Source of the DNA: an uncultured Fibrobacteraceae bacterium | Lineage (GTDB): Bacteria > Krumholzibacteriota > Krumholzibacteriia > LZORAL124-64-63 | NCBI GenBank assembly: GCA_964461255.1 | Contig: CAYWTR010000012.1 | Coordinates: forward strand, 3,694 to 67,693 | DNA: 64,000 bases | Direction: 5' to 3' | Shown: one piece after another, positions 1 to 64,000 of the stretch | How positions within the stretch are numbered: position 1 is the stretch's first letter | Layout of the letters: the number at the start of each line of letters is the position of its first letter | The notes under the pieces: generated by a model | Told to the model about the DNA's origin: nothing | Seen by the model: only the letters and a program-made list of their open reading frames with translations | The model's database searches: none | Position numbers and translations under genes: made by a program

Positions 1-2226
1 GCGGTCTTCCTGCTGCTGGGCGGGACGGCCGGCGGCGCGGGCGCGGATGAAGGCGAATTCCTGGAGGGGACGGCAGCGGTGGGCGCCCGCTACACCGATG
101 TGCGGGACGAGCTCGGCCGGGCGGGCGAGTACGTCAGCGCCCGCGGCGTCGAGGACCTGCTGCCGCTGGTGACGCTGGACCTGCGCGCGGGGACTCCCCG
201 CACGTTGCTGGACGTCATGCTGCTCTACCGCGACGCCGACGAACAGGGTCTGGGCATGAGGCTCGACACCGGCGCCGACGTCACGGCCGGTTTCAGCTAC
301 GGCTCCTTCGCCCACAACCTCGACCATGACCGGCTGCAGAACCTGCAGGCGCGCGAGCTGGTGTGGAACGCCGGGGCGGGCGAGTTCCGGCCGGGCGGCA
401 AGCAGATCTACCACACCGACTTCGACCCGCGGGGCCGCTACTCCCTGCGCCACGAACGGCTCGAGGGCGAAATGGCGGTCCGGCTGCCCAAGCTCGCCGA
501 CGGCCGTCTTTACGCCAAGTACGACGACCAGCGGCGCCACGGCTGGCGGCAGGCGACGGCGATCGACCACTGCGCCTTCTGCCACATCTCGGCCGACCGC
601 CGCGAGGTCGACGAGCAGACCAAGACCTGGCGAGCGGGCGCCGAGGGCACGGTGGGACGGCTTTCCTGGAACTACGAGTACGGCGCCGCCGACCACCTGG
701 ACGGCTCGCGGTCGCCGACGCGGCGCTGGGCGGCGGCGATGCACCCGGTGTTCGGCGAAACCGATCCGGTCACCGGCGCCAATTACGCGGTCGAGTTCGG
801 CTCGCGTCTGGCGTACGCCGACGTCACGCTGCCGTACGCGCGCAGCACCTCGTCCGAGCGCCGCAGCCACTACGCCGGCCTGAAGCTGCAGCTGCCGCGG
901 GACAACACCCTGCGCGGCTCGTACCACCGCACCGACCGCAAGAACTGGGAAAGCGGGGTCGAAGGCAAGCTCGACGCCTACGCCGGCAGCTGGGCCTCGC
1001 AGCTGGACGCCAAGACGCGGTTGACGGCGCGCTTCCTGTCCTACCAGGTCAAGGTCGAGGACGTTTTCGTCGACCTGCCGAACTGGCGCAACGGCCGGCC
1101 CGGCGGCGGCCAGAGCTTCGACTGGACCCGCATCAGCGCGGCCAACCGCGACGTCTGGCAGACCGATGTCGACGCCAGTAGGCGGCTGTGGAAGGGCGGG
1201 CAGGTGCGCGCGGGCTGGCGCCACCAGGTGATCGACCGCCACGCCATGGCCATCTCCCACGCCACCTACGTGCCGGCCGACGGCGCCGACCTGTACGTGC
1301 CGGCCGCGCCCTACGCCAACGAGACCACGCTCGACCGCTTCAAGCTGGCCTTCTCCAATCGCTACGGGCGCAAGGGAAGCAGCCACCTGGACTACACCTA
1401 CACCAAGGTGGACCGCCCCTTCATGAACCCGACGGCGATGTGCGAGGAGGGGCTGCGCGGCGAGAGCCACAACCTGGACGGCAACAGCCTCGTCTACTAC
1501 TTCCAGCGCCAGCGCTACGGCAACGGCACCAGCCTGCCCTCGGCGTCGAATCGGGCCAACCTGCGCGGCGCCTACCAGCTCTCGTCGCGGACATCGCTCA
1601 GCGGCTTCCTGACCGCTGCCTTCGAGGAGAACGACCAGCTCAACGTCTACACCTACGAGCGGACCGTGCTCATGCCGGGGGTGAACGTCTGGACGGCCCC
1701 GACCGAAAAGCTGATGCTGACGGCCGGATACACCTGGAGCGTGATCGAGTCGAACGCCAACCTGTGTCCGCCAATCTTCGATGGGTGAGCGGGCCACCTG
1801 CTCGGGTCCGGTGCGGACCTGGAACACTTCGATTCGGTCGACGCCACCTCCGAGTACACGACGCGGACCACGGTCGCCTTCGTCAGCGCGAACTGGGCCG
1901 CCGGCGCGAAGCTCAACCTCTTCGCCGAGGGGGTCTACGCCCACGGCCAGGGCGCTTTCGACGGCTTTGGGCTGCCGGCCGTCAGCCACGCCGAGCACAC
2001 CGCGCCGAGCAACTGGGACAACGACTACTCGCAGATCTATCGCTACAGCGATCTCGACTACATCCAGCTCGAGGGGACCCTGGGGGCCGGCTACGCCCTG
2101 AACGCGCGCGCCAGCCTGTACGGGTCGATCTCGATGGTGGACCTGCGGGACGACCAGGCTTACGTTTACGGCGACCTGAGCGGCCGCCTGACCACGTTCG
2201 CCGCCGGCATGAACGTCGGCTTCTGA
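1..2226 (+). CDS. Outer-membrane beta-barrel protein, 5'-partial; single CXXCH motif (CAFCH, nt 571-585); in-frame TGA at 1786-1788
   Basis: Frame 1 is open from the window edge (signal-peptide-like AVFLLLGGTAGGAGA, nt 1-45) to TGA 2224-2226, with one internal TGA at 1786-1788. The same frame and GC3-rich codon usage hold on both sides of that TGA. Alternating aromatic/polar beta-strand pattern and a C-terminal ...AAGMNVGF typical of OM beta-barrels. Confidence 0.5.
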
Positions 2227-2320
2227 ACGCGACGCCCCGCGCGCCGCGTGCAGAGATGGGGGCTCCGATCAGGAGCCCCCGTCGTCTTTCAACCCCGCCC
2301 AACCCGCGGAGGCGCAAGCG

Positions 2321-3700
2321 ATGACGTTCCGCACGGTCAACCCCGCCACCGGCGAGATGGTCGCCGAATACCGCCTGCACACGGCCGCCGAGGTCGCCGC
2401 CGCCGCGCGCGGCGCGCGCGCCGCCTTCAGAGTCTGGCGGGAGCGGCCCCTGGCCCAGCGCACGGCTCTGCTCGGCGCGCTGGCCGCGGTCCTGCGCGCC
2501 CGCCGCGACGACTTCGCCCGGCAGATCACGCTGGAAATGGGCAAGCCGATCGCCGAGGCCCGGGCCGAGGTGGAGAAGTGCGCCTGGCTGTGCGAGGTCT
2601 ACGCGGAGCGGGCCGCGGACTGGCTGCGGGAAGAGGAGGTCGCCGCCGACGGCCTGCGCCACCGCGTCGTGCACCAGCCGCTGGGCGTGATCCTGGGCAT
2701 CATGCCGTGGAACTACCCCTTCTGGCAGGCGCTGCGCTTCGCCGTGCCGGCGCTGACGGCCGGCAACGCCGCGCTGCTCAAGCACGCCCGCAACGTCAGC
2801 GGCTGCGCCCTCGCCATCGAGGCGGCGTTCCGCGAAGCTGGCTTCCCGCCCGATCTGTTCCGCGCCGTGCTGGCCGATCACGCGGCGGCGGCGGCGCTGA
2901 TCGCCGGCGACGACATCGCCGCCGTCTCTCTGACCGGCAGCACCGAGGCCGGCCGCCGCGTGGCCGAAGCCGCCGGCCGGGCGCTCAAGAAGGTCGTGCT
3001 GGAACTGGGCGGGTCGGATCCCTTCATCGTGCTCGACGACGCCGACGTGGAGCTGGCGGCGGCGCAGGCGGTGCGGGGGCGGCTGCTGTGCAGCGGGCAG
3101 AGCTGCATCGCCGCCAAGCGCTTCATCGTGCACGCCGCGCTGGCCGAGCCGTTCACGGCCCGCTTCGCCTCCTTGATGGCCGCCCAGCGGGTCGGCGATC
3201 CCCTGGACGAGCGGACGCAGGTCGGGACCGTCGTGGGCGACGAGGCGCTGGCCGAGCTGGAGGCGCAGATCGAAGACGCGCGCGCGCGGGGAGCGCGCGT
3301 GGTGACCGGCGGGCGGCGGCTGCCGGGTCCCGGCTTCTTCCTGGCGCCGACCGTGCTGGCCGATGTCACCGCCGGCATGCGTGTCTGGCAGGAAGAGGTC
3401 TTCGGCCCCGTGGCGCCCGTGATGGCCGTGCGCGACGAGGAGGAGGCGGCGGCGGTCGCCAACGCCACCGCCTTCGGACTGGGCGGCAGCGTCTGGACGC
3501 GCGACCCGGAGCGCGGGGAGCGTCTGGCGCGACGCCTCGAGGCGGGAGCCGTCTTCGTCAACGGCATCGTCAAGTCGGACCCGCGGCTGCCTTTCGGCGG
3601 CGTCAAGCAGAGCGGCCTGGGGCGCGAGCTCGCGAGGCACGGCCTGCTGGAATTCGTCAACGTGCAGGCGCTCAGCGTCTATGCCCACGGCGCGGCCTGA
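2321..3700 (+). CDS. NAD(P)-dependent aldehyde dehydrogenase (succinate-semialdehyde dehydrogenase-like)
   Basis: 459-aa ORF. ALDH hallmarks: ELGGSDP glycine motif and catalytic Cys context CSGQSCIAAKRF. GGAGG Shine-Dalgarno ~6 nt upstream of the ATG. Confidence 0.85.
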   Translation: MTFRTVNPATGEMVAEYRLHTAAEVAAAARGARAAFRVWRERPLAQRTALLGALAAVLRARRDDFARQITLEMGKPIAEARAEVEKCAWLCEVYAERAADWLREEEVAADGLRHRVVHQPLGVILGIMPWNYPFWQALRFAVPALTAGNAALLKHARNVSGCALAIEAAFREAGFPPDLFRAVLADHAAAAALIAGDDIAAVSLTGSTEAGRRVAEAAGRALKKVVLELGGSDPFIVLDDADVELAAAQAVRGRLLCSGQSCIAAKRFIVHAALAEPFTARFASLMAAQRVGDPLDERTQVGTVVGDEALAELEAQIEDARARGARVVTGGRRLPGPGFFLAPTVLADVTAGMRVWQEEVFGPVAPVMAVRDEEEAAAVANATAFGLGGSVWTRDPERGERLARRLEAGAVFVNGIVKSDPRLPFGGVKQSGLGRELARHGLLEFVNVQALSVYAHGAA

Positions 3701-3727
3701 GGCGGCCCGCCGGTGCGAGGAGGCGAC

Positions 3728-4531
3728 GTGGCGCAGCCGCGGCGCGACGGCCTGACCGCCTTCCTCATCGTCCGCGACGAGGAGGCGCTGCTGCCCCGCT
3801 GCCTGGCCAGCCTGGCCGGGGTCGCCGATGAAGTGGCCGCCATCGACACCGGCAGCCGCGACGGCACGCGCGACGTCCTGGCCGCCGCCGCCGCGTCCGG
3901 CCGCTTCCGCCGGTTCGACTGGACCGAGCGCCCCTTCACGAATTTCGGCGCGCTGCGGCAGGCGTCGCTGGCGCTGGTGCAGACGACGTGGGCGCTGTGG
4001 ATCGACGCGGACGAGGCGCTCTCGCCCGCGCTGCGCCTGCGCCTGCGCGAGCTGCGCCGGCGCGGCGAACTGGCGACCTGCGACGGCTGGGAGATCCAAC
4101 GGGTCAACCGCGTGCTGGGGCGAGTGATGACCGGGCGCAACCTGTCCGGCCAGCACATCCTGCGGCTCTTCCGCGCCGAGGGGGCCCGTTTCTCGGACTC
4201 GCTGGTGCACGAGGGGATCGTCCTGCCAGCCGGCAGCCGTGTCGGCCGCCTGCGCGAGCCGCTGTTGCACGAGGCGATGACCAGCTGGCGCGCCTACCTG
4301 CGCAAGGTCGATCTCTACACCACGCTCGACGCCGCTTCCGGCGCCAAGCCGTTCCGGCCGCTGCATCTGCTGACGACCGGGCCGCTGACCTTCCTGCGGC
4401 ACTGGCTGGGGCGCGGCGGCTGGCGCGACGGTTGGCCCGGCCTGGTGTGGGCCGCCACGTCCGCCTGGGGCGCGGTGCTGCGCGACTGCAAGCGCGCCCG
4501 GCGGGAACGGGCCCGCCGGCGCGCGGCGTGA
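3728..4531 (+). CDS. Family 2 glycosyltransferase (LPS-core type)
   Basis: ORF 3713..4531. Preferred GTG start at 3728 preceded by GAGGAGG. GT2 motifs (LIVRDEE...IDTGSRDGT...WIDADE...VHEG). Clear paralog of the GT2 at 34627..35382. Confidence 0.65.
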   Translation: MAQPRRDGLTAFLIVRDEEALLPRCLASLAGVADEVAAIDTGSRDGTRDVLAAAAASGRFRRFDWTERPFTNFGALRQASLALVQTTWALWIDADEALSPALRLRLRELRRRGELATCDGWEIQRVNRVLGRVMTGRNLSGQHILRLFRAEGARFSDSLVHEGIVLPAGSRVGRLREPLLHEAMTSWRAYLRKVDLYTTLDAASGAKPFRPLHLLTTGPLTFLRHWLGRGGWRDGWPGLVWAATSAWGAVLRDCKRARRERARRRAA

Positions 4532-4533
4532 GC

Positions 4534-4559
4534 CGGCGCGCCATCCCCGCGGCGCGCCG
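4534..4559. terminator. GC hairpin between convergent genes (GGCGCGCC-N8-GGCGCGCC)
   Basis: 9-bp perfect stem with 8-nt loop, 3 nt after the GT2 stop and ~43 nt after the stop of the minus-strand ABC gene. No U-tract. Confidence 0.3.
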
Positions 4560-4601
4560 CCCCGCCGGCCGGCCGCTCCGGCGGCGGGCGGCCCCACCCG
4601 C

Positions 4602-6530
4602 TCAGCTGCGGAACTGCAGGTTGTGCAGCGCCCGATACGGCCCCTCGGCCTCGACCAACTCGGCGTGGGTGCCGGTCTGCACCAGCCGCCCGTCCTTCAG
4701 GACATGGATGCGGTCGGCGCTCTGGATGGTCGACAGGCGGTGGGCGATGACGATCGTCGTGCGGTCGCGCACCAGGCGATCGATCGCCTCCTGCACCAGC
4801 AGCTCGGATTCGGTGTCGAGGGCGCTGGTGGCCTCGTCCAGGATCAGGATAGGCGGGTCCTTCAGGATCGCGCGGGCGATCGACAAGCGCTGGCGCTGCC
4901 CCCCGGACATCTTGACGCCGCGGTCGCCGATCACGGTGTCGTAGCCGCGGGGCATCTGGGCGATGAAATCGTGCGCGTTGGCCGCGCGCGCCGCGGCCTC
5001 GATGCGCGCCTGGTCCACGTCGCGCAGGCCGTAGGCGATGTTGGCGCGCACGGTGTCGTTGAACAGGATGACCTCCTGCGTCACGATGCCCATCGCCCGC
5101 CGCAGCGACGGCAGCGTGAAACCGCGCACATCCTGCCCGTCGATGAGCACCCGTCCCTGTTGCGGCTCGTAGAAGCGCGGGATCAGGTCGACCAGCGTCG
5201 ACTTGCCGGCCCCGCTGGGTCCCACCAGCGCCACGACCTCGCCGGGGGCCACGCGCAGGGAGATGCCGCGCAGCACGGGCTCGCCGGGCACGTAGGCGAA
5301 CCAGACATCCTCGAAGGCGACCTCGCCCCGCGGCCGCGCCAGCTCCCTGGCGCCGGGCGCCGCCACCGGCTCGGGAACGACATCGAGCACCGCGAAGATG
5401 CGCTCGGCCGCCGCCATCCCCTCCTGGATATTGTTGTTGACGCCGCTGAGCGCCTTGACCGGGTGCACGAGCGAGAAGATGCAGACCAGGAAGACGATGA
5501 AGAGGTCGGGCGGCAGCTGCTGCGCGCCCGCCAGCACCTGGCGGCCGCCGTACCACAGGATGAACAGCCCCACCCCCACCGACAGCTGCTCGGTCAGCGG
5601 CGACGACAGCCGCTCGATGCGCGCCATCTTGTACATGTCCCGGAACAGGCGGTGCGACTCGGCGAGAAAGCGCGCCCCCTCGAAGCGCTCCATGACGAAC
5701 GCCTTGACCACGCGCACGCCGGTCACCGTCTCCTGCAGGATCGAGGTCAGGTTGGCCATCTTCTCCTGCTGGCGGTGGCTGTACTTGCGCAGCTTCTGGC
5801 CGATGCGGATGATGATCAGCATGCTCAGCGGCAGCACGGCCAGGGCCAGCAGCGTCAGCTGCCAGCTGATCAGCAGCGCCTGCGCCAGGAAGACCACGAT
5901 GAAGATGGGGTCGCGCACCAGATTCGTGAAGCTGACGTTGACGCACTTGTAGGCCACCTGCACGTCGTTGGTGGCGCGGCTGATCAGCTCGCCGGCCCGC
6001 CGCTGGTGGTAGAAGGCGAGCGGCAGGTGCATGAATTTCGTGAACAGCTCGTCGCGCAGGTCCTTGATCATGCGCAGGCCGACGTACGACATCAGCACCG
6101 CCTGCAAATAGCCGGCGGCGTTCTTGACCAGGTAGATGAAGAAGAAGATGACGCAGATGCGCCAGAGCGCCTCCAGCTTGGTGCCGCGCAGCAGGTAGCC
6201 GTCGACGCGCGCCTTGAGGCGGTCGCGCAGCCCCGTCAGACCGGTCACGCCCGCCCCCAGGTCGAGCGCCGCCGGCGCGCCGGACACGGGCGGCGGCGCG
6301 ACGAGCTGGCCGGCCGCCTCGCCCGTCGCCTCGCCCGTCGCCTCGCCCGCCCCCGCGCCCGCCCCCGCGTCGAGGGGAGCCTCGGTCGAGAACAACGTGC
6401 CCAGGAAGGGGGAGATCATCAGCACGCTCATGCCGCTGAGCACCGAGAAGACGATCATGAAGAGCGTCGACAGGATCAGCTGGCCCAGGTACGGCCGGAT
6501 GTAGCGCAGCGTGCGCAGGTATATCCGCAT
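4602..6530 (-). CDS. ABC transporter, fused permease/ATPase (MsbA-like lipid exporter)
   Basis: 642 aa. N-terminal 6-TM exporter domain plus Walker A GPSGAGKST, ABC signature LSGGQRQRLSIARA and Walker B ILILDEATSALD. Low-complexity insert AGAGAGAGEATGEATGEAAG encoded by a 12-nt tandem repeat (~6315-6350). Confidence 0.85.
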   Translation of the reverse strand: MRIYLRTLRYIRPYLGQLILSTLFMIVFSVLSGMSVLMISPFLGTLFSTEAPLDAGAGAGAGEATGEATGEAAGQLVAPPPVSGAPAALDLGAGVTGLTGLRDRLKARVDGYLLRGTKLEALWRICVIFFFIYLVKNAAGYLQAVLMSYVGLRMIKDLRDELFTKFMHLPLAFYHQRRAGELISRATNDVQVAYKCVNVSFTNLVRDPIFIVVFLAQALLISWQLTLLALAVLPLSMLIIIRIGQKLRKYSHRQQEKMANLTSILQETVTGVRVVKAFVMERFEGARFLAESHRLFRDMYKMARIERLSSPLTEQLSVGVGLFILWYGGRQVLAGAQQLPPDLFIVFLVCIFSLVHPVKALSGVNNNIQEGMAAAERIFAVLDVVPEPVAAPGARELARPRGEVAFEDVWFAYVPGEPVLRGISLRVAPGEVVALVGPSGAGKSTLVDLIPRFYEPQQGRVLIDGQDVRGFTLPSLRRAMGIVTQEVILFNDTVRANIAYGLRDVDQARIEAAARAANAHDFIAQMPRGYDTVIGDRGVKMSGGQRQRLSIARAILKDPPILILDEATSALDTESELLVQEAIDRLVRDRTTIVIAHRLSTIQSADRIHVLKDGRLVQTGTHAELVEAEGPYRALHNLQFRS

Positions 6531-6619
6531 CGGCAGGCGCCCTCGCGCGGGAGAAAGCGGGGATCGCGGGCAAGATCGTCCGGCGGCACGCCGCGGTCAA
6601 GCCGGCCGGAGCCGCGTGA

Positions 6620-8554
6620 TCATGGCACGGCCGGGCGCTCGCGTCCAGGCGTCTGGCCCTCGGCGCCCGCCTGCCAGCGGATGCGGTAGAGGGTGGCGCT
6701 GGTCCCTTGCAGCAGGGGCACGAAGCGTGGATCGCCGGCGAAGGCGGCGCGATCCAGCGGCGCGCGGTGCGGCGCGGGCAGACTCAAGTCGCTGGCCCAG
6801 AGCAGATTGACACCCCGCCGGCGCAGAGCCTCCGCCTCGACGCCCCACGGGCTGGCCGCCAGGCCGCAGGCCAGCCGGTGCAGGCTGCGGCCCTGCGCGT
6901 CCCACAGCTCCCAGCTGCACGGCTGCAGGAAGGCACAGCCCGAGATCTGCGCCGCCCAGGCGCTGCCATCGTCCCGGAAGTTGGCGACCACGTCGCCCGG
7001 AGACACCGCGGCGGGCAGCCGGCAGGCAAGTTCGTAGGCGGCCTTGTCGAACGGCACGACCGCGTGGAAGCTGCGGTACATCTTGACCACGGCGCGCGGC
7101 GCGGGATGCAGCGCGGCGGCGCAGAGCAGCACCAGCGCGGCCGCGCCCCATGCCGGGCCGCGGCGCGCCCGCACCCAGGCCGCCGCGACCAGCGGCGGCG
7201 CGGCCAGCAGGGGCCCCAGCACGAAGACCTGGAGGTAGAGCACGCGCGCCGCCTGCCCGTAGAACGGCGCCGCCAGCGCGCCGGCGTCCGGCGCGGGTCG
7301 GGTCGCCACGACGAGGTAGTAGGCGCCCAGGGCCAGGCCGAGCAGGCTCAGGCGGCGCAGCGCCGGCAACGCGAGCCCCAGGGCCACCCCGGCCAGCAGC
7401 AGCGGCTTGAGCGCTCCGGCACGCCCGCCCGCGCCGATGTATTCCCCAACGGCCTGTCCGAGGGACAGCGGCGCGTGCCCCTCGGCGACCGCCTTGCCGG
7501 CGTAGACGCTCAGCAGCGGCAACGCTTCCGGCCAGGCCGCCAGCGCGAGAGCGCCGGCGCCGCAGAGCAGCGCGGGCCAGGCTCGCCGTCCGGGCGCCGC
7601 CGTGGCGACTCCCCTCTCGCCGCCGGCGCGGTGGCGCGGCAGCCAGATCGCCAGCAACAGCACCACCACGACCTCGGCCGCGTGGATCTGCAGCAGCCCG
7701 CCCAGCAGCAGCCCCACCAGCGCGCCCGCCCACGGTGTGCGTTCCCGGGCGGCGCCGCGCCAGGCCAGGACGACCGCCGGCGTCAGGAACATGCCGGCGA
7801 TCAGGCCGAAGCCGCCCCAGCCGAGCACCCCGGCCGGCGCGAACTTGTTGAGCGACGTCAGCAGGGCGCCGAGCATCAGGCCGCCTCCGGCGACGCCGAA
7901 GGCGCGCCACAGCAAGGTCAGGGCGGCCGGCAGCAGGCAGAGCAGGCAAAGGGGCAGGAACCAGGCGCTGACGTAGGGCGCCAGGCCGCCGAGTCGGGCG
8001 ATCAGGGCGGCGGCGCCGTGCCATCCCGCCAGGTACAGCGCCGCCGGCCGATCGCCGCCGGCGGGGAATAGCCGCGCCGGCGAGAGGGCCTCCGCCCCGA
8101 TCACGCGCCGCACGAGTTCGGCATGGTTGGCGGCGTCGTGGAGATGGGGCGGCACCGGCAGGTCGTGGAATCCGGCCCACAGCATCAGGCCGACTCCGCC
8201 GGCGCAGCCCAGCAGCCACAGCTGGGCCGCCCCGCTCAGGGGCGCAAGCCCCGCGCTCCAGGCCTCCACGGCGCGCCGGTGCGCGGGCGCGCGGCCCAGC
8301 GCCAGCCCCGACAGCAGGGCGGCCGGCAGGTAGACGACCGGCGACAGCGGCAGGCGGGCCAGTCCCAACGCCGTGCCCAGCAGCGGGACGAGCAGAAGCC
8401 CGGCCGCCAGCGAGCAGAGCGTTCGCCCCAGCGGCTCCAGGCCGCTCAGCCAACGGCCGACCGCCAGATGCCCGGGAAGCCAGAGCAGCATGGCCGCCGC
8501 CGCCGACCAGCGCAGCCAGAGCAGCGGGTCGGTGAGCGGAAACGGCGCGTGCAT
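6620..8554 (-). CDS. Polytopic inner-membrane protein, GT-C-like (hypothetical)
   Basis: 644-aa ORF. N-terminal ~430 aa is highly hydrophobic (>=10 predicted TM segments) with a hydrophilic C-terminal domain. Start lies 7 nt downstream of the beta-helix gene stop and 89 nt upstream of the ABC exporter. Confidence 0.45.
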   Translation of the reverse strand: MHAPFPLTDPLLWLRWSAAAAMLLWLPGHLAVGRWLSGLEPLGRTLCSLAAGLLLVPLLGTALGLARLPLSPVVYLPAALLSGLALGRAPAHRRAVEAWSAGLAPLSGAAQLWLLGCAGGVGLMLWAGFHDLPVPPHLHDAANHAELVRRVIGAEALSPARLFPAGGDRPAALYLAGWHGAAALIARLGGLAPYVSAWFLPLCLLCLLPAALTLLWRAFGVAGGGLMLGALLTSLNKFAPAGVLGWGGFGLIAGMFLTPAVVLAWRGAARERTPWAGALVGLLLGGLLQIHAAEVVVVLLLAIWLPRHRAGGERGVATAAPGRRAWPALLCGAGALALAAWPEALPLLSVYAGKAVAEGHAPLSLGQAVGEYIGAGGRAGALKPLLLAGVALGLALPALRRLSLLGLALGAYYLVVATRPAPDAGALAAPFYGQAARVLYLQVFVLGPLLAAPPLVAAAWVRARRGPAWGAAALVLLCAAALHPAPRAVVKMYRSFHAVVPFDKAAYELACRLPAAVSPGDVVANFRDDGSAWAAQISGCAFLQPCSWELWDAQGRSLHRLACGLAASPWGVEAEALRRRGVNLLWASDLSLPAPHRAPLDRAAFAGDPRFVPLLQGTSATLYRIRWQAGAEGQTPGRERPAVP

Positions 8555-8560
8555 GATGGG

Positions 8561-10285
8561 TCAGCGGAGCATGGTCAGCTTGTGCGCGTCGCGGTTGACG
8601 CCACCTTCGAGCACCGCCAGATACGTGCCCGAGGAGAGCAGGCGGCCGGCGTCGTCGGTTCCGTCCCAGGTGAAGGCGTGAGCGCCCGACGGGAGCGAGC
8701 CGGCGAACAGGGTCGCCAGCGGGCGTCCGCGCAGATCGTGCACGGCCAGGCGGACCCGCTGCGCCGAACCCAGCTCGAGCGTGATCGTCGTGCGGGGATT
8801 GAAGGGGTTGGGATGCGCGCCGGCGATGCGCAGCAGCGGAGGCGAGGCTCCAGCCTGGACCGGTTGTGTCCACGCCAACCGCCAATCGCCGTCGCCGTAG
8901 CGGTATTGCAGCGTGTAGACCACGACGCCGCCGGGCGCCGCATCGTCGGCCGCCGAAAACCAGCCCCCGCCCTCGGCGACGACCGGCACCACCCACTCCA
9001 CGCCATCGCTCACGGCCAGCAGCCGGAACTCAGGGGCGGGGCCATCGCCCGTGAACCGCCAGCGCAGCGTGACGCGAGACCCCTGCGTCCGGACCTCGGG
9101 CGCCGGCCATGCGTCCGTCACCCCGTCGGTGCTGACGCCGCGCGAGCCCATCCCGCCGCAGGCCGAATTCTGCGGCGTGCACGGCGACTCCGGGTGCAGG
9201 TTGAAATCCTCGGGACCGTCGAACACCTCGCCCCAGAACAGCGGATCAACGCTGAGATTGCCGCCGCGTCCGCCCAGGCCGGCGATCGCCCCCACCCAGT
9301 CGCCGCCGTCGTTGCCGAACAGGTTGCTGCACTGCAGCGCCGGGACCTCCTGCCCGTAGGCGGCCAGGGCTTCCAGCTGGTTGAAGGCGATGATCGAGTT
9401 CTGGATGTCGGGCGCGGCCCCCAGGCACATCAGGCCGCCGCCGCCTTCCTGCGCCCGGTTGGCCGCGATGGTGCAGCGCGCCAGGCGCGGGCTGGCGCCG
9501 CTGAACAGGGCCAGCCCCCCTCCGGTGAGCGCCTCGTTGAGGATGATCGTGCACTGCTCGAGCGAGGGGGACGAGCTGAAGTCGCAGAACACCGCCCCGC
9601 CGAATCCGCGCGGGGCGATGGCCACGTTGCCCTGCAGCAGGCAGCCGGTCAGTGTCGCCTGGGCTTCCACGCGGCACTCGAGCGCGCCGCCCCACGCCGC
9701 CAGGTTGCCGGTGAACGAGCAGTCGACGAAGGCCGGCGTCGCCCCGTAGCGGCAGGATGCCCCCCCGCCGCCGCCGGTCGCCACGCCGTTGCCGCGGAAT
9801 GCGCAGCCGACGAACACCGGCGAGCCGCCGTTGACGCGCACGCCGCCGCCGTACTTCTGCGCCGTGTTGCCCGCGATCACGCAATTGCGGACGGTCAGAT
9901 GCGCATCGGCCAGGAAGATGCCGCCGCCGCTGGCTTCGAACGCGGTCGGGCCCTCGGCGCGCCCGCCGGTGATGGTGAAGCCCTCGACCACCGTCGTTGC
10001 GCTCAGGTTCTCGCCGTGCAGCACGCGCCCGGCGCCCTGCGCGTCGATGGTCACGCAATCGGGCTGCCCGGTCGCGCTGCGCAGAACGACGCCGCTCTTG
10101 AGCAGCAGATTGTGTTCGCGGTAGGTGCCGCAGGCGACGACGATGGCATCGCCCGCCGCGGCGCGCTCGAGCGCGGCGCGGATGGTCACGGCGTCCTGGG
10201 GAACGCGCCAGGTCGCGGCGGGAACGATGGCAGAGCTCAACAGGCAGGCAAGCAGGGTGAGTACGGCAATGGTGCGCACCTGCAT
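8561..10285 (-). CDS. Secreted right-handed beta-helix repeat protein with T9SS/FlgD-Ig-like C-terminal sorting domain
   Basis: Start ATG at 10285 (MQVRTIAVLTLLACLLSSAIVPAA signal peptide) with GGAAGGAG SD 6 nt upstream. Parallel beta-helix repeats (GGGIFLADAHLTVRNCVIAGNTA..., NxxxN/GG-rich). C-terminal ...HPNPFNPRTTITLEL...GTYLAVLE resembles Por-secretion-system sorting tails. Confidence 0.7.
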   Translation of the reverse strand: MQVRTIAVLTLLACLLSSAIVPAATWRVPQDAVTIRAALERAAAGDAIVVACGTYREHNLLLKSGVVLRSATGQPDCVTIDAQGAGRVLHGENLSATTVVEGFTITGGRAEGPTAFEASGGGIFLADAHLTVRNCVIAGNTAQKYGGGVRVNGGSPVFVGCAFRGNGVATGGGGGASCRYGATPAFVDCSFTGNLAAWGGALECRVEAQATLTGCLLQGNVAIAPRGFGGAVFCDFSSSPSLEQCTIILNEALTGGGLALFSGASPRLARCTIAANRAQEGGGGLMCLGAAPDIQNSIIAFNQLEALAAYGQEVPALQCSNLFGNDGGDWVGAIAGLGGRGGNLSVDPLFWGEVFDGPEDFNLHPESPCTPQNSACGGMGSRGVSTDGVTDAWPAPEVRTQGSRVTLRWRFTGDGPAPEFRLLAVSDGVEWVVPVVAEGGGWFSAADDAAPGGVVVYTLQYRYGDGDWRLAWTQPVQAGASPPLLRIAGAHPNPFNPRTTITLELGSAQRVRLAVHDLRGRPLATLFAGSLPSGAHAFTWDGTDDAGRLLSSGTYLAVLEGGVNRDAHKLTMLR

Positions 10286-10613
10286 CAGCGGCTCCTTCCA
10301 CGGCAAGCGCGCGCTGGGTGGGACAGCGCGGCGGCGAGCCCATCGCCGGCCGGCGGTGGTGGGCTGAAGATAGGCCGGCCAGGCCCGACAGTCCACCATC
10401 GATGCAGGAATTTTGCCGCGCGACCGGCGATCAAGCGGATTTGTGTAATATCATGACCATCAATCAACTAGGGCGCCCGCCTTGCCAGCGGGCGCAGCCG
10501 ACCTTCCGGCTAGCCGGCAATTGTTGCTGGTGGGACCCGCCCGCGTGCTGTAACATGAGCCCACGGCTCTGTGCGCCCCCCTCGCCGCGCGCCGTTGGGA
10601 AGGACCATCGACC

Positions 10614-10967
10614 ATGGCCAAGACCATCACCGCCCGCCCCATCGCGTCGCGCGCGCTGGCGCTGTTTGCGCTCTGCTGCGGTCTGGCGCTGCTGGCGGGA
10701 GCGTCGCCCCCGCCGCAGACCGAGCGGGTCACCTACTCCTGGACCGCCCCGACGGTGGGCCCGCCCGTGGCCCGCTACGAGGTCTGGGTGCGCTTCGACC
10801 TGGGCGATTGGGAGAAGATCGCCGAGACGCCCTCGCCCTCGTACACGTTCGACACCCTGCTGGGCAAGCGGTTGCTGGTCAAGGTGCGGGCCGTGGACGC
10901 GCAGGGCCGCTTCGGTCCGTTCTCCCTCGATTCCGCGACCTACACGCCCGAGGTCGCGGACCCCTGA
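10614..10967 (+). CDS. Small secreted FN3-like domain protein (hypothetical)
   Basis: 117 aa. GGAAGGA SD upstream. Signal peptide (ALALFALCCGLALLAGA) then a beta-sandwich-like YxW/YxF pattern (YSWTAP...RYEVWVRF...YTF). Confidence 0.5.
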   Translation: MAKTITARPIASRALALFALCCGLALLAGASPPPQTERVTYSWTAPTVGPPVARYEVWVRFDLGDWEKIAETPSPSYTFDTLLGKRLLVKVRAVDAQGRFGPFSLDSATYTPEVADP

Positions 10968-11003
10968 TTCGAAGCGCCGGCCCTGGCGGGCGCCTGCCGC
11001 CGT

Positions 11004-14000
11004 TCAGCGCGGCGGCAGCCCCTTGAGCTCTGTCCGCAGCTTCCAGAGCTTGTAGACCGCCGGGTACAGCAGCAGCTCGATCACGAACGAGGTGGTCAGG
11101 CCCCCGATCATCGGCGCGGCGATGCGCTTCATGACGTCGGCGCCGGCGGAAGTCGCCCACATGATGGGCAACAGCCCCATGAAGGTGGCGGTCACGGTCA
11201 TCATCTTCGGGCGGGCGCGCTTGACGGCCCCGTGCAGGATGGCGGCATCGAGCTCCGCCACGCTGCGCAGCCGGCCGGCCCGCCGCGCCTCGTCGTACGA
11301 CAGGTCCAGGAACAGCAGCATGAACACCGCCATCTCGGCGTCGAGCCCCAGCAGGGCGATCATCCCCACCCAGGCGGCGACGGACACGTTGTAGCCGAGC
11401 AGGTGGAACAGCCAGACCGCCCCGATCGCCGACAGCGGCACCGCCGTCATCACCAGCATCGTCTTGAAGGCGGAGCGCGTGTTGGCGTAGAGCAGCCCGG
11501 CGATCAGCACCAGCGTGATCGGGACGATCAGTCGCAGGCGGTCGCGCACCCGCAGCATGTTCTCGTACTGCCCGCTCCATTGCAGCACGACCCCCGCCGG
11601 CAGCGCCAGGCGCTGGCGCACGGCGCGCTTCGCGTCCTCGACGTAGCGGCCGACGTCGCGCCCCGCGACGTCGACGTAGACGTAGCCGGCCAGGAAGCCG
11701 TTCTCGTTGCGGATCATGGCCGCTCCCTGCAGCAGGCGCACGTCCGCGACCTGGCCCAGCGGCACCTGCCGTCCGTCGGGCGCGGCGAGCAGCACGCGGC
11801 GCAGCTCGTCCACGTCGTCGCGCAGTTCGCGCGGGTAGCGCAGGTTCACCGGATAGCGGGCGCGCCCCTCGACCGTGCTGGTCAGGTTCTCGCCGCCGAC
11901 GGCGCTCATGATCGTCATCTGCAGCTGGGCCACGCTCAGGCCGTGGCGAGCCAGTTGATCGCGGCGCGGTTCGATGTCCACGTACCAGCCGCCCACGACT
12001 CTTTCGGCGAACACGCTGCGCGTGCCGGGCACCTCGCGCAGCACGGCCTCCAGCTCGGCTCCCACGCGCTCCAGGACCTCCAGGTCGTCGCCGAAGACCT
12101 TGATCCCCACGGGAGTGCGCACGCCGGTGGTGAGCATGTCGATGCGCGCCTTGATTGGCATCGTCCAGGCGTTGGTGACCCCCGGCAGGCGCAGGGCCCG
12201 GTCCAGCTCGTCGACGAGCTCGTCCCACGACAGGCGGTCGGGCCACAGGCGCCGCAGCGGCGCCTGCAGCCAGCCGGGCGCCCAGCCGGAATACCAGCGC
12301 GGCTTGGCCCGCCAGGCGGCGGGGGGCTTGAGCACCACCACCGTTTCCATCATCGACAGCGGCGCCGGGTCGGTCGAGGTCTCGGCGCGACCGGCCTTGC
12401 CGTGCACGCGCTCCACCTCGGGAAAGCCGGCCAGCACGCGGTCCTGGATCTCGAGCAGTCGCTGCGCCTCGGACGCCGAGATGCCGGGCAGCGTCGTCGG
12501 CATGTAGAGGATGGTGCCCTCGTTCAGCGGCGGCATGAATTCGCTGCCCAGGCGCCAGTACATCGGCAGGCTGACCGCGACCAGCAGGACGGCGGCGCCG
12601 ATCACCAGGCGCGGCCGGCGCAGCACGAAACGGCAGGCGGGCTCGTACACGCGGAAGATGACACGGCTGATCGGATGGTTCTCCTCGGCGCGGTAGGTGC
12701 CGACCAGCAGCCCGCTGGCCAGCCGGGCCAGCGGGCGGGGCCGGAAGGCGAAGGGCTCGACGCGGGTGAACAGCATGCGCATCGCGGGGTCGAGCGTCAC
12801 GGCCAGCAGAGCCGCCAACAGCATGGCCAGGTTCTTGGAGTAGGCCAGCGGATGGAACAACCTCCCTTCCTGATCGACCAGCGCGAAGACGGGCAGGAAC
12901 GCGACGCCGATCACCAGCAGCGAGAAGAAGACCGCGGGACCGACTTCCTGCAGCGCCGCCAGCCGCACCTGGTGGTAGTCGCCGCGCCGCCCCCCCGCGT
13001 GCCACAGGTGGAGCTTGTTGTAGGCGTTCTCCATCTCCACGATGGCGCCGTCGACCAGCACGCCGATCGAGATCGCGATGCCGGCCAGCGACATGATGTT
13101 GACCGTCACGCCCAGCATCCGCAGCGGGATGAAGGCCAGCAGCACGGCGATGGGGATGGTCATGATCGGCACCAGCGCCGACGGCACGTGCCACAGGAAC
13201 AGCAGGATGACCAGCGAGACGATGATCATCTGCGCGGTCAGTTCGTGCTTCAGGGTGTCGAGCGCGCGCTGGATCAGGTCGGCGCGGTCGTAGGTGGCGA
13301 TCACCTCGACTCCCGCCGGCAGCGAGGGCTGCAGCTCGCGCAGGCGCTCCCGCACGCGCGCGATGACGTTCAGCGCGTTCTCGCCGTGGCGCATCACCAC
13401 GATGCCGCCGACCACGTCGCCCGTGCCGTCCAGGTCGGCGACGCCGCGCCGCAGCTCCGGCCCCAGGTCGACGCGGGCGACGTCGCGCAGCAGGACGGGC
13501 GCGGCGCCCGGCGCGGCCTTGAGCACGATCAGCTCGAAGTCCTCGCGCGCGCGGCCGTAGCCGCGGGCGCGCACCATGTACTCGGCGCCCCCCCATTCGA
13601 TCAGCCTGCCGCCCGCCTCGTCGTTGGCGCCGCGCACGGCCGCGGCCACGTCCAGCAGCGACAGGCCGTGGGCCGCCAGCGCGTTGGGCAGGACCGTGAT
13701 CTGGTACTGCCGCACGAAACCGCCCAGCGACGCCACCTCGGCCACCCCGGGCACCGCCTGCAGGGCGTAGCGCAGCGTCCAGTCCTGATACGACCGCAGC
13801 TGCTCCAGCGTGTGCCGCCCTTCGCGGTCGACCAGGGCGTACTGGTAGATCCAGCCGACGCCGGTGGCATCGGGCCCAAGCTCGGTGCGCACGCCGTCCG
13901 GCAGGCGCGGCTGGACCTTGGACAGGTATTCGAGCACGCGCGAGCGCGCCCAGTACAGGTCGGTGCCGTCCTCGAAGATGACGTAGACGAAAGAGAAGCC

Positions 14001-14261
14001 GAAGTCGGAGAAGCCGCGCACCGATTTGACGCGGGGCGCCCCCAGCAGCGCCGAGATGATCGGGTAGGTGACCTGGTCCTCGACCAGGTCGGGCGCGCGG
14101 TCCCAGCGCGAGTGGACGATCACCTGCGTGTCCGACAGGTCGGGCAGGGCGTCCAGCCGGATCGTGCGCAGCGTGTGCGCGGCCAGCGCGACCAGGGCGG
14201 CCACGCACAGCAGCACCAGCGCTCGGTTGCGGGCCGAAAAGCCGATGACCCGGGCGATCAT
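11004..14261 (-). CDS. cusA: Heavy-metal efflux RND permease (CusA/CzcA family)
   Basis: 1085 aa. Two-fold 6-TM plus large periplasmic loop architecture. HME-RND-like N-terminus MIARVIGFSARNRALVLLCVAAL.... ATG at 14261 overlaps the CusB stop (ATGA). Confidence 0.9.
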   Translation of the reverse strand: MIARVIGFSARNRALVLLCVAALVALAAHTLRTIRLDALPDLSDTQVIVHSRWDRAPDLVEDQVTYPIISALLGAPRVKSVRGFSDFGFSFVYVIFEDGTDLYWARSRVLEYLSKVQPRLPDGVRTELGPDATGVGWIYQYALVDREGRHTLEQLRSYQDWTLRYALQAVPGVAEVASLGGFVRQYQITVLPNALAAHGLSLLDVAAAVRGANDEAGGRLIEWGGAEYMVRARGYGRAREDFELIVLKAAPGAAPVLLRDVARVDLGPELRRGVADLDGTGDVVGGIVVMRHGENALNVIARVRERLRELQPSLPAGVEVIATYDRADLIQRALDTLKHELTAQMIIVSLVILLFLWHVPSALVPIMTIPIAVLLAFIPLRMLGVTVNIMSLAGIAISIGVLVDGAIVEMENAYNKLHLWHAGGRRGDYHQVRLAALQEVGPAVFFSLLVIGVAFLPVFALVDQEGRLFHPLAYSKNLAMLLAALLAVTLDPAMRMLFTRVEPFAFRPRPLARLASGLLVGTYRAEENHPISRVIFRVYEPACRFVLRRPRLVIGAAVLLVAVSLPMYWRLGSEFMPPLNEGTILYMPTTLPGISASEAQRLLEIQDRVLAGFPEVERVHGKAGRAETSTDPAPLSMMETVVVLKPPAAWRAKPRWYSGWAPGWLQAPLRRLWPDRLSWDELVDELDRALRLPGVTNAWTMPIKARIDMLTTGVRTPVGIKVFGDDLEVLERVGAELEAVLREVPGTRSVFAERVVGGWYVDIEPRRDQLARHGLSVAQLQMTIMSAVGGENLTSTVEGRARYPVNLRYPRELRDDVDELRRVLLAAPDGRQVPLGQVADVRLLQGAAMIRNENGFLAGYVYVDVAGRDVGRYVEDAKRAVRQRLALPAGVVLQWSGQYENMLRVRDRLRLIVPITLVLIAGLLYANTRSAFKTMLVMTAVPLSAIGAVWLFHLLGYNVSVAAWVGMIALLGLDAEMAVFMLLFLDLSYDEARRAGRLRSVAELDAAILHGAVKRARPKMMTVTATFMGLLPIMWATSAGADVMKRIAAPMIGGLTTSFVIELLLYPAVYKLWKLRTELKGLPPR

Positions 14262-15739
14262 GGGGACGATCCGCCTTGGTGGGCGTGGCCGCCGCCGCCG
14301 GCGGCGCCGATGGCGGCGCGCAGGCGCGCCTCGGAGTCGAGCAGGAAGTTGGCCTGCACCGCCACCCGCTCGCCGGGGACCAGCCCCGCGCGCACCAGGG
14401 CGCGACCGTCCCCGCGCGCGCCCACGGTCACCGCGCGCGGCGCGAACCGTCCGGGACCGGATTCGACGAAGACCACCTGGCGCGCGCCGGTGTCCAGGAT
14501 CGCGTCGTCCGGCACGAGGATGCCCTCGCCGGCGTCGAGCCGCAGCTCGACGTCGACGTACATGCCCGGCTTGAGCGCCAGATCGGCATTGGCGACGTCC
14601 AGCCGCACGGTCAGGGTGCGGCTGCGGGGATCGAGCTCGGGGTTGATGTAGGCGACGCGACCCGCGCGGCGGGCGGAGGGATCGTGGGGCGGCGCCAGCG
14701 CCACCTCCTGGCCCACGGCGACCCAGGCCGCCTCGTTTTCGTAGACGGCGGCCTCGACCCAGAGCACCGACAGGTCGGTGATCGTCAGCAGCTCCATGCC
14801 GGGCTCGACGTACTGCCCGGCGAAGATCTGCTTGCCGGTGACGTGGCCCGCCTGCGGCGAGTGCAGGACGACCTCGCGCCGCGGCGCGCCGCCGGCGTCC
14901 AGCTCGAGCAGCAGGTCGGCCGGCGCCCCCAGCAGCTCCAGCCGCCGCCGGGCAGCCGCCGCCAGCTCCTCGCCGCCCCGGCGCACCTCCGGCAGCGCCG
15001 AGCGCGCGAAGCCGTCCGCCGCGGCGCGCGCGGCGGCGTACTCCTCTTGCGCCGCCAGCAGCTCGGGCGCGTACAGGCTCAGGATCGGCTCGCCCCGGCG
15101 CACGGCGCGGCCGGTGAAGTCGACGTGCAGCCGCTCGATCCAGCCGCCCGTGCGGGGCTGCCAGCGATGCACGCGCGTCTCGTCGGCGGCCACGATGCCC
15201 ACGGTCCGGATCGTCCGCGCCAGACGCCCGCTCGCCGCCTCCGCGGTGCGCACGCCCGCCAGGCGCACCGCCTCCCCGGACAGCGACACCGGCGCCAGAC
15301 CGGCGACGCCCGCGCCCGCCGGCGCGCCCTCGGGCCCCGCCGCCGCGGGGACCGGCTGCAGCCGCATGCCGCACTCGGGGCAGCGCCCGGGCTGCGCCGC
15401 CCCGACCCCCTGGCACATCACGCAGTAGTAGGCCGCGCCGGAGGGGGGAGTCACGGCGGCGCCCGGCGCGCCGTGCCCGGCGGCGGCGCCGCTCTCGCCG
15501 CCGCCGTCCGCGCCGCCGCCGCTCTCGGGCCTGACCGGTACCAGGCGCATCCCGCAGATCGGACAGTCACCCTGGCGGTCGGCGACATAGGTCGGATGCA
15601 TCGGGCAGTGGAAGGGGCCGGGCTCCGCGCCGCCGCGGCAGCCGCCGGCCGCGGCGATCGCCGCCAGCAGCGCCAACCCCAGCAGCAGCGCCGCGCCGGG
15701 CGCGCGCACGCGCCGGCCGGATCGACTCGTCTGCTTCAT
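14258..15739 (-). CDS. cusB: Efflux membrane-fusion protein (CusB-like) with two N-terminal CP(M)HP metal-binding modules
   Basis: 493 aa. Signal/lipobox (LLAAIAAAGGC). Duplicated HCPMHPTYV...GDCPICGMRL and YYCVMC...GRCPECGMRL modules, then the HlyD-family beta-barrel/lipoyl pattern. ATGA overlaps at both ends. Confidence 0.85.
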   Translation of the reverse strand: MKQTSRSGRRVRAPGAALLLGLALLAAIAAAGGCRGGAEPGPFHCPMHPTYVADRQGDCPICGMRLVPVRPESGGGADGGGESGAAAGHGAPGAAVTPPSGAAYYCVMCQGVGAAQPGRCPECGMRLQPVPAAAGPEGAPAGAGVAGLAPVSLSGEAVRLAGVRTAEAASGRLARTIRTVGIVAADETRVHRWQPRTGGWIERLHVDFTGRAVRRGEPILSLYAPELLAAQEEYAAARAAADGFARSALPEVRRGGEELAAAARRRLELLGAPADLLLELDAGGAPRREVVLHSPQAGHVTGKQIFAGQYVEPGMELLTITDLSVLWVEAAVYENEAAWVAVGQEVALAPPHDPSARRAGRVAYINPELDPRSRTLTVRLDVANADLALKPGMYVDVELRLDAGEGILVPDDAILDTGARQVVFVESGPGRFAPRAVTVGARGDGRALVRAGLVPGERVAVQANFLLDSEARLRAAIGAAGGGGHAHQGGSSP

Positions 15740-17052
15740 GGCTCCTGTCCTTCCTGCGCGCCGCCGGCGGGCATGTCCGGGGATCCACCTGCCAGCTCGG
15801 CGATGCGCGCCCAGGTCGCGTAGCGATCCGCCTCGCGCCGCGCCAGCTGCACGCGCGCCTCCAGCCAGGCGGCCAGATCGTCGATCACCGTCGCGAACTC
15901 TCCCCGGCCGGCCAGATACGCGGAGCGCGAGGCGTCGAAAGCCGCGCTGCTGCGAGGAAGGATCGCCTCGCGGTAGAGACTCAGCTGTGCCTGGTCGCGT
16001 TGCCAACGTGCCGCCAGGCGCGCCGCCTCGGCCCGCGCCGCCGCCTCGGCATCCCGTTGCGCGCTCTGCGCCGCCGCCAGCTCGTGCTCGGCCGCCCGCA
16101 GCGCCGGCAGCTGGCGCTGCCCGCGCCGCAGCGGCAGGGTCACGCCCAGCCGCAGGGTCACCAGCGGGTCGAAATCGCCGCGGTATCCGTAACCGGCGCC
16201 GGCGAAGGCGTCGGGCCGCGATTCGGCGCGGGCCAGGTCGCGGCGGCGCGCGGCCACCGCGGCCTCCGCCCGGCGGACGGCGACCGCGGGCGCCGCGGCG
16301 GCGGCCAGCGCCTCCCAGTCTGCGGCGGGAGCGGCGATCTCCGGCAGCGCGGCGACCGGACCCAGCGGCTGGTCCTGGGGCCGGTCGCGCAGCGCGTTGA
16401 GACGCGCCGCCAGGCCGGTGCGCTCGGCGTCCAGGTCCAGCCGCCGCGACTGCAGCTGCGCGACCTCCAGCTGCCGCCGCACCACGTCCCCCTGGCCGGC
16501 CTCGCCGGCGGCGTAGCGCGCCGCGGTGGTCGCCGCCAGCAGTTCCAGCAGCTCCCGCGCGTCGTCGAGGACGGCGCGCTCGCGCTCCACGGCGTGCAGC
16601 GCCGCGGCCAGCACGCGCACCTCGGCGATCAGCCGACGGCGCAGCGCCGCCAGCTCCTCTCCCCGCGCCGCCGCGGCGGCGGCCGCCGCCGCGCGCCGTG
16701 CGGGGCGCTTGCCCGGCCACGCCAGCTCCTGCCGCAGCTCGATCCCGGCCATCGACATCTCGGCCCGGCCGACGGTCGACTGCGGGAAACCGGCGTTTTG
16801 CAGCATCACCTCGAGCATCGGGTCGGGCAGCGCGCCGGCCGGGAGCGCCTCCTCGCGCGCGGCCGCCGCCTGCGCCGCCGCCGCCGCCAGGGCCGGCGAG
16901 GCGGCCAGCGCCTCGGCCACCAGCGTCTCGACCCGGACCGGCGGTGCCGCGTCGCCGGCTTGCCGCGGGTCTCCGGTTTCCGCGCGCGCCGGCGCCGGCG
17001 CGGCCGTCAATGCCCCCAAGGCCAGCAGCAGGCTCGATATCGAGCGACCCAT
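15736..17052 (-). CDS. Outer-membrane efflux protein (TolC/CusC family)
   Basis: 438 aa. Signal peptide; two-repeat coiled-coil/alpha-barrel composition (Ala/Leu/Arg/Glu-rich heptads). First gene of the cusCBA-type operon, downstream of an AT-rich region. Confidence 0.75.
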   Translation of the reverse strand: MGRSISSLLLALGALTAAPAPARAETGDPRQAGDAAPPVRVETLVAEALAASPALAAAAAQAAAAREEALPAGALPDPMLEVMLQNAGFPQSTVGRAEMSMAGIELRQELAWPGKRPARRAAAAAAAAARGEELAALRRRLIAEVRVLAAALHAVERERAVLDDARELLELLAATTAARYAAGEAGQGDVVRRQLEVAQLQSRRLDLDAERTGLAARLNALRDRPQDQPLGPVAALPEIAAPAADWEALAAAAAPAVAVRRAEAAVAARRRDLARAESRPDAFAGAGYGYRGDFDPLVTLRLGVTLPLRRGQRQLPALRAAEHELAAAQSAQRDAEAAARAEAARLAARWQRDQAQLSLYREAILPRSSAAFDASRSAYLAGRGEFATVIDDLAAWLEARVQLARREADRYATWARIAELAGGSPDMPAGGAQEGQEP

Positions 17053-17296
17053 GGTTCTCGCTCCCGTGCGAACTGTGCGGCGTACAGCCGGCGCCCAACC
17101 GGCGGACGGAGCGCGCCGCCGCCGGTGCGCGAGCTCCAGGGCAAGAGATGTTCCATGGCCTTATCTCGTTAAAATAAAATTACTTACAGCAACAACCGGG
17201 AAACGCCGCCGTCCGGTTTGGAGAATATTGGCGAGCGGCGGTTCGAGAATAGTATTCAACGATGGCGCTCAGGCGCCGCCGCGGCGGCGGGCCGAC

Positions 17297-17527
17297 TCAG
17301 CTTCCGCGGGGAAACTGCTGTCGCAGACGTTGGAAGCGGCTGGCGAGGATCATCTCGAACAGCTCGAGGCGGTCGGGCAGATGCTCGGCGCACCAGCGCC
17401 GCAGCTTGGCGATCTCGATGTCGATGTCGACATCGGGATAATCGCTGTACAGGATCAGGGCCGTGACGCGGTCGGCGCGGCGCTGCAGCTCCAGTCCGGG
17501 ATCGTCGGCTTCGCGCTGAGCTGGCAT
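17297..17527 (-). CDS. Small hypothetical protein (76 aa)
   Basis: ATG at 17527 preceded by AGGAAGGG SD. Acidic/amphipathic sequence (YSDYPDVDIDIEIAKLRRWCAEHLPDRLELFEMI). No recognisable family. Confidence 0.35.
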   Translation of the reverse strand: MPAQREADDPGLELQRRADRVTALILYSDYPDVDIDIEIAKLRRWCAEHLPDRLELFEMILASRFQRLRQQFPRGS

Positions 17528-17771
17528 GGCCCTTCCTGGCGGTCGGGTGCCGGTCCAGGTTAACGCCGGCGGTCGGAGCGCGCCACCGCGGGGGGGGCGG
17601 CGCCGGGATGGCGAGGCCCGGCGGCCGCGCCAGGCGAGCGGCGTCAGGCGGGCGGCGTCAGGCGAGCGGTTGGCTGGCATCGGCATCTGGTGTAGGATGC
17701 CCGATCCCGGACATTGAGTCCCAGCGCCGAGACGGCGAGCGCCTTTCGCCGCGCGGCGAGCGAGGCCAGCG

Positions 17772-18350
17772 ATGCGCTATTCCACCGACATCGTGGTGAT
17801 CGATCTGGAGGCGTCGTCGCCGCCGGACCAGCCCAACAGCGTCGAGCGCAGCAACATCATCGAGGTGGGCGCCGTGCGCCTGGACCGCCGCAGCCTGGCC
17901 GAGGTCGGCGCCTTCAGCGAGCTGGTGCGGCCGGCGGAGTTCCCCATCTCCCCCTTCATCGCCCAGCTGACCGGCATCACACCCGCGATGGTGTCCGATC
18001 GCGAGACCTTCGCGGCGGTGGGCGCGCGCTTCCTGGAATGGTACGGGCCGCGCAACCGGGCGATGATCGCCTCGTTCGGCGTGTACTACGACATCCCGCT
18101 GCTGCGCAGGGATTTCGCCGCGGCGGGGCTGGATTTCCGGCGGCACATCGCGGGCGGGGCGCTCGACCTGCGGGCGGTGGCGACGGTCTGGCTGGCCGAG
18201 CGCAGCCAACGCACGAGCGGGCTGACGCTCGAGGTCATCCTCGAGAAGATGGGCATCCCGCCGCCCGCGCGGCAGCACCGCGCCGTCGACGACGCGCGCG
18301 CCGCCGCCGCCATCCTGCAGGTCTTCCACCTGGGCCGTCCCCTGGCCTGA
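17772..18350 (+). CDS. DEDDh-family 3'-5' exonuclease (DnaQ-like)
   Basis: 192 aa. Exo I motif VVIDLEAS; Exo III motif H-x4-D in ARQHRAVDDARAAAAI. Confidence 0.8.
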   Translation: MRYSTDIVVIDLEASSPPDQPNSVERSNIIEVGAVRLDRRSLAEVGAFSELVRPAEFPISPFIAQLTGITPAMVSDRETFAAVGARFLEWYGPRNRAMIASFGVYYDIPLLRRDFAAAGLDFRRHIAGGALDLRAVATVWLAERSQRTSGLTLEVILEKMGIPPPARQHRAVDDARAAAAILQVFHLGRPLA

Positions 18351-18477
18351 GCGGCGCGCGGGCTCGCTGCGGGGCATTTGCTTGCCCCCCGCCGCGGCGG
18401 CTGCCATTTTGGGGTCGACGCCGAGCGCGGCCCCCGGCCGGGGCCGCCGGTCACGTTCGCTGCGAGAGGAGTCGGCC

Positions 18478-20823
18478 GTGCCGGACGCCAGCAAGCTGTA
18501 CGAAGCCCAGTCCCGCAACTTCCCGCACTGGGAGCTGATCAAGGACGTCATCGACCAGCAGATCGACCTCATGCTCAATTACCGCCAGAGCGGGCACCCC
18601 GGCGGCAGCAGGTCGAAGGTCCATTTCCTGGTCGCCACCCTGCTGTCGGGCGTCATGCGCTGGGACATCCGCAATCCCGAGAAGCGCTTCGGCGACCGCT
18701 TTGTGCTGATCGCTGGCCACACCGCGCCGCTGGTCTACGCCACGCTGGCCGTGTTCAACGAGGCGTTGCGCACGATGCACCAGCGCACGGGCGATCCGAA
18801 ATACCTGGTGCCCGGGGGGCCCGCGCGCCAGCTGACCTGGGAGGATCTGCTGGTGCTGCGGCGCCGCGGCGGGCTGCCGGGGCACGTCGAGATGGAAGGC
18901 AAGAACCTGTTCGTCAAGTTCAACACCGGCCCCAGCGGCCACGGCGCGCCCTGCGCGGCGGGCGCCGCGCTGGCCCTCAAGCACGCCCGCGCCGAAGGGG
19001 TCAAGGTGTTCGCCCTCGAGGGGGAAGGCGGCCACACGGCCGGCTGCCACCACGAGACCAAGAACTCGGCCTACGGGCTGGGCCTGGACAACCTGTACTT
19101 CCTGCTCGACTGGAACGACTTCGGCATCGACGACCAGCCGGTCTCCAGCGTGGTGCACGGCACCCCGCGCGACTGGTTCGCCCCCTACGGCTGGCACGTG
19201 CACGAGGCCAAGGACGGCAGCGACTGGGCCGACGTCACCCGCGGCCTGCTGGAGATGGTGGCGGGCGACAATCCGCCGCTGCGGCCGGGCCTGCTGTTCG
19301 GACGCACGCGCAAGGGGCGCGGCTACCACGTGCACGACAACAAGAGCCACGGCGTGCCGCACAAGCTCAACAGCGAGCTGTTCTGGCGCTGCCGGCAGGA
19401 ATTCGGCGACAAGTACGGCGTGACCTGGCACGGCGTCGGCCAGCCCGCGCCCGCGGGGCGCGACGAGCTGCTCAAGCAGGCGGCGGCCAACGTCAACGTC
19501 GCCCTGGACGTGCTGCGCGGCAGCCCGACCTGCGCCTACCTGGCCGACCGCCTGGTCGAGCTGGGCGACAGCGTGCCGGCCGAGGTCAAGAGCTTCTTCC
19601 TGCCCGAGCAGAAGAACCCGCTGCGCGATCCCAAGCTGTGGGACTGCCGCGCCTACCCCGCCTCCCTGTGGGCCAAGCCGGGCGAGCAGCAGCCCAACCG
19701 CGCGGCCCTGGGACGCTGGGGCGCCTGGATCAACGCCTACTGCCGGCAGCATCACGGCCGGCCGCTGTTCCTGGTCTGCTCGGCCGACCTGGCCGATTCC
19801 ACCAACATCTCCGGATTCGGCAAGGAATTCGACGGCATGCCGGGCTGGGGCTGGTACGATCGGCAGGAGAACCCGTCGGGCGCGGTGTTGCCCCAGGAGA
19901 TCACCGAGTTCGCCAACGCCGGCATCTGCGTCGGCGCGGCGACCGTGAACCTGTCGCCGCGGCCCGAGAGCGAGTTCAACGGCTACTTCGCGGCCTGCTC
20001 GACCTACGGCTCGTTCTCGTACCTGAAATACGGCCCCATGCGTCTGTTCAGCCAGCTGGCGCAGGACTGCGACCTGAAGGTGGGCAAGGTGATCTGGGTC
20101 GCGGGCCACTCCGGCCCCGAGACGGCCGAGGACAGCCGCACGCACTTCGGCGTCTTCTCGCCCGGCGTCACCCAGCTGTTCCCCGACGGGCACGTCATCG
20201 ATCTCCATCCGTGGGAGTACAACGAGGTGCCGGTGCTGCTGGCCGCGGCGCTGGCGACCGATCGGCCGCTGGTGGCCCTGCACCTGACGCGACCACCGGT
20301 CGAGATCCCGGACCGGGAGAAGCTGGGACTGGCCTCGCATTTCGAGGCGGCCAAGGGCGCCTACATCCTGCGCGACTACCGTCCCGGCCAGCCGCGGATG
20401 GGCTGTGTCATCGTCCAGGGGACGATGTCGACGTACAACCTGCTGCGCGCGCTGTCCCCCATCGACGACGCCGGCGTGAACGTCAAGTTCGTGGCGGCGC
20501 CCAGCCCGCAACTCTTCGCCCTGCAGCCCGAGAGCTACCGCCGGCAGGTGATCAGCGACGCCGACCGCCTGGACAGCACCTACATCACCAACCGCGCCAA
20601 GCGCCTGATGCACGACTGGGCGTTCAACCCGCTGGCCGACGAGTACGCCCTGGCCAGCGACAAGGACGACCGTTGGCGCACCGGCGGCGCCATCGACGAG
20701 GTGCTGGACGAGGCGCAGCTGTCGCCGCGGCACATCGCCGAAGGGGTGGTCCGCTTCGCGCTGGCCCGGCCGCAGCGGCTGGCCCGCCTGCGCGGCATGC
20801 TGCAGGCGGCCGAGGGCGCCTAG
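18478..20823 (+). CDS. Transketolase-family thiamine-diphosphate enzyme (atypically long, 781 aa)
   Basis: GTG start at 18478 with GAGAGGAG SD, in preference to the upstream Arg-rich extension. TPP-binding signature QSGHPGGSRS; GDG-like HVHDNKSHG; C-terminal pyrimidine/transketolase-C-like domains. Confidence 0.7.
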   Translation: MPDASKLYEAQSRNFPHWELIKDVIDQQIDLMLNYRQSGHPGGSRSKVHFLVATLLSGVMRWDIRNPEKRFGDRFVLIAGHTAPLVYATLAVFNEALRTMHQRTGDPKYLVPGGPARQLTWEDLLVLRRRGGLPGHVEMEGKNLFVKFNTGPSGHGAPCAAGAALALKHARAEGVKVFALEGEGGHTAGCHHETKNSAYGLGLDNLYFLLDWNDFGIDDQPVSSVVHGTPRDWFAPYGWHVHEAKDGSDWADVTRGLLEMVAGDNPPLRPGLLFGRTRKGRGYHVHDNKSHGVPHKLNSELFWRCRQEFGDKYGVTWHGVGQPAPAGRDELLKQAAANVNVALDVLRGSPTCAYLADRLVELGDSVPAEVKSFFLPEQKNPLRDPKLWDCRAYPASLWAKPGEQQPNRAALGRWGAWINAYCRQHHGRPLFLVCSADLADSTNISGFGKEFDGMPGWGWYDRQENPSGAVLPQEITEFANAGICVGAATVNLSPRPESEFNGYFAACSTYGSFSYLKYGPMRLFSQLAQDCDLKVGKVIWVAGHSGPETAEDSRTHFGVFSPGVTQLFPDGHVIDLHPWEYNEVPVLLAAALATDRPLVALHLTRPPVEIPDREKLGLASHFEAAKGAYILRDYRPGQPRMGCVIVQGTMSTYNLLRALSPIDDAGVNVKFVAAPSPQLFALQPESYRRQVISDADRLDSTYITNRAKRLMHDWAFNPLADEYALASDKDDRWRTGGAIDEVLDEAQLSPRHIAEGVVRFALARPQRLARLRGMLQAAEGA

Positions 20824-20858
20824 AAGGACGCGGCGGTCCACCGCCGGGCCGCGTAGCG

Positions 20859-20896
20859 ACAAGGCCCGCCGCGAGGCGGGCCTTGTCTTGTCGATT
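20859..20896. terminator. Bidirectional rho-independent-like terminator (12-bp stem ACAAGGCCCGCC/GGCGGGCCTTGT, GCGA loop, T-rich tail)
   Basis: Perfect 12-bp stem with tetraloop, 35 nt after the transketolase stop and 38 nt after the tricorn stop; followed by CTTGTCGATT. Confidence 0.6.
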
Positions 20897-20933
20897 CACC
20901 CGGGACGCAGGCGCGCGCGGCGCGCCGGCGCCG

Positions 20934-24257
<3,324 letters not shown>

Positions 24258-24370
24258 GATGGTTCCTCCCGCGGTCACGCGGCACGCGGAACGAGAGCGC
24301 GCGGCGCCGGGCGGGCGTGCCTCCGCCCGCGCCGCGGAGGGATTGGGAGCGTGGCGGGCGCCGCCGGCGC

Positions 24371-26035
24371 TCAACCGCTGCTTCGGCGCACGGCCTCCTT
24401 GATGCGCTGGACGTGGCCTCGGCCCAGGCCCTTGACCTCGCACCCCAGCTCGAAATAGCGCCGGATGCGGTCATCGTCCAGCACGCAGAAGCAGTCGATC
24501 ACGGCCAGCGGTCCGCCGGCCGCCGCGACCACCTCGTCGGGCTGCAGATCCAGATAGGGCGCGTGCCGGACCGCCAGCACGACGGCGTCGCATCCCTTCA
24601 GCGCGGCGTGCAGGTCCTTCTGCACGCGCAGCTCGCGCAGCTTGTCCTGATTGCGGAAGAAACGCGCCAGGCTGCGGCCCGGCGCCGGGTACTGGTCCTG
24701 CTGCGTGAACTCCCACCATTGCTCGACGTAGGGGTCGTGCACGCGCAGCTCGGCGCCCATCTCGGTCAGCTTGCGCACGATCAGCTCCGAACCGCTGTAG
24801 CGGGTGTCGCCGACGTCCTCGCGGTAGCTGGCGCCGCAGACGAGCACCTCGGCCAGCGCCACCGCCCGGCCGAGGTTGCGCAGCGCGTCGCGGGTCAGCT
24901 CGGCGACGTGCAGGCCGCGCGTGTCGTTGATGTCGATGGCGGCGCCTGTCAGCAGGAAGATGTCGTCGTTCCAGCCGTGGATGTGCCGATAGGCCCACAA
25001 GCCCAGCCCGCCGTCCTTGGGCAGGCAGTAGCCGCCGATGCCGGGTCCGGGGAACATGATGTTGGAGTGGGTGGGGCGCACCTTGACGGCCTGGATCACC
25101 TTCGCCAGATCCACGCCGTTGCGCTCGGCGAACAGGCTCCATTCATCCATGAAGGCCAGCAGGGTGGCCCGGAAGCTGTTCTCCACGATCTTCGCCGTCT
25201 CCGACTCGATCGGCCGGTCGAGCACGGTCAGGGGAAAGTCGCGCGTGTTGAGCACCTCGTGCAGGAACTTCTCGACCCGCCGGCGAGCCTCGGCGTTGAC
25301 GCCGCTGCAAACCCGCCAGAAATCGCGGATGCTCGCCACGTAGTGGCGTCCGGGCATGACGCGCTCGTAGCTGTGCGCCAGCAGCGGCTCGCCGTCCAGC
25401 CCACGCGCGCGGAAGCCCTTGCGCAGGATCGGGTAGGCCACCTGCTCGGTGGTCCCGGGCGCGACCGTGGTTTCGATCAATACCAGACAGGAAGGCGGGA
25501 TGCGCTCGGCGATGACGTGGAACGAAGCCTCCAGCGCCGCCATGTCGGCGCTGCCGCTGCGCACGTTGCCCAGATCCTCCTTGAGGTAGTCGCACTGCAC
25601 GTCCACGACCACGATGTCGGCCAGCTTGAGCACGTCGTAGGTGAAGGTGGCGGTCAGCGTCTTCTTTTCGATGACGCAGCGTTGGATCATGGCCGCGACC
25701 TCGGGATCCTCGGCGCTGACCGGCGGCAAGCCACGGTTGAGCAGAGGGATCTTCCAGAAGCTGCGCGGGCTGGGGCGCTGCATGCCGATGACGAACTTGC
25801 TCGGGCGGCCGGCGGCGTCGACGGCGTCGGCCACCACCGCCGCCATCACGGCGCCGACGAAGCCGACCCCCATCACAACCACGATCTCTCGCCCCAGCTC
25901 GCGCTGCTGGCGCACCAGACCGGCCAGGCGGTTGAATTCGACCTCGTAGTCGTCGGGACCGGGCAGTGGAAAGCTCTCGCCCGTGGGGGCGATCGAGACG
26001 GCGGGCCGGGCGCCGCCGGCGCTGCGGGAAGCCAT
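24371..26035 (-). CDS. Nucleotide-sugar dehydrogenase (UDP-glucose/UDP-ManNAc 6-dehydrogenase family)
   Basis: 554 aa from the ATG at 26035 (GAGAGGAGAA SD). N-terminal Rossmann GVGFVGAVMAA; catalytic Cys in GPGIGGYCLPKD. Confidence 0.85.
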   Translation of the reverse strand: MASRSAGGARPAVSIAPTGESFPLPGPDDYEVEFNRLAGLVRQQRELGREIVVVMGVGFVGAVMAAVVADAVDAAGRPSKFVIGMQRPSPRSFWKIPLLNRGLPPVSAEDPEVAAMIQRCVIEKKTLTATFTYDVLKLADIVVVDVQCDYLKEDLGNVRSGSADMAALEASFHVIAERIPPSCLVLIETTVAPGTTEQVAYPILRKGFRARGLDGEPLLAHSYERVMPGRHYVASIRDFWRVCSGVNAEARRRVEKFLHEVLNTRDFPLTVLDRPIESETAKIVENSFRATLLAFMDEWSLFAERNGVDLAKVIQAVKVRPTHSNIMFPGPGIGGYCLPKDGGLGLWAYRHIHGWNDDIFLLTGAAIDINDTRGLHVAELTRDALRNLGRAVALAEVLVCGASYREDVGDTRYSGSELIVRKLTEMGAELRVHDPYVEQWWEFTQQDQYPAPGRSLARFFRNQDKLRELRVQKDLHAALKGCDAVVLAVRHAPYLDLQPDEVVAAAGGPLAVIDCFCVLDDDRIRRYFELGCEVKGLGRGHVQRIKEAVRRSSG

Positions 26036-26214
26036 CGTGTTCTCCTCTCGACAGGCGGGCGGGACGGCGGCGGGCGGCGGGCGCCGCCGCCGTCCCCTTT
26101 GTAACATCCGCGCCGCCGCCGCGCCAGTCCCATCGGCCGCAGCGAAGGCGCCGCGGCTCTTTGCCCAGCCGGCGTGGCGTGCTATCGTGGCCGGCGTCCG
26201 GAGGTGCGCCGTCT

Positions 26215-27480
26215 ATGATCCTCTGCCTGGCCGCGCTGGCCGCGGCTTCCTGGCTGCTGGCCGTCGCTTCCGACTCGCCGTCCGCTCCAGCCCTCCCCGC
26301 CGGCGGCGAGGCCGTGGGCGACATCGAGGTGGTCCAGAGCGTCCCCACGGGTACGGCGCTGGGGCTGCCGCGGTTGCGCGAGGCCGCGGCGGTCTGGCGC
26401 GAGATGATCGCCGGGGCGCGCGCCGCCCTCGACATCGGCGCCTTCTACTACAGCGACGATCCCGGGCAGAGCGATCAGCTGGACCTCGTGCTCGAGACGG
26501 TGGCGGCCGCGGCCCGCCGCGGCGTGCGCGTGCGGGCTCTGGCCGACGCCGGCTTCGCCCGCACCTACCCCGAGATCCCCGAGCGCATCGGAGCGCTGCC
26601 GGGCGCGACGGCGCGGCTGCTGGACGCCCGCGCGGCCTGGGGCGGCGTCATGCACGCCAAGTACTTCGCGGTCGACGGGCGCGAGTTCTTCCTCGGCAGC
26701 CAGAACTGGGACTGGCGCGCGCTCGAGCACATCAGCGAGCTGGGCGTGCGCGTCCGCCACGCCGGTTTGACCGCGGCGGTGCGGCGCGTGTTCGAACTGG
26801 ACTGGCGGCTGGCGCTGCCCGCGGCCGCGCCCGGCGTCCCCAACACGGCCCCGGCCGCCGCCCCGACAGCCAGCGCCCGCCTGCGCACCGCGCGCGGCGA
26901 TCTGGTGACGGCGAGGCTGGCCGCCAGCCCGCCCCAGGCGCTGCCGCCGGAGGTTCCGTGGGACCAGCCGCTGCTCGTGGCCTTGATCGACGGGGCACGC
27001 GCCGACCTGCGCGTGCAGCTGCTGAGCTACAGCCCGCTCGAGCGGGGGGGCGGCTACTACGACGCGCTCGACACCGCCCTGCGCCGCGCCGCCGCGCGCG
27101 GCGTGCAGGTCAGGCTGTGCGTGGCCAACTGGAGCAAGCGGCCCGGCACGCTGCCGCATCTGCTGAGCCTGGCGGCGGTGCCCAATCTCGAGGTTCGCTT
27201 CACCAACATACCCGAGGCGCCGGACGGCTTCATCCCCTACGCGCGCGTGGCGCACGCCAAGTTCGCCGTCGCCGATGCCGCCGCCTGCTGGCTGGGCACG
27301 GCCAACTGGTCCGGCGACTATTTCACGCGCTCGCGCAACCTCAGCCTGTTCGTCGACGGCGACCCGGGGCACGGCGTGGCGCGCGACCTGATCGATTTCT
27401 TCACCCAGGTCTGGGACGGGCCGTACGCGGAGCCGGCGAAGCCCGGCGGCGAGTACGCCCCGCCGCGAATCGGCGAGTAG
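26215..27480 (+). CDS. Phospholipase D family protein (two HKD motifs), secreted
   Basis: ATG at 26215 with GGAGGTG SD. Signal peptide MILCLAALAAASWLLAVA. HKD motifs HAKYFAVDG...GSQNW and HAKFAVAD...GTANW. Confidence 0.8.
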   Translation: MILCLAALAAASWLLAVASDSPSAPALPAGGEAVGDIEVVQSVPTGTALGLPRLREAAAVWREMIAGARAALDIGAFYYSDDPGQSDQLDLVLETVAAAARRGVRVRALADAGFARTYPEIPERIGALPGATARLLDARAAWGGVMHAKYFAVDGREFFLGSQNWDWRALEHISELGVRVRHAGLTAAVRRVFELDWRLALPAAAPGVPNTAPAAAPTASARLRTARGDLVTARLAASPPQALPPEVPWDQPLLVALIDGARADLRVQLLSYSPLERGGGYYDALDTALRRAAARGVQVRLCVANWSKRPGTLPHLLSLAAVPNLEVRFTNIPEAPDGFIPYARVAHAKFAVADAAACWLGTANWSGDYFTRSRNLSLFVDGDPGHGVARDLIDFFTQVWDGPYAEPAKPGGEYAPPRIGE

Positions 27481-27497
27481 ACGAAAGGAGCAGCGGG

Positions 27498-28046
27498 ATG
27501 ATGGAGGACGCCTTCGCCGCTCTCGGCCGCGAGGAATTGCGCGCCTGGCTGCGCGACGCCGCGAAGCTGTGGCTGGCCCACGACGGTCTGTGGTTCCAGG
27601 CGGTCGAGGAGACGCATGGCCAGCAGACGGCGATCAGACATGACGCCGAGGCCTGGGGCCGCTTCTCCCCCATCGAGGCGCGCCGCATCATGGCGCGTCT
27701 GGGCCTGCAGCCCGGCGGCGGGGTGCCGGCGCTGGTCCGCTGCCTGCAGCACCGTCTCTACGCCCATCTCAACCTGCAGGAAGTGGTCGAACAGAGCGAC
27801 ACGCACTGCGTCTTCCGCATGCGCACGTGCCGGGTGCAGGACGCACGGCGCCGCAAGGCGCTTCCCGACTTCCCCTGCAAGGAGGTCGGGCTGGTCGAGT
27901 ACACCACCTTCGCGCAGACCGTCGATCCGCGCCTGCGCACCGCCTGCCTCGGCTGTCCGCCGGACCCGCACCCGGACGACTGGTACTGCACCTGGGAATT
28001 CCGCCTGGTAGCGGGGGAAACCGCCGTCCCCACCGGCGGCGCCTGA
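27498..28046 (+). CDS. Hypothetical cytosolic protein (182 aa, Trp/Cys-containing; possible ATC-hydrolase-like fold)
   Basis: AAAGGAG SD 8 nt upstream of ATGATG. Globular composition (WLAHDGLWFQAVEE..., CLGCPPDPHPDDWYCTWEF). Family assignment is weak. Confidence 0.5.
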   Translation: MMEDAFAALGREELRAWLRDAAKLWLAHDGLWFQAVEETHGQQTAIRHDAEAWGRFSPIEARRIMARLGLQPGGGVPALVRCLQHRLYAHLNLQEVVEQSDTHCVFRMRTCRVQDARRRKALPDFPCKEVGLVEYTTFAQTVDPRLRTACLGCPPDPHPDDWYCTWEFRLVAGETAVPTGGA

Positions 28047-28064
28047 ACAGGATAAAGGAGCGCC

Positions 28065-28625
28065 ATGCCAGGCCTGCCTCCCCGTCTGGAGAAAGTGCGG
28101 ACCGCGCTCGTGGTGGTCGACATGCAGGAGAAGTTCCGCCCGCTCATCGCGGGCATGGACGAGATCGTTCGCAACTGCGGGCGCCTGATCCGCTTCTGCG
28201 ACCGCCTGGACCTGCCGATCGTGATCACCGAGCAGTACCCGCAGGGCTTGGGACGGACCCTGCCCGAGCTCGCGGAGCTGGTCCCCAACGTCGCGCCCAT
28301 CGAGAAGGTCAGCTTCTCCTGCGCCGGCGACAGCCATTTCACGACCCGCCTGCAAAGCCTTCGCCGCGACCAGGTCGTCCTGTGCGGCATCGAGACGCAC
28401 GTCTGCGTCTACCAGACCGCTTACGATCTGCGCGCCGCGGGCCTGCACGTCGCCCTGGCGGCCGACGCCATCGGCTCGCGCCTGGCGACCAACCGCGAGA
28501 TCGGGCTGGCGCGCATGCGCGAGCTGGGCGCGCAGCTGATGAGCACCGAGATGATCATGTTCGAGATCCTGCGCGTGGCCGGCACCCCCGACTTCAAGGC
28601 GGTGGCGGACGTGCTGCGGGGGTGA
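28065..28625 (+). CDS. Isochorismatase-family cysteine hydrolase
   Basis: 186 aa. AAAGGAG SD. ALVVVDMQ (Asp), catalytic Cys in VVLCGIETHVCV and Lys in triad position. Confidence 0.85.
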   Translation: MPGLPPRLEKVRTALVVVDMQEKFRPLIAGMDEIVRNCGRLIRFCDRLDLPIVITEQYPQGLGRTLPELAELVPNVAPIEKVSFSCAGDSHFTTRLQSLRRDQVVLCGIETHVCVYQTAYDLRAAGLHVALAADAIGSRLATNREIGLARMRELGAQLMSTEMIMFEILRVAGTPDFKAVADVLRG

Positions 28626-28631
28626 GACGCC

Positions 28632-29162
28632 ATGCCGTGGCGGCGGCGCGCGGGGTTCGCGGCGGACATCCGACAGCTTCTGCGCGCGGCGGCGCCGCCG
28701 CCGCTGGAGCTGCCGCTGCGGCTGCTGGCGGCGGCCGGCGTGGTCATCGGCTTCGCGCTGGCCATCGCCGAATGGAACGACCTGCCCGCGCGCATCCCCA
28801 GCCACTTCGGCGCTGACGGGAGGCCGGATGCGTACGGCCCCAGGTCGACGCTGCTGTGGCTGCCGCTGCTCAGTCTCGCCCTGCTGGTCGGCCTCTCCCT
28901 GCTGGCGCGCCGGCCGGAGCATTTCAATTACCCGGTGGCGCTGACCCCCGAGAACGCCGCGCGGCAAGCCCGCCTGGCCCGCGAGCTGGTGGCGATGCTG
29001 CAGGCGGGGGTGGTCTGGCTGTTCGTGGTGATGCAGTGGCGCATCGTCGCCGTCGCCCGCGGCGGCGAGGGCGGTCTGGGCGCGTGGTTCCTGCCGCTCT
29101 TCCTGGCGCTCTCGTTTGCGCCCGCGATCATCTACCTGGTGCGGGCGCTGCGCGCGCGTTGA
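28632..29162 (+). CDS. DUF1648-type membrane protein
   Basis: 176 aa with 3-4 TM segments. RIPSHFGADGRPD motif typical of DUF1648/SdpI-like proteins. 7 nt after the isochorismatase stop. Confidence 0.6.
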   Translation: MPWRRRAGFAADIRQLLRAAAPPPLELPLRLLAAAGVVIGFALAIAEWNDLPARIPSHFGADGRPDAYGPRSTLLWLPLLSLALLVGLSLLARRPEHFNYPVALTPENAARQARLARELVAMLQAGVVWLFVVMQWRIVAVARGGEGGLGAWFLPLFLALSFAPAIIYLVRALRAR

Positions 29163-29184
29163 GGCGCCCCGCGCCGCCGCCGAC

Positions 29185-30678
29185 TCATCCCAGGCCGTAC
29201 TTCTCCAGGCGGTAGACCAGCACGTGGCGCGGGATGCCCAGGTAGGCCGCCGCTTTCGACTTGTTGCCGCCGTGCTTGGCCAGCGCCAGGCGTATCAGCT
29301 CCCGCTCCAGCGCCACCAGGGAGATGCCTTCCTCCGGCAGCGGGCCCAGCAGGGGCGCCGGCGCGGCGACCGGCGGCGGCGCGGGCGCGCCGGCCGGCGG
29401 CGGCTGCGCTGGCGGCGGCTGCACCGGCGGCGGCTGCACCGGCGGCGGCTGCACCGGCGGGCGTGCGCCTGCGCCCGCGGCCAGAGGCGCCGCGCCGGGA
29501 TCGAGCAGCGGCCCCAGAGGCTCGGCCCGCCGCAGATCGTCGGCGTCGAGCACGTCGCCGCGCCGCAGCAGCAGCAGGCGCAGGCTCAGGTTCAGCAGCT
29601 CGCGCACATTGCCGGGCCAGGCGCGCGCGCGCAGCTGCGCGGCCAGGGCCGGCGTCGTCGCCACGCCCTCCCCGCCGTGCACTCTGGTGAAATGCTCCCA
29701 CAGCAGCGGCACGTCCTCCGGGCGTTCACGCAGCGGCGGCACGTGCAGGTGCAGGACGGCCAACCGGTAGTACAGATCCTCGCGGAAGCGACCGGCGGCG
29801 ACATCGGCCCCGAGGTCGCGGTTGGTGGCGCAGACGAGGCGGAAATCGACCGGCACCGGACGCGGCCCCCCCACGGGATCGACCTGCCGGGTCTCCAGCA
29901 CCCGCAGCAGCTTGGGCTGCAGGGGCAGCGGCAGCTCGCCGATCTCGTCCAGGAAGAGCGTGCCGCCCGCCGCCGCCCGCACCCGGCCCGCCGCCGCGGC
30001 CGTGGCCCCGGTGAAGGCGCCGCGCGCGTGGCCGAACAGCTCCGATTCCATCAGCTGGGCGGGGATGGCGCCGCAGTTGACCGCCACGAAGGGTCGATCC
30101 CAGCGCGGCGACAGGTCATGGACCGCTCTGGCCACCAACTCCTTGCCCGTGCCGCTCTCGCCCGTGACCAGCACCGCCGCCTCGGTCGAGGCGACGCGCC
30201 GCACCTGCGCCAGCAGCCGCGCCATCGCCGCCGAGGCGTGCACGATCGCCGGGCGCTCGACCCGCGCGCGCAGCAGCCCGCGCAGGCTGCGATTCTCCGT
30301 CTCGAGCGCGCGCGTGCGCAGCGCCTTTTCCACGGTCAGGCGCAGCTCGTCGCGCTTGAACGGCTTGAGCAGGTACGAGAAGGCGCCGGCCTTCATGGCC
30401 TCGACCGCCTGGCCGACGTCGCCGAAGGCGGTCAGGACGATGACGGGGGGCGGCGCCGCCCGCCCGGACTCGCGCAGGTGGCGCAGCACCTCCATGCCGT
30501 CGGGCGGCGGCATGCGGATGTCGGTGAGCACGAGGTCGGGCTGGTCCTGGTCGCAGCGGCGCAGCCCTTCCTCGCCGCCCGCGGCGGCCAGCACCTCGTG
30601 GCCCGCCTCGGTCAGGATGAAGCCGACCACCTCGCGCAGGCCGGCGTCGTCGTCGATCACCAGGATGCGCGCCATCAT
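29185..30678 (-). CDS. Sigma-54-dependent response regulator (REC + AAA+ + Fis-HTH; NtrC family)
   Basis: 497 aa. REC (ILVIDDD...DLVLTDIRMP); Walker A GESGTGKE; GAFTGA sigma54-contact motif; ESELFGH; C-terminal HTH. Pro-rich PPVQPPPVQPPPVQPPPAQPPP insert from a 15-nt tandem repeat. Confidence 0.9.
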   Translation of the reverse strand: MMARILVIDDDAGLREVVGFILTEAGHEVLAAAGGEEGLRRCDQDQPDLVLTDIRMPPPDGMEVLRHLRESGRAAPPPVIVLTAFGDVGQAVEAMKAGAFSYLLKPFKRDELRLTVEKALRTRALETENRSLRGLLRARVERPAIVHASAAMARLLAQVRRVASTEAAVLVTGESGTGKELVARAVHDLSPRWDRPFVAVNCGAIPAQLMESELFGHARGAFTGATAAAAGRVRAAAGGTLFLDEIGELPLPLQPKLLRVLETRQVDPVGGPRPVPVDFRLVCATNRDLGADVAAGRFREDLYYRLAVLHLHVPPLRERPEDVPLLWEHFTRVHGGEGVATTPALAAQLRARAWPGNVRELLNLSLRLLLLRRGDVLDADDLRRAEPLGPLLDPGAAPLAAGAGARPPVQPPPVQPPPVQPPPAQPPPAGAPAPPPVAAPAPLLGPLPEEGISLVALERELIRLALAKHGGNKSKAAAYLGIPRHVLVYRLEKYGLG

Positions 30679-31724
30679 CCCTCCTCCGCGCCCGGCAGCT
30701 CGACCGTCACGCGCGCGCCGCCGCCGGGACGGTCGGCGGCGGCCAGGCGGCCGCCGTGATCCTCCGCGATGCGCAGCGCGATCGCCAGCCCCAGCCCGGT
30801 GCCGCCCTCCTTCGTGGTGTAGAACGGCTGCCCCAGATTCGCCAGCGCCTCCGCTCCGAAGCCGGGACCGTCGTCCTCCACCGTGCAGCTGACCGCCGCG
30901 CCCGCGCGCGCGATCTCGACCCGCACCATCCCCGCCGCGCCCGCCGCTTCCGCAGCGTTGAGCACGAGGTTCAGCAGCAGCTGCCGCAGCTGCTCGCGGT
31001 CGCCGCGCACCGCGGCCGCCGCCGCCGGCGGCGGTCCCGCCAGGCGCGGCGCGCCTGGCCGATGGCGCACCAGCTCCACGATGTCCCGCGCCTCGGCCGC
31101 CAGCTCTACCAGCTCCCGCCGCCCCTGCTGCGGGCGCGCGAAGGCCAGGAAGCGCGTCAGGACGGTGTTGAGCCGCCCCGATTCGTCCATCAGCACGCGC
31201 AGCAGGCGCCCCTTGTGGTGGCCCGGCGGGAAATCGTCCGCCAGCACCTCGGCTGCCCCCTGGATCGAGGCCAGCGGATTGCGGATCTCGTGCGCCAGCC
31301 CGGCCGACAGCCGCCCCACGGCGGCCAGCCGCGCCTGCCGCGCCAGCTGCGCCTCCGCGCTCTTTTTCTGGGCGACCGCGCGCCGCTCGCGCGACACCAG
31401 CATCCCCGCCACCAGCCCGACCGCGATGTACAACGCCATCTCCAGGCTCTTCTCCAGGGTCGGCGCGGGATCGCGGCCGATCACGCCGTAAGCGTGCGGG
31501 ATGTACAGCGCGCAGACGGCCAGCGCCGTGCCCAGCCCGGCCGGCCAGCCGCCGGTGAAGGCGGCCAGGATGATGGGGAAATAGTACAGGCGGCGGTAGA
31601 TGCCGTGGGCTCCGTGCAGATGGAAGGAGGTGCTGTAGTGCAGCAGGGTGATGGTGACCGTCATGGCGCCGATCGCGACCCAGCGCCGCCAGGCGATGCC
31701 GGCGCCCGCCGCCCGCGCGGCCAT
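30675..31724 (-). CDS. Membrane sensor histidine kinase (HisKA + HATPase_c)
   Basis: 349 aa. ~4 N-terminal TM helices; H-box LSAGLAHEIRNPL; N/G boxes (LNLVLNAAEA, DDGPGF, GGTGLGLAIA). ATGA overlaps at both ends. Confidence 0.8.
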   Translation of the reverse strand: MAARAAGAGIAWRRWVAIGAMTVTITLLHYSTSFHLHGAHGIYRRLYYFPIILAAFTGGWPAGLGTALAVCALYIPHAYGVIGRDPAPTLEKSLEMALYIAVGLVAGMLVSRERRAVAQKKSAEAQLARQARLAAVGRLSAGLAHEIRNPLASIQGAAEVLADDFPPGHHKGRLLRVLMDESGRLNTVLTRFLAFARPQQGRRELVELAAEARDIVELVRHRPGAPRLAGPPPAAAAAVRGDREQLRQLLLNLVLNAAEAAGAAGMVRVEIARAGAAVSCTVEDDGPGFGAEALANLGQPFYTTKEGGTGLGLAIALRIAEDHGGRLAAADRPGGGARVTVELPGAEEG

Positions 31725-32398
31725 CAGGAGGCCTCGGGGCGCGCCGCGCGCAGCCAGCGCACGGCCGCCGCCGCCAGCGCCGCCACCCCGCCCAGGTAGG
31801 CGGCGACCGGGAAGCGATCCGGCAACGTCCGGCCCAGGCCCGCGTCCAGGTCGCGCATGAACGTCCACAGCACCACCGCCGTCCCGGCCGCGGCCAGCAT
31901 CCAGGTCGCGCGATCGGCCCGCGGCCGGCGCCCGCGCGCCGCCGCCCCCACCGCCGCGATCCCCACGACGGCCATCAGCAGGGCGATCACGGCCGCCGTC
32001 CACCAGGGGGCGACCCAGGGCAGCGGCAGCAGGAACAGGATGTCCCACTCCCCCCAGCCGGCCGGCCAGTCCAGCGCGATCTTCAGCCCCGCGTAGTATG
32101 CCAGATCCCACACTCCGAACAGCGCCAGGAACCAGCCGAAGCGCTCGCCCGGACGGCGGCCGGCCAGCCAGGCGGCGGCGGCCAGGAGCATCAGCGTGGC
32201 GGCCTCGCGCGCCAGTTCCACGCGCAGCAGGGCGGGATCGATCGGGCGCAGCGGGAAGGCGAAGCCGCCGGGGTAGTACAGCCGCCGCAGGTAGACCACG
32301 ACCGCCGCCTCGATCCAGCCGAAGGCCGCGGCCAGCAGGCCGGCCGCAGCCAGCCGCGGTCGCAGCGAATCGTTCGCGGCCGGCGTCTCGAGGGTCAT
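31724..32398 (-). CDS. Small polytopic membrane protein (hypothetical, Trp-rich)
   Basis: 224 aa. ATG at 32398 overlaps the OmpA stop (ATGA) and its own TGA overlaps the HK ATG. 5-6 hydrophobic segments (WFLALFGVWDLAYYAGLKIALDWPAGWGEWDILFLLPLPWVAPWW). Confidence 0.5.
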   Translation of the reverse strand: MTLETPAANDSLRPRLAAAGLLAAAFGWIEAAVVVYLRRLYYPGGFAFPLRPIDPALLRVELAREAATLMLLAAAAWLAGRRPGERFGWFLALFGVWDLAYYAGLKIALDWPAGWGEWDILFLLPLPWVAPWWTAAVIALLMAVVGIAAVGAAARGRRPRADRATWMLAAAGTAVVLWTFMRDLDAGLGRTLPDRFPVAAYLGGVAALAAAAVRWLRAARPEAS

Positions 32399-33567
32399 GG
32401 CTTGCCTTCGTCGCCCGTCAGCACGACGACGTCGATGCGGCGGTTCTGGGCCCGCCCCTGCGGGGTGGCGTTCGAGGCCAGCGGCCGGTCGGGCCCGTGT
32501 CCGACCACCTCGACCATCTCGGCGGGCAGCGCCAGCCGCGCGCGCAGCAGGGCGGCGATCGTCTCGGCGCGCTCGCGCGACAGGCGCAGGTTGGCCTGCC
32601 GCCCGCCGGTGTCGTCGGTGTGGCCCTCGACCCTCAGCCGCGCGCCGGGGAACTCGCCCAGAGCGGCGATCGCCGTGTCGAGAAGGCGTTGCGAATCGGC
32701 GGCCAGAGCGGCCTGGCCGACGGGGAAGTTCAGCGCGCTCAGACGCATGATGACGTCGCCGGCCGGGCTCATCAGCACCTCGCATCCCAGCTTGCCAAAC
32801 TGCTCGCCCAGCCGCTTGACCGTCTCCTGGCGATGCTGCTTGGCGCGCAGCCGCGCCTCGGCGTGCGTCGCGTCGGCCTCCAGCTTGCCGGCGCGCAACT
32901 CGGTGCCCCAGAGCTGCTGCTCCAGGCGGCTGACCCGCTGCCGCAGCTCGTCGGCCACGGCCTCCTTGACCGCCAGGTCGTCCCGGCAGCGCTGCCGCTC
33001 GCTGCGCAGGGCGACGCGCAGGGAATCGAGCTGGTACTGCTGCTGCAGCCGCCGCCGGCCCAGCGAATCGATCAGGGCCTGCGCGGCCTCCGTCCCGGCG
33101 ACGCCGGGCGACAGCGACACGCCGGCCGCGCGCGCCAGATCGCTCAGGTCGCGGTCGTAGCGCAGCGCCACCGCCTCGTGATCGTTGCGGGCCAGACGCA
33201 GGTCGTTGACGAACCGCGCCAGGGCCGCCGCGCGTGCGGCCGACCTCTCGGCCGCGGCGAGTTCGGCCGCGTAGCGGCCGGCGCGCGCTCCCTCGGGATC
33301 GGCATCCAGCCGCGCCCGCAGCGAATCGATCGCGGCCGCGGCCTCGCGGTAGGCCGAGGGGACGCGGCGCGCGGCGCCGGCGTCGGCCGCTTCCTTCAGG
33401 CGCGCCCGCGCGGGCGCCAGCAGCTCTTCCGGCACCCGCCCCGGCGCCGCGCCGGCCGCGGCCGCCGCCGCCGTCAAGGCCAGCAGCGCCGCCGCCAACA
33501 GCAGCTGTGCCCTCGCGCTCCGCGGCCGCCGTCCGGCGCGCCGCCCGCCGCCAGCATCTGCGGACAT
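32395..33567 (-). CDS. OmpA/MotB-family peptidoglycan-binding protein with N-terminal coiled-coil
   Basis: ATG at 33567 with AGGAGGGG SD. Signal peptide; long Ala/Arg/Glu coiled-coil. C-terminal OmpA-like domain (NFPVGQAAL...RLRVEGHTDDTGG...NLRLSRERAE...NRRIDVVV). Confidence 0.75.
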   Translation of the reverse strand: MSADAGGGRRAGRRPRSARAQLLLAAALLALTAAAAAAGAAPGRVPEELLAPARARLKEAADAGAARRVPSAYREAAAAIDSLRARLDADPEGARAGRYAAELAAAERSAARAAALARFVNDLRLARNDHEAVALRYDRDLSDLARAAGVSLSPGVAGTEAAQALIDSLGRRRLQQQYQLDSLRVALRSERQRCRDDLAVKEAVADELRQRVSRLEQQLWGTELRAGKLEADATHAEARLRAKQHRQETVKRLGEQFGKLGCEVLMSPAGDVIMRLSALNFPVGQAALAADSQRLLDTAIAALGEFPGARLRVEGHTDDTGGRQANLRLSRERAETIAALLRARLALPAEMVEVVGHGPDRPLASNATPQGRAQNRRIDVVVLTGDEGKP

Positions 33568-33586
33568 GATCAACGCCCCTCCTGTT

Positions 33587-34630
33587 TCACGACCCGCCGC
33601 CCGTCGCGAGCTGCAGGGCCCTCCGCGCCGCCGCGACCACGGCGTCTACCTCGATCTCCAGCATGCAGTTCCAGAACCGGCAGCGTTCGCGGCGGCACGA
33701 CAGCCGCGCCGGGCAGGCCGCCGTCGCCGCGACCGTCTGCGCCCGCGGTCCCAACGGCCCCCAGCGCGCCGCGCTTTGGGCCGGCAGCGGCGGGTATACT
33801 CCCACCACGGCCAGCCCCAGCGCCGCCGCCATGTGCAGCGGCCCGGTGCTTGGTCCGATCAGCAGATCGCCGGCTGCCAGGAGGCTCAAGAACGACCGCA
33901 AATCGAACCGGCCCGCGACCGACGCCACCGCCGGCCCGGCGGCCGCCTGCGCCCGCGCCACGATGGCGGCGTCAGCAGCACCTCCGGTCAGCAGCACGCG
34001 CACTCCCGGCACGGCAGCCAGGCGGGCCGCCACGGCGCCGAAACGCTCGGGCGGCCAGTTCAAGGCCGAGCCGCCCGAGCCGGGATGGACGTACACCAGG
34101 GCGCGCGCGCCCGGCGCCCCCTCCGCCCGGAATCGTCGGCCCGCCTCGATCTGGGCCGCCGTCAGCCGCAGGCGCGGATCGGGCGGAGGCCCCGCGTCCG
34201 GCGGCGGCCCGCGCCCTTCCAACCGGCGCGCCAGCAGCACGTTGTAGTCGCGCTCGTGCCGCTGGACGCGCGAACGGCCCTGCCGCACGCCCTCGTTCAG
34301 CAGCAGCCAGCTTGACCACTTCGACAGGGGGCCGATCAGCCTCGGCACGCCGGCGCGCCGCAGCGCCGCGGCCAGCCGCTGCCGGTAGTGCAGCAGAACC
34401 GCGGCGTCGAATCGCGCCGCCGCCAGCTCGGCCGCCAGCGCCGGCAGCTCGCGCTCGCGCGCGGTCCAGACGCGCGCCACGCCAGGATCGTTCTCGACCA
34501 GCGGCGACGCCTCCGGCGCCACCAGCGCGTGCAGCTCCCAGCCCGGGTGGCGCGCCTTGAGGTCGGAGAACACCGGCAGCGACAGCACCACGTCGCCCAG
34601 CCGGTCGGTGCGCGCGATCAGCGCCTTCAC
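33587..34630 (-). CDS. Lipopolysaccharide heptosyltransferase (GT9 family)
   Basis: 347 aa from GTG 34630 (GTGA overlap with the upstream GT2). N-terminus VKALIARTDRLGDVVLSLPVF and C-terminal GPSTGPLHMAAALGLAVVGVY(PP) match RfaF/RfaC-type ADP-heptose transferases. Confidence 0.8.
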   Translation of the reverse strand: MKALIARTDRLGDVVLSLPVFSDLKARHPGWELHALVAPEASPLVENDPGVARVWTARERELPALAAELAAARFDAAVLLHYRQRLAAALRRAGVPRLIGPLSKWSSWLLLNEGVRQGRSRVQRHERDYNVLLARRLEGRGPPPDAGPPPDPRLRLTAAQIEAGRRFRAEGAPGARALVYVHPGSGGSALNWPPERFGAVAARLAAVPGVRVLLTGGAADAAIVARAQAAAGPAVASVAGRFDLRSFLSLLAAGDLLIGPSTGPLHMAAALGLAVVGVYPPLPAQSAARWGPLGPRAQTVAATAACPARLSCRRERCRFWNCMLEIEVDAVVAAARRALQLATGGGS

Positions 34631-35382
34631 GGCCGAACCGCTCGCCAGATCTTGACGTACTTGACCAGCACATAGAAGCCCGAACAGAGGCAGAGCACCA
34701 GGCCGTGCCAGCCGTCGAGGAAACCGCGCTGCAGCAGATACATGCGCAGGAACGCCGCCTGGGCGCGCAACGCCGCTCCAGGCAGGGTCGCGCGCCGGCC
34801 GTCGGCCACCGCGGCCGCCGCGGCCAGCGTGGTGTAGCGGTTGAGCTTCTCGACGTACTGCTCCATGCTGTCGTACGCATGGTGCAGCAGCCGTCCCGGC
34901 AGGCGCCCCAGCGGCGGCGGCGCCACCACCCCTTCGTGCACGGGCCGGTCGTCGAAGCGCGCGCGCTCGCGGTCGAACAGCCGCACCACCAGGTCGGGAT
35001 GCCACCCGCAGTGGCGGATCCAGCGGCCGAGGAACCGCGACAGACGATCGACCGCCAGGGCGGCCTGCGGCGGCGCATCCTGGCGGGCGCGCCAGGCGGC
35101 CAGCGCGCGACGCAGCTGGTCATCCAGCTCCTCGTCGGCGTCGATGCTCAGCACCCAGCGGTGCGACGCCTGCGCGACCGCCGCCTGCTTGGTCGGGCCG
35201 AAGCCGCGCCACTCGCCCTGGACCACGCGCGCCCCCCGGCGCGCGCACAGCTCGGGCGTGCCGTCGTCGCTGGCCTGGTCCAGCACGACGACCTCGTCCA
35301 CGGCGCCCGCCAGCGAATCGAGGCAGCGCTCCAGCCCGGCCGACGCCGCGTTGCGGGTGATGATCACCGCCGAGATCTTCAC
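34627..35382 (-). CDS. Family 2 glycosyltransferase (LPS-core type), paralog of 3728..4531
   Basis: 251 aa. GTG start with GGAGG SD. ISAVIITRN...LDQASDDGT...SIDADE...VHEG...YTTL aligns block-for-block with the GT2 at 3728..4531. Confidence 0.8.
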   Translation of the reverse strand: MKISAVIITRNAASAGLERCLDSLAGAVDEVVVLDQASDDGTPELCARRGARVVQGEWRGFGPTKQAAVAQASHRWVLSIDADEELDDQLRRALAAWRARQDAPPQAALAVDRLSRFLGRWIRHCGWHPDLVVRLFDRERARFDDRPVHEGVVAPPPLGRLPGRLLHHAYDSMEQYVEKLNRYTTLAAAAAVADGRRATLPGAALRAQAAFLRMYLLQRGFLDGWHGLVLCLCSGFYVLVKYVKIWRAVRP

Positions 35383-36437
35383 GCCGTCGCCTCCGGCGGC
35401 GCGGCGGCGTTGTCATCCGCCAGCAGGACGACCTTGCCGATGTTCCGCCGGTCCTGCAGGTAGTGGTGCGCGGCGGCCGCCTCGGCCAGCGGGAAGGCGC
35501 GGCCCACGTGCGGCTGCAGCTTCCCCTCGGCCAGCAGCGCCAGCAACCGCAGCGCCCAGCCTCGCACCCGATCCTGCTCCTCCCACAGCCGGCCCAGATT
35601 CACCCCCAGCACGCCGCGGTTGTCGTTCATCAGGCGCAGCGGGTTGATGGCCAGCCACGGCACCTGGGCCAGCGTGCGCAGCGCGGCCAGCCTCCCGCCG
35701 CGCTTGCCGGCCGCGGCGCTGGAGAAGCCGAACAGCACCAGCCGCCCCGTCGGCGCCAGCGACCGGTAGCTCTCCATGATCCAGCGCCCGTGGCGCGGCT
35801 CCAGGGCGATGTCGACGCCGCGCCCGCCCGTCGCCGCGCGCACCTCGGCCGCGAAGCGCGGCGCCAGGGACGAGAAGACATGCGCCAGGCCGCGCTGCCG
35901 CAGGAAATCGTGCTTGGACGGCGAGGCCGAGCCGATCACGCGCGCTCCGGCCAGGCGGCAAAGATCGACCGCCGCCAGCCCCACGCCGCCGGCGGCGCCG
36001 TGCACCAGCACGGCATCGCCGCTCTGGACGCCGGCCATCACCGTGAGCATCTGGTAGGCGGTCAGGTAGTTGACGGGCAGGGCCGCCGCCACCGCCGGCG
36101 CGATGCCCGGCGGCAGCGGCAGCGCCGCGGCGGCCGGCACGCACAGGCAATCGGCGTAGCCCCCGAAGCGCGTGAAGACGGCCACCGTCCGCCCCAGCAG
36201 CTCGGCGGGCGCCCCTTCTCCCAGGGCGTCGACGGTCCCTGCCGCCTCGTAGCCGGGCACCGCGGGCAGAGGCGGGGCGTCCGGGTAGACCCCCAGCCGC
36301 ATCATGACGTCCGCGAAATTGACGCCGCAGGCGGCGACGCGCAGGCGCACCTGGCCCGGACCGGGCGCGGGATCGGGCGCCTCGCGCACGACCAGCACCT
36401 CGGGCGGGCCCTGGCGGGTGATCCAGACCTGGCGCAT
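35379..36437 (-). CDS. Zinc-type (MDR superfamily) NAD(P)H:quinone oxidoreductase / alcohol dehydrogenase-like
   Basis: 352 aa. GroES-like N-terminal domain (VRLRVAACGVNFADVMMRLG); Rossmann GAAGGVGLAAVDL; VAT-1/QOR-like C-terminus. Confidence 0.8.
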   Translation of the reverse strand: MRQVWITRQGPPEVLVVREAPDPAPGPGQVRLRVAACGVNFADVMMRLGVYPDAPPLPAVPGYEAAGTVDALGEGAPAELLGRTVAVFTRFGGYADCLCVPAAAALPLPPGIAPAVAAALPVNYLTAYQMLTVMAGVQSGDAVLVHGAAGGVGLAAVDLCRLAGARVIGSASPSKHDFLRQRGLAHVFSSLAPRFAAEVRAATGGRGVDIALEPRHGRWIMESYRSLAPTGRLVLFGFSSAAAGKRGGRLAALRTLAQVPWLAINPLRLMNDNRGVLGVNLGRLWEEQDRVRGWALRLLALLAEGKLQPHVGRAFPLAEAAAAHHYLQDRRNIGKVVLLADDNAAAPPEATA

Positions 36438-36470
36438 GAGGCCCCTCGCGCGGCTGGTGGCGGCCGGCGA

Positions 36471-37001
36471 TCAGCGCGGCAAAGGCGCCACGGTCAGCCG
36501 GACGTCGTCGATCCAGACTTTGCCCTCGCCCTCGATGACCAGGTTCAACCGCACCCGGTCGGGCACTTGCCCCTTTTCGAGACGGAAGATCGCCTGCGCC
36601 TCCCGCCACTCCGTCGTGCGGCCGATCGCGCTCTCGAGACCCCGGCCGAAATACTCGTCGGTGCCCGGCAGCCGCACCCAGGTCTCCAGGAAGACCCGCC
36701 GCCGCAGGGCCTCGCAGCGCAGGCGCGCCTGCCACACCAGCAGGCAGTCATCGACCCCGGGATTCTCCAGCGCGAACAGCCGCACCACGCGCGGCCGCGT
36801 CGCGGTCACGCGCAGGGAGGCGCGACCGTCGGTGTGGATCTCGTGGTCGATGGCCAGGTCCTCGTCGCTGTCCAGGATCTCCTCGAGGCTGTCCAGCGGG
36901 TAGGCGGCCAGTTCGCGCGGACCGCCGCCGCCACCACCGCCGCAGCCGGCGGCCAGCAGCGCGCCGCACAGGGCCGCGAGCGTCATCAGACGGGCAAGCA
37001 T
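36471..37001 (-). CDS. Lipoprotein (hypothetical)
   Basis: ATG at 37001 with AGGAGGA SD. Lipobox LLAAGC followed by a Gly run. 176 aa, no family recognised. Confidence 0.5.
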   Translation of the reverse strand: MLARLMTLAALCGALLAAGCGGGGGGGPRELAAYPLDSLEEILDSDEDLAIDHEIHTDGRASLRVTATRPRVVRLFALENPGVDDCLLVWQARLRCEALRRRVFLETWVRLPGTDEYFGRGLESAIGRTTEWREAQAIFRLEKGQVPDRVRLNLVIEGEGKVWIDDVRLTVAPLPR

Positions 37002-37107
37002 GCCATCCTCCTGCGCCGGCGCGGCGCGGCGGCGCCACCGCCGCCGGCCGCCGGCTCGGCCAAGGTACCACACGGCCGCGGCGATCTCCAGCGCGGCCGG
37101 GCCGTCA

Positions 37108-38466
37108 TCAGCGCGGCTCCGCCGCAGCCATGGCTCGCCGCAGCCGCGGCAGATCAGCGGCGGCCGCCCCCTCGATCACGTGCACGACGGCGCCGTCGCG
37201 CGCGACCTGCCAGCGCAGGCCGCTGCCGGGGCGACCGTACGACCCGCGCGCCAGCCGGACGACGCCGAGCCGGCGGACCAGGGCCTGTTCGTAGGCATCG
37301 GCGAACGCCGCGGCCTCGCCCTCGCCGCGCCAGGCCGACCACCACAACAGCGCCAGCGGGCCGCGCGGCGCCTCCAGCGCCACGAGCAGATCGCCGGCCC
37401 AGCCGGCGGCCAGGTCGCGCGCCGCCGCGCCCCGGCCGTGCTGCTGGAAGAAGATGCGCACCAGCAAGGCGCCGGCGGTGTCGGCATGACGCACGCGCGC
37501 GCCCGGCAACAGCCGCGACGCGGGCGGCAGCGGAAAGCGCACAACCGGTTCGCGGGCGAAATGGCGCTCAGGATGCAGGACATGAGCCGTGGCGGCGGGC
37601 GCACGCGCGAACAGGCTGTCCTGCCATCCCGCGCCGTAGCGCTGGCGCGCCCGCGCGGCAAAACCGGCGCCCGCCAGGTAGGCCAGCAGCAGAGGCTGGC
37701 TCAGCACGGCCGGGGCCTCCGCGAGCGCGACCACGCCGGCGGGATCGGCGCCGCCGGCCAGGCCCAGCCGCGCCGCCTGGCCCAGCAGCGCATCCAGCGG
37801 CAGATCGGCCAGCATCCCCAGCATCCCGGCCGCCGCGTCGGCGGCCGCCGCGGCCCGGGGCCCCGGCGCGCCCAGCCGCAACATGACCCAGGTGGCGTGG
37901 CCTTCCACCAGGAAATGCCCTGCCGCGCGGGCATCCCCGGACAGGGTATCGGCCGGCGCGGCCAGCCCCAGCAGCCGATCGAGATCGTGATGCTGGTCCT
38001 GAAGGGCGTGCGCCAGTTCGTGCGCCAGCACCAGCTCGAATTCGGCGGATGCCTCGCCCTGCGGCAGAATGCACAGCCGCTCGGTCTCGCTGTCGTAGAA
38101 AGCGGCGGCGGCGGCGGCGACCAGGTCGAGCTGCAGCGCGCCCAGATCGCCGCCTGGAGGAAGCAGGCCCAGCCGCTGCAGAACGCGAGCGACCTCGGCG
38201 CGCCGGTCGGGCGGCGTCTGGGCGTCCAGCATCTCGGCCGCGCGCAGGCGAAACTCCTCCAGGCTGAGCGCTTCCACCGTCACCGGCCGCAGCAGCGGCC
38301 AGCCGGTCACGGCCGCCGCCGAGTCGGCCAGGTCGGCGACGCGCTCCGACCAAGACGGCGCGACCGCGGCGGGAGCCGCGGTCGCGTTCGCCGGCCAGCC
38401 GAGCAAGCCGAGGACCGCCGCCAGCGCCGAGGCGCCGGCCGCCCCCGCCCCGCGCGGCGGCCTCAG
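37108..38466 (-). CDS. Putative zinc metallopeptidase (HEXXH: LAHELAHALQDQHH), start uncertain
   Basis: Open frame from just after the OPT stop to TGA at 37108. HEXXH motif mid-protein. Signal-like ALAAVLGLLGWPANA near the N-terminus but no in-frame ATG/GTG before GTG at 38310; a CTG/TTG start or the shorter 38310 start is possible. Confidence 0.4.
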   Translation of the reverse strand: MRPPRGAGAAGASALAAVLGLLGWPANATAAPAAVAPSWSERVADLADSAAAVTGWPLLRPVTVEALSLEEFRLRAAEMLDAQTPPDRRAEVARVLQRLGLLPPGGDLGALQLDLVAAAAAAFYDSETERLCILPQGEASAEFELVLAHELAHALQDQHHDLDRLLGLAAPADTLSGDARAAGHFLVEGHATWVMLRLGAPGPRAAAAADAAAGMLGMLADLPLDALLGQAARLGLAGGADPAGVVALAEAPAVLSQPLLLAYLAGAGFAARARQRYGAGWQDSLFARAPAATAHVLHPERHFAREPVVRFPLPPASRLLPGARVRHADTAGALLVRIFFQQHGRGAAARDLAAGWAGDLLVALEAPRGPLALLWWSAWRGEGEAAAFADAYEQALVRRLGVVRLARGSYGRPGSGLRWQVARDGAVVHVIEGAAAADLPRLRRAMAAAEPR

Positions 38467-40493
38467 TCCTTCTCCCGCCGCGCGCTCAGCGAGGCGCGGA
38501 CCAGATAGACGGCCAGCAGCGTCAGCATCACGAGCGAGAGTACGGCCGAGCCCGGGTTGGCGGTCGCCCAGTGCTCCAGACCCACCGCCAGGCCCAGGGT
38601 CCAGTCGTCGTTGCCGACGATCATGCGGCCGAAGAAGGTGACCAGCGCAGCCACCACGCCCATGATGGCGCCGCCGGCGATGAATCCGGAAGCGATGAGC
38701 GTCCCCTTCTCGCGCCGGGCGGAGTTCACATCGTCCTTCTTGCTGCGGGTGGCCACGATGTGGGCCAGGATGCCGCCCAGCAGGACCGGAGTGTTCAGGT
38801 GCAGCGGCAGGTACATGCCGAGGGCGAACGCCAGCGGTGGCACCTTCACGAACTCCAGGATCAGCGCCATCATGACGCCGGCGAGGTAGAGCAACCAGGG
38901 CGCGGGAGCGCCCGTCATCAGCGGCTTGAGCACTGCCGCCATGGCGCTGGCCTGCGGCGCCTCCAGCCCGCCCTTTTCGGCGCCGAAGCCGTAGGTCTTG
39001 TTCAGCAACAGGATGACGCCGCCGACCGCCGCCGCGGCGAACAGCACGCCCAGGAACTTGTACCGCTGCTGAACCGCCGGCGTGGTGCCGAGCCAGTAGC
39101 CGACCTTCAGGTCGGTGATGAAGCCGCCCGCCATCGACAACGCCGTGCAGACCACGCCGCCGATCAGCAATGCCGCCACGATGCCGGCGTCGCCCTTGAG
39201 CCCGATGTTGACCAGGATGACCGACGACAGGATCAAGGTCATCAGGGTCATGCCCGAGACCGGATTCGAGCCGACGATCGCGATCGCTCGCGCCGCCACG
39301 GTGGTGAACAGGAACGAGATGATGGTCACGATCAGGAGCCCGGCCACCGCCCAGCCGAGGTTCCCGACCACGCCCAGCCAGAAGAACAGGAAAACCGCCG
39401 TGAGGGTCAGCACGGTGAAGAAGGCGATCCACTTCATCGGCAGGTCGCGCTGCGTCCGCTCCGCCTGGGCGGCGTCGGTGCGTCCGCCGCCCTTGATCTC
39501 GTGCAGGGCCAGCTGGAAGGCGCCCCAGATGATCTTGCGCGATTTGAAGACGCCGATCAGGCCGGCCATGGCGATCCCGCCGATGCCGACGTGCCGGACG
39601 TAGTTTGTGAAGACCTCGCTGGGGGTCATGTCGGCGATCAGCTTGGTGGTCGAGGCCCCCAGCACCGCCGTCAGCCCGCCGCCGATGTAGCTGAAGGCCG
39701 GCACGAGCACCCACCAGGAAAGGAACGAGCCGGCGCAGATGATGGAGGCGTAGCGCAGCCCGATGATGTAGCCCAGCCCCACCACGGCGGCGCCGACGTT
39801 GATCCGGAAATCGAGGTGGACCGTCGCCGCCAGCTTCTGGCCCCACTTGAACACGGTGGTCGAGAAGACCTCGCGCCACAGTTCGAAGGCGCTGATCGCG
39901 AAGTCGTACAGGCCGCCGACCATCGCCGCCCGCACCAGCGTCTTGGCCTGGTCGCCGCCAGCCTCGCCCGCCACCAGCACCTCGGTCGTGGCCGTGGCTT
40001 CCGGGAACGGGAACTCGCCGTGCATGTCCTTGACGAAGTACTTGCGGAACGGGATCAGGAACAGCATGCCGAGCACGCCGCCCAGCACCGACGCCATGAA
40101 CACGCGGAAGAATCCGGCCTGCTTGTCCAGCTCCAGGATGTAGAGGCCGGGAATGGTGAAGATGGCCCCGGCCACGATCAGGCCCGAGGCGGCGCCGATC
40201 GACTGGATGATGACGTTCTCCTGCAGCGCGTTCTTGCGCTTCATCGCCACCGAGGTGCCGACGGCCAGGATGGCGATCGGGATGGCCGCCTCGAAAACCT
40301 GGCCGATCTTCAGCCCCAGATAGGCCGCCGCGGCGGAGAACAGGACCGCGTAGAAAAGCCCCCAGCCCACCGAGTAGCGCGTCGCCTCCGGCACGATCTT
40401 GTCGGCCGGCACGACCGGCACGTACTGCTCGCCCGGCTTGAGCAGGCGATAAGCGTTCTCGGGCAGGCCCTTGCCCTTGCCACTGATTTCCAT
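38463..40493 (-). CDS. OPT-family oligopeptide transporter
   Basis: 676 aa from ATG 40493 (GGAGGTG SD). ~16 TM segments with OPT-family architecture and conserved Gly-rich helices (GLKIGQVFEAAIPIAIL..., NPVSGMTLMTLIL). Confidence 0.85.
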   Translation of the reverse strand: MEISGKGKGLPENAYRLLKPGEQYVPVVPADKIVPEATRYSVGWGLFYAVLFSAAAAYLGLKIGQVFEAAIPIAILAVGTSVAMKRKNALQENVIIQSIGAASGLIVAGAIFTIPGLYILELDKQAGFFRVFMASVLGGVLGMLFLIPFRKYFVKDMHGEFPFPEATATTEVLVAGEAGGDQAKTLVRAAMVGGLYDFAISAFELWREVFSTTVFKWGQKLAATVHLDFRINVGAAVVGLGYIIGLRYASIICAGSFLSWWVLVPAFSYIGGGLTAVLGASTTKLIADMTPSEVFTNYVRHVGIGGIAMAGLIGVFKSRKIIWGAFQLALHEIKGGGRTDAAQAERTQRDLPMKWIAFFTVLTLTAVFLFFWLGVVGNLGWAVAGLLIVTIISFLFTTVAARAIAIVGSNPVSGMTLMTLILSSVILVNIGLKGDAGIVAALLIGGVVCTALSMAGGFITDLKVGYWLGTTPAVQQRYKFLGVLFAAAAVGGVILLLNKTYGFGAEKGGLEAPQASAMAAVLKPLMTGAPAPWLLYLAGVMMALILEFVKVPPLAFALGMYLPLHLNTPVLLGGILAHIVATRSKKDDVNSARREKGTLIASGFIAGGAIMGVVAALVTFFGRMIVGNDDWTLGLAVGLEHWATANPGSAVLSLVMLTLLAVYLVRASLSARREKD

Positions 40494-40768
40494 GGGCACC
40501 TCCGGTCGATGGACCACGCCGGCGACGCCCGGCGGACGTCTCGGCGGCTGGGCGACGGATCCGCGCAAGATAGCACGCGCGCCGGCGCAGCGTAAAGCGC
40601 GGGTCTGTCCTGTGCGGGCCTGGCCTGGACGAGGCCGGCGCCGCCGCCGCGATCCCGGCGGTGCTTGCCTGGACGGTCCCCGGGGGGTTACCTTGGCCCG
40701 GTTGGGGCCGTTCCCGACACGGCCCGCCCGGCGGCACTGCCCCACGCTCTTGGCCAGGGAGGAGACGC

Positions 40769-42034
40769 ATGCTCAAGCGCAATCCCGATTCCAGGTTCCC
40801 GAGCCTGCTGGACCGTTTTCTCAAGTACGTCCGCATCCACACCGCCTCCAAGGAAGGCTCGGACACCTACCCGTCGACCGCCTGCCAGCTCGACCTGGCG
40901 CGCGAGCTCGTCGGGGAGCTCAAGGAACTCGGACTCGCCGACGCCGCCGTCGACGAGCACGGATACGTGACCGCCTCGCTGCCGGCCAATTTCCCCGGCG
41001 GGGAGAAGGTTCCGGTGATCGCCTTCATTTCGCACATGGACACCTACCCCGAGGTGCCGGGCGAGAACGTCAAGCCGCAGCTCCATCACGGCTACCGCGG
41101 CGGCGACATCGCGCTGCCGTCCGGCGTGGTGATCAAGGCGCAGGACAATCCCTATCTGGCCGAGTGCGTCGGCGAGACGATCATCACCTCCGACGGCACG
41201 ACGCTGCTCGGCGCGGACGACAAGGCCGGCATCGCCGAGATCATGGAGGCGCTGACCCGGATGGTCGAGAACCCGGAGTTCCGCCACGGCACGGTCAAGG
41301 TGGCCTTCACCCCCGACGAGGAGGTCGGCGCCGGGGTCAAGCATTTCGACGTGGCGAAATTCGGCGCCCTGGTGGCGTACACCATGGACGGCGGCCGCCG
41401 CGGTGAGATCGAGAACGAGACCTTCTGCGCGGACACGGCGATCGTGACCTTCACCGGCAAGGACATCCACCCCGGCTACGCCAAGGGCAAGATGATCCCC
41501 TCGATCAAGGTGGCCGGCGCCTTCCTGGCCTCGCTGCCGCGCGAGGGGGCGCCCGAGACCACGGCGGGGCGCGAGGGCTACATCCACCCCATCTCGATCG
41601 AGGGCAACACCAGCGCGACCAAGGTCAGCCTGCTGATCCGCGACTTCGACGTCGCGCAGCTCAAGCCCAAGGCCGAGGCCATCCGGCGCCACGCCGAGGA
41701 TGCCTGCCGCCGGTGGCCCGGCGCCTCGTTCCAGCTCGAGATCAAGGAATACTACCGGAACATGAAGTACGATCTCGAGAAGGAGCCGCGCGCGGTCGCC
41801 TACGCCATGGAGGCGATCCGCCGCGTGGGCATCGAGCCGCTGCTGGGCTCGATCCGGGGCGGCACGGACGGCTCGAACCTGAGCGCCCGCGGGCTGCCGA
41901 CGCCGAACATCTTCACCGGCGAGCAGAGCTTCCATAGCTACGGGGAGTGGATCTGCGCCAAGGACATGGAGCTGGCCACGCAGGCCATCCTGCAGACGGT
42001 GGCTGTCTGGACCGAAAAGAGCGCCGCGGCCTGA
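40769..42034 (+). CDS. pepT: Peptidase T (tripeptide aminopeptidase, M20B)
   Basis: 421 aa. GGGAGGAG SD. PepT N-terminus LLDRFLKYVRIHTASKEGSDTYPST; metal ligands in ISHMDT, GADDKAG and EEVGAGVKHF; C-terminal GGTDGS. Confidence 0.9.
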   Translation: MLKRNPDSRFPSLLDRFLKYVRIHTASKEGSDTYPSTACQLDLARELVGELKELGLADAAVDEHGYVTASLPANFPGGEKVPVIAFISHMDTYPEVPGENVKPQLHHGYRGGDIALPSGVVIKAQDNPYLAECVGETIITSDGTTLLGADDKAGIAEIMEALTRMVENPEFRHGTVKVAFTPDEEVGAGVKHFDVAKFGALVAYTMDGGRRGEIENETFCADTAIVTFTGKDIHPGYAKGKMIPSIKVAGAFLASLPREGAPETTAGREGYIHPISIEGNTSATKVSLLIRDFDVAQLKPKAEAIRRHAEDACRRWPGASFQLEIKEYYRNMKYDLEKEPRAVAYAMEAIRRVGIEPLLGSIRGGTDGSNLSARGLPTPNIFTGEQSFHSYGEWICAKDMELATQAILQTVAVWTEKSAAA

Positions 42035-42048
42035 GACCGCCGGCCCAC

Positions 42049-42087
42049 GACGCGGCCCGCTCGCCCCACGGCCGGGCGGGCCGCGTC
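42049..42087. terminator. Possible terminator hairpin after pepT (12-bp stem GACGCGGCCCGC/GCGGGCCGCGTC, 15-nt loop)
   Basis: Perfect 12-bp inverted repeat 15 nt after the pepT stop. Long loop and no U-tract, so weak. Confidence 0.3.
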
Positions 42088-42217
42088 GGCTGAGTGCGGC
42101 GCCGCGGCCGGAAAGATCACAGTAACGAAATCGAATTTAATGGAACTCCGGGCGCCGCCATGTGTTATGATCTGCCCGGACGGCGCGGGAGCAGGCCCGG
42201 CGAGGCAACAATCAATC

Positions 42218-42246
42218 TTGCACCCCGGCTGGCCTAAACCTATACT
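42218..42246 (+). promoter_or_regulatory. Sigma70-type promoter: TTGCAC-N17-TATACT
   Basis: -35 TTGCAC (42218-42223), 17-nt spacer, -10 TATACT (42241-42246), inside an AT-rich island ~100 nt upstream of the Cys-rich protein gene. Confidence 0.5.
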
Positions 42247-42348
42247 GTTGCTGTCCGATTTAGTTGGGCAAGCGCCACGGGCCGCGGGCCATCCCGATAC
42301 CCCGCCGCCGCAGCATGAATCTGGAACGTGCCTCGAAAGGACATGACG

Positions 42349-42927
42349 ATGAAGCGCATCCTGACTGGTTCCCTGCTGGTAGTCGCCATCTCCCTCCTGG
42401 CCGTGGTCGCGTTGACGGCGGGCGAACCAAACAGCGGCAGCTGCGGCAGCAAGCCGACCGCCGCCCAGGCCAGCGCCGCCAAGAGCTGCGACACGGCCAA
42501 GGCCGCCCATGCCAGCGACACGGAAAAGAGCGGTTGCAGCCATGGAGCAACGGTCAAGGCGGCGGCCGCCGAGCAGAGCGGCTGCACCGCGGCCAAGCCG
42601 GCCGCGCAGACCGCCGCCGCCGAGGGCAAGGGCTGCGATCCGGCCGCGTGCGCCGCCACGGCCAAGACGGCGGCCGCCACCGAAAAGAGCGGCTGCACGG
42701 CGGCCAAGCCGGCGACGCAGACCGCCGCCACCGAGGGCCAGAAGTGCGATCCGGCCGCGTGCGCCGAGAAAGCCAAGACCGCCGGTGTCGAGTTCGATTG
42801 CGATCCCGCCCTCTGCGCCGAGAAGGGTTGCGATCCGGCCAAGTGCCCCATCGCGACCGCCGCGGCGGCCAAGGCTGCCAAGGACGCGCCGGCCAAGACC
42901 GGCTCGGCCGACAAGGGAACCACCTAG
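42349..42927 (+). CDS. Secreted Cys-rich, Ala-rich tandem-repeat protein (13 Cys; CDPAxC repeats), putative metal-binding
   Basis: 192 aa. AAAGGA SD 7 nt upstream. Signal peptide MKRILTGSLLVVAISLLAVVALTAG. Repeats of EKSGC(T/S)AAKPAxQTAAxEGxxCDPAACAxxAKTA; closing CDPALCAEKGCDPAKCP. Own promoter and strong terminator. Confidence 0.65.
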   Translation: MKRILTGSLLVVAISLLAVVALTAGEPNSGSCGSKPTAAQASAAKSCDTAKAAHASDTEKSGCSHGATVKAAAAEQSGCTAAKPAAQTAAAEGKGCDPAACAATAKTAAATEKSGCTAAKPATQTAATEGQKCDPAACAEKAKTAGVEFDCDPALCAEKGCDPAKCPIATAAAAKAAKDAPAKTGSADKGTT

Positions 42928-43008
42928 CCAGCGCTGGCCGCTCGGGCCGAGCGATGGGCGCCGTCCGGCGCCGATCGCCCGCCCGGCGGCGAGCGGTGGG
43001 CAGAAGCT

Positions 43009-43044
43009 GGCGGCCCCGCTCCAGGGCGGGGCCGCCGCTTTTTT
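43009..43044 (+). terminator. Rho-independent terminator (GGCGGCCCCGC / GCGGGGCCGCC stem, then TTTTTT)
   Basis: 11-bp perfect GC stem, 6-nt loop, followed by GCTTTTTTC, 82 nt after the Cys-rich protein stop. Confidence 0.8.
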
Positions 43045-43108
43045 CGCCTATATCGGCCAGCCAGCCTTCTCATCGATGGCACTGCCCGAAATCGGTCAAG
43101 AATCGGCC

Positions 43109-43136
43109 TTGACAGGCGATATATTAATGATATCAT
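43109..43136 (+). promoter_or_regulatory. Sigma70-type promoter TTGACA-N16-TATCAT overlapping an imperfect palindrome TTAATGATATCATCAATAA
   Basis: Consensus -35 TTGACA at 43109-43114 and -10 TATCAT at 43131-43136 in an AT-rich island ~60 nt upstream of the SPFH gene. The GATATC-centred dyad is a possible operator. Confidence 0.45.
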
Positions 43137-43196
43137 CAATAAATCAAATCATGAAGCGACCACACGCCGGCGCGGAGATGACCTGGAGGTTGGCAC

Positions 43197-44063
43197 ATGA
43201 TCACAGAGCAGGTGCGCAAGGTGGCGTCGGGATGGCCTCACCTCTTCTTCAACCTCGCGGCCTACGCCGCGGGCATCTATCTGCTCGTGGCCGCGGCGCG
43301 TGGAGGGGGGTGGCAGGCGGGAACCGCGGGGGGGGGGCTGCTGATCGCGGCGCTGCTGCACACGTGCGGCTTCTTCATCGTCAATCCGAACGACGCGGCG
43401 GCGCTGCTGCTCTTCGGCGCCTATCGCGGCACCGTCAAGACCAACGGGTTCCACTGGGCCAATCCCTTCTACCGCAAGCTGCGCATCTCGCTGAAGGTGC
43501 GCAATCTCAACAGCGAGAAGCTGAAGGTCAACGACCTGGTCGGCAACCCGATCGAGATCGCGGCGGTGGTCGTCTGGCAGGTGCGCAACACGGCGCAGGC
43601 TCTGTTCGATGTGGACGACTACCTGAACTACGTGACCACGCAGAGCGAGGCCGCCATCCGTCACCTGGCCAGCTCCTACCCCTACGACGGCGGCGAAGAA
43701 GAGACCACGCTGCGCGGCACCACCGAGACGGTCAACGAGCATCTGCAGCGGGAGCTGCAGGAGCGCCTGGGACGCGCGGGCGTCGAGGTGGTCGAGGCGC
43801 GGCTCAGCCATCTGGCCTATGCGCCCGAGATCGCGCACGCCATGCTGCAGCGGCAGCAGGCCAGCGCCGTGATCGCGGCCCGGCAGAAGATCGTCGAGGG
43901 GGCCGTCGGCATGGTCGAGATGGCGCTGCACGAACTCAGCGCCAAGCAGACGGTGCAGCTGGACGAGGAACGTAAGGCGGCCATGGTGTCCAACCTGCTC
44001 GTGGTGCTGTGCAGCGAGCATGCCGCCCAACCCGTGCTCAACACCGGCACGCTGTACCAGTAG
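43197..44063 (+). CDS. SPFH/band-7 (stomatin/prohibitin-like) membrane protein
   Basis: 288 aa. GGAGG SD. N-terminal TM anchor; SPFH core ([31 protein letters not shown]); coiled-coil C-terminus. Confidence 0.8.
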
Positions 44064-44084
44064 CGGGCGCGCGGGCCAGAAGCG

Positions 44085-44363
44085 ATGGCGGCAGAGAAGA
44101 AAGCCTTCCCGCTGCGCCTCAACCCGGAATTGTACGAGCAGCTCCGGCGCTGGGCCGATGACGAGCTGCGCAGCGTCAACGGCCAGATCGAGTTCATCCT
44201 GCGGCAGGCGGTCAGCCAGCGCGGGCGCGGCGGCGGGCAGCGGGCGGAACGCGAGAGCGGAGCGCGGGACACCGCGCCGGAACAGGAGCGGGCTGGGGGT
44301 CAGGCCGCGCCCCCGGACGGGACGCGGTCCGCTCCTCCGCCCGAGCCGGAGCCCGAGAGCTAG
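44085..44363 (+). CDS. Arc/MetJ-type ribbon-helix-helix DNA-binding protein
   Basis: 92 aa. N-terminus [39 protein letters not shown] matches the Arc-like RHH pattern (FxLRLP...L...A....RS.N..I). Disordered acidic/Pro tail. 22 nt after the SPFH gene. Confidence 0.6.
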
Positions 44364-46399
44364 CGGCCCAGGCGCTGCCTGACCCTTTCCAGCTCGCGCC
44401 GCGTCGGCCCGAACCGCGGGTCGAGGGCCACGGCCTGCTCCAGCAGCGCCGCGGCGTCCTCCCAGCGCTCCTGCTGCGCGTAGAGCGATGCCAGACCGCG
44501 CAGCGCGCGCAGATCCTGCGGGGACAGGGCCAGGGCCGTCAGGTACTCGGCGCGCGCTTCGTCGGGACGCCGCCGGCCGCTCAGGGCAGCCGCCAGCTCC
44601 ACGCGGGCGTCCGCGCTGACCGCGTCGCGGCGGACCGCCTCCTCGAGTTGGGACTGGGCCTCGTCCACGCGGCCGGCCAGGGCGAGCTGGCGCGCGTGCT
44701 GGATCCGCAGCGCGGTCTGGTCGGGGTGCTGCGCCAGCAGCTCGGCGCTGAAGGCCAGCAGCTGGTCCCCCTTCTCCTGCCGCCGCAGTGCCGTGGCGAG
44801 GTCGCGCCAGGGGTTCGGCGCTCCCGGCAGCGAGGCCACGACCTGCCGCAGCAGCGGTTCGGCCTCCGCCCAGCGCCGGGCGGCCAGCTCGCGGTGCGCG
44901 CGCGCGTACAGCTCGATCGCCGGCGCGAAGTCGGCGGGGTTGCCGCCGCCGCTCTCGAGCGATTCGCCGCGCGGACGGCCGCGGCGGTCGCCGGCCGCCT
45001 CCGGACCGGCCAGGTAGCCCAGCGAGCGCAGGCGCGCCACCTCCGCGGGCGACAGCTGCACCTGCTCCGGCGCCTCGGCGGGCGGCGGCGTCCGCTGCAG
45101 CAGATCGGCCAGCTGCCCGCGCAGCCTGTCGGCCCGCGCCGGCTCGGCTTCGGCCAGATTGCGCACCTCCCCCGGATCGGCGGCCAGATCGTACAGCTCC
45201 GGCCGCGGCGCGGCGATGTACTTCCAGTCGCCCTCGACCAACGCTCGCAGCGGCGACAGGGCGAAGACCTCCTGCGGGGCCATGGCCTCGCCGTAGGCGG
45301 GAGGCGGCGGGTCGCCGGCGCGACCGGCCAGCAGCGGGCGCAGGCTCTGGCCGTGCGTGAATGCCGGCGCCGGCCGACCGAGCAGATCGAGAATCGTAGG
45401 CGTCAGATCCACCGTCCGCACGCGTTCCGCGACCACGCTCCCCGCCCGCAGCGGCCGCGGCCCCCGCAAGAGCAGCGGCACCCGCAGGGTCGTCTCGTAG
45501 ACGAAATAGCCGTGCTCCGATTCGCCATGCTCGCCCAGCCCCTCGCCATGGTCGCCCACGATCACCAGCAGCGTGTTCTTCTCCAGGCCGAGCGTGCGCA
45601 GCTCGGCCAGCAGCCGCCCCACCTGGAGGTCCATGAAGGCGATCTCCTCCGCGTAGGCCGCCGGCGAATCCGGGGCGGCGCCGCGCCGCGAGACGTACGG
45701 GTGGTGGGGATCGTAGAAGTGCGTCCAGAGGAAGAAACCTCGCCGCGGCAGCGCGCGCAGCGCGGCCAGGGCGCGCTCGCAGACCCGGTCGGCCGGCAGT
45801 TCGGCCGCCGCCACGTTGCCGCCGCCGTGCGTGGGCACGTTGTGGTAGCGGTCGAAGCCCTGGGCCAGGCCGAAGCGGTCCGCCAGCACCGCCGAGGCGA
45901 CGACCGCTTCGGTGACGTAGCCGCCCTGCTTGAGCAGTTCGGCCAGGGTGGTCCATTCGTCGCCCAGCCGCTCGAAGCCGTTGCGCCGCACCTGGTGCGC
46001 GAAGGGGTAGACGCCGGTCATGATGGTGCAGTGCGCGGGCAGGGTGATGGGCGAGCAGGTGGTCGCGCGCGCGAATCGCACCCCGGCGCGCGCCACGCGA
46101 TCAAGGTTCGGCGTGGCCTCGGGGCCGGCGCCGTAGCAGCCCAGGTAGTCGGCCCGCGTCGTGTCCAGGGTGATCAGCAGCAGGTTCTCCGCGCGGCCCG
46201 CGGACAGCAGGCCGCCGCGCCAGACGCCGATGGCCATGGCCGCCAGCAGCGCGGCGCCCCCCAGCCACGGCAGCAGACGCCGCCGGGCGCTCGCCGGGCG
46301 CTCGCCGGGCGCGCGACCGACCGACGCCGCGCGCGGCGAGCTCGCCCCGCGCCTGGCATCGCCCGGCGCGCTCTTGCCATGGCCGCCGTCAGTTCTCAT
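44360..46399 (-). CDS. Sulfatase (alkaline-phosphatase superfamily) with C-terminal TPR repeats
   Basis: 679 aa. N-terminal TM anchor; sulfatase N-domain ([17 protein letters not shown]...; FGly-site-like CSPITLPAH; [14 protein letters not shown]); C-terminal ~200-aa TPR-like Ala/Leu repeats. Confidence 0.8.
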
Positions 46400-47264
46400 C
46401 TCCGGACTCCGATCCCTCGCCGCCGACGTTGAATTCCATCCTGCCGCCGCCGCGCGCGGTCCACGCCAGCTCGAACGGGTTGCTGAGCGGCTCGTACGTC
46501 GCGGCCAGACGCTCGTGATGGGGTGCCATGGACGCAGCGATGGCCGGCGGCAATCCGTCCTGCCACGGCAAGCGCGCCGGATCGGCCTGCAGCGCGGCGA
46601 TTTCGGCGCGCAGGGAATCGACCCATGCGTTCCCCGCCCGCGGCGCCTCGCGCTCGACCGCTGCCAGCTGGTTGCGCAGCATCGACAGCAGCGCGCCGCG
46701 CAGCCGGGGCCGCATGTCGCGCAGGTGTTCGTCGTCGCCCACCTTCACGTCGCGCGGCCCGTCGCTGGCGGGGTGACCCAGATGCACGTGGTACGCCAGC
46801 GTGTAGATGTAGGCGTACTCGCCCAGTCCCATGTCGTGCGCGGCCAGCGCCTCGTTGCGCCGCTCCAGGAAATCGCCCATCAGGGGCGCCAGCGCCAGGC
46901 CGCCCCGCACCGCGTGCAAGACCGCGGCGAAATCGCGCCGTCCGCTCCGCTCGCGCTGCTGCAGCGCCTCGAAGCTGGCGAAAGTGCGCGCGAAGCGCTC
47001 GCGGTCGCTGGCCAGGGTGTCGCGCACGGCCAGGAAGGCCTCCATGCGGGAGGGCGGCACGGCGCCCGCAGGCGGCGGTGTGTACTGGCCCGGCTCGCCG
47101 AACCGCTCCTGCAGCGCCAGGCCGCGGTCCCCAGCCCCCTTGAAGGAGTCGGCCACGTCGCGGAAGAAATAGACGCCGCCGCCGATCAGCAGGGCGACGA
47201 GCAGGAGCGCCAGGCCGCAGCCGATGCCGCAGCCCAGCAGCCATTTCTGAGCGCTGCCGGCCAA
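46389..47264 (-). CDS. Membrane-anchored hypothetical protein
   Basis: 291 aa. TTG start at 47264 with GGGAGG SD 6 nt upstream. One N-terminal TM helix (LLGCGIGCGLALLLVALLIGGGVYFF); no family recognised. Overlaps the sulfatase start by 11 nt. Confidence 0.45.
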   Translation of the reverse strand: MAGSAQKWLLGCGIGCGLALLLVALLIGGGVYFFRDVADSFKGAGDRGLALQERFGEPGQYTPPPAGAVPPSRMEAFLAVRDTLASDRERFARTFASFEALQQRERSGRRDFAAVLHAVRGGLALAPLMGDFLERRNEALAAHDMGLGEYAYIYTLAYHVHLGHPASDGPRDVKVGDDEHLRDMRPRLRGALLSMLRNQLAAVEREAPRAGNAWVDSLRAEIAALQADPARLPWQDGLPPAIAASMAPHHERLAATYEPLSNPFELAWTARGGGRMEFNVGGEGSESGDEN

Positions 47265-47345
47265 GCGTGACCTCCCTCATGGGGATGGCGCGGCCTCAGC
47301 GGGCGCGCGCCGCCCTCTTGACCATAGCGGGCGGCCGGCGTGCCT

Positions 47346-48803
47346 TCAATCGAACTCCGGCCGCAGGTCGTATTCCCGCAGCTTGCGCCACAGCGTGGTG
47401 CGGTCGATGCCGAGCAGCCGTGCGGCCCGCGTGCGGTTCCAGCCCGTGCGGGCCAGCGCGGCCTGGATCAGCTCGCGCTCGGCCGGGCTGTGCGGCGGCG
47501 CGCCCGACAGCGGGCGGGCGGCGGCTCCCGCGGCGCCCGCCATCACTTCGGGCGGCAGATGCTCCGGGCGGATGGTCCGGCCCCGGCTGAGCACGACGGC
47601 GTGCTCGACGGCGTTCTCCAGCTCTCTGACATTGCCCGGCCAGAGGTGGTCCATGAGCGCGCGCAACGCCGCCGGCGAGACGACCTCCTCCGCCAGCGAC
47701 GGCGGCGGCGCGGCGGCAGGAGCAACGGGCTGGGCGGCGCCGGTCGGGGCGGCGCCGGTCGGGGCGGCGCCGGTCGGGACGGCGGCCCCCCGCAGCCTGG
47801 CGAGGAAATGGGCGACCAGCAGCGGGATGTCCTCGCGCCGCTGGCGAAGGGGCGGCAGCCACAGGCTCACGACCTTGATCCGGTAGTAGAAGTCCTCCCG
47901 CACGCGGCCCGAGGCCACCAGAGCCTCCAGATCGCGGTGCGTGGCCGAGATCACCCGCACGTCGACCGGCTGCGGCCGGTTGTCGCCCACCCGCTCGAAC
48001 ACCCGCTCCTGCAGCACCCGCAGCAGCTTGACCTGCACCGCGGGGCTGATGTCGCCGACCTCGTCCAGCAGCAGCGTCCCGCCGTGCGCCTCGGCGAACC
48101 GGCCGCGCCGGTCGGCCACGGCGCCGGTGAAGGCGCCGCGCACGTGCCCGAACAGCTCGCTCTCCAGCAACCCCTCCGACAGGGCCGAGCAGTTGACCTG
48201 GACGAACGGCCCCTCGGCGCGCGTGCTGGCGTAATGGATGGCCCGGGCGGCCAGCTCCTTGCCGGTGCCGGTCTCGCCTCGCAGCAGCACAGCGGCGGAG
48301 CTGGGGGCGACGTCCTCGATCAGACTGTAGAGCCGTTGCATGGCCTGGCTCTTGCCGACGATGCCGCCGAGGCGATAGCGGCCGCTGACCTGCTTGCGCA
48401 GCGTGGTCTCCTCGGTGACATCGCGCAGGATGACGGCCGCACCGGCCCGAGCGCCGTCGTCGCCGCGCAACGGCACGGTGCGCATGATCACCTGACCGAT
48501 GGCGCCGCCGGCCAGCTGGACCGCGGTCTGGAAGTCCAGGACGGCACGGCCGGTCCGCACCGTCTCCTCGATCACGTCGCGAGGGCAGCTGTGCGCGGGG
48601 AACAGGTCGCAGAGCGGCACGCCGGCGGCCGCGCCCTCCGCGCGCCCCAGCAGCGCCGCCGCCGCCCGGTTCAGCGAGACGATCCGCAGCGCCGCATCGA
48701 TCACAATGACCGCGTCCTGCAGCGCGTCGAAGATCGCCTGCACGCTCTCGGGCTGGAAACGGCAAAGCGGCAGCGCGGCGGCCGGCTGGTCATGTGAGCT
48801 CAT
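47346..48803 (-). CDS. Sigma-54-dependent transcriptional regulator with N-terminal PAS domain
   Basis: 485 aa. PAS-like N-terminus; Walker A GETGTGKE; GAFTGA; C-terminal HTH ([19 protein letters not shown]). [20 protein letters not shown] insert from a 15-nt tandem repeat. Confidence 0.85.
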
Positions 48804-48811
48804 GTCAGGTT

Positions 48812-48990
48812 ATGCCGCGAAGATTGTGTCCGGACCGGCCGGGTGACGGACCGCGTTGGCGCACTTGGGCTTGCTATCGCGGCATAGATCCTCTGGCTCT
48901 TGCCCCATCTGACACCAACTTCCTGTCTCGAAATGGATTGGGAACTTACCCTTGCCGCCGGCATCCTGCCGGAAACAATCTTCGCGGCAC
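48812..48990. repeat. ~180-bp element with ~20-bp terminal inverted repeats (copy A), MITE-like
   Basis: Termini aTGCCGCGAAGATTGTGTCCGG ... CCGGAAACAATCTTCGCGGCAC are reverse complements. The whole element recurs reverse-complemented at 61297..61476 (~85% identity). It starts 9 nt upstream of the sigma54-regulator start codon. Confidence 0.7.
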
Positions 48991-49024
48991 AAGTCAAGTG
49001 ATGATAGGGCAGGAAATCGTTGTA

Positions 49025-49042
49025 TGCAACATTTATGTTGCA
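49025..49042. promoter_or_regulatory. Perfect palindrome TGCAACAT-TT-ATGTTGCA (candidate operator) in AT-rich island upstream of trxA
   Basis: 8-bp perfect inverted repeat with 2-nt spacer, in the divergent region between the sigma54-regulator gene and trxA. Confidence 0.3.
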
Positions 49043-49280
49043 ACGATTATGCTGCGCAGCCGCGTAAATTCTGGGTGGGGACAATGGGACCGCATTGGGT
49101 GACGGTGCCGATATGTATGTAAAGTATTTTAATTAATACAATTAAGAACCTATACAAGGTCGCGATGATTTCACGAAGAGATGGCATGCACTCTGCTATG
49201 GATGGCGGCGGATAGCTTTTCTGAACTCATGGCGCAACATACCGCAAGGTCGGCGCCGCCCAAGTTGAAAGGAGCGAGCG

Positions 49281-49607
49281 ATGTCGACGGCCCTCAAGGT
49301 GGAAGCCGGAACGTTCGAGCAGGAAGTCATCAAGAGCGACAAGCCGGTGCTTGTCGATTTCTGGGCCCCCTGGTGCGGCCCCTGCAAGATGCTCACCCCG
49401 ACCATCGAGGCTCTCGCGGCGGACTACGCGGGCAGGATCAAGGTGGCCAAGGTGAACGTGGACGACAACCAGGAGCTGGCGGTCCGCTTCGGCATCCGCG
49501 GCATTCCGACGGTCATGGTGTTCAAGGACGGCAAGGCCGTCGAGTCGCTGGTCGGCCTGCGCTCCAAGGAGGAGCTGGCCAAGGTCTTGGACAAGAATCT
49601 GGCCTGA
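49281..49607 (+). CDS. trxA: Thioredoxin
   Basis: 108 aa. AAAGGAG SD. Canonical WCGPC active site; full thioredoxin-1 architecture (VLVDFWAPWCGPCKM...VDDNQELA..FGIRGIPT). Confidence 0.9.
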   Translation: MSTALKVEAGTFEQEVIKSDKPVLVDFWAPWCGPCKMLTPTIEALAADYAGRIKVAKVNVDDNQELAVRFGIRGIPTVMVFKDGKAVESLVGLRSKEELAKVLDKNLA

Positions 49608-49650
49608 GTCGATCCGGTCCGGCCGACGGGCCACGCGGCGACGCGGCAGG

Positions 49651-49688
49651 GGCCGCCGGCGCAAGCGCCGGCGGCCTCGCTTGCTTCA
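49651..49688 (+). terminator. Terminator hairpin after trxA (12-bp stem GGCCGCCGGCGC/GCGCCGGCGGCC, AAG loop, TCGCTTGCTTC tail)
   Basis: Perfect 12-bp stem with 3-nt loop, 44 nt after the trxA stop, followed by a T-rich run. Confidence 0.6.
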
Positions 49689-49763
49689 CCGGCGGCAGCG
49701 ACCGATACTAGAAGGGCGCGGCGCCGCTGCGCGATGCGAGGTCCAGCCAGCCGAGGAGGTGCC

Positions 49764-50660
49764 ATGTCCGGCATCATCGAGGGCGTCAAGGCGCTCTTCA
49801 AGGGGCGCGACGACAAGCCCAACAACATCGTCTTCATCGTCTTCGACAGCTGCCGGCACGACGCCTACCAGGCGGCCCGCCATCCCAACCTCGACCGCAT
49901 CGCCCCCGCGGAGTTGCGCTACAGCTACGCCAGCTGGACCAGCCCCAGCCACTACGTCTTCCTGATGGGGATGATCCCGCACCTGAGCCCCAAGGGGGTG
50001 TTCGCCTCGAACGTCTACCGCGAGGAGTTCGCGCTCTGGTCGCGGCGGCTGAACATCCCGGACGTGGAATTCAAGAAATTCGTGCCGCAGCTGTCGCTGC
50101 CCTACTTCCTGAAGGCGGCCGGCTACTGGTGCGAAGGATGGGTCAGCCTGCCGGTGCTCAATCCGCTGACAAGCATCTCGGCCCATTTCGACAAGTACGA
50201 GCTGGCGCCTTCGCACAACGACCTGCCCGCCATCTTCGCGCAGCTGCAGTTCCGCGACGATCGCCCCAGCTTCTTCTTCATCAACACCGGCGAGACCCAC
50301 TACCCCTACCTGCTGCCGGGCGAGACCGCCGCCGACCTGCCGCACATCCATGGGGTGCACGGCGTGTTCAAGAACCTGGACGATTTCCTGAAGAACCCGT
50401 CCGAGTTCATGAAGGACCGCAAGCAGGAAGAGTTCTTCACCGCCGCCCAGTTCAAGTCGTTCTACGACAAGCAGGTGGCCAACGTGGAATGGCTCGATGG
50501 GGTGGTCGGCGAGTTCATGCAGCGATGCCCGTCCAACACCTACTTCATGATCATGTCAGACCACGGCGAGCTGTTCGGCGAGGACGGCTATTTCGGCCAC
50601 GGACCGATCTTCCACGAAAAGGTCTTCGAGGTCTTCTACCTGGAGGGCAAGCGACCATAG
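49764..50660 (+). CDS. Alkaline-phosphatase-superfamily (sulfatase-like) hydrolase, no signal peptide
   Basis: 298 aa. GAGGAGG SD. IVFIVFDSCRHDAY N-terminal metal/nucleophile region and MIMSDHGELFGEDGYFGHG C-terminal motif typical of the sulfatase/phosphotransferase fold. Exact family unclear. Confidence 0.5.
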   Translation: MSGIIEGVKALFKGRDDKPNNIVFIVFDSCRHDAYQAARHPNLDRIAPAELRYSYASWTSPSHYVFLMGMIPHLSPKGVFASNVYREEFALWSRRLNIPDVEFKKFVPQLSLPYFLKAAGYWCEGWVSLPVLNPLTSISAHFDKYELAPSHNDLPAIFAQLQFRDDRPSFFFINTGETHYPYLLPGETAADLPHIHGVHGVFKNLDDFLKNPSEFMKDRKQEEFFTAAQFKSFYDKQVANVEWLDGVVGEFMQRCPSNTYFMIMSDHGELFGEDGYFGHGPIFHEKVFEVFYLEGKRP

Positions 50661-50694
50661 AGGCCGCCGGTGGCGATGCGCTCGCCGGCGGCCT
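50661..50694. terminator. Bidirectional hairpin (10-bp stem AGGCCGCCGG/CCGGCGGCCT, 14-nt loop) between convergent genes
   Basis: Starts 1 nt after the TAG of the 49764..50660 gene and 27 nt after the stop of the minus-strand BNR protein gene; followed by CTGTCTTCG. Confidence 0.45.
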
Positions 50695-50720
50695 CTGTCT
50701 TCGACGCCGCGCCGTCCCCC

Positions 50721-53700
50721 CTACTCCGGCCGCCAGGCAGGCAGGCGGCCCGGGGTCCATGGCGCGCCCGCGGCCTCAAGGCGATCCTCGACCCGCCTGA
50801 GATCGATCTCGACCAGGGTCCGCAGCCGCGCCAGGACGTCGCCGAAGGCGGCGGCTGCGGTGTCATAGGCCTGGCGGTGCGTGGCGGTCGGCGCCGCGGT
50901 CGAACTCCAGTGGCCGTAGACGATTCCCTGCACGCGCGAGACCAGGCCCATCTTGCCCGGTTCGTTGCGGCGCGGCCGGGTGCGCTCGCCGCGCAGCGCC
51001 TCGGTCAGATCCTGCAGCCGCAGTTCGAGCGCGCGCAGCTCGCCGGCCAGGGCCGGGTCGGCGCCCGGCGTGTCGCGCAGCGCGACCTTGAGATGGTCCA
51101 GGCGCCCGCGCGTCTCGTCGATGGCCTTGTTGGCTCCCAGGACTGCGCGCTGCAGCCTTGCCGTCTTCTGCTGGAAGGCCAGGACCGCTGCCCGATCGGG
51201 CGCCGGCAGCGCGGCGATCCCCAGCGGTTCGGCGGCGAAGGTCTGCGGCTGCCCCAGCGGCGTCACCACGCCGTCGACCCGCTTGGCCAGGGCCACGGTG
51301 TAGCGACCCGGGGCGGCGAGCGGCCCCTCCGGGCCGACGTCCCAGGGATCGCCAGAGCGGGGTTTGAGGTCGGTCGGGTTGGCCGCCGGATAGCGCAGAT
51401 CCCAGGCGACGCGGTGGAAGCCGGCGCCGGTCGGTCCCTCCAGCCTCCGCGCCACGTTGCCGTCCTCGTCGGTGACGGTCAGCAGGATGGCCGGAGCCTC
51501 CTCGCGATCCTCGGCGCGCAGCGCGTCCCAACCGGGGTAGTTAACGTCCTTGCCCGCCTTCTTCAGCTCGCCCTCCTGCGCCTGCCGCTGCTGGCGCCTT
51601 GTCTTGATGTCCTCGGCCAGGCGATAGGTGAAGACCGCCCCGAAAGGCGGGTTGGGCGCCGTGTAGTAGGCGTCGCCCTGCGAGCCCTTCTCCAGCCAGC
51701 CCAGCGGCGAGGCGGGGATGTACATCAGGGCCGTCTTGACCGGGAACAGCGTCGCCTCGGCGGCCAGCAGGGCCGGCGTGACCCGCCGCAGCGGCGTGTA
51801 ATCATCCAGGACGTAGAAGCCGCGGCCGAACGAGGCGCACACCAGATCGTTCTCGCGCCGCTGGATCTCCAGGTCGCGCATGGCGATCGTCGGCACGCCG
51901 CCCTTGAGCTGGGTCCAACGCCGCCCGCCGTCGACCGTGAAGAAGACGCCGAACTCCGTGCCGGCGAACAGCAGCTCCGGATTGACGTGATCCTCGGCCA
52001 GCGCCCACACCGGGCCGCGCGCCGGCAGATCGCCCGCCACCGAGCGCCACGACCGTCCCCGATCGTCGCTGCGCAGGATGTAAGGCTTGAAGTCGGCCAT
52101 CTTGTGGTTGTTGAAGACGGCGTAGACGCGCCCCTCCGCGTGCAGCGACGCCTCCAGGTCGGCGACGTACGTCCGCTCCGGCACGCCGGGGAAGGTCTCC
52201 AGCCGCCGCCAGGTCGTGCCTCCGTCCTCGGTCACCTGCACCAGCCCGTCGTCGGTGCCGACGTAGAGCAGCCCTTCCCGCAGCGGCGATTCGGCCAGCG
52301 ACACGCAGTTGCCGTAGAACGAGGTCGAGGCGTTCTTGGCCACGGTGTCGACGCTCCAGATCCGCCCCATCACCTTCAGCTGGTTGCGGTCGAGCTGGCG
52401 GGTGAGGTCGGGGCTCACCGCGCGCCAGGTGTCGCCGCGATCGTCGCTGCGGAACAGGATGTTGGCGGCGAAGTAGAGCCGCGTGTGCAGGTGCGGGCTG
52501 ATCAGCAGCGGCGAATCCCAGTTCCAGCGCAGCTCGTCGGCGTCCGCCTCCGGCTGCGGCTGGATGTCGATCTGCTCGCCGTTGCGCCTATCGAAGCGCA
52601 CCAGGCCCCCGTGCTGGTACTGCGAGTAGACGATGTCGGGGTCGGTCGGATCGATCTGCGGCTTGAAGCCGTCGCCGCCCAGGGTGACGAACCAGTCGCA
52701 GTTGCGGATGCCGTGGATCGTGTTGGTGCGCGACGGCCCGCCCTGCGTGTTGTTGTCCTGGGTGCCGCCGTAGACGTTGTAGAACGGCAGATCGTTGTCC
52801 AGCGCCACCTTGTAGAACTGCGTCACCGGCAGGTTGGCCTTGTAGGCCCAGGTCGCGCCGCGGTCGAACGACTCGTAGACGCCGCCGTCGCAGCCCGCCA
52901 GCAGGTAGTCGGGATCGTCCGGCGAGAACACCAGGGCGTGGTTGTCCACGTGCTTGAAGCGCTCGCCGACGCGCCGGAAGTTGCGGCCGCCGTCGTCGCT
53001 GACCATCAGCCAGACGTCCATCGAGTAGATGCGGTCGAACTGGTGCGGGTCGGCGTAGATCTCCTGGTAGTACTGCGGGCTGCCGCTGACGTAGCCGCTC
53101 ATGCGTTGCCAGTTCTCGCCGCCGTCGGCCGAGCGGTAGAAGCCGCCGGCATCGCCCACCGATTCGACGATGGCGTAGACCACGTCCGGCCGCTGAGGGC
53201 TGATGGCCAGGCCGATGCGGCCCAGTTCCTCGGACGGCAGCCCCTTGGTGATCTTGCGCCAGCTCGCGCCGCCGTCGGTCGACTTGTGGATCGCGCAGCC
53301 CGGGCCGCCGTCGATCAGCGTCCAGACATGCCGCCGGCGCTGGTACGACGAGGCGTACAGGACGTCCGGATCGCGCGGATCGTGAACCAGGTCGCTGACG
53401 CCGGTGTCGGCGTCGATCGCCAGCACGCGGTTCCAGGTCGCGCCGCCGTCGGTGGTCCTGTAGAGGCCGCGATCGCCGCCCGGCCCCCACAGCGGCCCTT
53501 GCGCCGCGACGTAGACGATGTCCGTGTCGCGCGGGTCGATCACGATCTTGCCGATGTGCTCCGATTCCTTCAGACCGACGTTGGTCCAGGAGCGCCCGCC
53601 GTCGAGCGACTTGTAGACGCCGTCACCGAAGCCGACGCTGCGCTGGCTGTTGTTCTCGCCCGTCCCCACCCAGACGACCAGCGGCCGGCGCGGGTCGACC

Positions 53701-54089
53701 GCCACGCAGCCGATCGAGTAGGAGCCCTCGCCGTCGAAGATCGGCGTCCAGGTCGTGCCGGCGTTGACCGTCTTCCAGACCCCGCCGGAAGCCACCGCCA
53801 CGTACCAGATGCTGCGGTTGGTCGGATCGACCGCGATGTCGCCGATCCGGCCGGACATGAACGCCGGGCCGATCCCGCGCAGAGCCAGGCCGGTGAAGTT
53901 GCCGGCCTGGAAGGGATCCTTGGCATCCGGCCGCTCCGCCCCCGAGCCGCCCTTGGCGGGCGCGGCTGCCGCCGCGGCGGCGGCGGGCGGGGCGGTCATC
54001 ACGGCCGCCGCGGCGGCGGCGAGCGCGAACGTCAGGACCATGACCGCCGCGAGCGGGACGCCCGCGGCGCGAAGGGCACGGCGATGCAT
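50721..54089 (-). CDS. Secreted BNR/Asp-box repeat, sortilin/VPS10-like beta-propeller protein
   Basis: 1122 aa. AGGAG SD. Signal peptide. Numerous S-x-D-x-G-x-T-W Asp-box motifs (SLDGGRSW, TTDGGATW, STDGGASW, SADGGENW, VTEDGGTTW, SDDRGRSW, TVDGGRRW). C-terminal coiled-coil region. Confidence 0.75.
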   Translation of the reverse strand: MHRRALRAAGVPLAAVMVLTFALAAAAAAVMTAPPAAAAAAAAPAKGGSGAERPDAKDPFQAGNFTGLALRGIGPAFMSGRIGDIAVDPTNRSIWYVAVASGGVWKTVNAGTTWTPIFDGEGSYSIGCVAVDPRRPLVVWVGTGENNSQRSVGFGDGVYKSLDGGRSWTNVGLKESEHIGKIVIDPRDTDIVYVAAQGPLWGPGGDRGLYRTTDGGATWNRVLAIDADTGVSDLVHDPRDPDVLYASSYQRRRHVWTLIDGGPGCAIHKSTDGGASWRKITKGLPSEELGRIGLAISPQRPDVVYAIVESVGDAGGFYRSADGGENWQRMSGYVSGSPQYYQEIYADPHQFDRIYSMDVWLMVSDDGGRNFRRVGERFKHVDNHALVFSPDDPDYLLAGCDGGVYESFDRGATWAYKANLPVTQFYKVALDNDLPFYNVYGGTQDNNTQGGPSRTNTIHGIRNCDWFVTLGGDGFKPQIDPTDPDIVYSQYQHGGLVRFDRRNGEQIDIQPQPEADADELRWNWDSPLLISPHLHTRLYFAANILFRSDDRGDTWRAVSPDLTRQLDRNQLKVMGRIWSVDTVAKNASTSFYGNCVSLAESPLREGLLYVGTDDGLVQVTEDGGTTWRRLETFPGVPERTYVADLEASLHAEGRVYAVFNNHKMADFKPYILRSDDRGRSWRSVAGDLPARGPVWALAEDHVNPELLFAGTEFGVFFTVDGGRRWTQLKGGVPTIAMRDLEIQRRENDLVCASFGRGFYVLDDYTPLRRVTPALLAAEATLFPVKTALMYIPASPLGWLEKGSQGDAYYTAPNPPFGAVFTYRLAEDIKTRRQQRQAQEGELKKAGKDVNYPGWDALRAEDREEAPAILLTVTDEDGNVARRLEGPTGAGFHRVAWDLRYPAANPTDLKPRSGDPWDVGPEGPLAAPGRYTVALAKRVDGVVTPLGQPQTFAAEPLGIAALPAPDRAAVLAFQQKTARLQRAVLGANKAIDETRGRLDHLKVALRDTPGADPALAGELRALELRLQDLTEALRGERTRPRRNEPGKMGLVSRVQGIVYGHWSSTAAPTATHRQAYDTAAAAFGDVLARLRTLVEIDLRRVEDRLEAAGAPWTPGRLPAWRPE

Positions 54090-54113
54090 GGCGACTCCTG
54101 GGGGCAGGGGGTG

Positions 54114-55754
54114 TCAGATCTTCGGCCCCGCCCGGCGCACCGATTCGGGGCAGTCGTCGGCGAACTTCTTGAAGTTGTCGATGAAGCGCGAGGCCAGGCC
54201 CCGGTAGCGCTTCATGTACGCATCGGCGCTGGGCCACGAGGCAGCCGGATTCATGACGCCGTCCGGGATGTCCGGGCAGCTCTTGGGCACCTCGAAGCCG
54301 AAGATCGGGTCGACGCCGTAGGGGACGTCCAGCAGCTTGCCGTCGAGGGCGGCGTTGAGCATGGTGCGGGTGTACTTGATGCTGATGCGCTTGCCCACGC
54401 CGTAGGGGCCGCCCACCCAGCCGGTGTTCAGCAGCCAGCAGTTGACGCCGTAGCGCTCGATCTTGCGCCGCAGCAGCTCGGCGTAGTAGGCGGGCCGGTG
54501 CACCATGAAGGGGCCGCCGAAGCAGGTGCTGAACGTGATCTCGGGCTCCTCGCCCAGGCCGATCTCGGTGCCGGCGATCTTCGAGGTGTAGCCGCTGATG
54601 AAGTGGTAGAGCGCCTGGTCAACCGACAGCTTGGCGATCGGCGGCATCACGCCGGAGGCGTCGCAGGTCAGAAGGATGATGTTGCGCGGGTGTCCCCCGC
54701 GCTTTTCGGCCACGGCGTTGTCGATGAACTCCAGGGGGTAGGAAGCCCGCGTGTTCTCGGTCAGCGTGTCGTCGTCCAGATCGATCTTCCGCGTCACCGG
54801 ATCGTAGACCACGTTCTCGAGGATGGTGCCGAAGCGATGGGTGCAGGCGTAGATCTGGGGTTCGGCGCTGGGAGACAGCGCGATCACCTTGGCGTAGCAC
54901 CCGCCCTCGAAGTTGAAGACGCCGTCGTCGCTCCAGCCGTGCTCGTCGTCGCCGATCAGGCCGCGGCCCGGATCCGCCGACAGCGTCGTCTTGCCGGTGC
55001 CGGACAGCCCGAAGAAGAGCGCGGTCTGCCCGTCGCGGCCGACGTTGGCCGAGCAGTGCATGGTCATCACGCCCTGCAGCGGCAGCAGGTAGTTCATGAT
55101 GGTGAAGATGGCCTTCTTGATCTCCCCCCCGTAGCCGCTGTTGCCGATGATGCAAAGCTTCTGGGCGAAGTTGATGGCGATCACGGTCTGGCTGGGAGTC
55201 TGGTCGATCTGGGGAAAGGCCTTGAAGCCGGGGGCGGCGATCACCGTGAAATCGGGCACGTGGCGGCGGTATTCCTCGGCGGTCGCCGGCAGCAGGAACA
55301 TGTTGCGCGCGAACAGGCTGTGCCAGGCCAACTCGGTGACGATGCGCACCGGCAGGCGGTAGGCCTCGTCGGCGCCGCAGTAGCAGTCCTGCACGAAGAC
55401 ATCGCGCCCCTGCAGATAACCCTGCACGCGGTTGAACAGGTCGTTGAACTTGTCCATCGGGTAGGGGCGATTGTACTGCCCCCACCAGATGTGCTCCTCG
55501 GTGCTCGGCTCGCGCACGACCAGCTTGTCGTTGGCGGCCCGCGCGGTGTGCTTGCCGGTGGCGACCACCAGCGGCCCGTGGCGAGACAGACGCCCCTCGC
55601 CGCGGAAGACGGCCTCTTCGTAGAGCGCCTCGGATGGCAGGTTCCAGTAGACACGGTTCAGATCCACCAGGCCGTGGTTGACCAGCCCGAGGTCGGCCTT
55701 GAGCGCCGCCGCCTGCCCCTCGCTCGGCGTCTTGATGTCGAGGATGTTGTTCAT
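54114..55754 (-). CDS. pckA: Phosphoenolpyruvate carboxykinase (ATP)
   Basis: 546 aa. GAGGGA SD. Kinase-1a FFGLSGTGKTTLS. PEPCK-ATP specific blocks (GYTSKIAGTE, HCSANVG, IGDDEHGW). ATG overlaps the aminotransferase stop (ATGA). Confidence 0.9.
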   Translation of the reverse strand: MNNILDIKTPSEGQAAALKADLGLVNHGLVDLNRVYWNLPSEALYEEAVFRGEGRLSRHGPLVVATGKHTARAANDKLVVREPSTEEHIWWGQYNRPYPMDKFNDLFNRVQGYLQGRDVFVQDCYCGADEAYRLPVRIVTELAWHSLFARNMFLLPATAEEYRRHVPDFTVIAAPGFKAFPQIDQTPSQTVIAINFAQKLCIIGNSGYGGEIKKAIFTIMNYLLPLQGVMTMHCSANVGRDGQTALFFGLSGTGKTTLSADPGRGLIGDDEHGWSDDGVFNFEGGCYAKVIALSPSAEPQIYACTHRFGTILENVVYDPVTRKIDLDDDTLTENTRASYPLEFIDNAVAEKRGGHPRNIILLTCDASGVMPPIAKLSVDQALYHFISGYTSKIAGTEIGLGEEPEITFSTCFGGPFMVHRPAYYAELLRRKIERYGVNCWLLNTGWVGGPYGVGKRISIKYTRTMLNAALDGKLLDVPYGVDPIFGFEVPKSCPDIPDGVMNPAASWPSADAYMKRYRGLASRFIDNFKKFADDCPESVRRAGPKI

Positions 55755-56968
55755 AGCCAGTCCCTCACCAGCTTGCGGTCGCCGATATAGATCTCGTTCG
55801 GACTGTTCGGGTCGAGCGCCCACTTGATGCGTTCGATGCCGGTCATGAGGTCCTTGACCGTGCCGCCGTAGCTCAGGCGCAGGTGCCCCTCCATGCCGAA
55901 CTCCTTGCCTGGCACCGTGACCACCATGGCCTTGCGCAGCAGGAACTCGCACAGCTCCAGCGAATTGTTGCTGTAGGCGCGGAAATCGGGCAGGCAGTAG
56001 AAGGTGCCGCCCGGCCTGACGCAGCGCACGCCGCTGAAAGACTTGAGCTCCTGCATGATGACGTTGCGGTTGTTCTCCATGGTCTGCCGCAGGCTCTCGA
56101 CCACGCTCTGCAGGCCGTTGAGCGCTCCCTCGGCCGCCGCCTGCAGCACGGTGGCGGTGCACGACGTCGTCTGCGCCTGCACGTTGTTCATCACCTGCAC
56201 CAGCTTTCGGTTGGCCACCACCCAGCCCACCCGGAAGCCGGTCATGCCGTACAGCTTCGACACCCCGTTGACCGTGATCACCATCGTCGCTTCGAGGTCG
56301 CGCTTGGTATGGGCGTACGCCGGGACGGCGCGCTGCCCGTCGAACACGAGCTTGTGGTAGATGTCATCGGCGATCAGATAGATCTGCCGCCGCTCGCAGA
56401 AATCGACGATCTCGGCCAGGAACTCCTCGCTGTACACCACGCCCGAGGGGTTGTTGGGGCTGTTGACGATGATCGCCCGCGTGTAGGGCCCGACCACCCG
56501 TTCGATGTCGGCCAGCCGCGGCTGGAAGCTGCCGTCCTCCGGCGTCACCACCACCGGCACCCCGTAGCACATCTTGACCATCTCGGGGTAGCTGACCCAG
56601 TAGGGCGCCAGCAGGATGACCTCGTCCTGCGGATTGAGGATGCTGAAGAGCAGGTTGAACAGCGACAGCTTGGCGCCGGCCGAAACGATCACGTTCTCCG
56701 GCGCGGCGACGCGGTCGTAATTCTCTTCCGTGTACCGGATGATCGCCTTCTTCAGCGACGGCAGGCCGTCCGAGGGCGCGTACTTCACCTCCCCGCTGCT
56801 CAGGCGCGCGGCCGAGTTGAGGATGGCGTTGATGGGCGCCTTGTTCTTCGGCTCCCCGATGCCGAGGTGGATGACCGCCTCTCCCTTTTCCCTGAGGATG
56901 CGCGCCTCCTCGTTGAGCCGCAGCGTGGGCGACTCGGCGATGGCGCTGGCGAGTTTGCTGAGGATCAT
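55751..56968 (-). CDS. Pyridoxal-phosphate-dependent aminotransferase (class I, aspartate aminotransferase-like)
   Basis: 405 aa. Fold-type I pattern with PLP-Lys context NGVSKLYGMTGFRVGW; NPSGVVY; C-terminal R in SYG. Confidence 0.85.
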   Translation of the reverse strand: MILSKLASAIAESPTLRLNEEARILREKGEAVIHLGIGEPKNKAPINAILNSAARLSSGEVKYAPSDGLPSLKKAIIRYTEENYDRVAAPENVIVSAGAKLSLFNLLFSILNPQDEVILLAPYWVSYPEMVKMCYGVPVVVTPEDGSFQPRLADIERVVGPYTRAIIVNSPNNPSGVVYSEEFLAEIVDFCERRQIYLIADDIYHKLVFDGQRAVPAYAHTKRDLEATMVITVNGVSKLYGMTGFRVGWVVANRKLVQVMNNVQAQTTSCTATVLQAAAEGALNGLQSVVESLRQTMENNRNVIMQELKSFSGVRCVRPGGTFYCLPDFRAYSNNSLELCEFLLRKAMVVTVPGKEFGMEGHLRLSYGGTVKDLMTGIERIKWALDPNSPNEIYIGDRKLVRDWL

Positions 56969-57151
56969 GGCTCGTCGCTGCTCCCGGGGTCGGATAAAAG
57001 CACGGACCGCCGACCTGTCACGGCTGCCCGCTGCCGGTCAGCGGCCGAAGGAGGGCCGATGCGAACCCACGCGCCAAATCTATGCCGCGCTCCGCGGGGC
57101 GTCAATGCCGATGGGCGCGGGTCGATGGGGGCGGGCGGCCCGCGACGTCCC

Positions 57152-57180
57152 TTGACCGCCGGCACCCGCCAATCTATGTT
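57152..57180 (+). promoter_or_regulatory. Candidate sigma70 promoter TTGACC-N17-TATGTT for the antiporter gene
   Basis: Hexamers at 57152-57157 and 57175-57180 in the divergent intergenic region; the -10 overlaps one copy of a CGCCAA(A)TCTATG direct repeat. Confidence 0.35.
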
Positions 57181-57337
57181 GCCCCGGTCAGGGGATGGAG
57201 TCCCCCGTCAACCGCCCTCTTGGGGCTGATGACTCCTGTAGGAAGCTGGGCAGAGGGCCTCTTCTGCCCGCACGGCAACCGCAGGATGTTGGCCCGCTCA
57301 GGCGGCCCGTCGATCCGGATCCCGGGAGGACTCCCCC

Positions 57338-58588
57338 ATGCAAAGCGCCTTCGCCCTGGCTTTCTTCTGGCTCGCCCTGGCCGTTCTCGCCACCATCCTG
57401 GCCAACCGCATGCGCGTCTCAATGGCGCTGGTCGAGATCTGTGTCGGCGTCGCCGCCGCCGCCGTCGTGACCCGCTGGCTGGGTCCGCAGGCCTTGGGCG
57501 CCGATCAGGACTGGCTGCGATTCGTCGCCGCCATGGGCGCGGTGCTGTTGACCTTCCTGGCAGGCGCCGAACTCGACCCCACGGTCCTGCGCGCAAAATT
57601 GCGCGAGGTGCTCGTGGTCGGGCTGATCAGCTTCCTGGCGCCCTTCCTCTTCTGCGCCGCCGTGGCGCACTGGCTGCTGGGGTGGAACGGGCCGCAGAGC
57701 TGGCTGGCCGGCGTGGCGCTGTCCACCACGTCGATGGCGGTCGTCTACGCGGTGATGCTGGAATACGGCTTCAACCGCACCGAATTCGGCAAGGGCATCC
57801 TGGGCGCCTGCTTCATCACCGATCTCGGCACCGTTATCGCCCTGGGCCTGCTGTTCGCGCCCTTCTCGCGCCGTTCGATCATCTTCATCGCTGTCTGCGC
57901 CGTCACCTTCGCCCTGCTGCCCGTCGTGACCGCTGCGCTGACCCGCTGGTTCGGGCACCGCACAGCCGCCATCCGCACCAAGTGGATCCTGATGGTGCTG
58001 TGCGGCCTGGGCGCCCTGGCGCTGTGGGCCGGCAGCGAGGCGGTTCTGCCGGCTTACATCGCCGGCATGATCCTGGCCGGCACGGTCAGCCGCGATCAAT
58101 TCTTCATCCGCCGCCTGCGCACCCTGACCATCGGTTTTCTCACCCCGTTCTATTTCCTGCGCGCGGGTTCGCTGGTGTCGCTGCCGTCGCTCGCCGCCGC
58201 CCCGCTGGTGATCCTGGTTCTGCTGGCCGCCAAGATCGCCTCGAAGGTGTTCGGGCTGCATCCGGTCATCAGCCTCTTCCGCGCGCAGGCGCGCGAGCGC
58301 TGGTACTACACCCTGCTGATGTCGACAGGGTTGACCTTCGGCACGATCTCGGCGCTGTACGGTCTGTCCAACGGCATCATCAGCCAGGAGCAGTATTCGA
58401 TCCTGGTCATCGTGGTGATCGCCAGCGCCGTGGTCCCCACGCTGATCGCCAATGCTTTCTTCCTGCCCAGCCACCTGCTGCCGGCTCGGCCAACCGCCGA
58501 CGAGGAGCTGACCTTGCTCGACCGGGAGACGACCGGACCCACGGCCGCGCCCGCCAGCGACCACGCCAATGGCCTGCAGAACGAATGA
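57338..58588 (+). CDS. Cation:proton antiporter (CPA1/CPA2 family Na+/H+ exchanger)
   Basis: 416 aa. GGGAGGA SD. 11-13 TM helices with CPA signatures (LLTFLAGAELD, FFLRAGSLVSL). No C-terminal regulatory domain. Confidence 0.8.
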   Translation: MQSAFALAFFWLALAVLATILANRMRVSMALVEICVGVAAAAVVTRWLGPQALGADQDWLRFVAAMGAVLLTFLAGAELDPTVLRAKLREVLVVGLISFLAPFLFCAAVAHWLLGWNGPQSWLAGVALSTTSMAVVYAVMLEYGFNRTEFGKGILGACFITDLGTVIALGLLFAPFSRRSIIFIAVCAVTFALLPVVTAALTRWFGHRTAAIRTKWILMVLCGLGALALWAGSEAVLPAYIAGMILAGTVSRDQFFIRRLRTLTIGFLTPFYFLRAGSLVSLPSLAAAPLVILVLLAAKIASKVFGLHPVISLFRAQARERWYYTLLMSTGLTFGTISALYGLSNGIISQEQYSILVIVVIASAVVPTLIANAFFLPSHLLPARPTADEELTLLDRETTGPTAAPASDHANGLQNE

Positions 58589-58922
58589 AACGCGCGCGCC
58601 GCGCGCGAAGACGGCCGGCGCCGCTGCTCTTCGAATTGATGGCATGCAAACAACCTGGAGATTCTACCCGGGTAAAATCCAGGAGTTTCTGCGAGCATTG
58701 AGAGAGAACGAGCGGCAAACAGCCAGCGGATTTCGCCGCACGATCGGATTCATCCCGGCCAGTGGGGCGCCAGCTTGGGCCCGAGAGACCGCCATCGCAT
58801 GGCGCGCCGGCCACGCGCTGGCCACACGCGCTGGCCGCGACTGGCCCTGCGTGACCGATCCTGGTATCGTCTGGTGGAAACCTGCCCGACCCCCAAGCCG
58901 CCCTCGATCCCGGAGACCGCTC

Positions 58923-59744
58923 ATGCATTTCCAGACCGTGACGCACATGCGCTGTCAGGCGACGGCAACGGGGCACGGCCACGCCGGAATCCAGGCACGC
59001 CGCCCGGCCGCGGACCCAGCGCGCCGTCCGGCCGCGCCCCGGCCGGCGGATTCCCGCGCGGCGAGCCTCGCGACGGCGCTGTGCGCGCTCGCGCTCCTGG
59101 TTCCAGGCCTCGTCCCGGCCGTCCTGCCCACTCACGACGAGCCGACTCGCACCCTCTATCTCATCCGCCACGGGGAGTACGACCGCCAGAGCGCCGGCTG
59201 CAACCCCGCGGACGAGTGCGGGCTCGTGGCTCTGGGCCGCCAGCAGGCGCGCCTGTTGGCGGACCGCCTCGTGGCCATGCCGATCGCCTTCACCTCGCTC
59301 CAGACCAGCACCATGATCCGCGCCCGCGAGACCGCGGCGCTCATCGCCGAGCGCTTCCCCGACCTGGCTCCGTCCGGACACGACGACCTGCGCGAGTGCA
59401 CCCCGCCGACGCGCCGCGCCGACATCATGGCCGGCCTCGAGCCCGGTCATGCCGCGGACTGCGCCGCGACCCTGGCGGCGGCCTGGGCGCGGCTGGCCCG
59501 TCCGGCCGGCGGACCGCACGACGAGCACGATCTGTTCGTCTGCCACGGCAACGTCATCCGCTGGTTCGTCTGCCAGGCGCTGGAGGTCGATCCTGCCGCC
59601 TGGCTCGGCATGAGCATCGCCAACTGCAGCCTGACGATCGTGCAGATCCGCGCCGACGGCTCGGCCAAGCTCCTCGCCTTCGCCGACTCGGGGCACCTGC
59701 CCTATTCGATGACGACCTATCCGGGAGTGGCGGCCCCGCGGTGA
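58923..59744 (+). CDS. Histidine phosphatase family protein (phosphoglycerate-mutase-like), probably exported
   Basis: RHG motif LYLIRHGE; second catalytic His in LFVCHGNVIRW; hydrophobic signal-like segment ALCALALLVPGLVPA. Start at 58923 (GGAG upstream) rather than upstream in-frame ATGs, which have A/T-ending codons. Confidence 0.65.
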   Translation: MHFQTVTHMRCQATATGHGHAGIQARRPAADPARRPAAPRPADSRAASLATALCALALLVPGLVPAVLPTHDEPTRTLYLIRHGEYDRQSAGCNPADECGLVALGRQQARLLADRLVAMPIAFTSLQTSTMIRARETAALIAERFPDLAPSGHDDLRECTPPTRRADIMAGLEPGHAADCAATLAAAWARLARPAGGPHDEHDLFVCHGNVIRWFVCQALEVDPAAWLGMSIANCSLTIVQIRADGSAKLLAFADSGHLPYSMTTYPGVAAPR

Positions 59745-59834
59745 TCGCGAGCCGAGCCGCGAGCGTGCGGCGGCCTGCCCGTGGCGCCCGGACGCCGGGA
59801 CACCTCGGCCGCGCAGCGGCGTGCGCGCCGCCCG

Positions 59835-60245
59835 TCAGAGCCGGATCAGCCTGGCAGCCTGCGACTGCCGCGTCAGAATCTCCACCATGTTGGACGCTCG
59901 TCCGATCGCCAGCCGGTCGACCAGGCCGAAATAATCGAGGCAGGTGCCGCAGCAGAGGACCTCGACGCCGAGATCCGCCAGCGCCCGCAGGTCGTCAAGG
60001 GCGGCCGAGCCCGAGCAGCAGAGCTTGACGCCCGCGTTCATGAACAGCAAGCAGGCCGGCGGCTGCGGCAGTTTGGCCAGGCTCCTCAGGGCCGACAACA
60101 TGAGCGCCGCGCCCAGATCGTCGTCGCCGCGCCCTAGCCGGTCGGACGCGATGAAGATGACGGGGGGCGCGGTCGGCGTTTCCGGCTGCACGGCGCGGGC
60201 CGCCGCCTGGGCGGCCGAGCGGTCGGGTGGCGAAGCCTCGTTCAC
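59835..60245 (-). CDS. DsrE/DsrF-like sulfur-relay family protein (resembles C-terminal domain of YedF selenium-metabolism protein)
   Basis: 136 aa from GTG 60245 (GAAGGAG SD). CLLFMNAGVKL...LADLGVEVLCCGTCLDYFGL...ASNMVEIL pattern typical of DsrE-fold proteins. Confidence 0.55.
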   Translation of the reverse strand: MNEASPPDRSAAQAAARAVQPETPTAPPVIFIASDRLGRGDDDLGAALMLSALRSLAKLPQPPACLLFMNAGVKLCCSGSAALDDLRALADLGVEVLCCGTCLDYFGLVDRLAIGRASNMVEILTRQSQAARLIRL

Positions 60246-60394
60246 GTCGCTCCTTCGGGATCGCGCGCCAGCGAGAAGATCACTGGCCGCCGCGCCCGAA
60301 CAATCAGCAGCGAGGCGCGGGGCGTCAAGCGGGTTGTGGTGCGGCGGCCACGGCTGGGCCGCCGGCGGCGCGCCTGCCGGCGGCGCGGGCCGCC

Positions 60395-61084
60395 TCAGAC
60401 GCCGATGGTGTCGAAGTAGCGCCGCAGCTCGTCCTTCATCGCCGCCATCGAGTCGGCGACGAACAGGATCGAATTGAATTCCCAGACCGACTTCTCGTGC
60501 TTGATGATGTTGTCGACCGTGAAGGGCTCCAGCGGCGTGCCGCCGGACATCACCTTGTCGGTCTCGGCGGCGGAGGAGATCAGGCCGGCCCCGAACAGCT
60601 TCAGCCGGCCGTCCTCGCGCAGCAAGCCGAACTCGGTGCTGTACCAGGCCAGCCGCTTGACGTTCTCGCGCTGCTGCTCGTCGCCGCGCAGGAAGGCGGG
60701 CGCGAACAGTTCCTCCAGCTCGGCGTACGCGGGCAGGGTCATGAACGGCAGGTGCCCGAAGATGTCGTGGAACATGTCCGGTTCGGGGGTGAAATCGAGC
60801 TCGGGCCAGTCGCGCATGTAGTCGGTGATCAGGAACTGCTTGCGGGCGAACTGCTCGTACCACGCCTCGGCGGTCGAGTAGCGGACGTTGGTGCGGACCG
60901 TGCGCCAGCCGGTGGCCGGCGTGATGCGCGCGTTGAGCTGCTCGAGCGATGGGATCGTCTCGCGCGGGATCTGCAGCCGCTGGAATCCATCCAGATACTC
61001 CCGGCAGGCGTGCTGCTGGATGCGCGGCAGCATGCGGTCATGCAGCGTGCGCCAGATCTTGTGCTGGTCCTCGGTGAACTCCAT
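60395..61084 (-). CDS. phhA: Phenylalanine-4-hydroxylase (aromatic amino acid hydroxylase catalytic domain)
   Basis: 229 aa from ATG 61084 (GAGGAGGG SD). Iron-binding 2-His-1-carboxylate signature PDMFHDIFGHLPFM ... WYSTEFGL. Confidence 0.75.
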   Translation of the reverse strand: MEFTEDQHKIWRTLHDRMLPRIQQHACREYLDGFQRLQIPRETIPSLEQLNARITPATGWRTVRTNVRYSTAEAWYEQFARKQFLITDYMRDWPELDFTPEPDMFHDIFGHLPFMTLPAYAELEELFAPAFLRGDEQQRENVKRLAWYSTEFGLLREDGRLKLFGAGLISSAAETDKVMSGGTPLEPFTVDNIIKHEKSVWEFNSILFVADSMAAMKDELRRYFDTIGV

Positions 61085-61296
61085 GCCCGACCCTCCTCGG
61101 GGATTCGGCGCGCCGCCCCAGGGTGCACCAGTGCGCGCCCAACGGGCGGGAAAAGAGACCGGCGCCACATCCAGCATATAATAAGGAGGGGGGCCAATTC
61201 AATACACAATTAATCTTTGTTTCAATAATTGATTATCGATCAAAGAGTTATAATACTTCCGGAGTTGTCGTCTAATATTTGTACAGGCATTGACTT

Positions 61297-61476
61297 GTGC
61301 CGCGAAGATTGTTTCCAGCAGGATGCCTGCGGCAAGGAGAACTACAAAATCCATTATGGGACAATAACTTGCTTTCAGATGGAGCAGGAGCCATAGGATC
61401 ACGTGCCGCGATGGCAAGATCAAGTGCGCCAATGCGATCCGTCACCCGCCCGGTCCGGACACAATCTTCGCGGCAC
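61297..61476. repeat. ~180-bp TIR element (copy B), reverse-complement of copy A at 48812..48990
   Basis: GTGCCGCGAAGATTGTTTCCAG...CCGGACACAATCTTCGCGGCAC. Internal blocks (ATGGATT, CTTGCCGC.GGCATCCTGC, GGTGACGGA.CGC.TTGGCGCACTTG) conserved with copy A. Flanked by a strongly AT-rich stretch (61190-61296). Confidence 0.7.
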
Positions 61477-61605
61477 AACCTAACCACTGGCTGTGCGACG
61501 GCGACGTGTCCCGCGACGCCGACCCGCGCGGCCAGGGCTGCCTGCCCCTGGACGAGGTCGTCTACGACCGCGGCTTCGGCGGGTGAGACGCGCCTGGCCG
61601 CGCCG

Positions 61606-62388
61606 TCAGCGCTGACCATCCTCCCACAGGGCCGCCGGATCCTGGCAGTAGTAGCGCCGCAGCTGCGAGTAAAGCTCCGGATGGCGCCGGCGCAGGGCGT
61701 GGGGCTGTTCGAAGAAGAACTCGGTCGCCACGGCGAAGAACTCGGCGGGATTCTCGGCGCCGTATTCGTCGAGCAGTCCCGGGCGGCCCCGCCGCGTCCG
61801 CTGCAGCAGCGCCTCGTACTCGCGGCCCAGCACGCGCAGCCAGTCGGCCAGCTGCTCGCGATCGGCCAGCGGCGGCACCCCGTCCGATTCGCCGCTCTCC
61901 TCATCGAGCTGGTGGGCGAACTCGTGGTAGACCACGTTCCAGCCGTCCAGCGGATCGGCCGCGCCCTCGACGGCGTCCTGCCAGGACAGGATCACCGTGC
62001 CATGCCCCCACGATTCGCCGGGACGCTCGCCCATGTCCTCGGTGACCAGGCCGTCCTCCTCCTCGATGAGCTCGCCGGTGACGAACGCCTCGGGATACAC
62101 CAGGATCGATTGCAGGCGCGGGTAGATGTCGGTCTCGCGCCCCAGCAGCAAGACGCACGCCTGCGCGGCGATCGCCAGCCGCACCTCCTCGGTCAGCTCG
62201 AGGCCGCCGCACCCTTCGAAATTCTTCTCCGCCAGGAAGACCTGCATCAGTCCCTGCAGTTCGCGGCGCTGCTGCGGAGGCAGGCGGCGGTAGTAGGGCA
62301 CGTGGCGGGAGATGACATCGTCCCAGTGAGCGGGGACCGGCTGCGCGCGCAGCCGGGCGCGGCGGCGCTTCTTCATCAGACCGAACAT
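61606..62388 (-). CDS. MtfA-like zinc metallopeptidase (M90 family)
   Basis: 260 aa. HEXXH in VVYHEFAHQLD with the downstream ENPAEFFAVATEFFFE pattern characteristic of MtfA/M90 proteins. Confidence 0.6.
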   Translation of the reverse strand: MFGLMKKRRRARLRAQPVPAHWDDVISRHVPYYRRLPPQQRRELQGLMQVFLAEKNFEGCGGLELTEEVRLAIAAQACVLLLGRETDIYPRLQSILVYPEAFVTGELIEEEDGLVTEDMGERPGESWGHGTVILSWQDAVEGAADPLDGWNVVYHEFAHQLDEESGESDGVPPLADREQLADWLRVLGREYEALLQRTRRGRPGLLDEYGAENPAEFFAVATEFFFEQPHALRRRHPELYSQLRRYYCQDPAALWEDGQR

Positions 62389-62606
62389 GGCGTCCCCCCC
62401 GCGCTCGCCCGGGCGCGTACTGCGGAGCCGCCGCTCGCGCGGCGCTCCCGCTCGATCGACGGTGCGACGGCGCGTTGAATTCAGCCGTCAGTATCATGAT
62501 AACGCGTTCGCATCCCCGCGCCCAGGGCCGGCACGGGCATGCTATAATCATCGACCGTGCGCAATTCACGGTTGCATCGCCCCACGAGATCGACAAGGAG
62601 AACCCG

Positions 62607-64000
62607 ATGATCCTCCGCCAAGCCTGCCGCGCCCGCCGCGGTGCCGCCGCGCCCGCGCGCTCGATGACCCTCGGGCTGCTGGGCGCCGTCATGGGCACCG
62701 CCGCCGTCGTGTTCGTGGCCGCCGCCCCCGCCGCCGCCGCGCCGCGCGCGGTGTTGGGCGAGCTGTTCTCGTCCGACGGCTGACCGTACTGCCCTTCCGC
62801 GGTCGCGGGAATCAGGCAGCTCGCTCAGGAATACGACGCGACGGCTTTCGTGCCCGTCACCTGGTACACATCCGCCCCCTACGCTTTCCCCGAGGGGGTG
62901 CAGCGCTTCTCCTGGCTCGGCTTCTCCGGCACCCCCAGCGCCATGTTCGACGGCTACGACGCCGTGGTGGGGGGCATGCCGGCCGGTTCGATGTACAGCA
63001 GCTACGCGCCTATCGTCGCCGCTCACCTGGCCGCCGACAGTCCGCTGGCGATGTCGGCCCAGTACGCCTTGCTGGGGACGACCGGCATGATCAACGTCCA
63101 CATCGAGGTGACCGCGGCGGTGACCACGACCAGCAACCAGGTGCATTTCGTGATCGTGGAGGACCAGGCCCACAGCCAGGTCAACCTGGCGCGGCGAAAG
63201 CTGGCCAACGAATCGTTCCTGCTGACGCAGCCGGGCCAGAGCGTCGACATCGCCCGCGAGTTCACGCTCGAGGCGGGCTGGGATCCGGACCGGATCGGGA
63301 TCGTGGTCTTCGTGCAGAGCCACGCCGGCAACAAGGCGGTGCTGCAGGCCGCGAAGGCAGTCCCGAACTACGCCGCGACCGTGGTGATCGACGCCGAGCC
63401 CGACGGCCTGGACGCCGGCTGGCATCTGAGCGGACCGTACGGCCTGTCGCTCAGCGGCAGCGGCGACAAGACGCTGCCGGTCTTCGCCGCCGGCGAGCAC
63501 ACGCTCGCCTGGCAGCAGGTCGCGGGCTGGACGACGCCGTCCCCCGCCACCCAGACGCTCGACGCGCCGGTCGGCGGCACCATCACCTTCGCGGGGCTGT
63601 ACACCGGCGGGGCCTTCGCCGCCGTCACGGCCGGTCCGCTCGGCGCCGCCGGCGCGGGCCGCGGCGTCAGCCTGATCGACGCCGACGGAGACGGCGACCT
63701 GGACATCTACGTCGTCAACCACCTGCAGTCCAACCGGCTGCTGCGCAACGACGGCGGCGGCCTCTTCACCGACATCGCCGCCGGCGCCCTGGCCGACGCG
63801 GGCCCCGCGGGCGGCGCCGCCTGGGCCGACTACGACAACGACGGCGACATGGACCTCTACCTGGCGCGCGACGGGCAGGCCAATCTGCTGCTGCGCAACG
63901 ACGGCGGCGTCTTCAGCGACGCCACCACCACGACGATCGCCGACGCCGGACCCGGACGCGCCGTCTGCTGGGCCGACTTCAACAACGACGGGCTGGTCGA
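62607..64000 (+). CDS. Candidate secreted selenoprotein (3'-partial): signal peptide – Sec(UGA 62781) – PYC thiol/selenol redox motif – globular domain – FG-GAP repeats
   Basis: AAGGAGAA SD then ATG 62607. 58-aa signal-peptide-like N-terminus ends ...LGELFSSDG followed by in-frame TGA. The same frame stays open with protein-like sequence for 405 more codons to the window edge (PYCPSAVAGIRQLAQEY...; DADGDGDLDIYVVNHLQSNRLLRNDGG.. FG-GAP-type repeats). SECIS-like hairpin follows the TGA. Confidence 0.5.
62789..62819 (+). other. SECIS-like stem-loop (bacterial type) 6 nt downstream of UGA 62781
   Basis: CUGCC-C-UUCCGC-[GGUC]-GCG(G)GAA-UCA-GGCAG: ~15 bp of pairing with an apical GGUC loop whose G/U fall at positions 21-23 from the UGA, similar to E. 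coli fdhF geometry. Confidence 0.4.

Follow-up and report, generated by a model that had tools for sequence, protein, structure and literature searches.

The first gene of the window, by which we mean the whole 64-kb stretch of DNA analyzed here, appears to encode an outer membrane β-barrel and is interrupted by an in-frame TGA. This raises the question of whether the gene is broken, divided in two, or recoded. The TGA is almost certainly a selenocysteine (Sec) codon in the already catalogued GSU2204/OmcL family, where it is accompanied by its own conserved hairpin.

From position 1 to position 2226 of the window, frame 1 on the forward strand contains only two stop codons, the TGA at 1786-1788 and the terminal TGA, the true stop codon, at 2224-2226, just as the first-pass annotation had read it. 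The first 30 nt of the gene lie outside the window, 5′ of position 1, and 595 of the 605 codons that precede the first TGA lie inside it (the N-terminal part; 1-1785). The 605-residue product (P0001) has a signal-peptide-like start, MKRLDVMICAAVFLLLGG..., and is found, identical, on three contigs. The residues flanking the internal TGA are ...SNANLCPPIFDG-TGA-AGHLLGSGADLEHFD..., and homology and codon-position GC assign the next 145 codons (the C-terminal part; 1789-2223) to the same protein, of which they would form the closing barrel strands. The C terminus reads ...AAGMNVGF, in agreement with the barrel-typical ending noticed at first. The GC contents of the three codon positions are 0.66, 0.49, and 0.94 in 1-1788 versus 0.64, 0.47, and 0.94 in 1789-2226, which bears out the earlier remark that frame and codon bias continue past the TGA. 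A GC-rich inverted repeat (2258-2280) lies 3′ of the stop codon at 2224-2226 and was left unscored by the terminator scan; nothing between 1600 and 2400 was scored in the terminator and promoter scan.

The N-terminal part matches NF041027, the curated NCBIfam model named “GSU2204 family CXXCH-containing (seleno)protein,” with 514.3 bits (cut-off of 350) and an E value of 4.8e-154. Positions 2 to 580 of the 580 in the model align with residues 3 to 595, and the profile, labeled “Se_pt_1,” stops exactly one residue before the TGA. At the end of part 1, where members of the family have an in-frame UGA, the window has the TGA at 1786, followed by 145 conserved codons. The window gene is a new member of this known selenoprotein family. 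It encodes a single c-type heme-binding motif, CAFCH (TGC GCC TTC TGC CAC; 571-585, forward strand), in which the two cysteines and the histidine are invariant in the homolog alignments, and exactly one CXXCH motif is present in 56 of 56 homologs. A 2026 review of prokaryotic selenoproteins lists the GSU2204 family as a selenoprotein with one Sec (PMC13188914). The 2008 GOS paper cited there for the family deals in its main text with neither cytochromes nor outer membrane proteins. The searchable literature gave no experimental evidence for Sec in the GSU2204/OmcL family and nothing relevant on Krumholzibacteriota and selenocysteine.

A fresh nonsense mutation would look like this, a lone in-frame stop with the rest of the gene intact, in which case the barrel gene would be broken at 1786 and its downstream frame would be decaying. 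Against this, all 27 homologous loci have TGA in the same column of the alignment; 25 of them come from different species-representative genomes, and the other two are the distant loci L031 (33% identity) and L032 (23%). The loci share 23 to 58% protein identity with the window and are not assembly duplicates of one genome, and it is not credible that 25 species acquired a nonsense mutation at one column independently of one another. In the homologous loci the frame after the TGA stays open for 141 to 154 codons wherever the contig reaches the stop, and in the species-level loci it begins with AGH[ILV]xGSG... and ends with ...GMTVGF. The C-terminal part is about as conserved as the adjacent N-terminal part (mean identity of 48% versus 54% in the 26 homologous loci compared), and its third codon positions keep the GC content given above. 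This conservation across species excludes the nonsense mutation or pseudogene offered as one option at first, to which we assign only a minute chance. A sequencing or assembly error, another of the early options, is a general possibility with a practically nil chance here. The same TGA and hairpin occur in three separately assembled samples (SRR34539588, SRR34539589, and SRR34539591), which represent a near-identical strain and differ from the window by 2 to 4 SNPs elsewhere, and the TGA is conserved across species. Instead of the sense codon and absent hairpin that the first-pass annotation had associated with a pseudogene or an error, the orthologs keep both the TGA and the hairpin in all 27 loci, which supports the third option that it had listed, Sec recoding.

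Translation might also stop at 1786, with the C-terminal strands made separately by termination-reinitiation or as part of a split barrel, and with the hairpin serving another purpose or arising as a by-product of the peptide sequence. Gene callers do annotate the two parts separately everywhere, and no Sec machinery was seen in the window or the related loci. At the TGA column, 55 of 56 database homologs stop, as proteins of roughly 600 residues that end in ...C.P.F[DG]G. A search with the C-terminal part (145 residues) against 1.84 billion representatives returned almost only fragments of 36 to 150 residues, which indicates that gene callers split the OmcL family everywhere. However, the first 100 codons of the C-terminal part in the window contain no ATG, GTG, or TTG, and it is therefore untranslatable on its own. 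In other loci the first candidate start varies from codon 4 to codon 52, well past the conserved AGH..GSG. Moreover, conservation is among the highest at the residues that directly follow the TGA, the stem of the hairpin covaries at wobble positions, and a distant paralog (P0093) runs as one continuous protein of 775 residues across the junction. Synthesis of two polypeptides is thus extremely unlikely.

This paralog lacks the Sec loop altogether and is the only continuous relative found; no Cys-containing homolog was present among the database homologs of the N-terminal part or in the search with the C-terminal part. The usual argument from Cys/Sec pairing is consequently unavailable, and in all 27 loci the UGA is matched by a UGA. 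No Cys form was observed in the roughly 80 sequence clusters sampled, which is unusual for selenoproteins. Around the conserved TGA column the sequence follows the motif C-x-P-x-F-[DG]-G-U-[AG]-G-H, where U is the putative Sec.

The hairpin downstream of the TGA is GC-rich and spans 1802-1822 on the forward strand. Nucleotides 1802/1803-1810 pair with 1814-1821/1822, and the apical loop is G1811-U1812-G1813, beginning 22 nt past the UGA. A stem of 6 to 7 bp, lying 19 nt downstream and with GU in its loop, had been described previously; the hairpin stands, and its stem is longer, at 8 to 9 bp. Folded in isolation it reaches −13.2 kcal/mol (z = −3.5), and none of 200 dinucleotide shuffles was as stable. 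The fold of the 71-nt context is indistinguishable from shuffles (z = −0.73), so that the evidence for the hairpin lies in the local fold and its conservation and not in the overall fold energy.

The consensus model of bacterial SECIS (bSECIS) elements comprises an apical loop of 3 to 9 nt on an upper stem of 4 to 16 bp, a G at loop position 1 or 2 that is usually followed by G or U, a distance of 16 to 37 nt between UGA and apical loop, and a hairpin minimum free energy of −7.5 kcal/mol or lower (PMC13188914). In 28 of 28 sequences the hairpin lies within all four limits. The window hairpin combines its 8- to 9-bp stem with a 3-nt loop, GUG, and the relatives have GUU, GUG, GUA, GUC, or AGUUC in this place. 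The distance from UGA to loop ranges from 21 to 25 nt in the 28 sequences (22 nt in the window), and the minimum free energies range from −9.1 to −17.8 kcal/mol, with the window at the value given above. The stem covaries, pair 21:33 occurring as CG (13), GC (4), AU (1), and UA (1) and pair 18:36 as AU (9), GC (6), and CG (3). Across the stem alignment, 92.9% of the cells are paired; shuffles reach 83.9%, and sliding the stem gives no more than 57.6%. The compensatory changes couple the synonymous third position of a Gly codon with the third position of an Asp or Glu codon (GGG-GAC, GGC-GAG, GGU-GAA, and GGA-GAU), and the conserved peptide GSG[SA][ED]L could be the source of part of the stem conservation. 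In four relatives one nucleotide bulges out of the 3′ arm. No SECIS-type family of Rfam matched the hairpin in a permissive scan of 1700-1900, nor the whole window at gathering thresholds. The only Rfam match in the window is a fluoride riboswitch, away from the hairpin.

A further explanation is that a standard residue (Trp, Cys, or Gly) is inserted at the UGA, either by locally stimulated read-through or under a reassigned code. It gains something from the fact that sel genes were not found in the window or the related loci. With SelA, SelB, and SelD of Escherichia coli as tblastn queries, the window and loci L001 to L028 gave nothing at an E value of ≤1e-3, and a tRNA scan of the window and 26 loci gave no tRNA-Sec. 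These searches cover the 64-kb window and about 400 kb of related loci, and the lack of sel genes in the window is expected from its small size. By contrast, the code is standard: 25 of the 31 window genes, the barrel gene among them, end in UGA, which argues against a genome-wide reassignment. All 28 sequences have a hairpin whose position, loop size, and G/U content agree with the bSECIS model for SelB binding, and NCBI curates the family as a selenoprotein. Moreover, if a standard residue sufficed, a codon for it would be expected somewhere among the roughly 80 lineages sampled, and it occurs in none. We consider read-through with a standard residue very unlikely. The second UGA-recoding candidate that had been mentioned at 62781 does exist in the sequence (...GELFSSDG-TGA-PYCPSAV...), and its UxxC motif and GGUC-loop hairpin suggest that the organism uses Sec. 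Elsewhere in the window, same-frame stop junctions such as those at 28623, 49605, 8563, 36473, and 54116 look like ordinary gene ends.

Taken together, the UGA at 1786-1788 is very probably a programmed Sec codon within one gene of about 751 codons that ends at 2226. By analogy with the established bacterial Sec pathway, the hairpin at 1802-1822 would be a SECIS element. When the ribosome reaches the UGA, SelB-GTP-Sec-tRNA(Sec) would bind the GU-containing apical loop about 22 nt downstream, and this complex would deliver Sec at 1786. Translation would then continue for 145 codons to the UGA at 2224, which has no hairpin. The elements of E. coli fdhF and fdnG likewise lie in the coding region immediately 3′ of the UGA, with a stable upper stem and a small apical loop that has G followed by U and is placed 16 to 37 nt from the UGA. 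In contrast with them, the window family has a very small loop of 3 nt (GUN), or of 5 nt (GGUNC) if the closing G-C pair opens. The window hairpin does not resemble the E. coli elements in sequence and has no match to an Rfam model, and its binding by SelB is a prediction.

The AF2 model of the N-terminal part is a β-barrel (pLDDT of 78.3) of which the last 8 residues are unreliable, and its best match in the PDB is MtrB (6r2q_B; E value of 1.5e-10, TM scores of 0.50/0.46, and 10% identity). This supports the β-barrel reading of the first-pass annotation. A Pfam scan of the N- and C-terminal parts gave no match at an E value of ≤1, PF11854 (MtrB/PioB) included, and weak precomputed matches to PF11854 exist on the relatives P0005 and P0055 only. 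The window protein and MtrB of the Shewanella MtrCAB complex (PDB 6R2Q, chain B) are both large outer membrane β-barrels encoded beside a decaheme cytochrome, and the window protein differs from the MtrB/PioB family (PF11854) in having no Pfam match. To our knowledge, MtrB has neither a heme site nor Sec.

The gene directly upstream lies off the window and was identified in the same organism (L026:2584-3567). Its product of ~330 residues matches NF041028, the GSU2203-family decaheme cytochrome (OmcK), with 365.1 bits (cut-off of 325) and also passes the DmsE/MtrA-type model TIGR03508 with 225.7 bits (cut-off of 192.2). Wherever a locus has room for the complete ORF, one with 10 CXXCH motifs stands directly upstream of the barrel gene; in L001, L019, and L020, decaheme 3′ fragments with 4 to 7 hemes are found where the contig ends. 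A CbcL-like fusion of cytochrome b and multiheme cytochrome c lies divergently adjacent. No gene for an MtrC-like outer cytochrome was seen next to the barrel gene. The barrel, the OmcK-type decaheme cytochrome, and the CbcL-like fusion look like an OmcKL-type conduit for extracellular electron transfer. The product of the recoded gene would be an exported, MtrB-like outer membrane β-barrel of the GSU2204/OmcL family, with a single covalent heme site at CAFCH and a single Sec in the conserved loop. Together with the upstream decaheme and the divergent fusion it may form a porin-cytochrome conduit for electrons, which would connect the quinone pool with the outside of the cell.

As to the chemical role of Sec, the likeliest guess is a redox-active residue or one that ligates a metal or heme. 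Strand counting in the model of the N-terminal part places the Sec loop (pLDDT of ~31), the tip of the CXXCH hairpin, and a loop with a conserved Cys together on one side of the barrel. By secondary-structure parity only, this is the long-loop side, nominally extracellular if the N terminus is periplasmic. Given that no Cys form was found among the sampled clusters, Sec might be obligatory in the OmcL family, and since the Sec loop and the CXXCH tip share a side in this model, it might serve the single heme of the barrel as an axial ligand or as its immediate partner in redox reactions, a reading that we hold to be unlikely. If true, OmcL would be more than a passive sheath for OmcK, namely a heme/selenium redox site within an outer membrane porin.

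The closest known system is GSU2204/OmcL with its partner OmcK (GSU2203), with which the window protein shares the profile match, the single CXXCH, and the upstream decaheme. These proteins occur in Geobacter sulfurreducens and in syntrophic sulfate reducers, OmcK and OmcL have been described under the name “OmcKL” as a putative porin:cytochrome conduit (PMC10553843), and GSU2203 and GSU2204 are upregulated on hematite and magnetite (PMC4070692). In comparison with Geobacter OmcL, to which it is likened through the profile and the literature, the window copy resides in a genome of 72% GC. Its nearest relatives are metagenome-assembled genomes labeled Candidatus Krumholzibacteriia or “Fibrobacteraceae,” not Desulfobacterota, and in the window lineage the CbcL-like fusion is divergently adjacent. 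ExtKL of Geobacter (NF040886), likened here from its listing in the review, is also a selenoprotein of extracellular electron-transfer clusters (PMC13188914) and is a multiheme cytochrome, whereas the window protein is a barrel.

The finding extends existing knowledge and overturns nothing, given that the GSU2204/OmcL family is already catalogued. It matters for annotation, where gene callers split the gene at the UGA and turn the C-terminal strands into orphan ORFs of 36 to 150 residues. With the gene split in two, genomes underreport both the selenoprotein and a complete outer membrane conduit. The locus places an OmcKL-type porin-cytochrome module and a CbcL-like inner membrane partner in a high-GC, probably Krumholzibacteriota-like lineage, the closest relatives of which are genomes labeled Krumholzibacteriia, and suggests that this lineage has the capacity for extracellular electron transfer. 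Extracellular respiration through such a locus would, by implication, depend on the supply of selenium. With an invariant Sec, no Cys forms, and a single heme, the family is a good target for studying the part that selenium may play in an outer membrane electron conduit.

The β-barrel gene of the GSU2204/OmcL type at the start of the window is read on the + strand in frame 1 from position 1 to a TGA at 2224-2226, and its sole break is a TGA at 1786-1788 (...SNANLCPPIFDG-TGA-AGHLLGSGADLEHFD...). Contigs of the same organism place the start of the gene 30 nt before the window, and the protein ends in ...AAGMNVGF. The GC content by codon position is alike on both sides of the break (0.66/0.49/0.94 before versus 0.64/0.47/0.94 after), which bears out the first-pass description of a single in-frame TGA with the same frame and codon bias beyond it. 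UGA terminates 25 of the 31 confident genes in the window, the barrel gene included, which indicates that the genetic code is standard.

The part of the protein that precedes the TGA (N-part) matched the NCBIfam model NF041027 ([quoted passage not shown]) with 514.3 bits (cut-off, 350), the last of the 580 profile positions falling exactly on the residue that precedes the TGA; a Pfam search of the barrel protein gave no match. A 2026 review of prokaryotic selenoproteins enters this family with one selenocysteine (Sec) and no named motif, and its table credits the family to Zhang & Gladyshev 2008 (GOS) (PMC13188914). The main text of that paper mentions no cytochrome, no outer-membrane protein, and not the NF041027 family, and it appears that the NCBIfam model was the first to describe the family as a selenoprotein. 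In the literature on Geobacter and syntrophic sulfate reducers, GSU2203/GSU2204 are known as OmcK/OmcL, a putative porin:cytochrome conduit "OmcKL" (PMC10553843, where selenocysteine is not mentioned), and their expression rises on hematite and magnetite (PMC4070692).

A sequencing error or a nonsense mutation leading to a pseudogene, both raised in the first-pass annotation, would also break the frame. The first is ruled out by the presence of the same TGA in three contigs, each assembled separately from a different sequencing run, which encode a 100% identical 605-amino-acid product ending at this TGA (P0001); these contigs differ from the window at 2 to 4 positions over 3 to 12 kb, the TGA and the downstream hairpin being identical. 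A pseudogene is ruled out by the retention of the TGA and of the downstream frame across related loci. A protein search returned 56 homologs (23 to 56% identity), each with exactly one CXXCH motif, and 55 of them are called as proteins of ~600 amino acids (467 to 624) that end in ...C.P.F[DG]G, with Ile replacing the Cys of this ending in P0056. Scanning a single genome for each species recovered 25 loci, all from metagenome-assembled genomes labelled Candidatus Krumholzibacteriia/-ota, "uncultured Fibrobacteraceae," or "bacterium"; the host lineage is likely Krumholzibacteriota related. The next codon is TGA in 25/25 loci, followed by [AG]G[HQ], then in most by x-x-G-S-G, and the frame stays open for 141 to 154 codons up to ...GM[TS]VGF. 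TGA also occupies this column in two more divergent loci, L031 (33% identity, 64% GC; CVPVMDG-TGA-AGHI) and L032, the most distant relative (23% identity, 54% GC; VIPVFDG-TGA-AGGV), where the UGA (L032:7203-7205) and the hairpin are kept. L032 carries Ile for Cys seven residues upstream of the UGA and Gly for His three residues downstream, which leaves P-x-F-D-G-U-A-G as the only universal core across loci.

The 145 codons after the TGA (C-part) cannot be a separate gene, given that no ATG, GTG, or TTG occurs in the first 100 of them in the window. Their conservation is about equal to that of the adjacent N-part (mean identity to the window, 48% versus 54%). A search with this 145-amino-acid query against 1.84 billion representative proteins gave 58 matches, of which 55 are fragments of 36 to 150 amino acids, orphan ORFs left behind the UGA by gene callers. 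P0093 (775 amino acids, 23 to 25% identity) is alone among the relatives in being continuous; this low-GC distant paralog keeps the CXXCH and aligns across both parts, which shows that they are halves of a single barrel protein. At the site of the Sec loop it has a 6-residue deletion and no Cys instead, and no Cys-for-Sec version of this loop was found in the databases sampled by the protein and C-part searches.

Folding confirmed the hairpin previously noticed downstream of the TGA, with a stem somewhat longer than first stated: positions 1802/1803-1810 pair with 1814-1821/1822 around the loop G1811-U-G1813. Folded alone, it has −13.2 kcal/mol (z = −3.5), a value reached by 0/200 shuffles, and the fold of its 71-nt context is unremarkable in a 72% GC sequence (z = −0.73). 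The SECIS check proposed earlier used the bSECIS consensus of a 2026 review, i.e., a loop of 3 to 9 nt with G within its first two positions, a stem of 4 to 16 bp, a UGA-to-loop distance of 16 to 37 nt, and a minimum free energy of ≤−7.5 kcal/mol (PMC13188914). All 28 sequences (window, L001-L025, L031, and L032) pass, with loops GUN or AGUUC, spacing of 21 to 25 nt, and −9.1 to −17.8 kcal/mol. In L008, L018, L022, and L024, the stem (~20 to 36 nt after the TGA) is interrupted by a single bulged nucleotide in its 3′ arm and is not a continuous 8-bp helix. For this helix, covariation was tested on an ungapped alignment of 24 sequences, and 92.9% of the helix cells are paired versus 83.9% in shuffles (0/500 reach the observed value) and ≤57.6% in slid registers. 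Three stem pairs change on both sides. The most telling one couples the third base of a Gly codon, where changes are synonymous, to the third base of an Asp/Glu codon and occurs in all four Watson-Crick types (GGG-GAC, GGC-GAG, GGU-GAA, and GGA-GAU), a pairing that protein conservation alone would not be expected to yield. No Rfam model matched the hairpin, which is predicted to behave as a SECIS. Conservation of the UGA, the hairpin, and the downstream frame, together with membership in a curated selenoprotein family and the presence of its partner gene, supports the recoding favored from the outset, and, as judged from sequence, the barrel gene, a new member of a family catalogued before, almost certainly holds a genuine Sec recoding site.

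Neither sel genes nor a tRNA-Sec were found within the 64-kb window or the fetched loci, a span too short to be informative. The second UGA-recoding candidate proposed earlier is present at 62781-62783 (+ strand) in a signal-peptide-bearing ORF (62607-64000), within a UxxC motif (...SSDG-TGA-PYCP..., i.e., U-P-Y-C) and with a hairpin, UUCCGC-GGUC-GCGGGAA, whose loop is 17 nt downstream of the UGA. When Cys replaces the stop, the alignment to NF045500 ("Omp28-related selenoprotein") runs through the junction, and its score increases from 37.4 bits to 47.2, which is far short of the cut-off of 200; FG-GAP/VCBS-like D-x-D-G-D repeats follow the aligned part. This ORF likely encodes a second selenoprotein, which lends weak, independent support to the decoding of UGA as Sec in this organism. 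A fluoride riboswitch (RF01734) lies at 57182-57245 on the + strand (55.4 bits; gathering score, 34; E, 1.2e-12), and an ORF of 448 codons (57242-58588) follows it directly.

The window edge cuts off an operon. Directly upstream of the barrel gene, a locus of the same organism encodes a 327-amino-acid decaheme cytochrome (L026:2584-3567, + strand) that matches NF041028 (GSU2203 family; 365 bits, cut-off 325) and TIGR03508 (DmsE/MtrA type; 226 bits, cut-off 192). Divergent from it, at L026:30-1982 (− strand), motif count and profile match revealed a 650-amino-acid protein in which 11 CXXCH motifs are joined to a cytochrome b domain of the FdnI/HydC type, a fusion that we take to resemble Geobacter CbcL. 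The three genes are syntenic in most related loci: a 10-heme ORF directly precedes the barrel gene in all loci with room for the complete ORF, L001, L019, and L020 having just a 4- to 7-heme 3′ fragment at the contig edge, and the 11-heme/cytochrome b gene adjoins in most loci, lying downstream in L031. On the other side, a perfect 9-bp GC-rich inverted repeat on the + strand (GGGGGCTCC-gatca-GGAGCCCCC, then GTCGTCTTTC; 2258-2280) was read 31 nt past the true stop of the barrel gene, between it and an aldehyde dehydrogenase gene (2321-3700); a consensus terminator scan did not score it as a terminator. For the N-part, AF2 gave an open β-sheet barrel (pLDDT 78.3, pTM 0.70), and the best PDB match to this model is MtrB from the Mtr complex (6r2q_B; TM score, 0.50; E, 1.5e-10).

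Following the established bacterial pathway, SelB-GTP-Sec-tRNA(Sec) would bind the hairpin loop and Sec would be inserted at UGA 1786, with termination at UGA 2224, which is without such a hairpin. Homology and synteny suggest that the product serves an OmcKL-type electron conduit as its outer-membrane barrel, carrying one c-type heme. By strand parity on the N-part model, the Sec loop shares a barrel side with the CXXCH tip (residues 191-195) and the loop of a conserved Cys (C481), which makes a heme-proximal redox or ligand role of Sec conceivable, speculative as it is with the relevant residues poorly modelled. Neither the Cys upstream nor the His downstream is universal. The novelty of the recoding site is limited by the NF041027 family being already catalogued; the more interesting aspect, beyond family membership, is that Sec is apparently obligatory in an outer-membrane heme-barrel protein.

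Follow-up and report, generated by a model that had tools for sequence, protein, structure and literature searches.

CusR and CzcR are OmpR-type regulators that act at sigma-70 promoters. The zinc-linked ZraSR (HydHG) two-component system of E. coli and Salmonella activates sigma-54 promoters via upstream enhancer sites in a metal/envelope stress response (PMC4987338). VAT-1 is an NADPH-dependent quinone oxidoreductase that has been implicated in phosphatidylserine transport (PMC7822847). Here, we describe a run of genes with resemblances to parts of these systems in a Krumholzibacteriia-like genome, of which a 64-kb stretch of DNA (the window) was analysed. Our preferred reading, to which we give a probability of about 0.6, is a lineage-specific juxtaposition of three units that includes a regulator acting on a distal efflux operon.

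Every coding sequence between 29185 and 40493 is on the minus strand, as the original prediction had it. It had also counted eleven genes in this interval; ten were found, and independently made gene calls on public contigs match these in length. Every family assignment that had been made earlier was confirmed by Pfam. The run, its neighbors and its non-coding elements are as follows:

40769-42034, plus strand: M20 peptidase gene, the divergent upstream neighbor
40567-40596, minus strand: OPT promoter-like element, TTTACG, 18 nt, TGC-TATCTT (extended -10)
38463-40493, minus strand: OPT-family oligopeptide transporter, 676 aa, predicted to be monocistronic (Pfam OPT, E 3.6e-100)
38408-38466, minus strand: stable GC-rich hairpin directly 3' of the OPT stop codon (dG -49.4 kcal/mol)
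37108-38406, minus strand: putative HEXXH (HELAH) metallopeptidase, DUF8575/DUF6782/Hvo_1808-like, 432 aa, putative TTG start
37062-37090, minus strand: envelope-operon promoter-like element, TGGAGA, 17 nt, TGG-TACCTT, ending 60 nt before the lipoprotein ATG
36471-37001, minus strand: lipoprotein, 176 aa, with an LLAAGC lipobox
35379-36437, minus strand: MDR-superfamily oxidoreductase, 352 aa, no signal peptide (Pfam ADH_N/ADH_zinc_N)
34627-35382, minus strand: GT2 glycosyltransferase, 251 aa, its GTG start overlapping the MDR stop (Pfam Glycos_transf_2)
33587-34630, minus strand: GT9 (heptosyltransferase-family) glycosyltransferase, 347 aa (Pfam Glyco_transf_9, E 4.6e-18)
32395-33567, minus strand: OmpA-like peptidoglycan-binding protein, 390 aa (Pfam OmpA at residues 281-376)
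31724-32398, minus strand: Trp-rich integral membrane protein, 224 aa
30675-31724, minus strand: histidine kinase, 349 aa, HisKA and HATPase_c, with an AtoS/ZraS-like core
29185-30678, minus strand: NtrC-type sigma-54 activator with REC, AAA+ with GAFTGA, Pro-rich repeat linker and Fis-type HTH
28632-29162, plus strand: DUF1648 gene, the convergent downstream neighbor

Ten same-strand genes in a row are not unusual in a bacterial genome, and the real signal of this run is the tight coupling within its last eight genes. From the OPT gene to the regulator gene, the junctions measure +56, +106, +33, -4, -4, +19, -4, -1 and -4 nt. All gaps save that between the peptidase and lipoprotein genes (+106 nt) had been put at 35 nt or less, which is correct for the remaining junctions but not for OPT/peptidase (56 nt). 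Five ATGA/GTGA overlaps had likewise been reported; four are 4-nt overlaps of this kind (GTGA, GTGA, ATGA, ATGA), and the fifth is a 1-nt TGATG. Tight or translational coupling runs throughout lipoprotein-MDR-GT2-GT9-OmpA-membrane protein-kinase-regulator, and to that extent the earlier reading of the locus stands; it does not extend to the OPT and peptidase genes as part of the operon.

The OPT transporter (NCBIfam TIGR00733, 258 bits against a cut-off of 182) is preceded by a promoter-like element that recurs as cTTGTC-N17/18-TGnTAnnnT at the equivalent position in 10/10 related loci. The extended -10 motif, TGNTANNNT, occurs only 9 times on both strands of the 64-kb window, with eight of these occurrences upstream of genes, as judged by reading their positions. 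The hairpin behind the gene (z -3.46; 1/200 shuffles) has strong counterparts, placed alike, in six relatives (z -2.5 to -6.2); it has no U-tract and may serve as a terminator or attenuator. In relatives L007 and L083, genes on the opposite strand intervene between OPT and the lipoprotein gene or core. Together, the promoter-like element, the hairpin and these opposite-strand genes predict that OPT is a separate transcription unit. The HEXXH peptidase gave zero tblastn matches against the related loci, and its gene appears to be an insertion specific to this organism. The promoter-like element before the lipoprotein gene is conserved in 8/8 related loci (consensus TGGAGA-N17-TGTGnTAAnnT), with TTGGTC or TGGCCA replacing TGGAGA in the -35 region of L083 and L088. 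This conserved, predicted internal promoter and the post-OPT hairpin argue against the single operon from 40493 to 29185 that had been proposed; from these elements, the run is predicted to form at least two transcription units.

Among the products of the eight coupled genes, the lipoprotein has no family match in Pfam or NCBIfam. Foldseek matched its AF2 model (pLDDT 85.5) to CBM22, CBM16 and a hyaluronan-binding module (E about 1e-6, TM 0.5-0.63), which suggests a carbohydrate-binding-module-like jelly-roll fold. The MDR protein is a homologue of eukaryotic VAT-1: its phmmer match to the VAT-1 entry 6lhr in the PDB (E 5.7e-70) is full-length, covering residues 16-339, and stronger than those to a VAT-1-like protein (1.3e-51) and the best other quinone oxidoreductases (around 1e-42 to 1e-43). 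The GT9 protein belongs to its family by PF01075 (65.9 bits vs a cut-off of 22) and has weak matches to WaaF and WaaC in the PDB, but it scores below every NCBIfam cut-off for heptosyltransferases I, II and III (TIGR02195, 87 vs 134.6; TIGR02193, 66 vs 185.3; TIGR02201, 65.7 vs 170.2). No ADP-heptose or Kdo genes were seen within the 64-kb window. The two genes had been called LPS-core glycosyltransferases: the GT2 and GT9 families hold, whereas LPS-core is a putative role, the GT9 scoring under all of these cut-offs. The OmpA-like protein consists of an N-terminal signal/anchor, a further stretch of about 230 aa, and a C-terminal OmpA domain, with structure matches (YiaD, YfiB, MotB and others) confined to residues about 260-385.

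For the Trp-rich membrane protein, sequence searches of Pfam, NCBIfam and the PDB gave no significant match; across its family, Pfam gave a sub-threshold SfLAP match in 1/26 members and nothing else, and the profile had 0 matches in the PDB at E<=1. Its AF2 model (pLDDT 91.3) had no fold match in the PDB by Foldseek (best E 0.65, TM 0.28). It has 584 matching stretches in genome contigs, in variable context, and probably represents an undescribed family with a predicted fold that lacks a known counterpart. The histidine kinase has a DUF4118-type N-terminus with about 3 TM helices and no periplasmic domain, and PF13493 (DUF4118) is recorded for many of its orthologues. The regulator is a sigma-54 activator by its Pfam matches (Sigma54_activat, E 1.4e-68; Response_reg; HTH_8) and visible GAFTGA, and its recognition helix reads PRHVLVYRL.

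Conservation of gene order is nested, with MDR-GT2-GT9-OmpA joined by the lipoprotein, then the membrane protein, then the kinase and regulator, each addition occurring in a successively smaller set of relatives. The four-gene block is maintained throughout a Krumholzibacteriia-like clade and is present in all of about 20 loci that have a GT9 of >=48% identity and are long enough to reveal it; where these extend beyond OmpA, the membrane protein, kinase and regulator are often lacking. In more than 15 distant loci, GT2 and GT9 lie side by side or are fused. The lipoprotein-to-regulator order is shared by another four genomes (L007/L090, L086, L174 and, without the membrane protein, L170). A single operon conserved as a block is not what these comparisons reveal: the order is only nested and modular, OPT is split off in L007 and L083, and the peptidase is organism-specific. 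The two-component system had also been taken as the envelope genes' own. Five genomes (L083, L088, L101, L102 and L105) carry the envelope genes without the kinase-regulator pair, and orthologues of the pair are found on CusA/CzcA-type efflux operons in L171, L173 and L175, both of which contradict that view.

The search for a sigma-54 promoter suggested earlier, upstream of 40493 and inside the cluster, was negative: scanning the intergenic parts of 29185-40800 with <=2 mismatches detected no TGGCAC-N5-TTGCW in the window, nor was any found in the relatives. The best intergenic sigma-54-like site in the cluster (8/11) lies inside the OPT hairpin and is not conserved in relatives. Neither enhancer dyads nor -24/-12 sites were found in any cluster locus, in the window or in the relatives. 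A promoter-like site of this type occurs elsewhere in the window, before an efflux operon:

17219-17258, minus strand: putative enhancer made up of the dyads TGAATACTATTCTCGA and TCGCCAATATTCTCCA at 24 bp spacing, with an AT-rich tract behind
17140-17155, minus strand: sigma-54 -24/-12 promoter-like site TGGAACATCTCTTGCC, 88 nt upstream of the OEP ATG
11004-17052, minus strand: efflux operon, the probable regulator target, without an adjacent kinase or regulator gene
15736-17052, minus strand: outer-membrane factor (Pfam OEP)
14258-15739, minus strand: CusB/CzcB-type adaptor with a heavy-metal-binding domain (Pfam HlyD_D23 and HMBD)
11004-14261, minus strand: CusA/CzcA-family RND pump (Pfam ACR_tran, E 9e-202)

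The pump scores 1029.5 on NCBIfam TIGR00914 (cut-off 701.45) and, with the HMBD adaptor and OEP protein, identifies a CusA/CzcA efflux system. Orthologues of the kinase-regulator pair (55-70% identity) occur in cluster context in L086, L170, L174 and L007 and in efflux context in L171, L173 and L175; in L173 and L175, the pair belongs to the efflux operon itself. Efflux operons that carry the orthologous pairs are preceded by a -24/-12 promoter and by two TGGAGAATATTCTCCA dyads at 24 bp spacing, and the layout at 17140-17258 is identical: in the window, L173 and L175, two dyads 24 bp apart lie 79-91 bp upstream of the -24/-12 site (79 bp in the window). The window dyads are degenerate, with 3 mismatches each to TGGAGA-N4-TCTCCA, and one half of the second dyad is weak. 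With only 30-42% identity between the window's efflux proteins and those of L173 and L175, strict orthology of the efflux operons is uncertain. Transketolase and RNase T genes adjoin the efflux operon both in the window and in L175. The kinase-regulator orthologues have diverged from the window pair about as far as transketolase and RNase T have in the same genomes, which argues for orthologues that moved and not for old paralogues. The PRHVLxYR recognition helix is identical in all compared orthologous regulators, and the window's other sigma-54 activator has a different recognition helix and, at 49.0-49.2 kb, a promoter of its own and a different palindrome. In L083, the cluster is without the kinase-regulator pair and the efflux operon is absent beside RNase T, a co-absence from a single genome. 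From these comparisons, we infer that the sigma-54 two-component system most likely controls the efflux operon 12 kb away, not the neighboring glycosyltransferase genes.

Under the preferred reading, OPT, a peptide-transporter gene, would stand alone with a sigma-70-type extended -10 promoter and a terminator-like hairpin of its own, and a strain-specific HEXXH peptidase gene was presumably inserted behind it. An eight-gene transcript would be driven by another promoter, immediately 5' of the lipoprotein gene. The conserved core of this transcript, comprising a carbohydrate-binding lipoprotein, a cytoplasmic VAT-1-like NAD(P)H oxidoreductase, GT2, GT9 and a periplasmic OmpA-type peptidoglycan-binding protein, most likely builds or decorates an LPS-core-type envelope glycolipid and tethers the outer layers to the cell wall. 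A sub-lineage would then have gained three genes at the 3' end of the operon, namely the membrane protein, an intramembrane-sensing histidine kinase and the NtrC-type regulator. The latter two would not act through sigma-54 on the glycosyltransferase genes; they are orthologues of the pair on or next to the CusCBA/CzcCBA-type heavy-metal efflux operon in sister genomes. The phosphorylated regulator may bind the paired TGGAGAATATTCTCCA-like dyads at 17219-17258 and activate the -24/-12 promoter at 17140-17155, turning on the efflux operon. With their genes carried on the envelope-operon transcript, sensor and regulator levels would vary with the expression of that operon. The component parts are ordinary, and the case is informative on how regulators move.

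We consider it unlikely that the cluster pair is a paralogue with another target, with the efflux operon at 11-17 kb served by a pair outside the window. The kinase-regulator family is large, with hits at E<1e-20 in the thousands, and in L171 and L172 it appears in a third context, together with an S8 peptidase. The genome was viewed through 64 kb, so that a paralogous pair elsewhere could serve the efflux operon or the cluster pair could have other targets. However, the housekeeping-like divergence of the pair, the invariant recognition helix and the separate HTH and enhancer of the one other sigma-54 activator in the window count against this, as does the efflux operon, which has no regulator nearby although its place in the backbone is that of the L175 operon with the attached pair.

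It is quite improbable that the regulator acts on the envelope operon without sigma-54, whether in addition to the efflux operon or in its place, by binding TGGAGA(T) at the lipoprotein-gene -35 in autoregulation or repression, for which NtrC at some sigma-70 promoters provides a precedent. TGGAGA resembles one half-site of the family dyad and is present at -35 in the pair-carrying loci (window, L007/L090, L086, L174) and in L091, whose contig stops before the pair's position, and the two loci with a different -35 (L083, L088) are without the pair. Yet this is a half-site only, with the second half absent 4 nt away, the six genomes sampled are phylogenetically non-independent, and L172 shows that real autoregulatory sites of this family are full dyad pairs. 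The original idea, in which the ten genes make up a single envelope-remodelling operon or regulon under its own sigma-54 two-component system, is very improbable: the single strand, the short or overlapping junctions and the OPT-to-regulator order shared with L007, L086 and L174 are outweighed by the lack of -24/-12 sites and enhancer dyads in front of OPT, in front of the lipoprotein gene and in the gaps (window and relatives), the internal promoter-like element and post-OPT hairpin, the opposite-strand genes that split OPT from the core in two relatives, and the core without the two-component system in at least 5 genomes.

With distal control of the efflux operon as the preferred reading, the locus compares with known systems as follows. 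As in waa (rfa) clusters, the GT9 and roughly 250-aa GT2 genes are adjacent and translationally coupled, and elsewhere the pair stands beside an O-antigen-ligase-like gene and more GT9 and GT4 genes. Unlike waa, the GT9 here falls under every heptosyltransferase equivalog cut-off, and no waaA, heptose-synthesis or lipid A genes were found near the cluster in the window. To our knowledge, a VAT-1-like MDR, a CBM-like lipoprotein and an OmpA-like protein are partners in no described waa cluster. The MDR shares full-length homology with VAT-1 (E 5.7e-70; about 40% identical by alignment inspection), but it is bacterial and its operon partners are glycosyltransferases. Like the OmpA-C-like peptidoglycan anchors YiaD, YfiB, Pal and MotB, the OmpA-like protein has a C-terminal OmpA-family domain, with strong matches, whereas the roughly 230-residue N-terminal region has neither a PDB homologue nor a Pfam domain.

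The probable target resembles CusCBA/CzcCBA in its outer-membrane factor, HMBD-bearing CusB/CzcB adaptor, CusA/CzcA-family pump and, presumably, two-component control, but its promoter is of the sigma-54 -24/-12 type with NtrC-type dyads. ZraSR likewise pairs a histidine kinase with an NtrC-type REC-AAA+-HTH activator, and the best NCBIfam matches of the kinase and regulator include the models for ZraS and ZraR, all under cut-off. The kinase here differs in its DUF4118-type membrane domain (about 3 TM helices) in place of a periplasmic metal-sensing loop domain, and no divergent zraP-like gene is present. Unlike in ZraSR, the likely target here is an RND efflux operon, and the regulator genes end an unrelated envelope operon, away from that target.

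Ten co-directional genes occupy positions 29185-40493 on the minus strand, essentially the run of the original prediction, which had counted eleven genes and misjudged one gap. Because the region is 72-76% G+C, genes were called from codon-position G+C combined with ORFs, and identical protein lengths are called on this sequence in other, independent public assemblies. The exact sequence is present in an NCBI assembly and in Logan read-archive assemblies, with the contig occurring in SRR22026047 and SRR14520559. The genes are as follows:

38463-40493 (-): OPT transporter
37108-38406 (-): HEXXH protein (peptidase)
36471-37001 (-): lipoprotein of 176 aa
35379-36437 (-): MDR oxidoreductase
34627-35382 (-): GT2 glycosyltransferase
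33587-34630 (-): GT9 glycosyltransferase
32395-33567 (-): OmpA-like protein
31724-32398 (-): Trp-rich membrane protein of 224 aa
30675-31724 (-): histidine kinase
29185-30678 (-): sigma-54 response regulator

Successive junctions from OPT to the regulator measure +56, +106, +33, -4, -4, +19, -4, -1 and -4 nt, and the run lies between an M20 peptidase gene that diverges from it and a DUF1648 gene that converges on it. Pfam and NCBIfam agree with the family labels first given; since gene calls, family assignments and junctions all concur, the run holds, apart from its gene count and the one gap. Several window proteins have their nearest named relatives in MAGs labelled Candidatus Krumholzibacteria or Krumholzibacteriia.

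In order to compare gene order, 80 loci on one-genome-per-species contigs were anchored on the Trp-rich membrane protein and 80 metagenome loci on GT9, contigs encoding specific homologues were added, and the ten window proteins were searched against related loci by tblastn. These comparative data argue that the ten genes are not one operon; their conservation is nested. GT9 is directly preceded by GT2 in more than 15 distant loci (about 30% identity), and in about 10 distant metagenome loci (L119, L122, L127, L129, L133, L138, L143, L145, L148 and L150) a single ORF of about 500-650 aa encodes both as a fusion, which supports the idea that the enzymes act jointly. The fusion in L129 (9155-10993; 612 aa) carries both Pfam domains and faces a convergent gene for a Wzy_C (O-antigen-ligase-like) membrane protein; distant GT2-GT9 loci adjoin an O-antigen-ligase-like gene or additional GT9/GT4 genes. 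At a distance of 30 kb the window has a second GT2 gene (3713-4531, +), 37% identical to that of the cluster, with an aldehyde dehydrogenase gene as its neighbour.

The order MDR-GT2-GT9-OmpA is kept in all of the roughly 20 loci with a GT9 of at least 48% identity that reach far enough to show it, and the lipoprotein gene precedes MDR only in a closer sub-clade (L007/L090, L083, L086, L088, L091 and L174). In a distant sub-clade (L094, L101, L102 and L105), OPT is followed by a YchJ-like gene, an unrelated 602-aa gene and MDR, and no genes resembling the membrane protein, kinase or regulator follow OmpA. The 602-aa protein was tested as a diverged lipoprotein or peptidase and is neither. The membrane protein gene follows OmpA in the window, L007, L083, L086, L088, L100 and L174; it is missing there from L170, in which the kinase gene overlaps the OmpA gene directly. 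Kinase and regulator accompany the cluster in the window, L007, L086, L170 and L174 and are absent from the clusters of L083 and L088, and the contigs of L100 and L087 end after reaching the kinase gene. A counterpart of the HEXXH peptidase was found in none of the related loci. Genes on the opposite strand split OPT from the lipoprotein gene in L083 (two genes) and L007 (a CX5R phosphatase-like ORF). M20, OPT, the core genes, isochorismatase, PLD, UDP-glucose dehydrogenase, transketolase and RNase T form a backbone common across the lineage, so the adjacency of OPT is better read as an inherited neighbourhood than as an operon.

Two further differences between loci were seen. Between M20 and OPT, L083 (269-1461) and L086 (846-1855) carry opposite-strand genes for a GT2 and a small LAB_N protein (lipid A biosynthesis N-terminal domain), which are absent from that place in the window. 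In L174, a gene for a 510-aa TMEM260_N-domain protein (12664-14196) follows the regulator gene on the same strand.

All statements on transcription and regulation made here are predictions from comparing sequences. A generic promoter and terminator scan returned no promoters, and terminators at background level only; for this high-GC lineage, promoter-like motifs had to be derived instead by aligning the upstream regions of orthologous genes. The predicted OPT promoter, present in 10 of 10 loci, reads cTTGTC (TTTACG in the window), 17-18 nt, TGnTAnnnT, and that of the lipoprotein gene (P_lipo; eight of eight loci) reads TGGAGA, 17 nt, TGTGnTAAnnT. Counted on both strands of the 64-kb window (128 kb), the extended -10 motif TGnTAnnnT (TGNTANNNT) is found at nine places only, and by our reading eight of the nine are intergenic, upstream of a gene and correctly oriented; being rare and mostly upstream of genes, it appears usable as a promoter marker in this high-GC lineage. 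The positions are:

37062-37090: predicted P_lipo, ending 60 nt before the ATG
26180, 37070, 40575, 42163, 43128/43135, 58862 and 62540: extended -10 motif upstream of genes

The motifs at 43128 and 43135 together make up the palindrome TTAATGATATCATTAA ahead of a Band_7 gene.

A long GC-rich hairpin lies directly 3' of the OPT stop codon (38408-38466; -49.4 kcal/mol, z -3.5), and six relatives have strong hairpins of unrelated sequence in the same place (z -2.5 to -6.2); no stability beyond that of shuffled sequence was seen for hairpins in the gap between the peptidase and lipoprotein genes or 3' of the regulator gene. On the basis of the conserved promoter-like motifs and the post-OPT hairpin, at least two transcription units are predicted. 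The first would carry OPT, with the peptidase possibly expressed by read-through, and the second the eight genes from lipoprotein to regulator. What survives of the single envelope-remodelling operon or regulon proposed originally is this tightly coupled eight-gene unit, which is real and conserved in a small clade; a sigma-54 operon of ten or eleven genes does not, and a metal-efflux system is the most likely source of the regulator.

With its REC, AAA+ (GAFTGA) and Fis-type HTH domains, the regulator is a complete activator of the NtrC type. A 15-nt tandem repeat (29394-29460, -; 4.5 copies, 94% matches) encodes its PPVQP-type proline-rich linker between the AAA+ lid and the HTH, a region that varies among the orthologues aligned. 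The kinase has about three N-terminal TM helices, no periplasmic domain and an AtoS/ZraS-like catalytic core, and DUF4118 is recorded for its orthologues. No sigma-54 promoter resembling TGGCAC-N5-TTGCW exists in the intergenic DNA of the cluster or upstream of OPT. The search covered 11 related loci as well as the cluster and the DNA upstream of it, allowed up to 2-3 mismatches to the consensus, required GG/GC, and gave no intergenic or conserved site. Where the pair is known to be present (window, L007, L086 and L174), and also in L091, the -35 element of P_lipo reads TGGAGA, which is one half of the regulator dyad; in L083 and L088, the two loci without the pair, it is different.

Orthologues of the pair at 55-70% identity are abundant. 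Three settings are seen for them outside the cluster: L173 and L175 carry the pair at the 3' end of an OEP-CusB/CzcB-RND operon, L171 has it divergent from an operon of this kind, and in L171 and L172 it precedes an S8 peptidase gene. Efflux operons with the pair have a -24/-12 site upstream of the OEP gene and paired dyads near TGGAGA(A/C)TATTCTCCA. In L172, from a Krumholzibacteria genome, two perfect or near-perfect dyads (TGGAGAATATTCTCCA and TGGAGACTATTCTCCA; 9931-9980), 34 bp apart, lie directly upstream of the kinase gene, and the S8 peptidase gene follows the pair, which suggests that the pair is autoregulated in that context. A single dyad with two mismatches (TGGAGAATATTCCGCA; L105, 10134-10149) inside the GT9 coding region of a cluster lacking kinase and regulator may be due to chance.

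The window holds a CusA/CzcA-type efflux operon of the same design:

15736-17052 (-): OEP
14258-15739 (-): HMBD-bearing adaptor
11004-14261 (-): RND pump (TIGR00914, 1029 bits; cut-off 701)
17243-17258 and 17219-17234: two dyads (putative enhancer) upstream of OEP, followed by an AT-rich tract
17140-17155: predicted -24/-12 site TGGAACATCTCTTGCC, followed by an 88-nt leader to OEP

The dyads are spaced 24 bp apart in the window, L173 and L175, and the second dyad lies 79, 89 and 91 bp, respectively, from the -24 element. No kinase or regulator gene stands beside the window operon, which adjoins RNase T and transketolase in the same backbone position as in L175, where the pair is attached. The recognition helix PRHVLxYR is identical among these regulators. 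The only other sigma-54 activator in the window, a PAS-domain protein (47346-48809, -), differs in its helix (DRTTLWRKL) and has a palindrome of its own, with a -24/-12 site preceding a thioredoxin gene:

49269-49607 (+): thioredoxin gene, divergent from the PAS-AAA+-HTH activator gene
49608-50660 (+): sulfatase-like gene
about 49020-49045: palindrome TTGCAACATTTATGTTGCAA, followed by an AT-rich tract
49182-49197: TGGCATGCACTCTGCT

We therefore propose, with a probability of roughly 0.55-0.6, that the two-component system of the cluster would control the efflux operon 12 kb away. Elsewhere in the window, a gene of the Na+/H+ exchanger family (57242-58588, +) is directly preceded by a fluoride riboswitch (57182-57245, +; Rfam RF01734, 55 bits).

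The cluster-linked and efflux-linked pairs could be ancient paralogues, or a single orthologous pair that changed position. Pair identity is 55-64% between the window and efflux-linked genomes, where transketolase/RNase T are 65-69% identical, and 61-65% between the window and cluster-linked L007/L174 (transketolase/RNase T, 72-73%). Because pair divergence is in line with that of transketolase/RNase T and similar for both groups of genomes, the single relocated pair is favoured. The proposed link to efflux is further supported by L083: its cluster is without the pair, and no efflux operon stands beside RNase T there.

As judged from families and context, the conserved core genes (lipoprotein, MDR, GT2, GT9 and OmpA) would most simply make up an envelope-glycolipid (LPS-core-type) glycosylation unit with a wall anchor. 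The MDR protein is homologous over its full length to eukaryotic VAT-1 (E 5.7e-70; about 40% identity on inspection of the alignment), which is an NADPH quinone oxidoreductase and has also been linked to the transfer of phospholipids (PMC7822847). A lipobox is present in the lipoprotein, whose model (pLDDT 85.5) matches carbohydrate-binding modules, among them CBM22, CBM16 and one that binds hyaluronan (E ~1e-6, TM 0.5-0.63); homologues of the lipoprotein outside the clade (Acidobacteriia, Binatia) show no linkage to MDR or glycosyltransferase genes. GT9 is a member of its family scoring below every heptosyltransferase equivalog cut-off. In the OmpA-like protein the C-terminal peptidoglycan-binding domain is well supported, and no homologue of the N-terminal 230 or so residues was detected.

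The Trp-rich membrane protein (13 Trp in 224 residues) belongs to a family with at least 584 confirmed matches in the one-genome-per-species collection, from the FCB group, Nitrospirota and others. Sequence and profile searches of Pfam, NCBIfam and PDB gave no match, and its confident AlphaFold model (pLDDT 91.3, pTM 0.87; six helices and a beta-hairpin) has no structural neighbour among PDB folds. No conserved neighbour recurs in more than 9 of 70 distant loci, so that context gives no function. The invariant residues include E30, R38, E61, R64, E65, T68, W97, D98, Y102, W111, P112 and D119, and the Glu, Arg and Asp among them suggest an enzyme or transporter.

A joint reading, which we regard as improbable, would make the CBM-like lipoprotein, VAT-1-like oxidoreductase, GT2, GT9 and OmpA-like anchor an undescribed envelope-glycolipid modification and tethering system of Krumholzibacteriia, the VAT-1 homologue handling a lipid-linked intermediate. 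With its new fold and invariant Glu/Arg/Asp residues, the membrane protein would act as a novel enzyme in the membrane or relay signals as partner of the intramembrane kinase, and envelope-glycan status would directly set the level and activity of the sigma-54 regulator commanding metal efflux.

For operon calling, the case cautions against assigning a regulator to the genes beside it on the strength of tight co-directional packing, even with start/stop overlaps. As the comparison suggests, one orthologous kinase-regulator pair is attached in some genomes to the efflux operon that it targets, and in others it lies 12 kb from that operon, within an envelope operon unrelated to it; this makes it a case in which the relocation of a regulator can be followed in an uncultivated phylum. 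Also gained are working promoter models for Krumholzibacteriia-like genomes, one of the sigma-70 type with an extended -10 and one of the sigma-54 type whose enhancer is TGGAGAATATTCTCCA. Two proteins stand out as functional leads, namely the bacterial homologue of VAT-1, which is locked into an operon together with glycosyltransferases, and the membrane protein, whose widespread family has no known fold. All parts are of known kinds, and what is new is their arrangement and two uncharacterised proteins. Although the ZraSR membership tests place the cluster pair outside that system, the pair is similar to ZraSR in logic (PMC4987338).

Follow-up and report, generated by a model that had tools for sequence, protein, structure and literature searches.

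The two inverted repeats described here, separated by 12.3 kb of the window (our name for the whole 64-kb stretch of DNA analysed), are most probably (at a probability of about 0.85) ~188-bp non-coding, non-autonomous derivatives (MITEs) of a 1.21-kb IS1-like insertion-sequence (IS) family. Each copy is shorter than 1 kb, lacks transposase coding and is closed by terminal inverted repeats (TIRs) that also bound transposase-encoding elements; a flanking target duplication is present at neither copy. Evidence for this reading comes from the repeat structure and its boundaries, from TIRs that are the same as the termini of transposase-encoding elements, and from deletion derivatives that are siblings of the window copies. 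The element is an ordinary relic of mobile DNA, of a kind already known and not a new system, and its parent family is common in uncultured bacteria, including Krumholzibacteria.

Extent and boundaries of the two copies

Copy B (61293–61480, plus strand) is 188 bp long and has a GC content of ~55% in a 72% GC genome, and copy A (48808–48994, minus strand) is 187 bp long and inverted relative to copy B. A pairwise alignment of the two loci that took in 300 bp of DNA to either side returned one block of ~190 nt with ~86% identity and a single 1–2-nt indel, on opposite strands, which agrees with the description of copy B in the earlier note as copy A turned round. A repeat search of the window likewise yielded two adjoining pairs of inverted arms, 48887–48997/61290–61400 (111 nt, 83%) and 48804–48884/61404–61484 (81 nt, 90%), and from the search and the alignment positions 61290–61486 of the plus strand pair with positions 48804–48999 of the minus strand. 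These two copies are the ones known in the window, and no further copy of their interior sequence was found in a scan of species-representative genomes, to which the source genome does not belong, or in a metagenome scan.

Beyond the TIRs, the copies remain alike for just 5–6 nt (TTGAC at one end, CCTRAC at the other end). In both orientations, the flanks further out align only as well as shuffled sequence does (local alignment scores of 17 against 16.5 ± 2.1, and of 19 against 20.7 ± 3.1). Since the similarity ends near the TIRs and the flanks are unrelated, the element is discrete and not a segmental duplication. That similarity stops just outside the terminal repeats had already been proposed; the earlier note had also named similarity running far into both flanks as the mark of a segmental duplication, and none was seen in the 300-bp-flank alignment. 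The 5–6 nt that are common beyond the TIRs speak against the MITE reading, as simple independent transposition does not explain them. The ends of copy B were placed 2 nt outside TTGTGCC...GGCACAA, by a rule taken from full-length relatives, so that the span 61297–61476 initially given for it falls within the element but is slightly short.

TIRs of 24–26 nt close both ends of each copy. Their 19-mer TGCCGCGAAGATTGTKTCC has four occurrences in the window, one at either end of copy A and of copy B, where 0.00 are expected (100 shuffles). The outer (“right”) TIR of copy B (61455–61480), which reads GGTTGTGCCGCGAAGATTGTGTCCGG on the minus strand, has the canonical GGnnnTG terminus, shows 0 mismatches to the working TIR and is identical to the IS-only consensus at 23 of 26 positions. 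The inner (“left”) TIR of the same copy (61293–61318, plus strand; ACTTGTGCCGCGAAGATTGTTTCCAG) agrees with the IS-end consensus at 19 of 26. At copy A, the corresponding sequences are GGTTATGCCGCGAAGATTGTGTCCGG for the outer (“right”-type) TIR at 48808–48833 on the plus strand and ACTTGTGCCGCGAAGATTGTTTCCGG for the inner (“left”-type) TIR at 48969–48994 on the minus strand. The inner TIRs open with AC, not with the RG of the family, and have lost the canonical terminal G. Taken over all four window TIRs, identity to the IS-end consensus is 19–23/26, and the IS ends themselves range from 15 to 24 of 26.

Inspection of every plausible boundary of copies A and B revealed neither a 9-bp nor any other direct repeat. 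A duplication swapped by inversion was also looked for, and the outer flank of copy A does not match the inner flank of copy B taken in reverse complement. Target duplications are absent from five of eight full-length and two of three short relatives as well, and their absence is thus not unusual for the family. No transposase remnant was detected in either copy with tblastn and profile hmmsearch in six frames, and no transposase homologue lies within the 64-kb window. No Rfam family was matched by the element, in a search of the whole window at the gathering threshold and in a permissive search of 61100–61650 that gave nothing credible at E ≤ 10. The sole Rfam match in the window is a fluoride riboswitch (crcB motif, RF01734) at 57182–57245 on the plus strand, with 55.4 bits against a gathering threshold of 34. 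The window also contains a tandem pair of 111-nt units with 86% identity at 42558–42779.

The parent IS1-like family

We scanned one genome per species, from 185,579 species, for the TIR 19-mer and obtained 16 loci, mostly single chance or coding matches. At one of them, L001 (1829–3040), a pair of TIRs 1.21 kb apart encloses an ORF of 368 amino acids. Its family comprises >3,700 protein clusters among the matches listed (E ≤ 1e-3), with lengths of 365–373 amino acids; several members carry the source name “IS1 family transposase” or “transposase-like”, most are unnamed, and many are encoded on contigs of 1.2–1.5 kb. Besides L001, nine further family-encoding loci were taken, which represent seven independent insertions. 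All seven end alike, in RGTTSTGCC..AAGATTGTGTCCGG, with the consensus gGTTGTGCC.C.AAGATTGTGTCCGG. Both ends are present in eight insertions including L001, which measure 1209–1219 bp, and a ninth, L041, has the upstream end only. The TIR GGTTGTGCCGCGAAGATTGTGTCCGG agrees with the ends of ~1.21-kb transposase-encoding elements, all of which reside in other metagenome-assembled genomes (MAGs). A corresponding TIR scan of metagenomes gave 18 loci, all of them single matches with non-family flanking bases in apparently conserved coding sequences, and no new members.

Target duplications of 9 bp flank three of the eight full-length insertions, namely L042 (CAAGGATTA), L043 (CGAGTACTA/G) and L049 (GTTTTCTTT). 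Together with that of the short element L014 described below, they fix the termini of the element 2 nt outside TTGTGCC...GGCACAA. An identical 368-residue transposase, P0117, is found with identical TIRs in two contexts (L057/L059 and L058) from related lake metagenomes, which indicates recent transposition within the family. The P0117 copies in both contexts have CCTAT just past the right end, and this suggests that the right terminus or the target may include TA. In L042 (2888–3970), the IS1-like element adjoins a second transposase gene, of the Transposase_mut (IS256) type.

Comparison of the family alignment with E. coli InsA by hhalign gave a probability of 92% (E = 6.6e-7) for the N-terminus of the transposase, and the family has invariant Cys and His residues at C16, C21, H24, C53 and C56. 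No similarity to InsB was found for the same alignment (hhalign probability 1.8%). With the NCBIfam model transpos_IS1 the score is 22 bits, where the cut-off is 100, and the matches to ISL3 and IS1 N-terminal models are also sub-threshold. Pfam returned weak, sub-threshold HTH matches and no model above threshold in the catalytic region. An AlphaFold (AF2) model of the transposase (pLDDT 82) has its PDB matches among retroviral integrases and the ISCth4 and Mos1 transposases (E values from 6e-5 to 1e-3), and this predicted structure indicates an RNase-H/DDE-like fold for the catalytic part.

The IS1 family has been described as having GGnnnTG ends and direct repeats of 8–9 bp (PMC10425158 table 8; PMC6807381; PMC12428005), and the GGTTGTG ends and 9-bp duplications of the parent agree with these published descriptors. 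Like IS1, the parent elements thus combine GGnnnTG ends and, in some insertions, 9-bp duplications with TIRs of ~25–30 bp and an InsA-like zinc finger plus HTH. They differ from IS1 in their length of 1.21 kb, in one uninterrupted ORF of ~368 codons and in the lack of profile similarity to InsB. The insA/insB −1 frameshift is absent, with a single ORF of 365–373 residues in every copy examined. The parent is best called IS1-like, of a single-ORF type; it shows neither InsB-like sequence nor the frameshift. We take this single-ORF layout to resemble the ISMhu11 subgroup of ISfinder.

Short relatives, mobilisation and age

Three other loci from the species-genome scan, in MAGs of Krumholzibacteria, contain TIR pairs ~125–225 bp apart in intergenic DNA (L006, 5208–5336; L014, 860–987; L015, 5668–5889). 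These short elements have the same TIR as the window element (19–22 of 26 positions agree with the IS consensus), are similar to it in size and likewise intergenic, but their interiors are unrelated to it. L014 has a clean 9-bp target duplication (CATTGACAG). In L015, coding sequence for the first ~40 transposase residues persists (E = 3.7e-9), which makes this element an internal-deletion derivative.

Mobilisation of the window element would have occurred in trans. A full-length copy would supply the transposase (~368 residues, DDE), whose zinc-finger/HTH N-terminus would bind the 24–26-bp TIRs, and the bound element would then be transferred to a new site, typically with formation of a 9-bp target duplication. 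For IS1 itself, PMC12428005, with reference to Ohta 2004, states that the InsA-type domain binds the inverted repeats and that DNA carrying IRL and IRR alone can transpose. The two window copies look old, because they diverge from each other by 14%, lack a target duplication and have inner ends that read AC, not RG. They are probably old and immobile insertions.

Genomic setting of the two copies

The neighbours of copy B are a phhA-like gene (Biopterin_H domain; 60395–61087, minus strand) on one side and, on the other, an MtfA-like gene (Peptidase_M90 domain) with its 3′ end towards the element; the earlier note had named the same two genes. The AT-rich island beside copy B (61180–61292), which does not belong to the element, is on the upstream side of the phhA-like gene, and short AT-rich palindromes occur in it. 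The DNA to the left of copy B had been singled out as the most AT-rich in the window, and rightly so, as 61196–61295, with 29% GC, are the lowest 100 nt of a window that averages 71.7%. Copy A is located between a gene for a PAS/sigma-54 activator (minus strand; Sigma54_activat and PAS domains) and a thioredoxin gene (plus strand). The ATG of the activator gene (48803) is 4 nt from the outer end of the element, and a Shine-Dalgarno sequence is absent. A second AT-rich island (48995–49205) occupies the divergent region between the activator and thioredoxin genes beside this copy, and includes the second-lowest 100 nt of the window (49106–49205, 37% GC).

The earlier note had pointed to sigma-70-like hexamers in the island of copy B and had suggested that the element landed in, or brought, a promoter region. 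The hexamers are there (TTGATT at 61229–61234 and TATAAT at 61249–61254), but the spacer between them is 14 nt instead of 16–18 nt, and a scan of both strands for the sigma-70 consensus gave 0 sites in 61000–61700 and none around copy A. The promoter reading is hence not upheld. Nor is there any sign that the AT-rich DNA moves together with the element, as the two AT-rich flanks have unrelated sequences and no TIR lies beyond them. A search for a sigma-54 promoter upstream of the phhA-like gene was likewise negative.

At both loci it is the inner end of the element that borders on an AT-rich island, and the two island sequences are unrelated. We considered whether the islands could be part of a longer mobile unit and rejected this, since the flanks share no similarity and no additional TIR is present within 500–600 bp on either side. 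The islands would instead be native regulatory DNA between genes that was there before the insertions and received or tolerated them. For classical IS1, a preference for AT-rich targets has been reported. The island of copy A contains palindromes (TGCAAC..GTTGCA at 49025–49042 and AT-rich ones at 49118–49156) and a sigma-54-like −24/−12 match, TGGCATGCACTCTGCT, at 49182–49197 (TGGCAT-N5-CTGCT), ~85 nt upstream of the thioredoxin gene. Its sequence resembles a native promoter region that depends on an activator and has a bending site, although sigma-54-like matches are no commoner in the window than chance predicts (14 found, 23.7 expected), which makes the site at 49182–49197 a lead only.

To the right of copy B, positions 61481–61586 of the plus strand form a coding-like tail of ~35 codons with G or C at every third position and a stop at 61584–61586. 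The tail is oriented away from copy B and is convergent with the MtfA-like gene; an internal GTG is its sole start candidate, and it is in frame with an open frame across the element. A query of 40 residues from this tail found no homologue, and the tail is unlike the convergent neighbours of MtfA genes in relatives. The tail may have been left behind by a gene that disappeared when the element inserted. The closest homologues of the MtfA-like protein are at most 63% identical, and the genes downstream of them are different.

Contigs of the same species, 99.3–100% identical and derived from nine sequencing runs, break at the termini of the element. Around copy B (n = 6) they end at 61449 or 61294, and around copy A (n = 7) at 48971 or 48992. 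The exact repeats common to A and B at the termini are 26–27 nt long, which is shorter than the k of 31 that these short-read assemblies presumably use, so that the A/B pair by itself would not break the assembly graph. For this reason, the breaks suggest further near-identical termini or copies, or to alternative alleles, in those samples. Three same-species contigs also end at 63841, inside coding repeats that occupy 63700–64000 and are by eye of the FG-GAP/VCBS-like type (LLRNDGGG..F.D).

Alternative origins and functions

An exapted function as RNA was weighed against the MITE reading. The element could have become a structured RNA leader or small RNA, a hairpin closed by the TIRs and transcribed from the AT-rich DNA, which would control the gene to its right, at copy A the sigma-54 activator and at copy B a short ORF. 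Both strands do fold better than shuffled sequences (z = −4.9 and −3.7), but this z-score is mostly due to the TIR stem, and of 56 predicted pairs just one has changed on both sides between the two copies. The order of parts is the same at both loci, with the AT-rich island followed by the element in the same orientation and by coding sequence that reads away from it, and at copy A the start codon of the activator is only 4 nt away, without a Shine-Dalgarno sequence. However, two copies share an orientation by chance in 50% of cases, the ORF to the right of copy B has neither a start codon nor a homologue, and there is no Rfam match for the element and no consensus promoter beside either copy. 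We regard this reading as unlikely. Other bacterial MITEs are known to alter expression through promoters and RNA hairpins (PMC10969869). If transcription crosses copy A, the mRNA for the activator would contain a TIR hairpin in its 5′ leader, and there is a small residual possibility that copy A now serves, by co-option, as leader of the sigma-54 activator gene. A broader form of co-option, in which copy A makes up the whole of this leader, the TIR hairpin serves as a post-transcriptional switch (for instance as an RNase III target or a block to translation) and the pair mediates inversion of the 12.3-kb segment, has a similarly slim chance of being correct.

The inverted arrangement could also mean that the MITE copies delimit a 12.7-kb unit (48808–61480), a composite transposon or an acquired island, that moved as a whole. 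The canonical GG termini do face outward and the degenerate AC termini inward, and the lowest-GC stretch of 12.3 kb in the window starts at 49083 and thus nearly coincides with the segment between the copies (67.7% GC, against 72.8% to the left); the coding block at 49281–61087, with 68.4% GC, is below every stretch of the same size in 1–48700 (minimum 71.3%). Against this, no 9-bp duplication surrounds the unit (outer flanks CTCATGTCA and TAACCACTG), and the copies are just 86% identical. The GC3 of interior genes (0.91–0.95) equals that of exterior genes (0.90–0.93), and the tetranucleotide correlation between interior and exterior chunks (r = 0.88–0.93) is that of exterior chunks among themselves (0.87–0.92). 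The interior genes are housekeeping-like (thioredoxin, phhA-like), and the activator just outside faces the sigma-54-like promoter match just inside. A foreign origin of 48995–61292 was rejected on account of its native GC3 and tetranucleotide signature and the missing flanking duplication. With both signatures native, the low GC of the segment between the copies reflects protein composition and not foreign origin. A composite unit is thus very improbable. Even less credence is due to an origin that did not involve mobility, either as a segmental duplication or as a pair of operator sites of a regulator. There are just two copies in the window, they have 5–6 nt in common beyond the TIRs, and target duplications are absent, as such an origin would have it; yet the similarity stops at the TIRs, and the same 24–26-nt ends bound transposase genes as well as short elements on unrelated contigs from several phyla-level bins. 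Both the segmental duplication and the operator pair are refuted by the ends held in common with transposase-encoding elements.

Discussion

Interpreted as MITEs, the two copies join a well-populated class. Correia elements of Neisseria, MITEAba12 of Acinetobacter, ERIC and RUP are ~100–400 bp long, non-coding, TIR-bounded and intergenic (PMC10969869, PMC6382973), and prokaryotic MITEs often lie just upstream of genes, have TIRs that are also those of an autonomous IS, and can form long hairpins if transcribed (PMC10969869, PMC6382973). The window element resembles these four in being short, non-coding and intergenic and in having TIRs in common with autonomous IS. It differs from them in its sequence family, in its host lineage (uncultured, with 72% GC) and in its parent IS; furthermore, the window copies have no detected internal sigma-70 promoter or IHF site and have preserved no target duplication.

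The finding reveals no new mechanism. The identification as MITEs accounts for two repeats that are discordant in AT/GC content with their surroundings, and for recurrent assembly breaks, in an uncultured high-GC bacterium. It also flags a sigma-54 activator gene for a putative transposon-derived leader. Finally, it ties a 26-nt end to a very large family of IS1-like transposases, whose MITEs and IS copies can be found in metagenomes by their ends.

Follow-up and report, generated by a model that had tools for sequence, protein, structure and literature searches.

Among bacterial selenoproteins, the commonest kind is that of UxxC proteins of the thioredoxin fold with a SECIS hairpin inside the ORF. 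One such protein with a Trx-like fold, 'Hypothetical protein GOS_C', corresponds to the NCBIfam family NF045500, 'Omp28-related selenoprotein' (PMC2398784; Table 1 of PMC13188914), and it has been described only as a hypothetical Trx-like protein (Zhang & Gladyshev 2008, PMC2398784). The published bacterial SECIS (bSECIS) model has a loop of 3–9 nt with a G within its first two positions, an upper stem of 4–16 bp, a spacing of 16–37 nt and an MFE of −7.5 kcal/mol or lower (PMC13188914). HBP35 of P. gingivalis, which carries Cys in the same kind of module, reduced insulin through its C48/C51 pair and complemented an E. coli dsbA mutant, and its surface display required the C-terminal domain (PMC2907840).

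The window, which is the whole 64-kb stretch of DNA analysed, ended within a forward-strand gene that is probably of this type. Judged from the sequence and its relatives, the in-frame TGA at 62781–62783 very probably specifies selenocysteine in a thioredoxin-like protein that is exported. The features listed at this locus in the first-pass annotation were confirmed, and the checks it had proposed, of which most were carried out, all spoke for its reading. It can be said with high confidence that one gene, cut at the window end, encodes an exported selenoprotein through UGA/SECIS decoding.

The Shine-Dalgarno-like sequence AAGGAGAA (62594–62601) was read directly 5 nt 5' of the ATG at 62607. 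As the first-pass annotation had described, this ATG opened a segment of 58 codons that resembled a signal peptide and was followed by TGA 62781–62783. In translation, residues 1–44 (62607–62738) formed a Sec-type signal peptide with an n-region rich in Arg and then a hydrophobic core, and by inspection the cleavage site was predicted between AAA and APRAV. The same layout was found in the orthologs, where the signal peptide ended in ASA or ATA directly before APRAVLGELF. A Tat signal was considered and rejected, as the RR motif was not conserved in the orthologs. Between the signal peptide and the TGA, the first beta-strand of the thioredoxin-like module, APRAVLGELFSSDG (62739–62780), was conserved across all Sec-form loci and aligned with IVLAEIFESDG of the Cys homolog P0002, corresponding to strand E42-48 in the P0002 model.

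The motif around the TGA read G-[TGA]-P-Y-C, with the TGA taking the place of the first Cys in CxxC, as had been noticed from the letters alone. The putative selenocysteine would be residue 59, the first position of UxxC, aligned with a conserved redox Cys; the TGC at 62790–62792 encoded Cys62, the resolving Cys of U-P-Y-C, and this second Cys was invariant in alignment A4. Residues from about 46 to 257 (62742–63377) were assigned by profile scores and a homolog model to an HBP35/Omp28-type module consisting of a thioredoxin fold and then a beta-sandwich. It was followed by a linker domain of about 78 residues that resembles a beta-sandwich (DAEPDGL...FAGLYTG; 63378–63611). This linker was conserved in the orthologs and shared 51% identity with a domain that is repeated in P0001; a search of it against Pfam gave no family match. 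The first FG-GAP/VCBS repeats with DxDxDG motifs occupied 63654–64000 (PF13517, FG-GAP_3: 85.2 bits, gathering threshold 26.9; three stretches in the window part), and the gene ran past the window end.

The frame remained open for 405 codons beyond the TGA, up to base 64000, in agreement with the first-pass annotation, and GC3 was 0.97 on the 5' side of the TGA and 0.94 on the 3' side. Its further claim that spurious open frames in the window were only 30–90 aa long proved wrong: spurious ORFs of 400–540 aa were present, and one antisense ORF of 413 aa overlay the selenoprotein gene itself. ORF length is therefore no evidence here, and codon-position GC and homology count as coding evidence instead.

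Profile searches placed the protein near, and outside, the curated families. The NF045500 match covered profile positions 35–267 with 47.2 bits (E 1.9e-12), and L006 and both L005 paralogs scored 50–66 bits. Since the curated cutoff of NF045500 is 200 bits, the window gene lies outside this equivalog. The word 'novel' in the first-pass annotation is justified only in part, the domain being homologous to the known selenoprotein family GOS_C/NF045500. Scores for NF033782 (37.7 bits, cutoff 150) and Pfam Omp28 PF11551 (30.4 bits, cutoff 34.9) were below threshold, and no lipobox Cys followed the signal peptide; assignment as an Omp28 lipoprotein was rejected on these grounds. Glutaredoxin was rejected as well (PF00462: 12.6 bits against 22.9). 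The likeness to the glutaredoxin CPYC site that had been pointed out was confined to the tetrapeptide, and the fold was that of an HBP35/Omp28-type thioredoxin-like module.

The evidence on the fold came from a proxy, namely the model of the Cys homolog P0002, which is 31% identical to the window protein. This model (pLDDT 82.9) had a b-a-b-a-b-b-a fold plus a sandwich, so that as a proxy it contained both the thioredoxin module and the beta-sandwich of the HBP35 fold and placed U-P-Y-C as a UxxC motif in a Trx-like fold. Its top PDB match was HBP35 (5Y1A; E 4.6e-10, TM 0.67, 245 aligned columns). HBP35 was found by the fold search only; a PDB sequence search with the family profile gave no match.

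The orthologs were about 870 aa long, with 55–61% identity to the window protein, and carried on with 6 repeat matches, UnbV_ASPIC and a FlgD_ig/T9SS-type tail. In L006 the tail scored 41.8 for FlgD_ig (cutoff 27) and 22.6 for TIGR04183, just below the cutoff of 23; the tails of the two L005 paralogs scored 35.6 and 25.1 for TIGR04183 against the same cutoff. Precomputed Por_Secre_tail matches in the orthologs were weak. Because the C-terminal half of the window gene lies beyond 64000, a T9SS tail is predicted for it from these orthologs.

The TGA and the hairpin behind it were identical in three strain variants from independent SRA runs (identity 100%, 99.79%, and 99.29%), which answered the question of whether resequencing would give TGC or TGT: TGA was read in 3/3. 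The substitutions in these variants (17 and 5) were too few for inferring selection beyond the retention of the TGA and the hairpin. Among more distant relatives, TGA stood at the same column in 15/15 distinct loci for which DNA was read, namely L005 (two paralogs), L006–L014, L016, L017, L018, and L019, with identities of 32–61% and GC contents of 44–69%. Eight of these loci were traced from or matched N-truncated gene calls, and seven came from locus scans, for which a 4-sequence alignment was used in place of the 16-sequence alignment A1 because A1 was too diverse. Each of the 15 loci had an upstream ATG, a signal peptide and the conserved motif R(A/T/V)V(L/I)GELF, and amino-acid conservation was continuous across the TGA in all of them. 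The UGA was thus conserved, with coding conservation on both sides, in the 15 loci and the 3 variants.

A word-indexed protein search gave only two matches, and an exhaustive search of representatives was used instead; the counts that follow refer to the 151 matches listed, with 427 further matches at E ≤ 0.001. CxxC was present at the UGA column in 81/151 representatives. The Cys-form homologs were single colinear proteins in which both Cys were invariant in the alignment, and the closest Cys form had TGC at the UGA column. The expectation that homologs would have Cys at exactly this column together with a signal peptide was borne out (e.g., P0003, P0008, P0002); P0003, with 53% identity, read ..GAGCPYCPSAVAG.. 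at this place. Homologs beginning 3' of the UGA with a start and a signal peptide of their own were not found; instead, 63/151 of the representatives listed were N-truncated gene calls.

Folding, the model values and covariation pointed to a bacterial SECIS hairpin within the coding sequence at 62789–62819. It began at the 6th nt past the TGA, as noted in the first reading, and consisted of a lower stem (62789–93/62815–19), a bulged C (62794), an upper stem (62795–800/62805–10) and the apical loop GGUC (62801–04). The loop lay 17 nt from the UGA and the element energy was −14.2 kcal/mol, so that together with the 6-bp upper stem the hairpin agreed with the published bSECIS model, the check that had been proposed for it. 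A first strict scan of the upper stem alone had rejected the hairpin (−7.3 against −7.5 kcal/mol), and it was then judged by whole-element folding and comparative evidence.

In this GC-rich DNA, a hairpin resembling the SECIS model followed about 20% of all TGAs in the window, and agreement with the bSECIS model alone is therefore a weak test here. Fold stability compared with shuffled sequence was not unusual for the composition (z = −0.35); as this score was not significant, thermodynamic stability was not used as evidence. The non-random features were the conservation in relatives and the combination of exactly GGUC as tetraloop with a stem of 6 bp or more. This combination occurred 4 times in 128 kb (both strands), one occurrence being the hairpin of UGA 62781. 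In the covariation analysis, pairing amounted to 83.6%, compared with at most 53.6% in slid controls. Compensatory pairs were found at 15–30 (UA five times, CG three times, GC once) and at 12–36 (CG six times, UA twice, UG once), and these changes sat at third codon positions and were synonymous. The synonymous sites of GCG-GUC-GCG were invariant in 11 Sec forms; in the one Cys form compared, which encodes the same PSAVAG peptide, 3 synonymous sites of the hairpin core were changed. The most distant relatives (L014, L016, L019, and L005) kept the hairpin with differing loops and a shifted register. Rfam gave nothing relevant at the UGA site, either at gathering thresholds or at E ≤ 10 over 62700–62900. 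The Rfam matches that were obtained were a fluoride riboswitch elsewhere in the window and chance miRNA matches.

A second selenoprotein gene was found at the other end of the window (1–2226). It scored 517 bits for NF041027 (GSU2204 family CXXCH (seleno)protein; cutoff 350). An in-frame TGA (1786–88) marked the exact end of the model, and behind this TGA lay a hairpin of 9 bp with the loop GUG. The YedF-like gene mentioned in the first-pass annotation was recovered at 59838–60260 on the reverse strand (TIGR03527: 127 bits, cutoff 110). Judged by these matches, the NF041027-family gene and yedF lend indirect support to selenocysteine use in the organism. Pfam or NCBIfam scans of 37 GC3-supported ORFs of the window showed no selA, selB or selD, and ARAGORN detected neither tRNA-Sec nor any other tRNA in the 64 kb.

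If the UGA were an ordinary stop, the locus would hold two cistrons, one for a 58-aa peptide and one for a separate downstream protein. Automatic gene calls in Logan contigs and in relatives do split the gene in this manner, and TGA is the commonest stop in the window. Such an arrangement is nevertheless very improbable: the 22 codons after the TGA contained no start codon, and the first start-like codon, a GTG 23 codons after the TGA, had no SD, as the first-pass annotation had maintained. A downstream start would also lose strand 1, the CxxC motif and part of thioredoxin helix 1, and conservation crosses the TGA in 15 loci while the Cys homologs are single and colinear. That the TGA is a nonsense mutation in a pseudogene, or a sequencing or assembly error for TGC or TGT, would require only a single base, and the closest Cys form indeed has TGC. 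This is nevertheless extremely unlikely: the same TGA recurs in three strain variants from independent runs, and 15 divergent loci share it at that column, with TAA or TAG in none of them. The downstream GC3 of 0.94 and the conserved protein sequence also speak against it.

Two further readings keep the frame intact and change only the residue. A code in which UGA is read as sense (Trp or Gly) would be suggested by the in-frame TGA itself and by nothing else, and is barely conceivable for this organism. The window stops were 28 TGA, 9 TAG and 0 TAA, so TGA is a normal stop and the UGA code is not reassigned; 27 other GC3-supported ORFs ended in TGA, adjoining independent downstream starts. The GC content of 72% speaks against such a code too, and the homologs carry Cys at this position rather than Trp or Gly. 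Recoding of the UGA to cysteine or another standard amino acid could occur through a UGA-reading tRNA-Cys or allo-tRNA, or through misloading of Cys for Sec at scarce selenium, and Cys is functionally interchangeable at this place in the 81 listed homolog representatives. This reading is quite unlikely in view of the conserved hairpin, which has the geometry and the G-G/U loop of a SelB-dependent SECIS, of the second gene of a curated family in the window with its UGA at the curated position, of the YedF selenium-metabolism gene, and of the wider family, which is catalogued as a selenoprotein family.

Under selenocysteine decoding, the preferred explanation, SelB-GTP-Sec-tRNA(Sec) would bind the hairpin whose GGUC loop lies 17 nt downstream of UGA 62781–83 and would insert selenocysteine at this codon. 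The resulting redox centre, U-P-Y-C, would sit at the N-terminal end of helix 1 in the thioredoxin fold. The Sec-type signal peptide would carry the pre-protein over the inner membrane and would presumably be cleaved off. By analogy with the orthologs, the missing C-terminus would comprise an ASPIC/FG-GAP beta-propeller and a FlgD-Ig/T9SS-type sorting domain, and this T9SS-type tail would bring the protein to the cell surface or into the extracellular space. The N-terminal module may act there as a selenol/thiol-disulfide oxidoreductase, as does its closest solved relative, P. gingivalis HBP35.

By its sequence, the window gene belongs to a divergent and usually mis-annotated branch of a selenoprotein superfamily known from ocean metagenomes; it is therefore not a new kind of biology, and no new principle is involved. 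Gene callers cut it into an ORF of 58 aa and a second, downstream ORF that lacks the head, and they treat dozens of relatives likewise. Since the NCBIfam selenoprotein model misses this branch, its correct annotation will have to wait for a model that covers it. It is possible, rather than probable, that there exists a large mis-annotated selenoprotein clade in the Fibrobacterota/Bacteroidota group, exported by T9SS and surface-displayed, with a Sec-thioredoxin head and varied extracellular domains. If so, up to about 40% of the database family representatives would be truncated (on the basis of the 151 listed), and selenocysteine redox chemistry would take place beyond the outer membrane; the selenoprotein literature searched contains no discussion of such a location. 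The protein would be a Sec thiol-disulfide oxidoreductase module on extracellular or surface domains with a T9SS-type tail, and selenoprotein chemistry would thereby be extended to a compartment without an obvious reductant. With regard to method, a bacterial selenoprotein could be called correctly by a reader from the sequence alone.

Compared with the E. coli fdhF-type SECIS and the bSECIS in general, the window hairpin likewise lies in the ORF directly after the UGA. It shares an upper stem that starts at nt 15 (with the U of UGA as nt 1), the small loop with G and then G/U, the spacing within 16–37 nt and an energy below −7.5 kcal/mol, and the fdhF SECIS loop is also GGUC. Unlike the fdhF type, it is without a bulged U in the upper stem, and it has a C bulged between the stems and a U-G wobble. 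Omp28 lipoproteins (PF11551, NF033782) show weak homology over the beta-sandwich half and the whole module; the window protein differs from them in falling below both cutoffs and in being without the lipobox Cys. ASPIC/UnbV-FG-GAP (CRTAC1-like) propellers resemble it in FG-GAP_3 with DxDxDG, seen in the window, and in UnbV_ASPIC, seen in the orthologs; no description of such proteins with an N-terminal Sec-thioredoxin module was found in the literature searched. NF045500/GOS_C has a homologous N-terminal module with a Trx-like fold and UxxC with Sec first, a bacterial SECIS inside the ORF and many Cys-form homologs, and differs from the branch of the window gene, in which an FG-GAP/ASPIC propeller and a T9SS-type tail follow this module in one fusion protein. 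HBP35 of P. gingivalis (5Y1A; PMC2907840, PMC3120885) has a signal peptide, an N-terminal CxxC thioredoxin module and a beta-sandwich as well, and its C-terminal T9SS sorting domain would have a counterpart in the window gene, going by the orthologs. It differs in having Cys instead of Sec and no FG-GAP/ASPIC propeller, with 15% identity (comparison via the P0002 model), and this experimentally characterized Cys analogue has a role in heme acquisition.

Direct reading of the forward strand showed a Shine-Dalgarno-like sequence, AAGGAGAA (62594–62601), a start codon ATG (62607), and 58 codons translating as MILRQACRARRGAAAPARSMTLGLLGAVMGTAAVVFVAAAPAAAAPRAVLGELFSSDG, directly followed by an in-frame TGA (62781–62783). 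Past this TGA, the frame continued as PYCPSAVAGIRQLAQEYD... with 405 stop-free codons up to base 64000; the earliest start-like codon was a GTG, 23 codons on and without a ribosome-binding site. These elements were all present as described in the first-pass annotation, which had proposed a novel secreted selenoprotein. Both sides of the TGA were considered coding because of the codon-position GC (GC3 0.97 before and 0.94 after the TGA). The length of the open frame, also put forward as coding evidence, failed in this role: spurious ORFs in the 72%-GC window reached 400–540 aa, including an antisense ORF of 413 aa overlying the gene itself, and length alone was therefore no proof.

Strain-variant contigs were located via the neighbouring M90-peptidase protein among short contigs from independent SRA runs. 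The TGA site lay within three such contigs (identity to the window 100%, 99.79%, and 99.29%), and the TGA was kept in this resequencing check, being identical, with the downstream hairpin, in 3/3 contigs. The TGA is neither a sequencing error nor a one-off mutation. A reassigned genetic code was ruled out by the stop codons of the window (28 TGA, 9 TAG, and 0 TAA), among which TGA was the usual stop.

An exhaustive search of protein representatives with the 198 residues following the TGA returned 578 at E ≤ 0.001. The 150 matches listed of these 578, together with P0002 from a separate search, were classified (151 representatives). An N-terminal signal peptide with CxxC exactly at the alignment position of the TGA was found in 81 of the 151, a favourable outcome of a check proposed in the first-pass annotation. 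P0003, a Cys form, shared 53% identity with the window protein (motif region ..VVLGELFEGAGCPYCPSAVAG..); P0008 and P0002 were further CxxC homologs with a signal peptide. Both motif Cys were invariant in the alignment of 17 Cys-form sequences. In another 63 of the 151, the gene call started at this position or just past it, the signature of a selenoprotein gene clipped by the gene finder. Eight of these 63 calls were traced or matched to DNA, and all eight had an in-frame TGA and an upstream signal peptide. Public protein sets probably contain a large share of this family in truncated form.

The DNA of relatives was read at 15 distinct loci: L005 with two paralogs (TATW-TGA-VYCP and TSTT-TGA-PVCP), L006 from a genome MAG, nine metagenome loci (L007–L015, eight distinct), and L016, L017, L018, and L019. 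TGA occupied the position in 15/15 loci and TAA or TAG in none, and at every locus an ATG and a signal peptide preceded it and the R(A/T/V)V(L/I)GELF strand was conserved (identity 32–61%, GC 44–69%). L020, the locus of P0003 and the sole close Cys form read as DNA, had TGC. The low-GC metagenome contig of L005 carried related T9SS-tailed genes arranged in tandem (2893–7869), among which two consecutive genes were Sec forms (TGA at 2998 and 5078) and the next gene, from 7141, had a faint Omp28 match. This array suggests that paralogs carrying the Sec module have multiplied locally, with differing passenger domains.

Folding placed a hairpin on the forward strand, separated from the UGA by a spacer of 5 nt. 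Its lower stem pairs CUGCC with GGCAG and its upper stem UUCCGC with GCGGGA; a C is bulged between the two stems, and the apical tetraloop is GGUC (62801–62804). The energy of the 31-nt element was −14.2 kcal/mol, and its upper stem started at nt 15 counted from the U of UGA, as in the E. coli minimal SECIS element. The published bacterial SECIS model specifies a loop of 3–9 nt with a G within its first two positions, an upper stem of 4–16 bp, a spacing of 16–37 nt, and an MFE ≤ −7.5 kcal/mol (PMC13188914); the hairpin passed all four criteria of the model. These criteria alone were weak here, because the fold was not more stable than shuffled sequence (z = −0.35) and about 20% of all window TGAs passed a comparable test. 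Over the two strands of the window together, only four GGUC tetraloops sat on stems of 6 bp or more, one of them at the studied UGA.

The SECIS evidence that carries weight is comparative. Across 10 loci, 83.6% of the proposed pairs were formed, against at most 53.6% in slid controls. Pair 15–30, at the third positions of the Pro and Gly codons, was U-A in five loci, C-G in three, and G-C in one; pair 12–36 was C-G in six, U-A in two, and U-G in one. This covariation supported the SECIS-like hairpin of the first-pass annotation. Synonymous sites in GCG-GUC-GCG were unchanged across 11 Sec-form loci, while in the single Cys form (L020), with the same PSAVAG peptide, three were changed (at the third positions of the Ser, first Ala, and Val codons) and the GGUC loop was gone. 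In more distant Sec forms, a hairpin of different sequence was retained 17–18 nt from the UGA (loops CGUGC, AGUUA, and GGA). The CPYCPSAVAG-coding region of L020 (1645–1689), lacking GGUC, still folded into a hairpin (6 bp, loop UGCCGU), which may be a relic of an earlier SECIS or a mere consequence of GC-rich codons.

The 64-kb window yielded no tRNA at all, and selA, selB, and selD were likewise not found in it. A GSU2204-family CXXCH (seleno)protein gene, cut at the window start, was located at 1–2226 (+) (NF041027, 517 bits, cutoff 350). The NF041027 model, covering the part before Sec, stopped exactly at an in-frame TGA (1786–1788), past which the frame ran for 146 codons (GC3 0.93) without a start codon; the sequence 22 nt downstream formed a 9-bp hairpin with the loop GUG. 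The GSU2204 family is catalogued as a selenoprotein family (PMC13188914), and this gene is the putative second selenoprotein gene of the window. A YedF 'selenium metabolism protein' was encoded at 59838–60260 (−) (TIGR03527, 127 bits, cutoff 110); the match covered only profile positions 71–194, the DsrE-like half, and there seems to be too little space for an N-terminal SirA-like domain before the phenylalanine-hydroxylase gene (end 60395). Judged by sequence, these two genes point to selenium use.

Elsewhere, an AT-rich island (about 61180–61400, GC 31–48% within the 72%-GC window) was flanked by the start of the phenylalanine-hydroxylase gene on one side and by the 3′ end of the M90 peptidase gene on the other. 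A fluoride riboswitch (RF01734, 57182–57245 (+), 55.4 bits) was directly followed by a Na+/H+-exchanger family gene (57338–58588, PF00999), not by crcB or eriC.

FG-GAP_3 repeats in the window part of the protein were strong (85 bits). In full-length orthologs (869–876 aa), the signal peptide and then the U-PYC module were followed in order by a small beta-sandwich, about six FG-GAP_3 repeats, UnbV_ASPIC, and, at the C-terminus, a FlgD-Ig/T9SS-type domain. For P0002, a Cys homolog, an AlphaFold model (pLDDT 82.9, pTM 0.78) predicted a classical thioredoxin fold with the CxxC opening helix 1 and, after this fold, a sandwich of seven strands. Among solved structures, the model came closest to Porphyromonas gingivalis HBP35 (5Y1A; E 4.6e-10, TM 0.67), a T9SS cargo whose CxxC confers insulin-reducing activity, whose gene rescues an E. 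coli dsbA mutant, and whose C-terminal domain is required for surface display (PMC2907840). In the proposed mechanism, Sec would be inserted at codon 59 in a SelB-dependent manner, and the protein would be exported by the Sec pathway, with signal cleavage near AAA|AP. By analogy with the orthologs, T9SS-type sorting may follow, placing a selenol/thiol redox centre outside the cytoplasm beside a Ca-binding beta-propeller. Another candidate T9SS-type cargo in the window was a beta-helix protein (8564–10450 (−)) with a C-terminal FlgD_ig (38.6 bits), after which a DUF6541 membrane protein followed in the same frame.

With the conserved TGA, the Cys forms, and the covarying SECIS, the selenoprotein interpretation of the first-pass annotation was supported, and the window TGA is very likely a Sec-decoding UGA. 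UxxC, a thioredoxin fold, and an in-ORF SECIS follow standard selenoprotein logic. The window protein showed weak but clear homology to Omp28 lipoproteins and to NF045500, 'Omp28-related selenoprotein' (47 bits, E 1.9e-12), which is listed as 'Hypothetical protein GOS_C', UxxC, in Table 1 of a 2026 review (PMC13188914). GOS_C, described in 2008, was the most abundant of the selenoprotein families newly found in the GOS metagenome, with a Trx-like fold and 74 Sec and 312 Cys sequences (PMC2398784). The literature search found no paper tying bacterial selenoproteins to Omp28, FG-GAP proteins, or type IX secretion. Although homologous to NF045500/GOS_C, the window protein was far under the curated cutoff, which its orthologs and the L005 paralogs likewise missed; given this and the literature result, it appears to be a divergent subfamily of a known selenoprotein kind with a new domain fusion, and not a new category: a clean, mis-annotated subfamily with an unusual predicted location.
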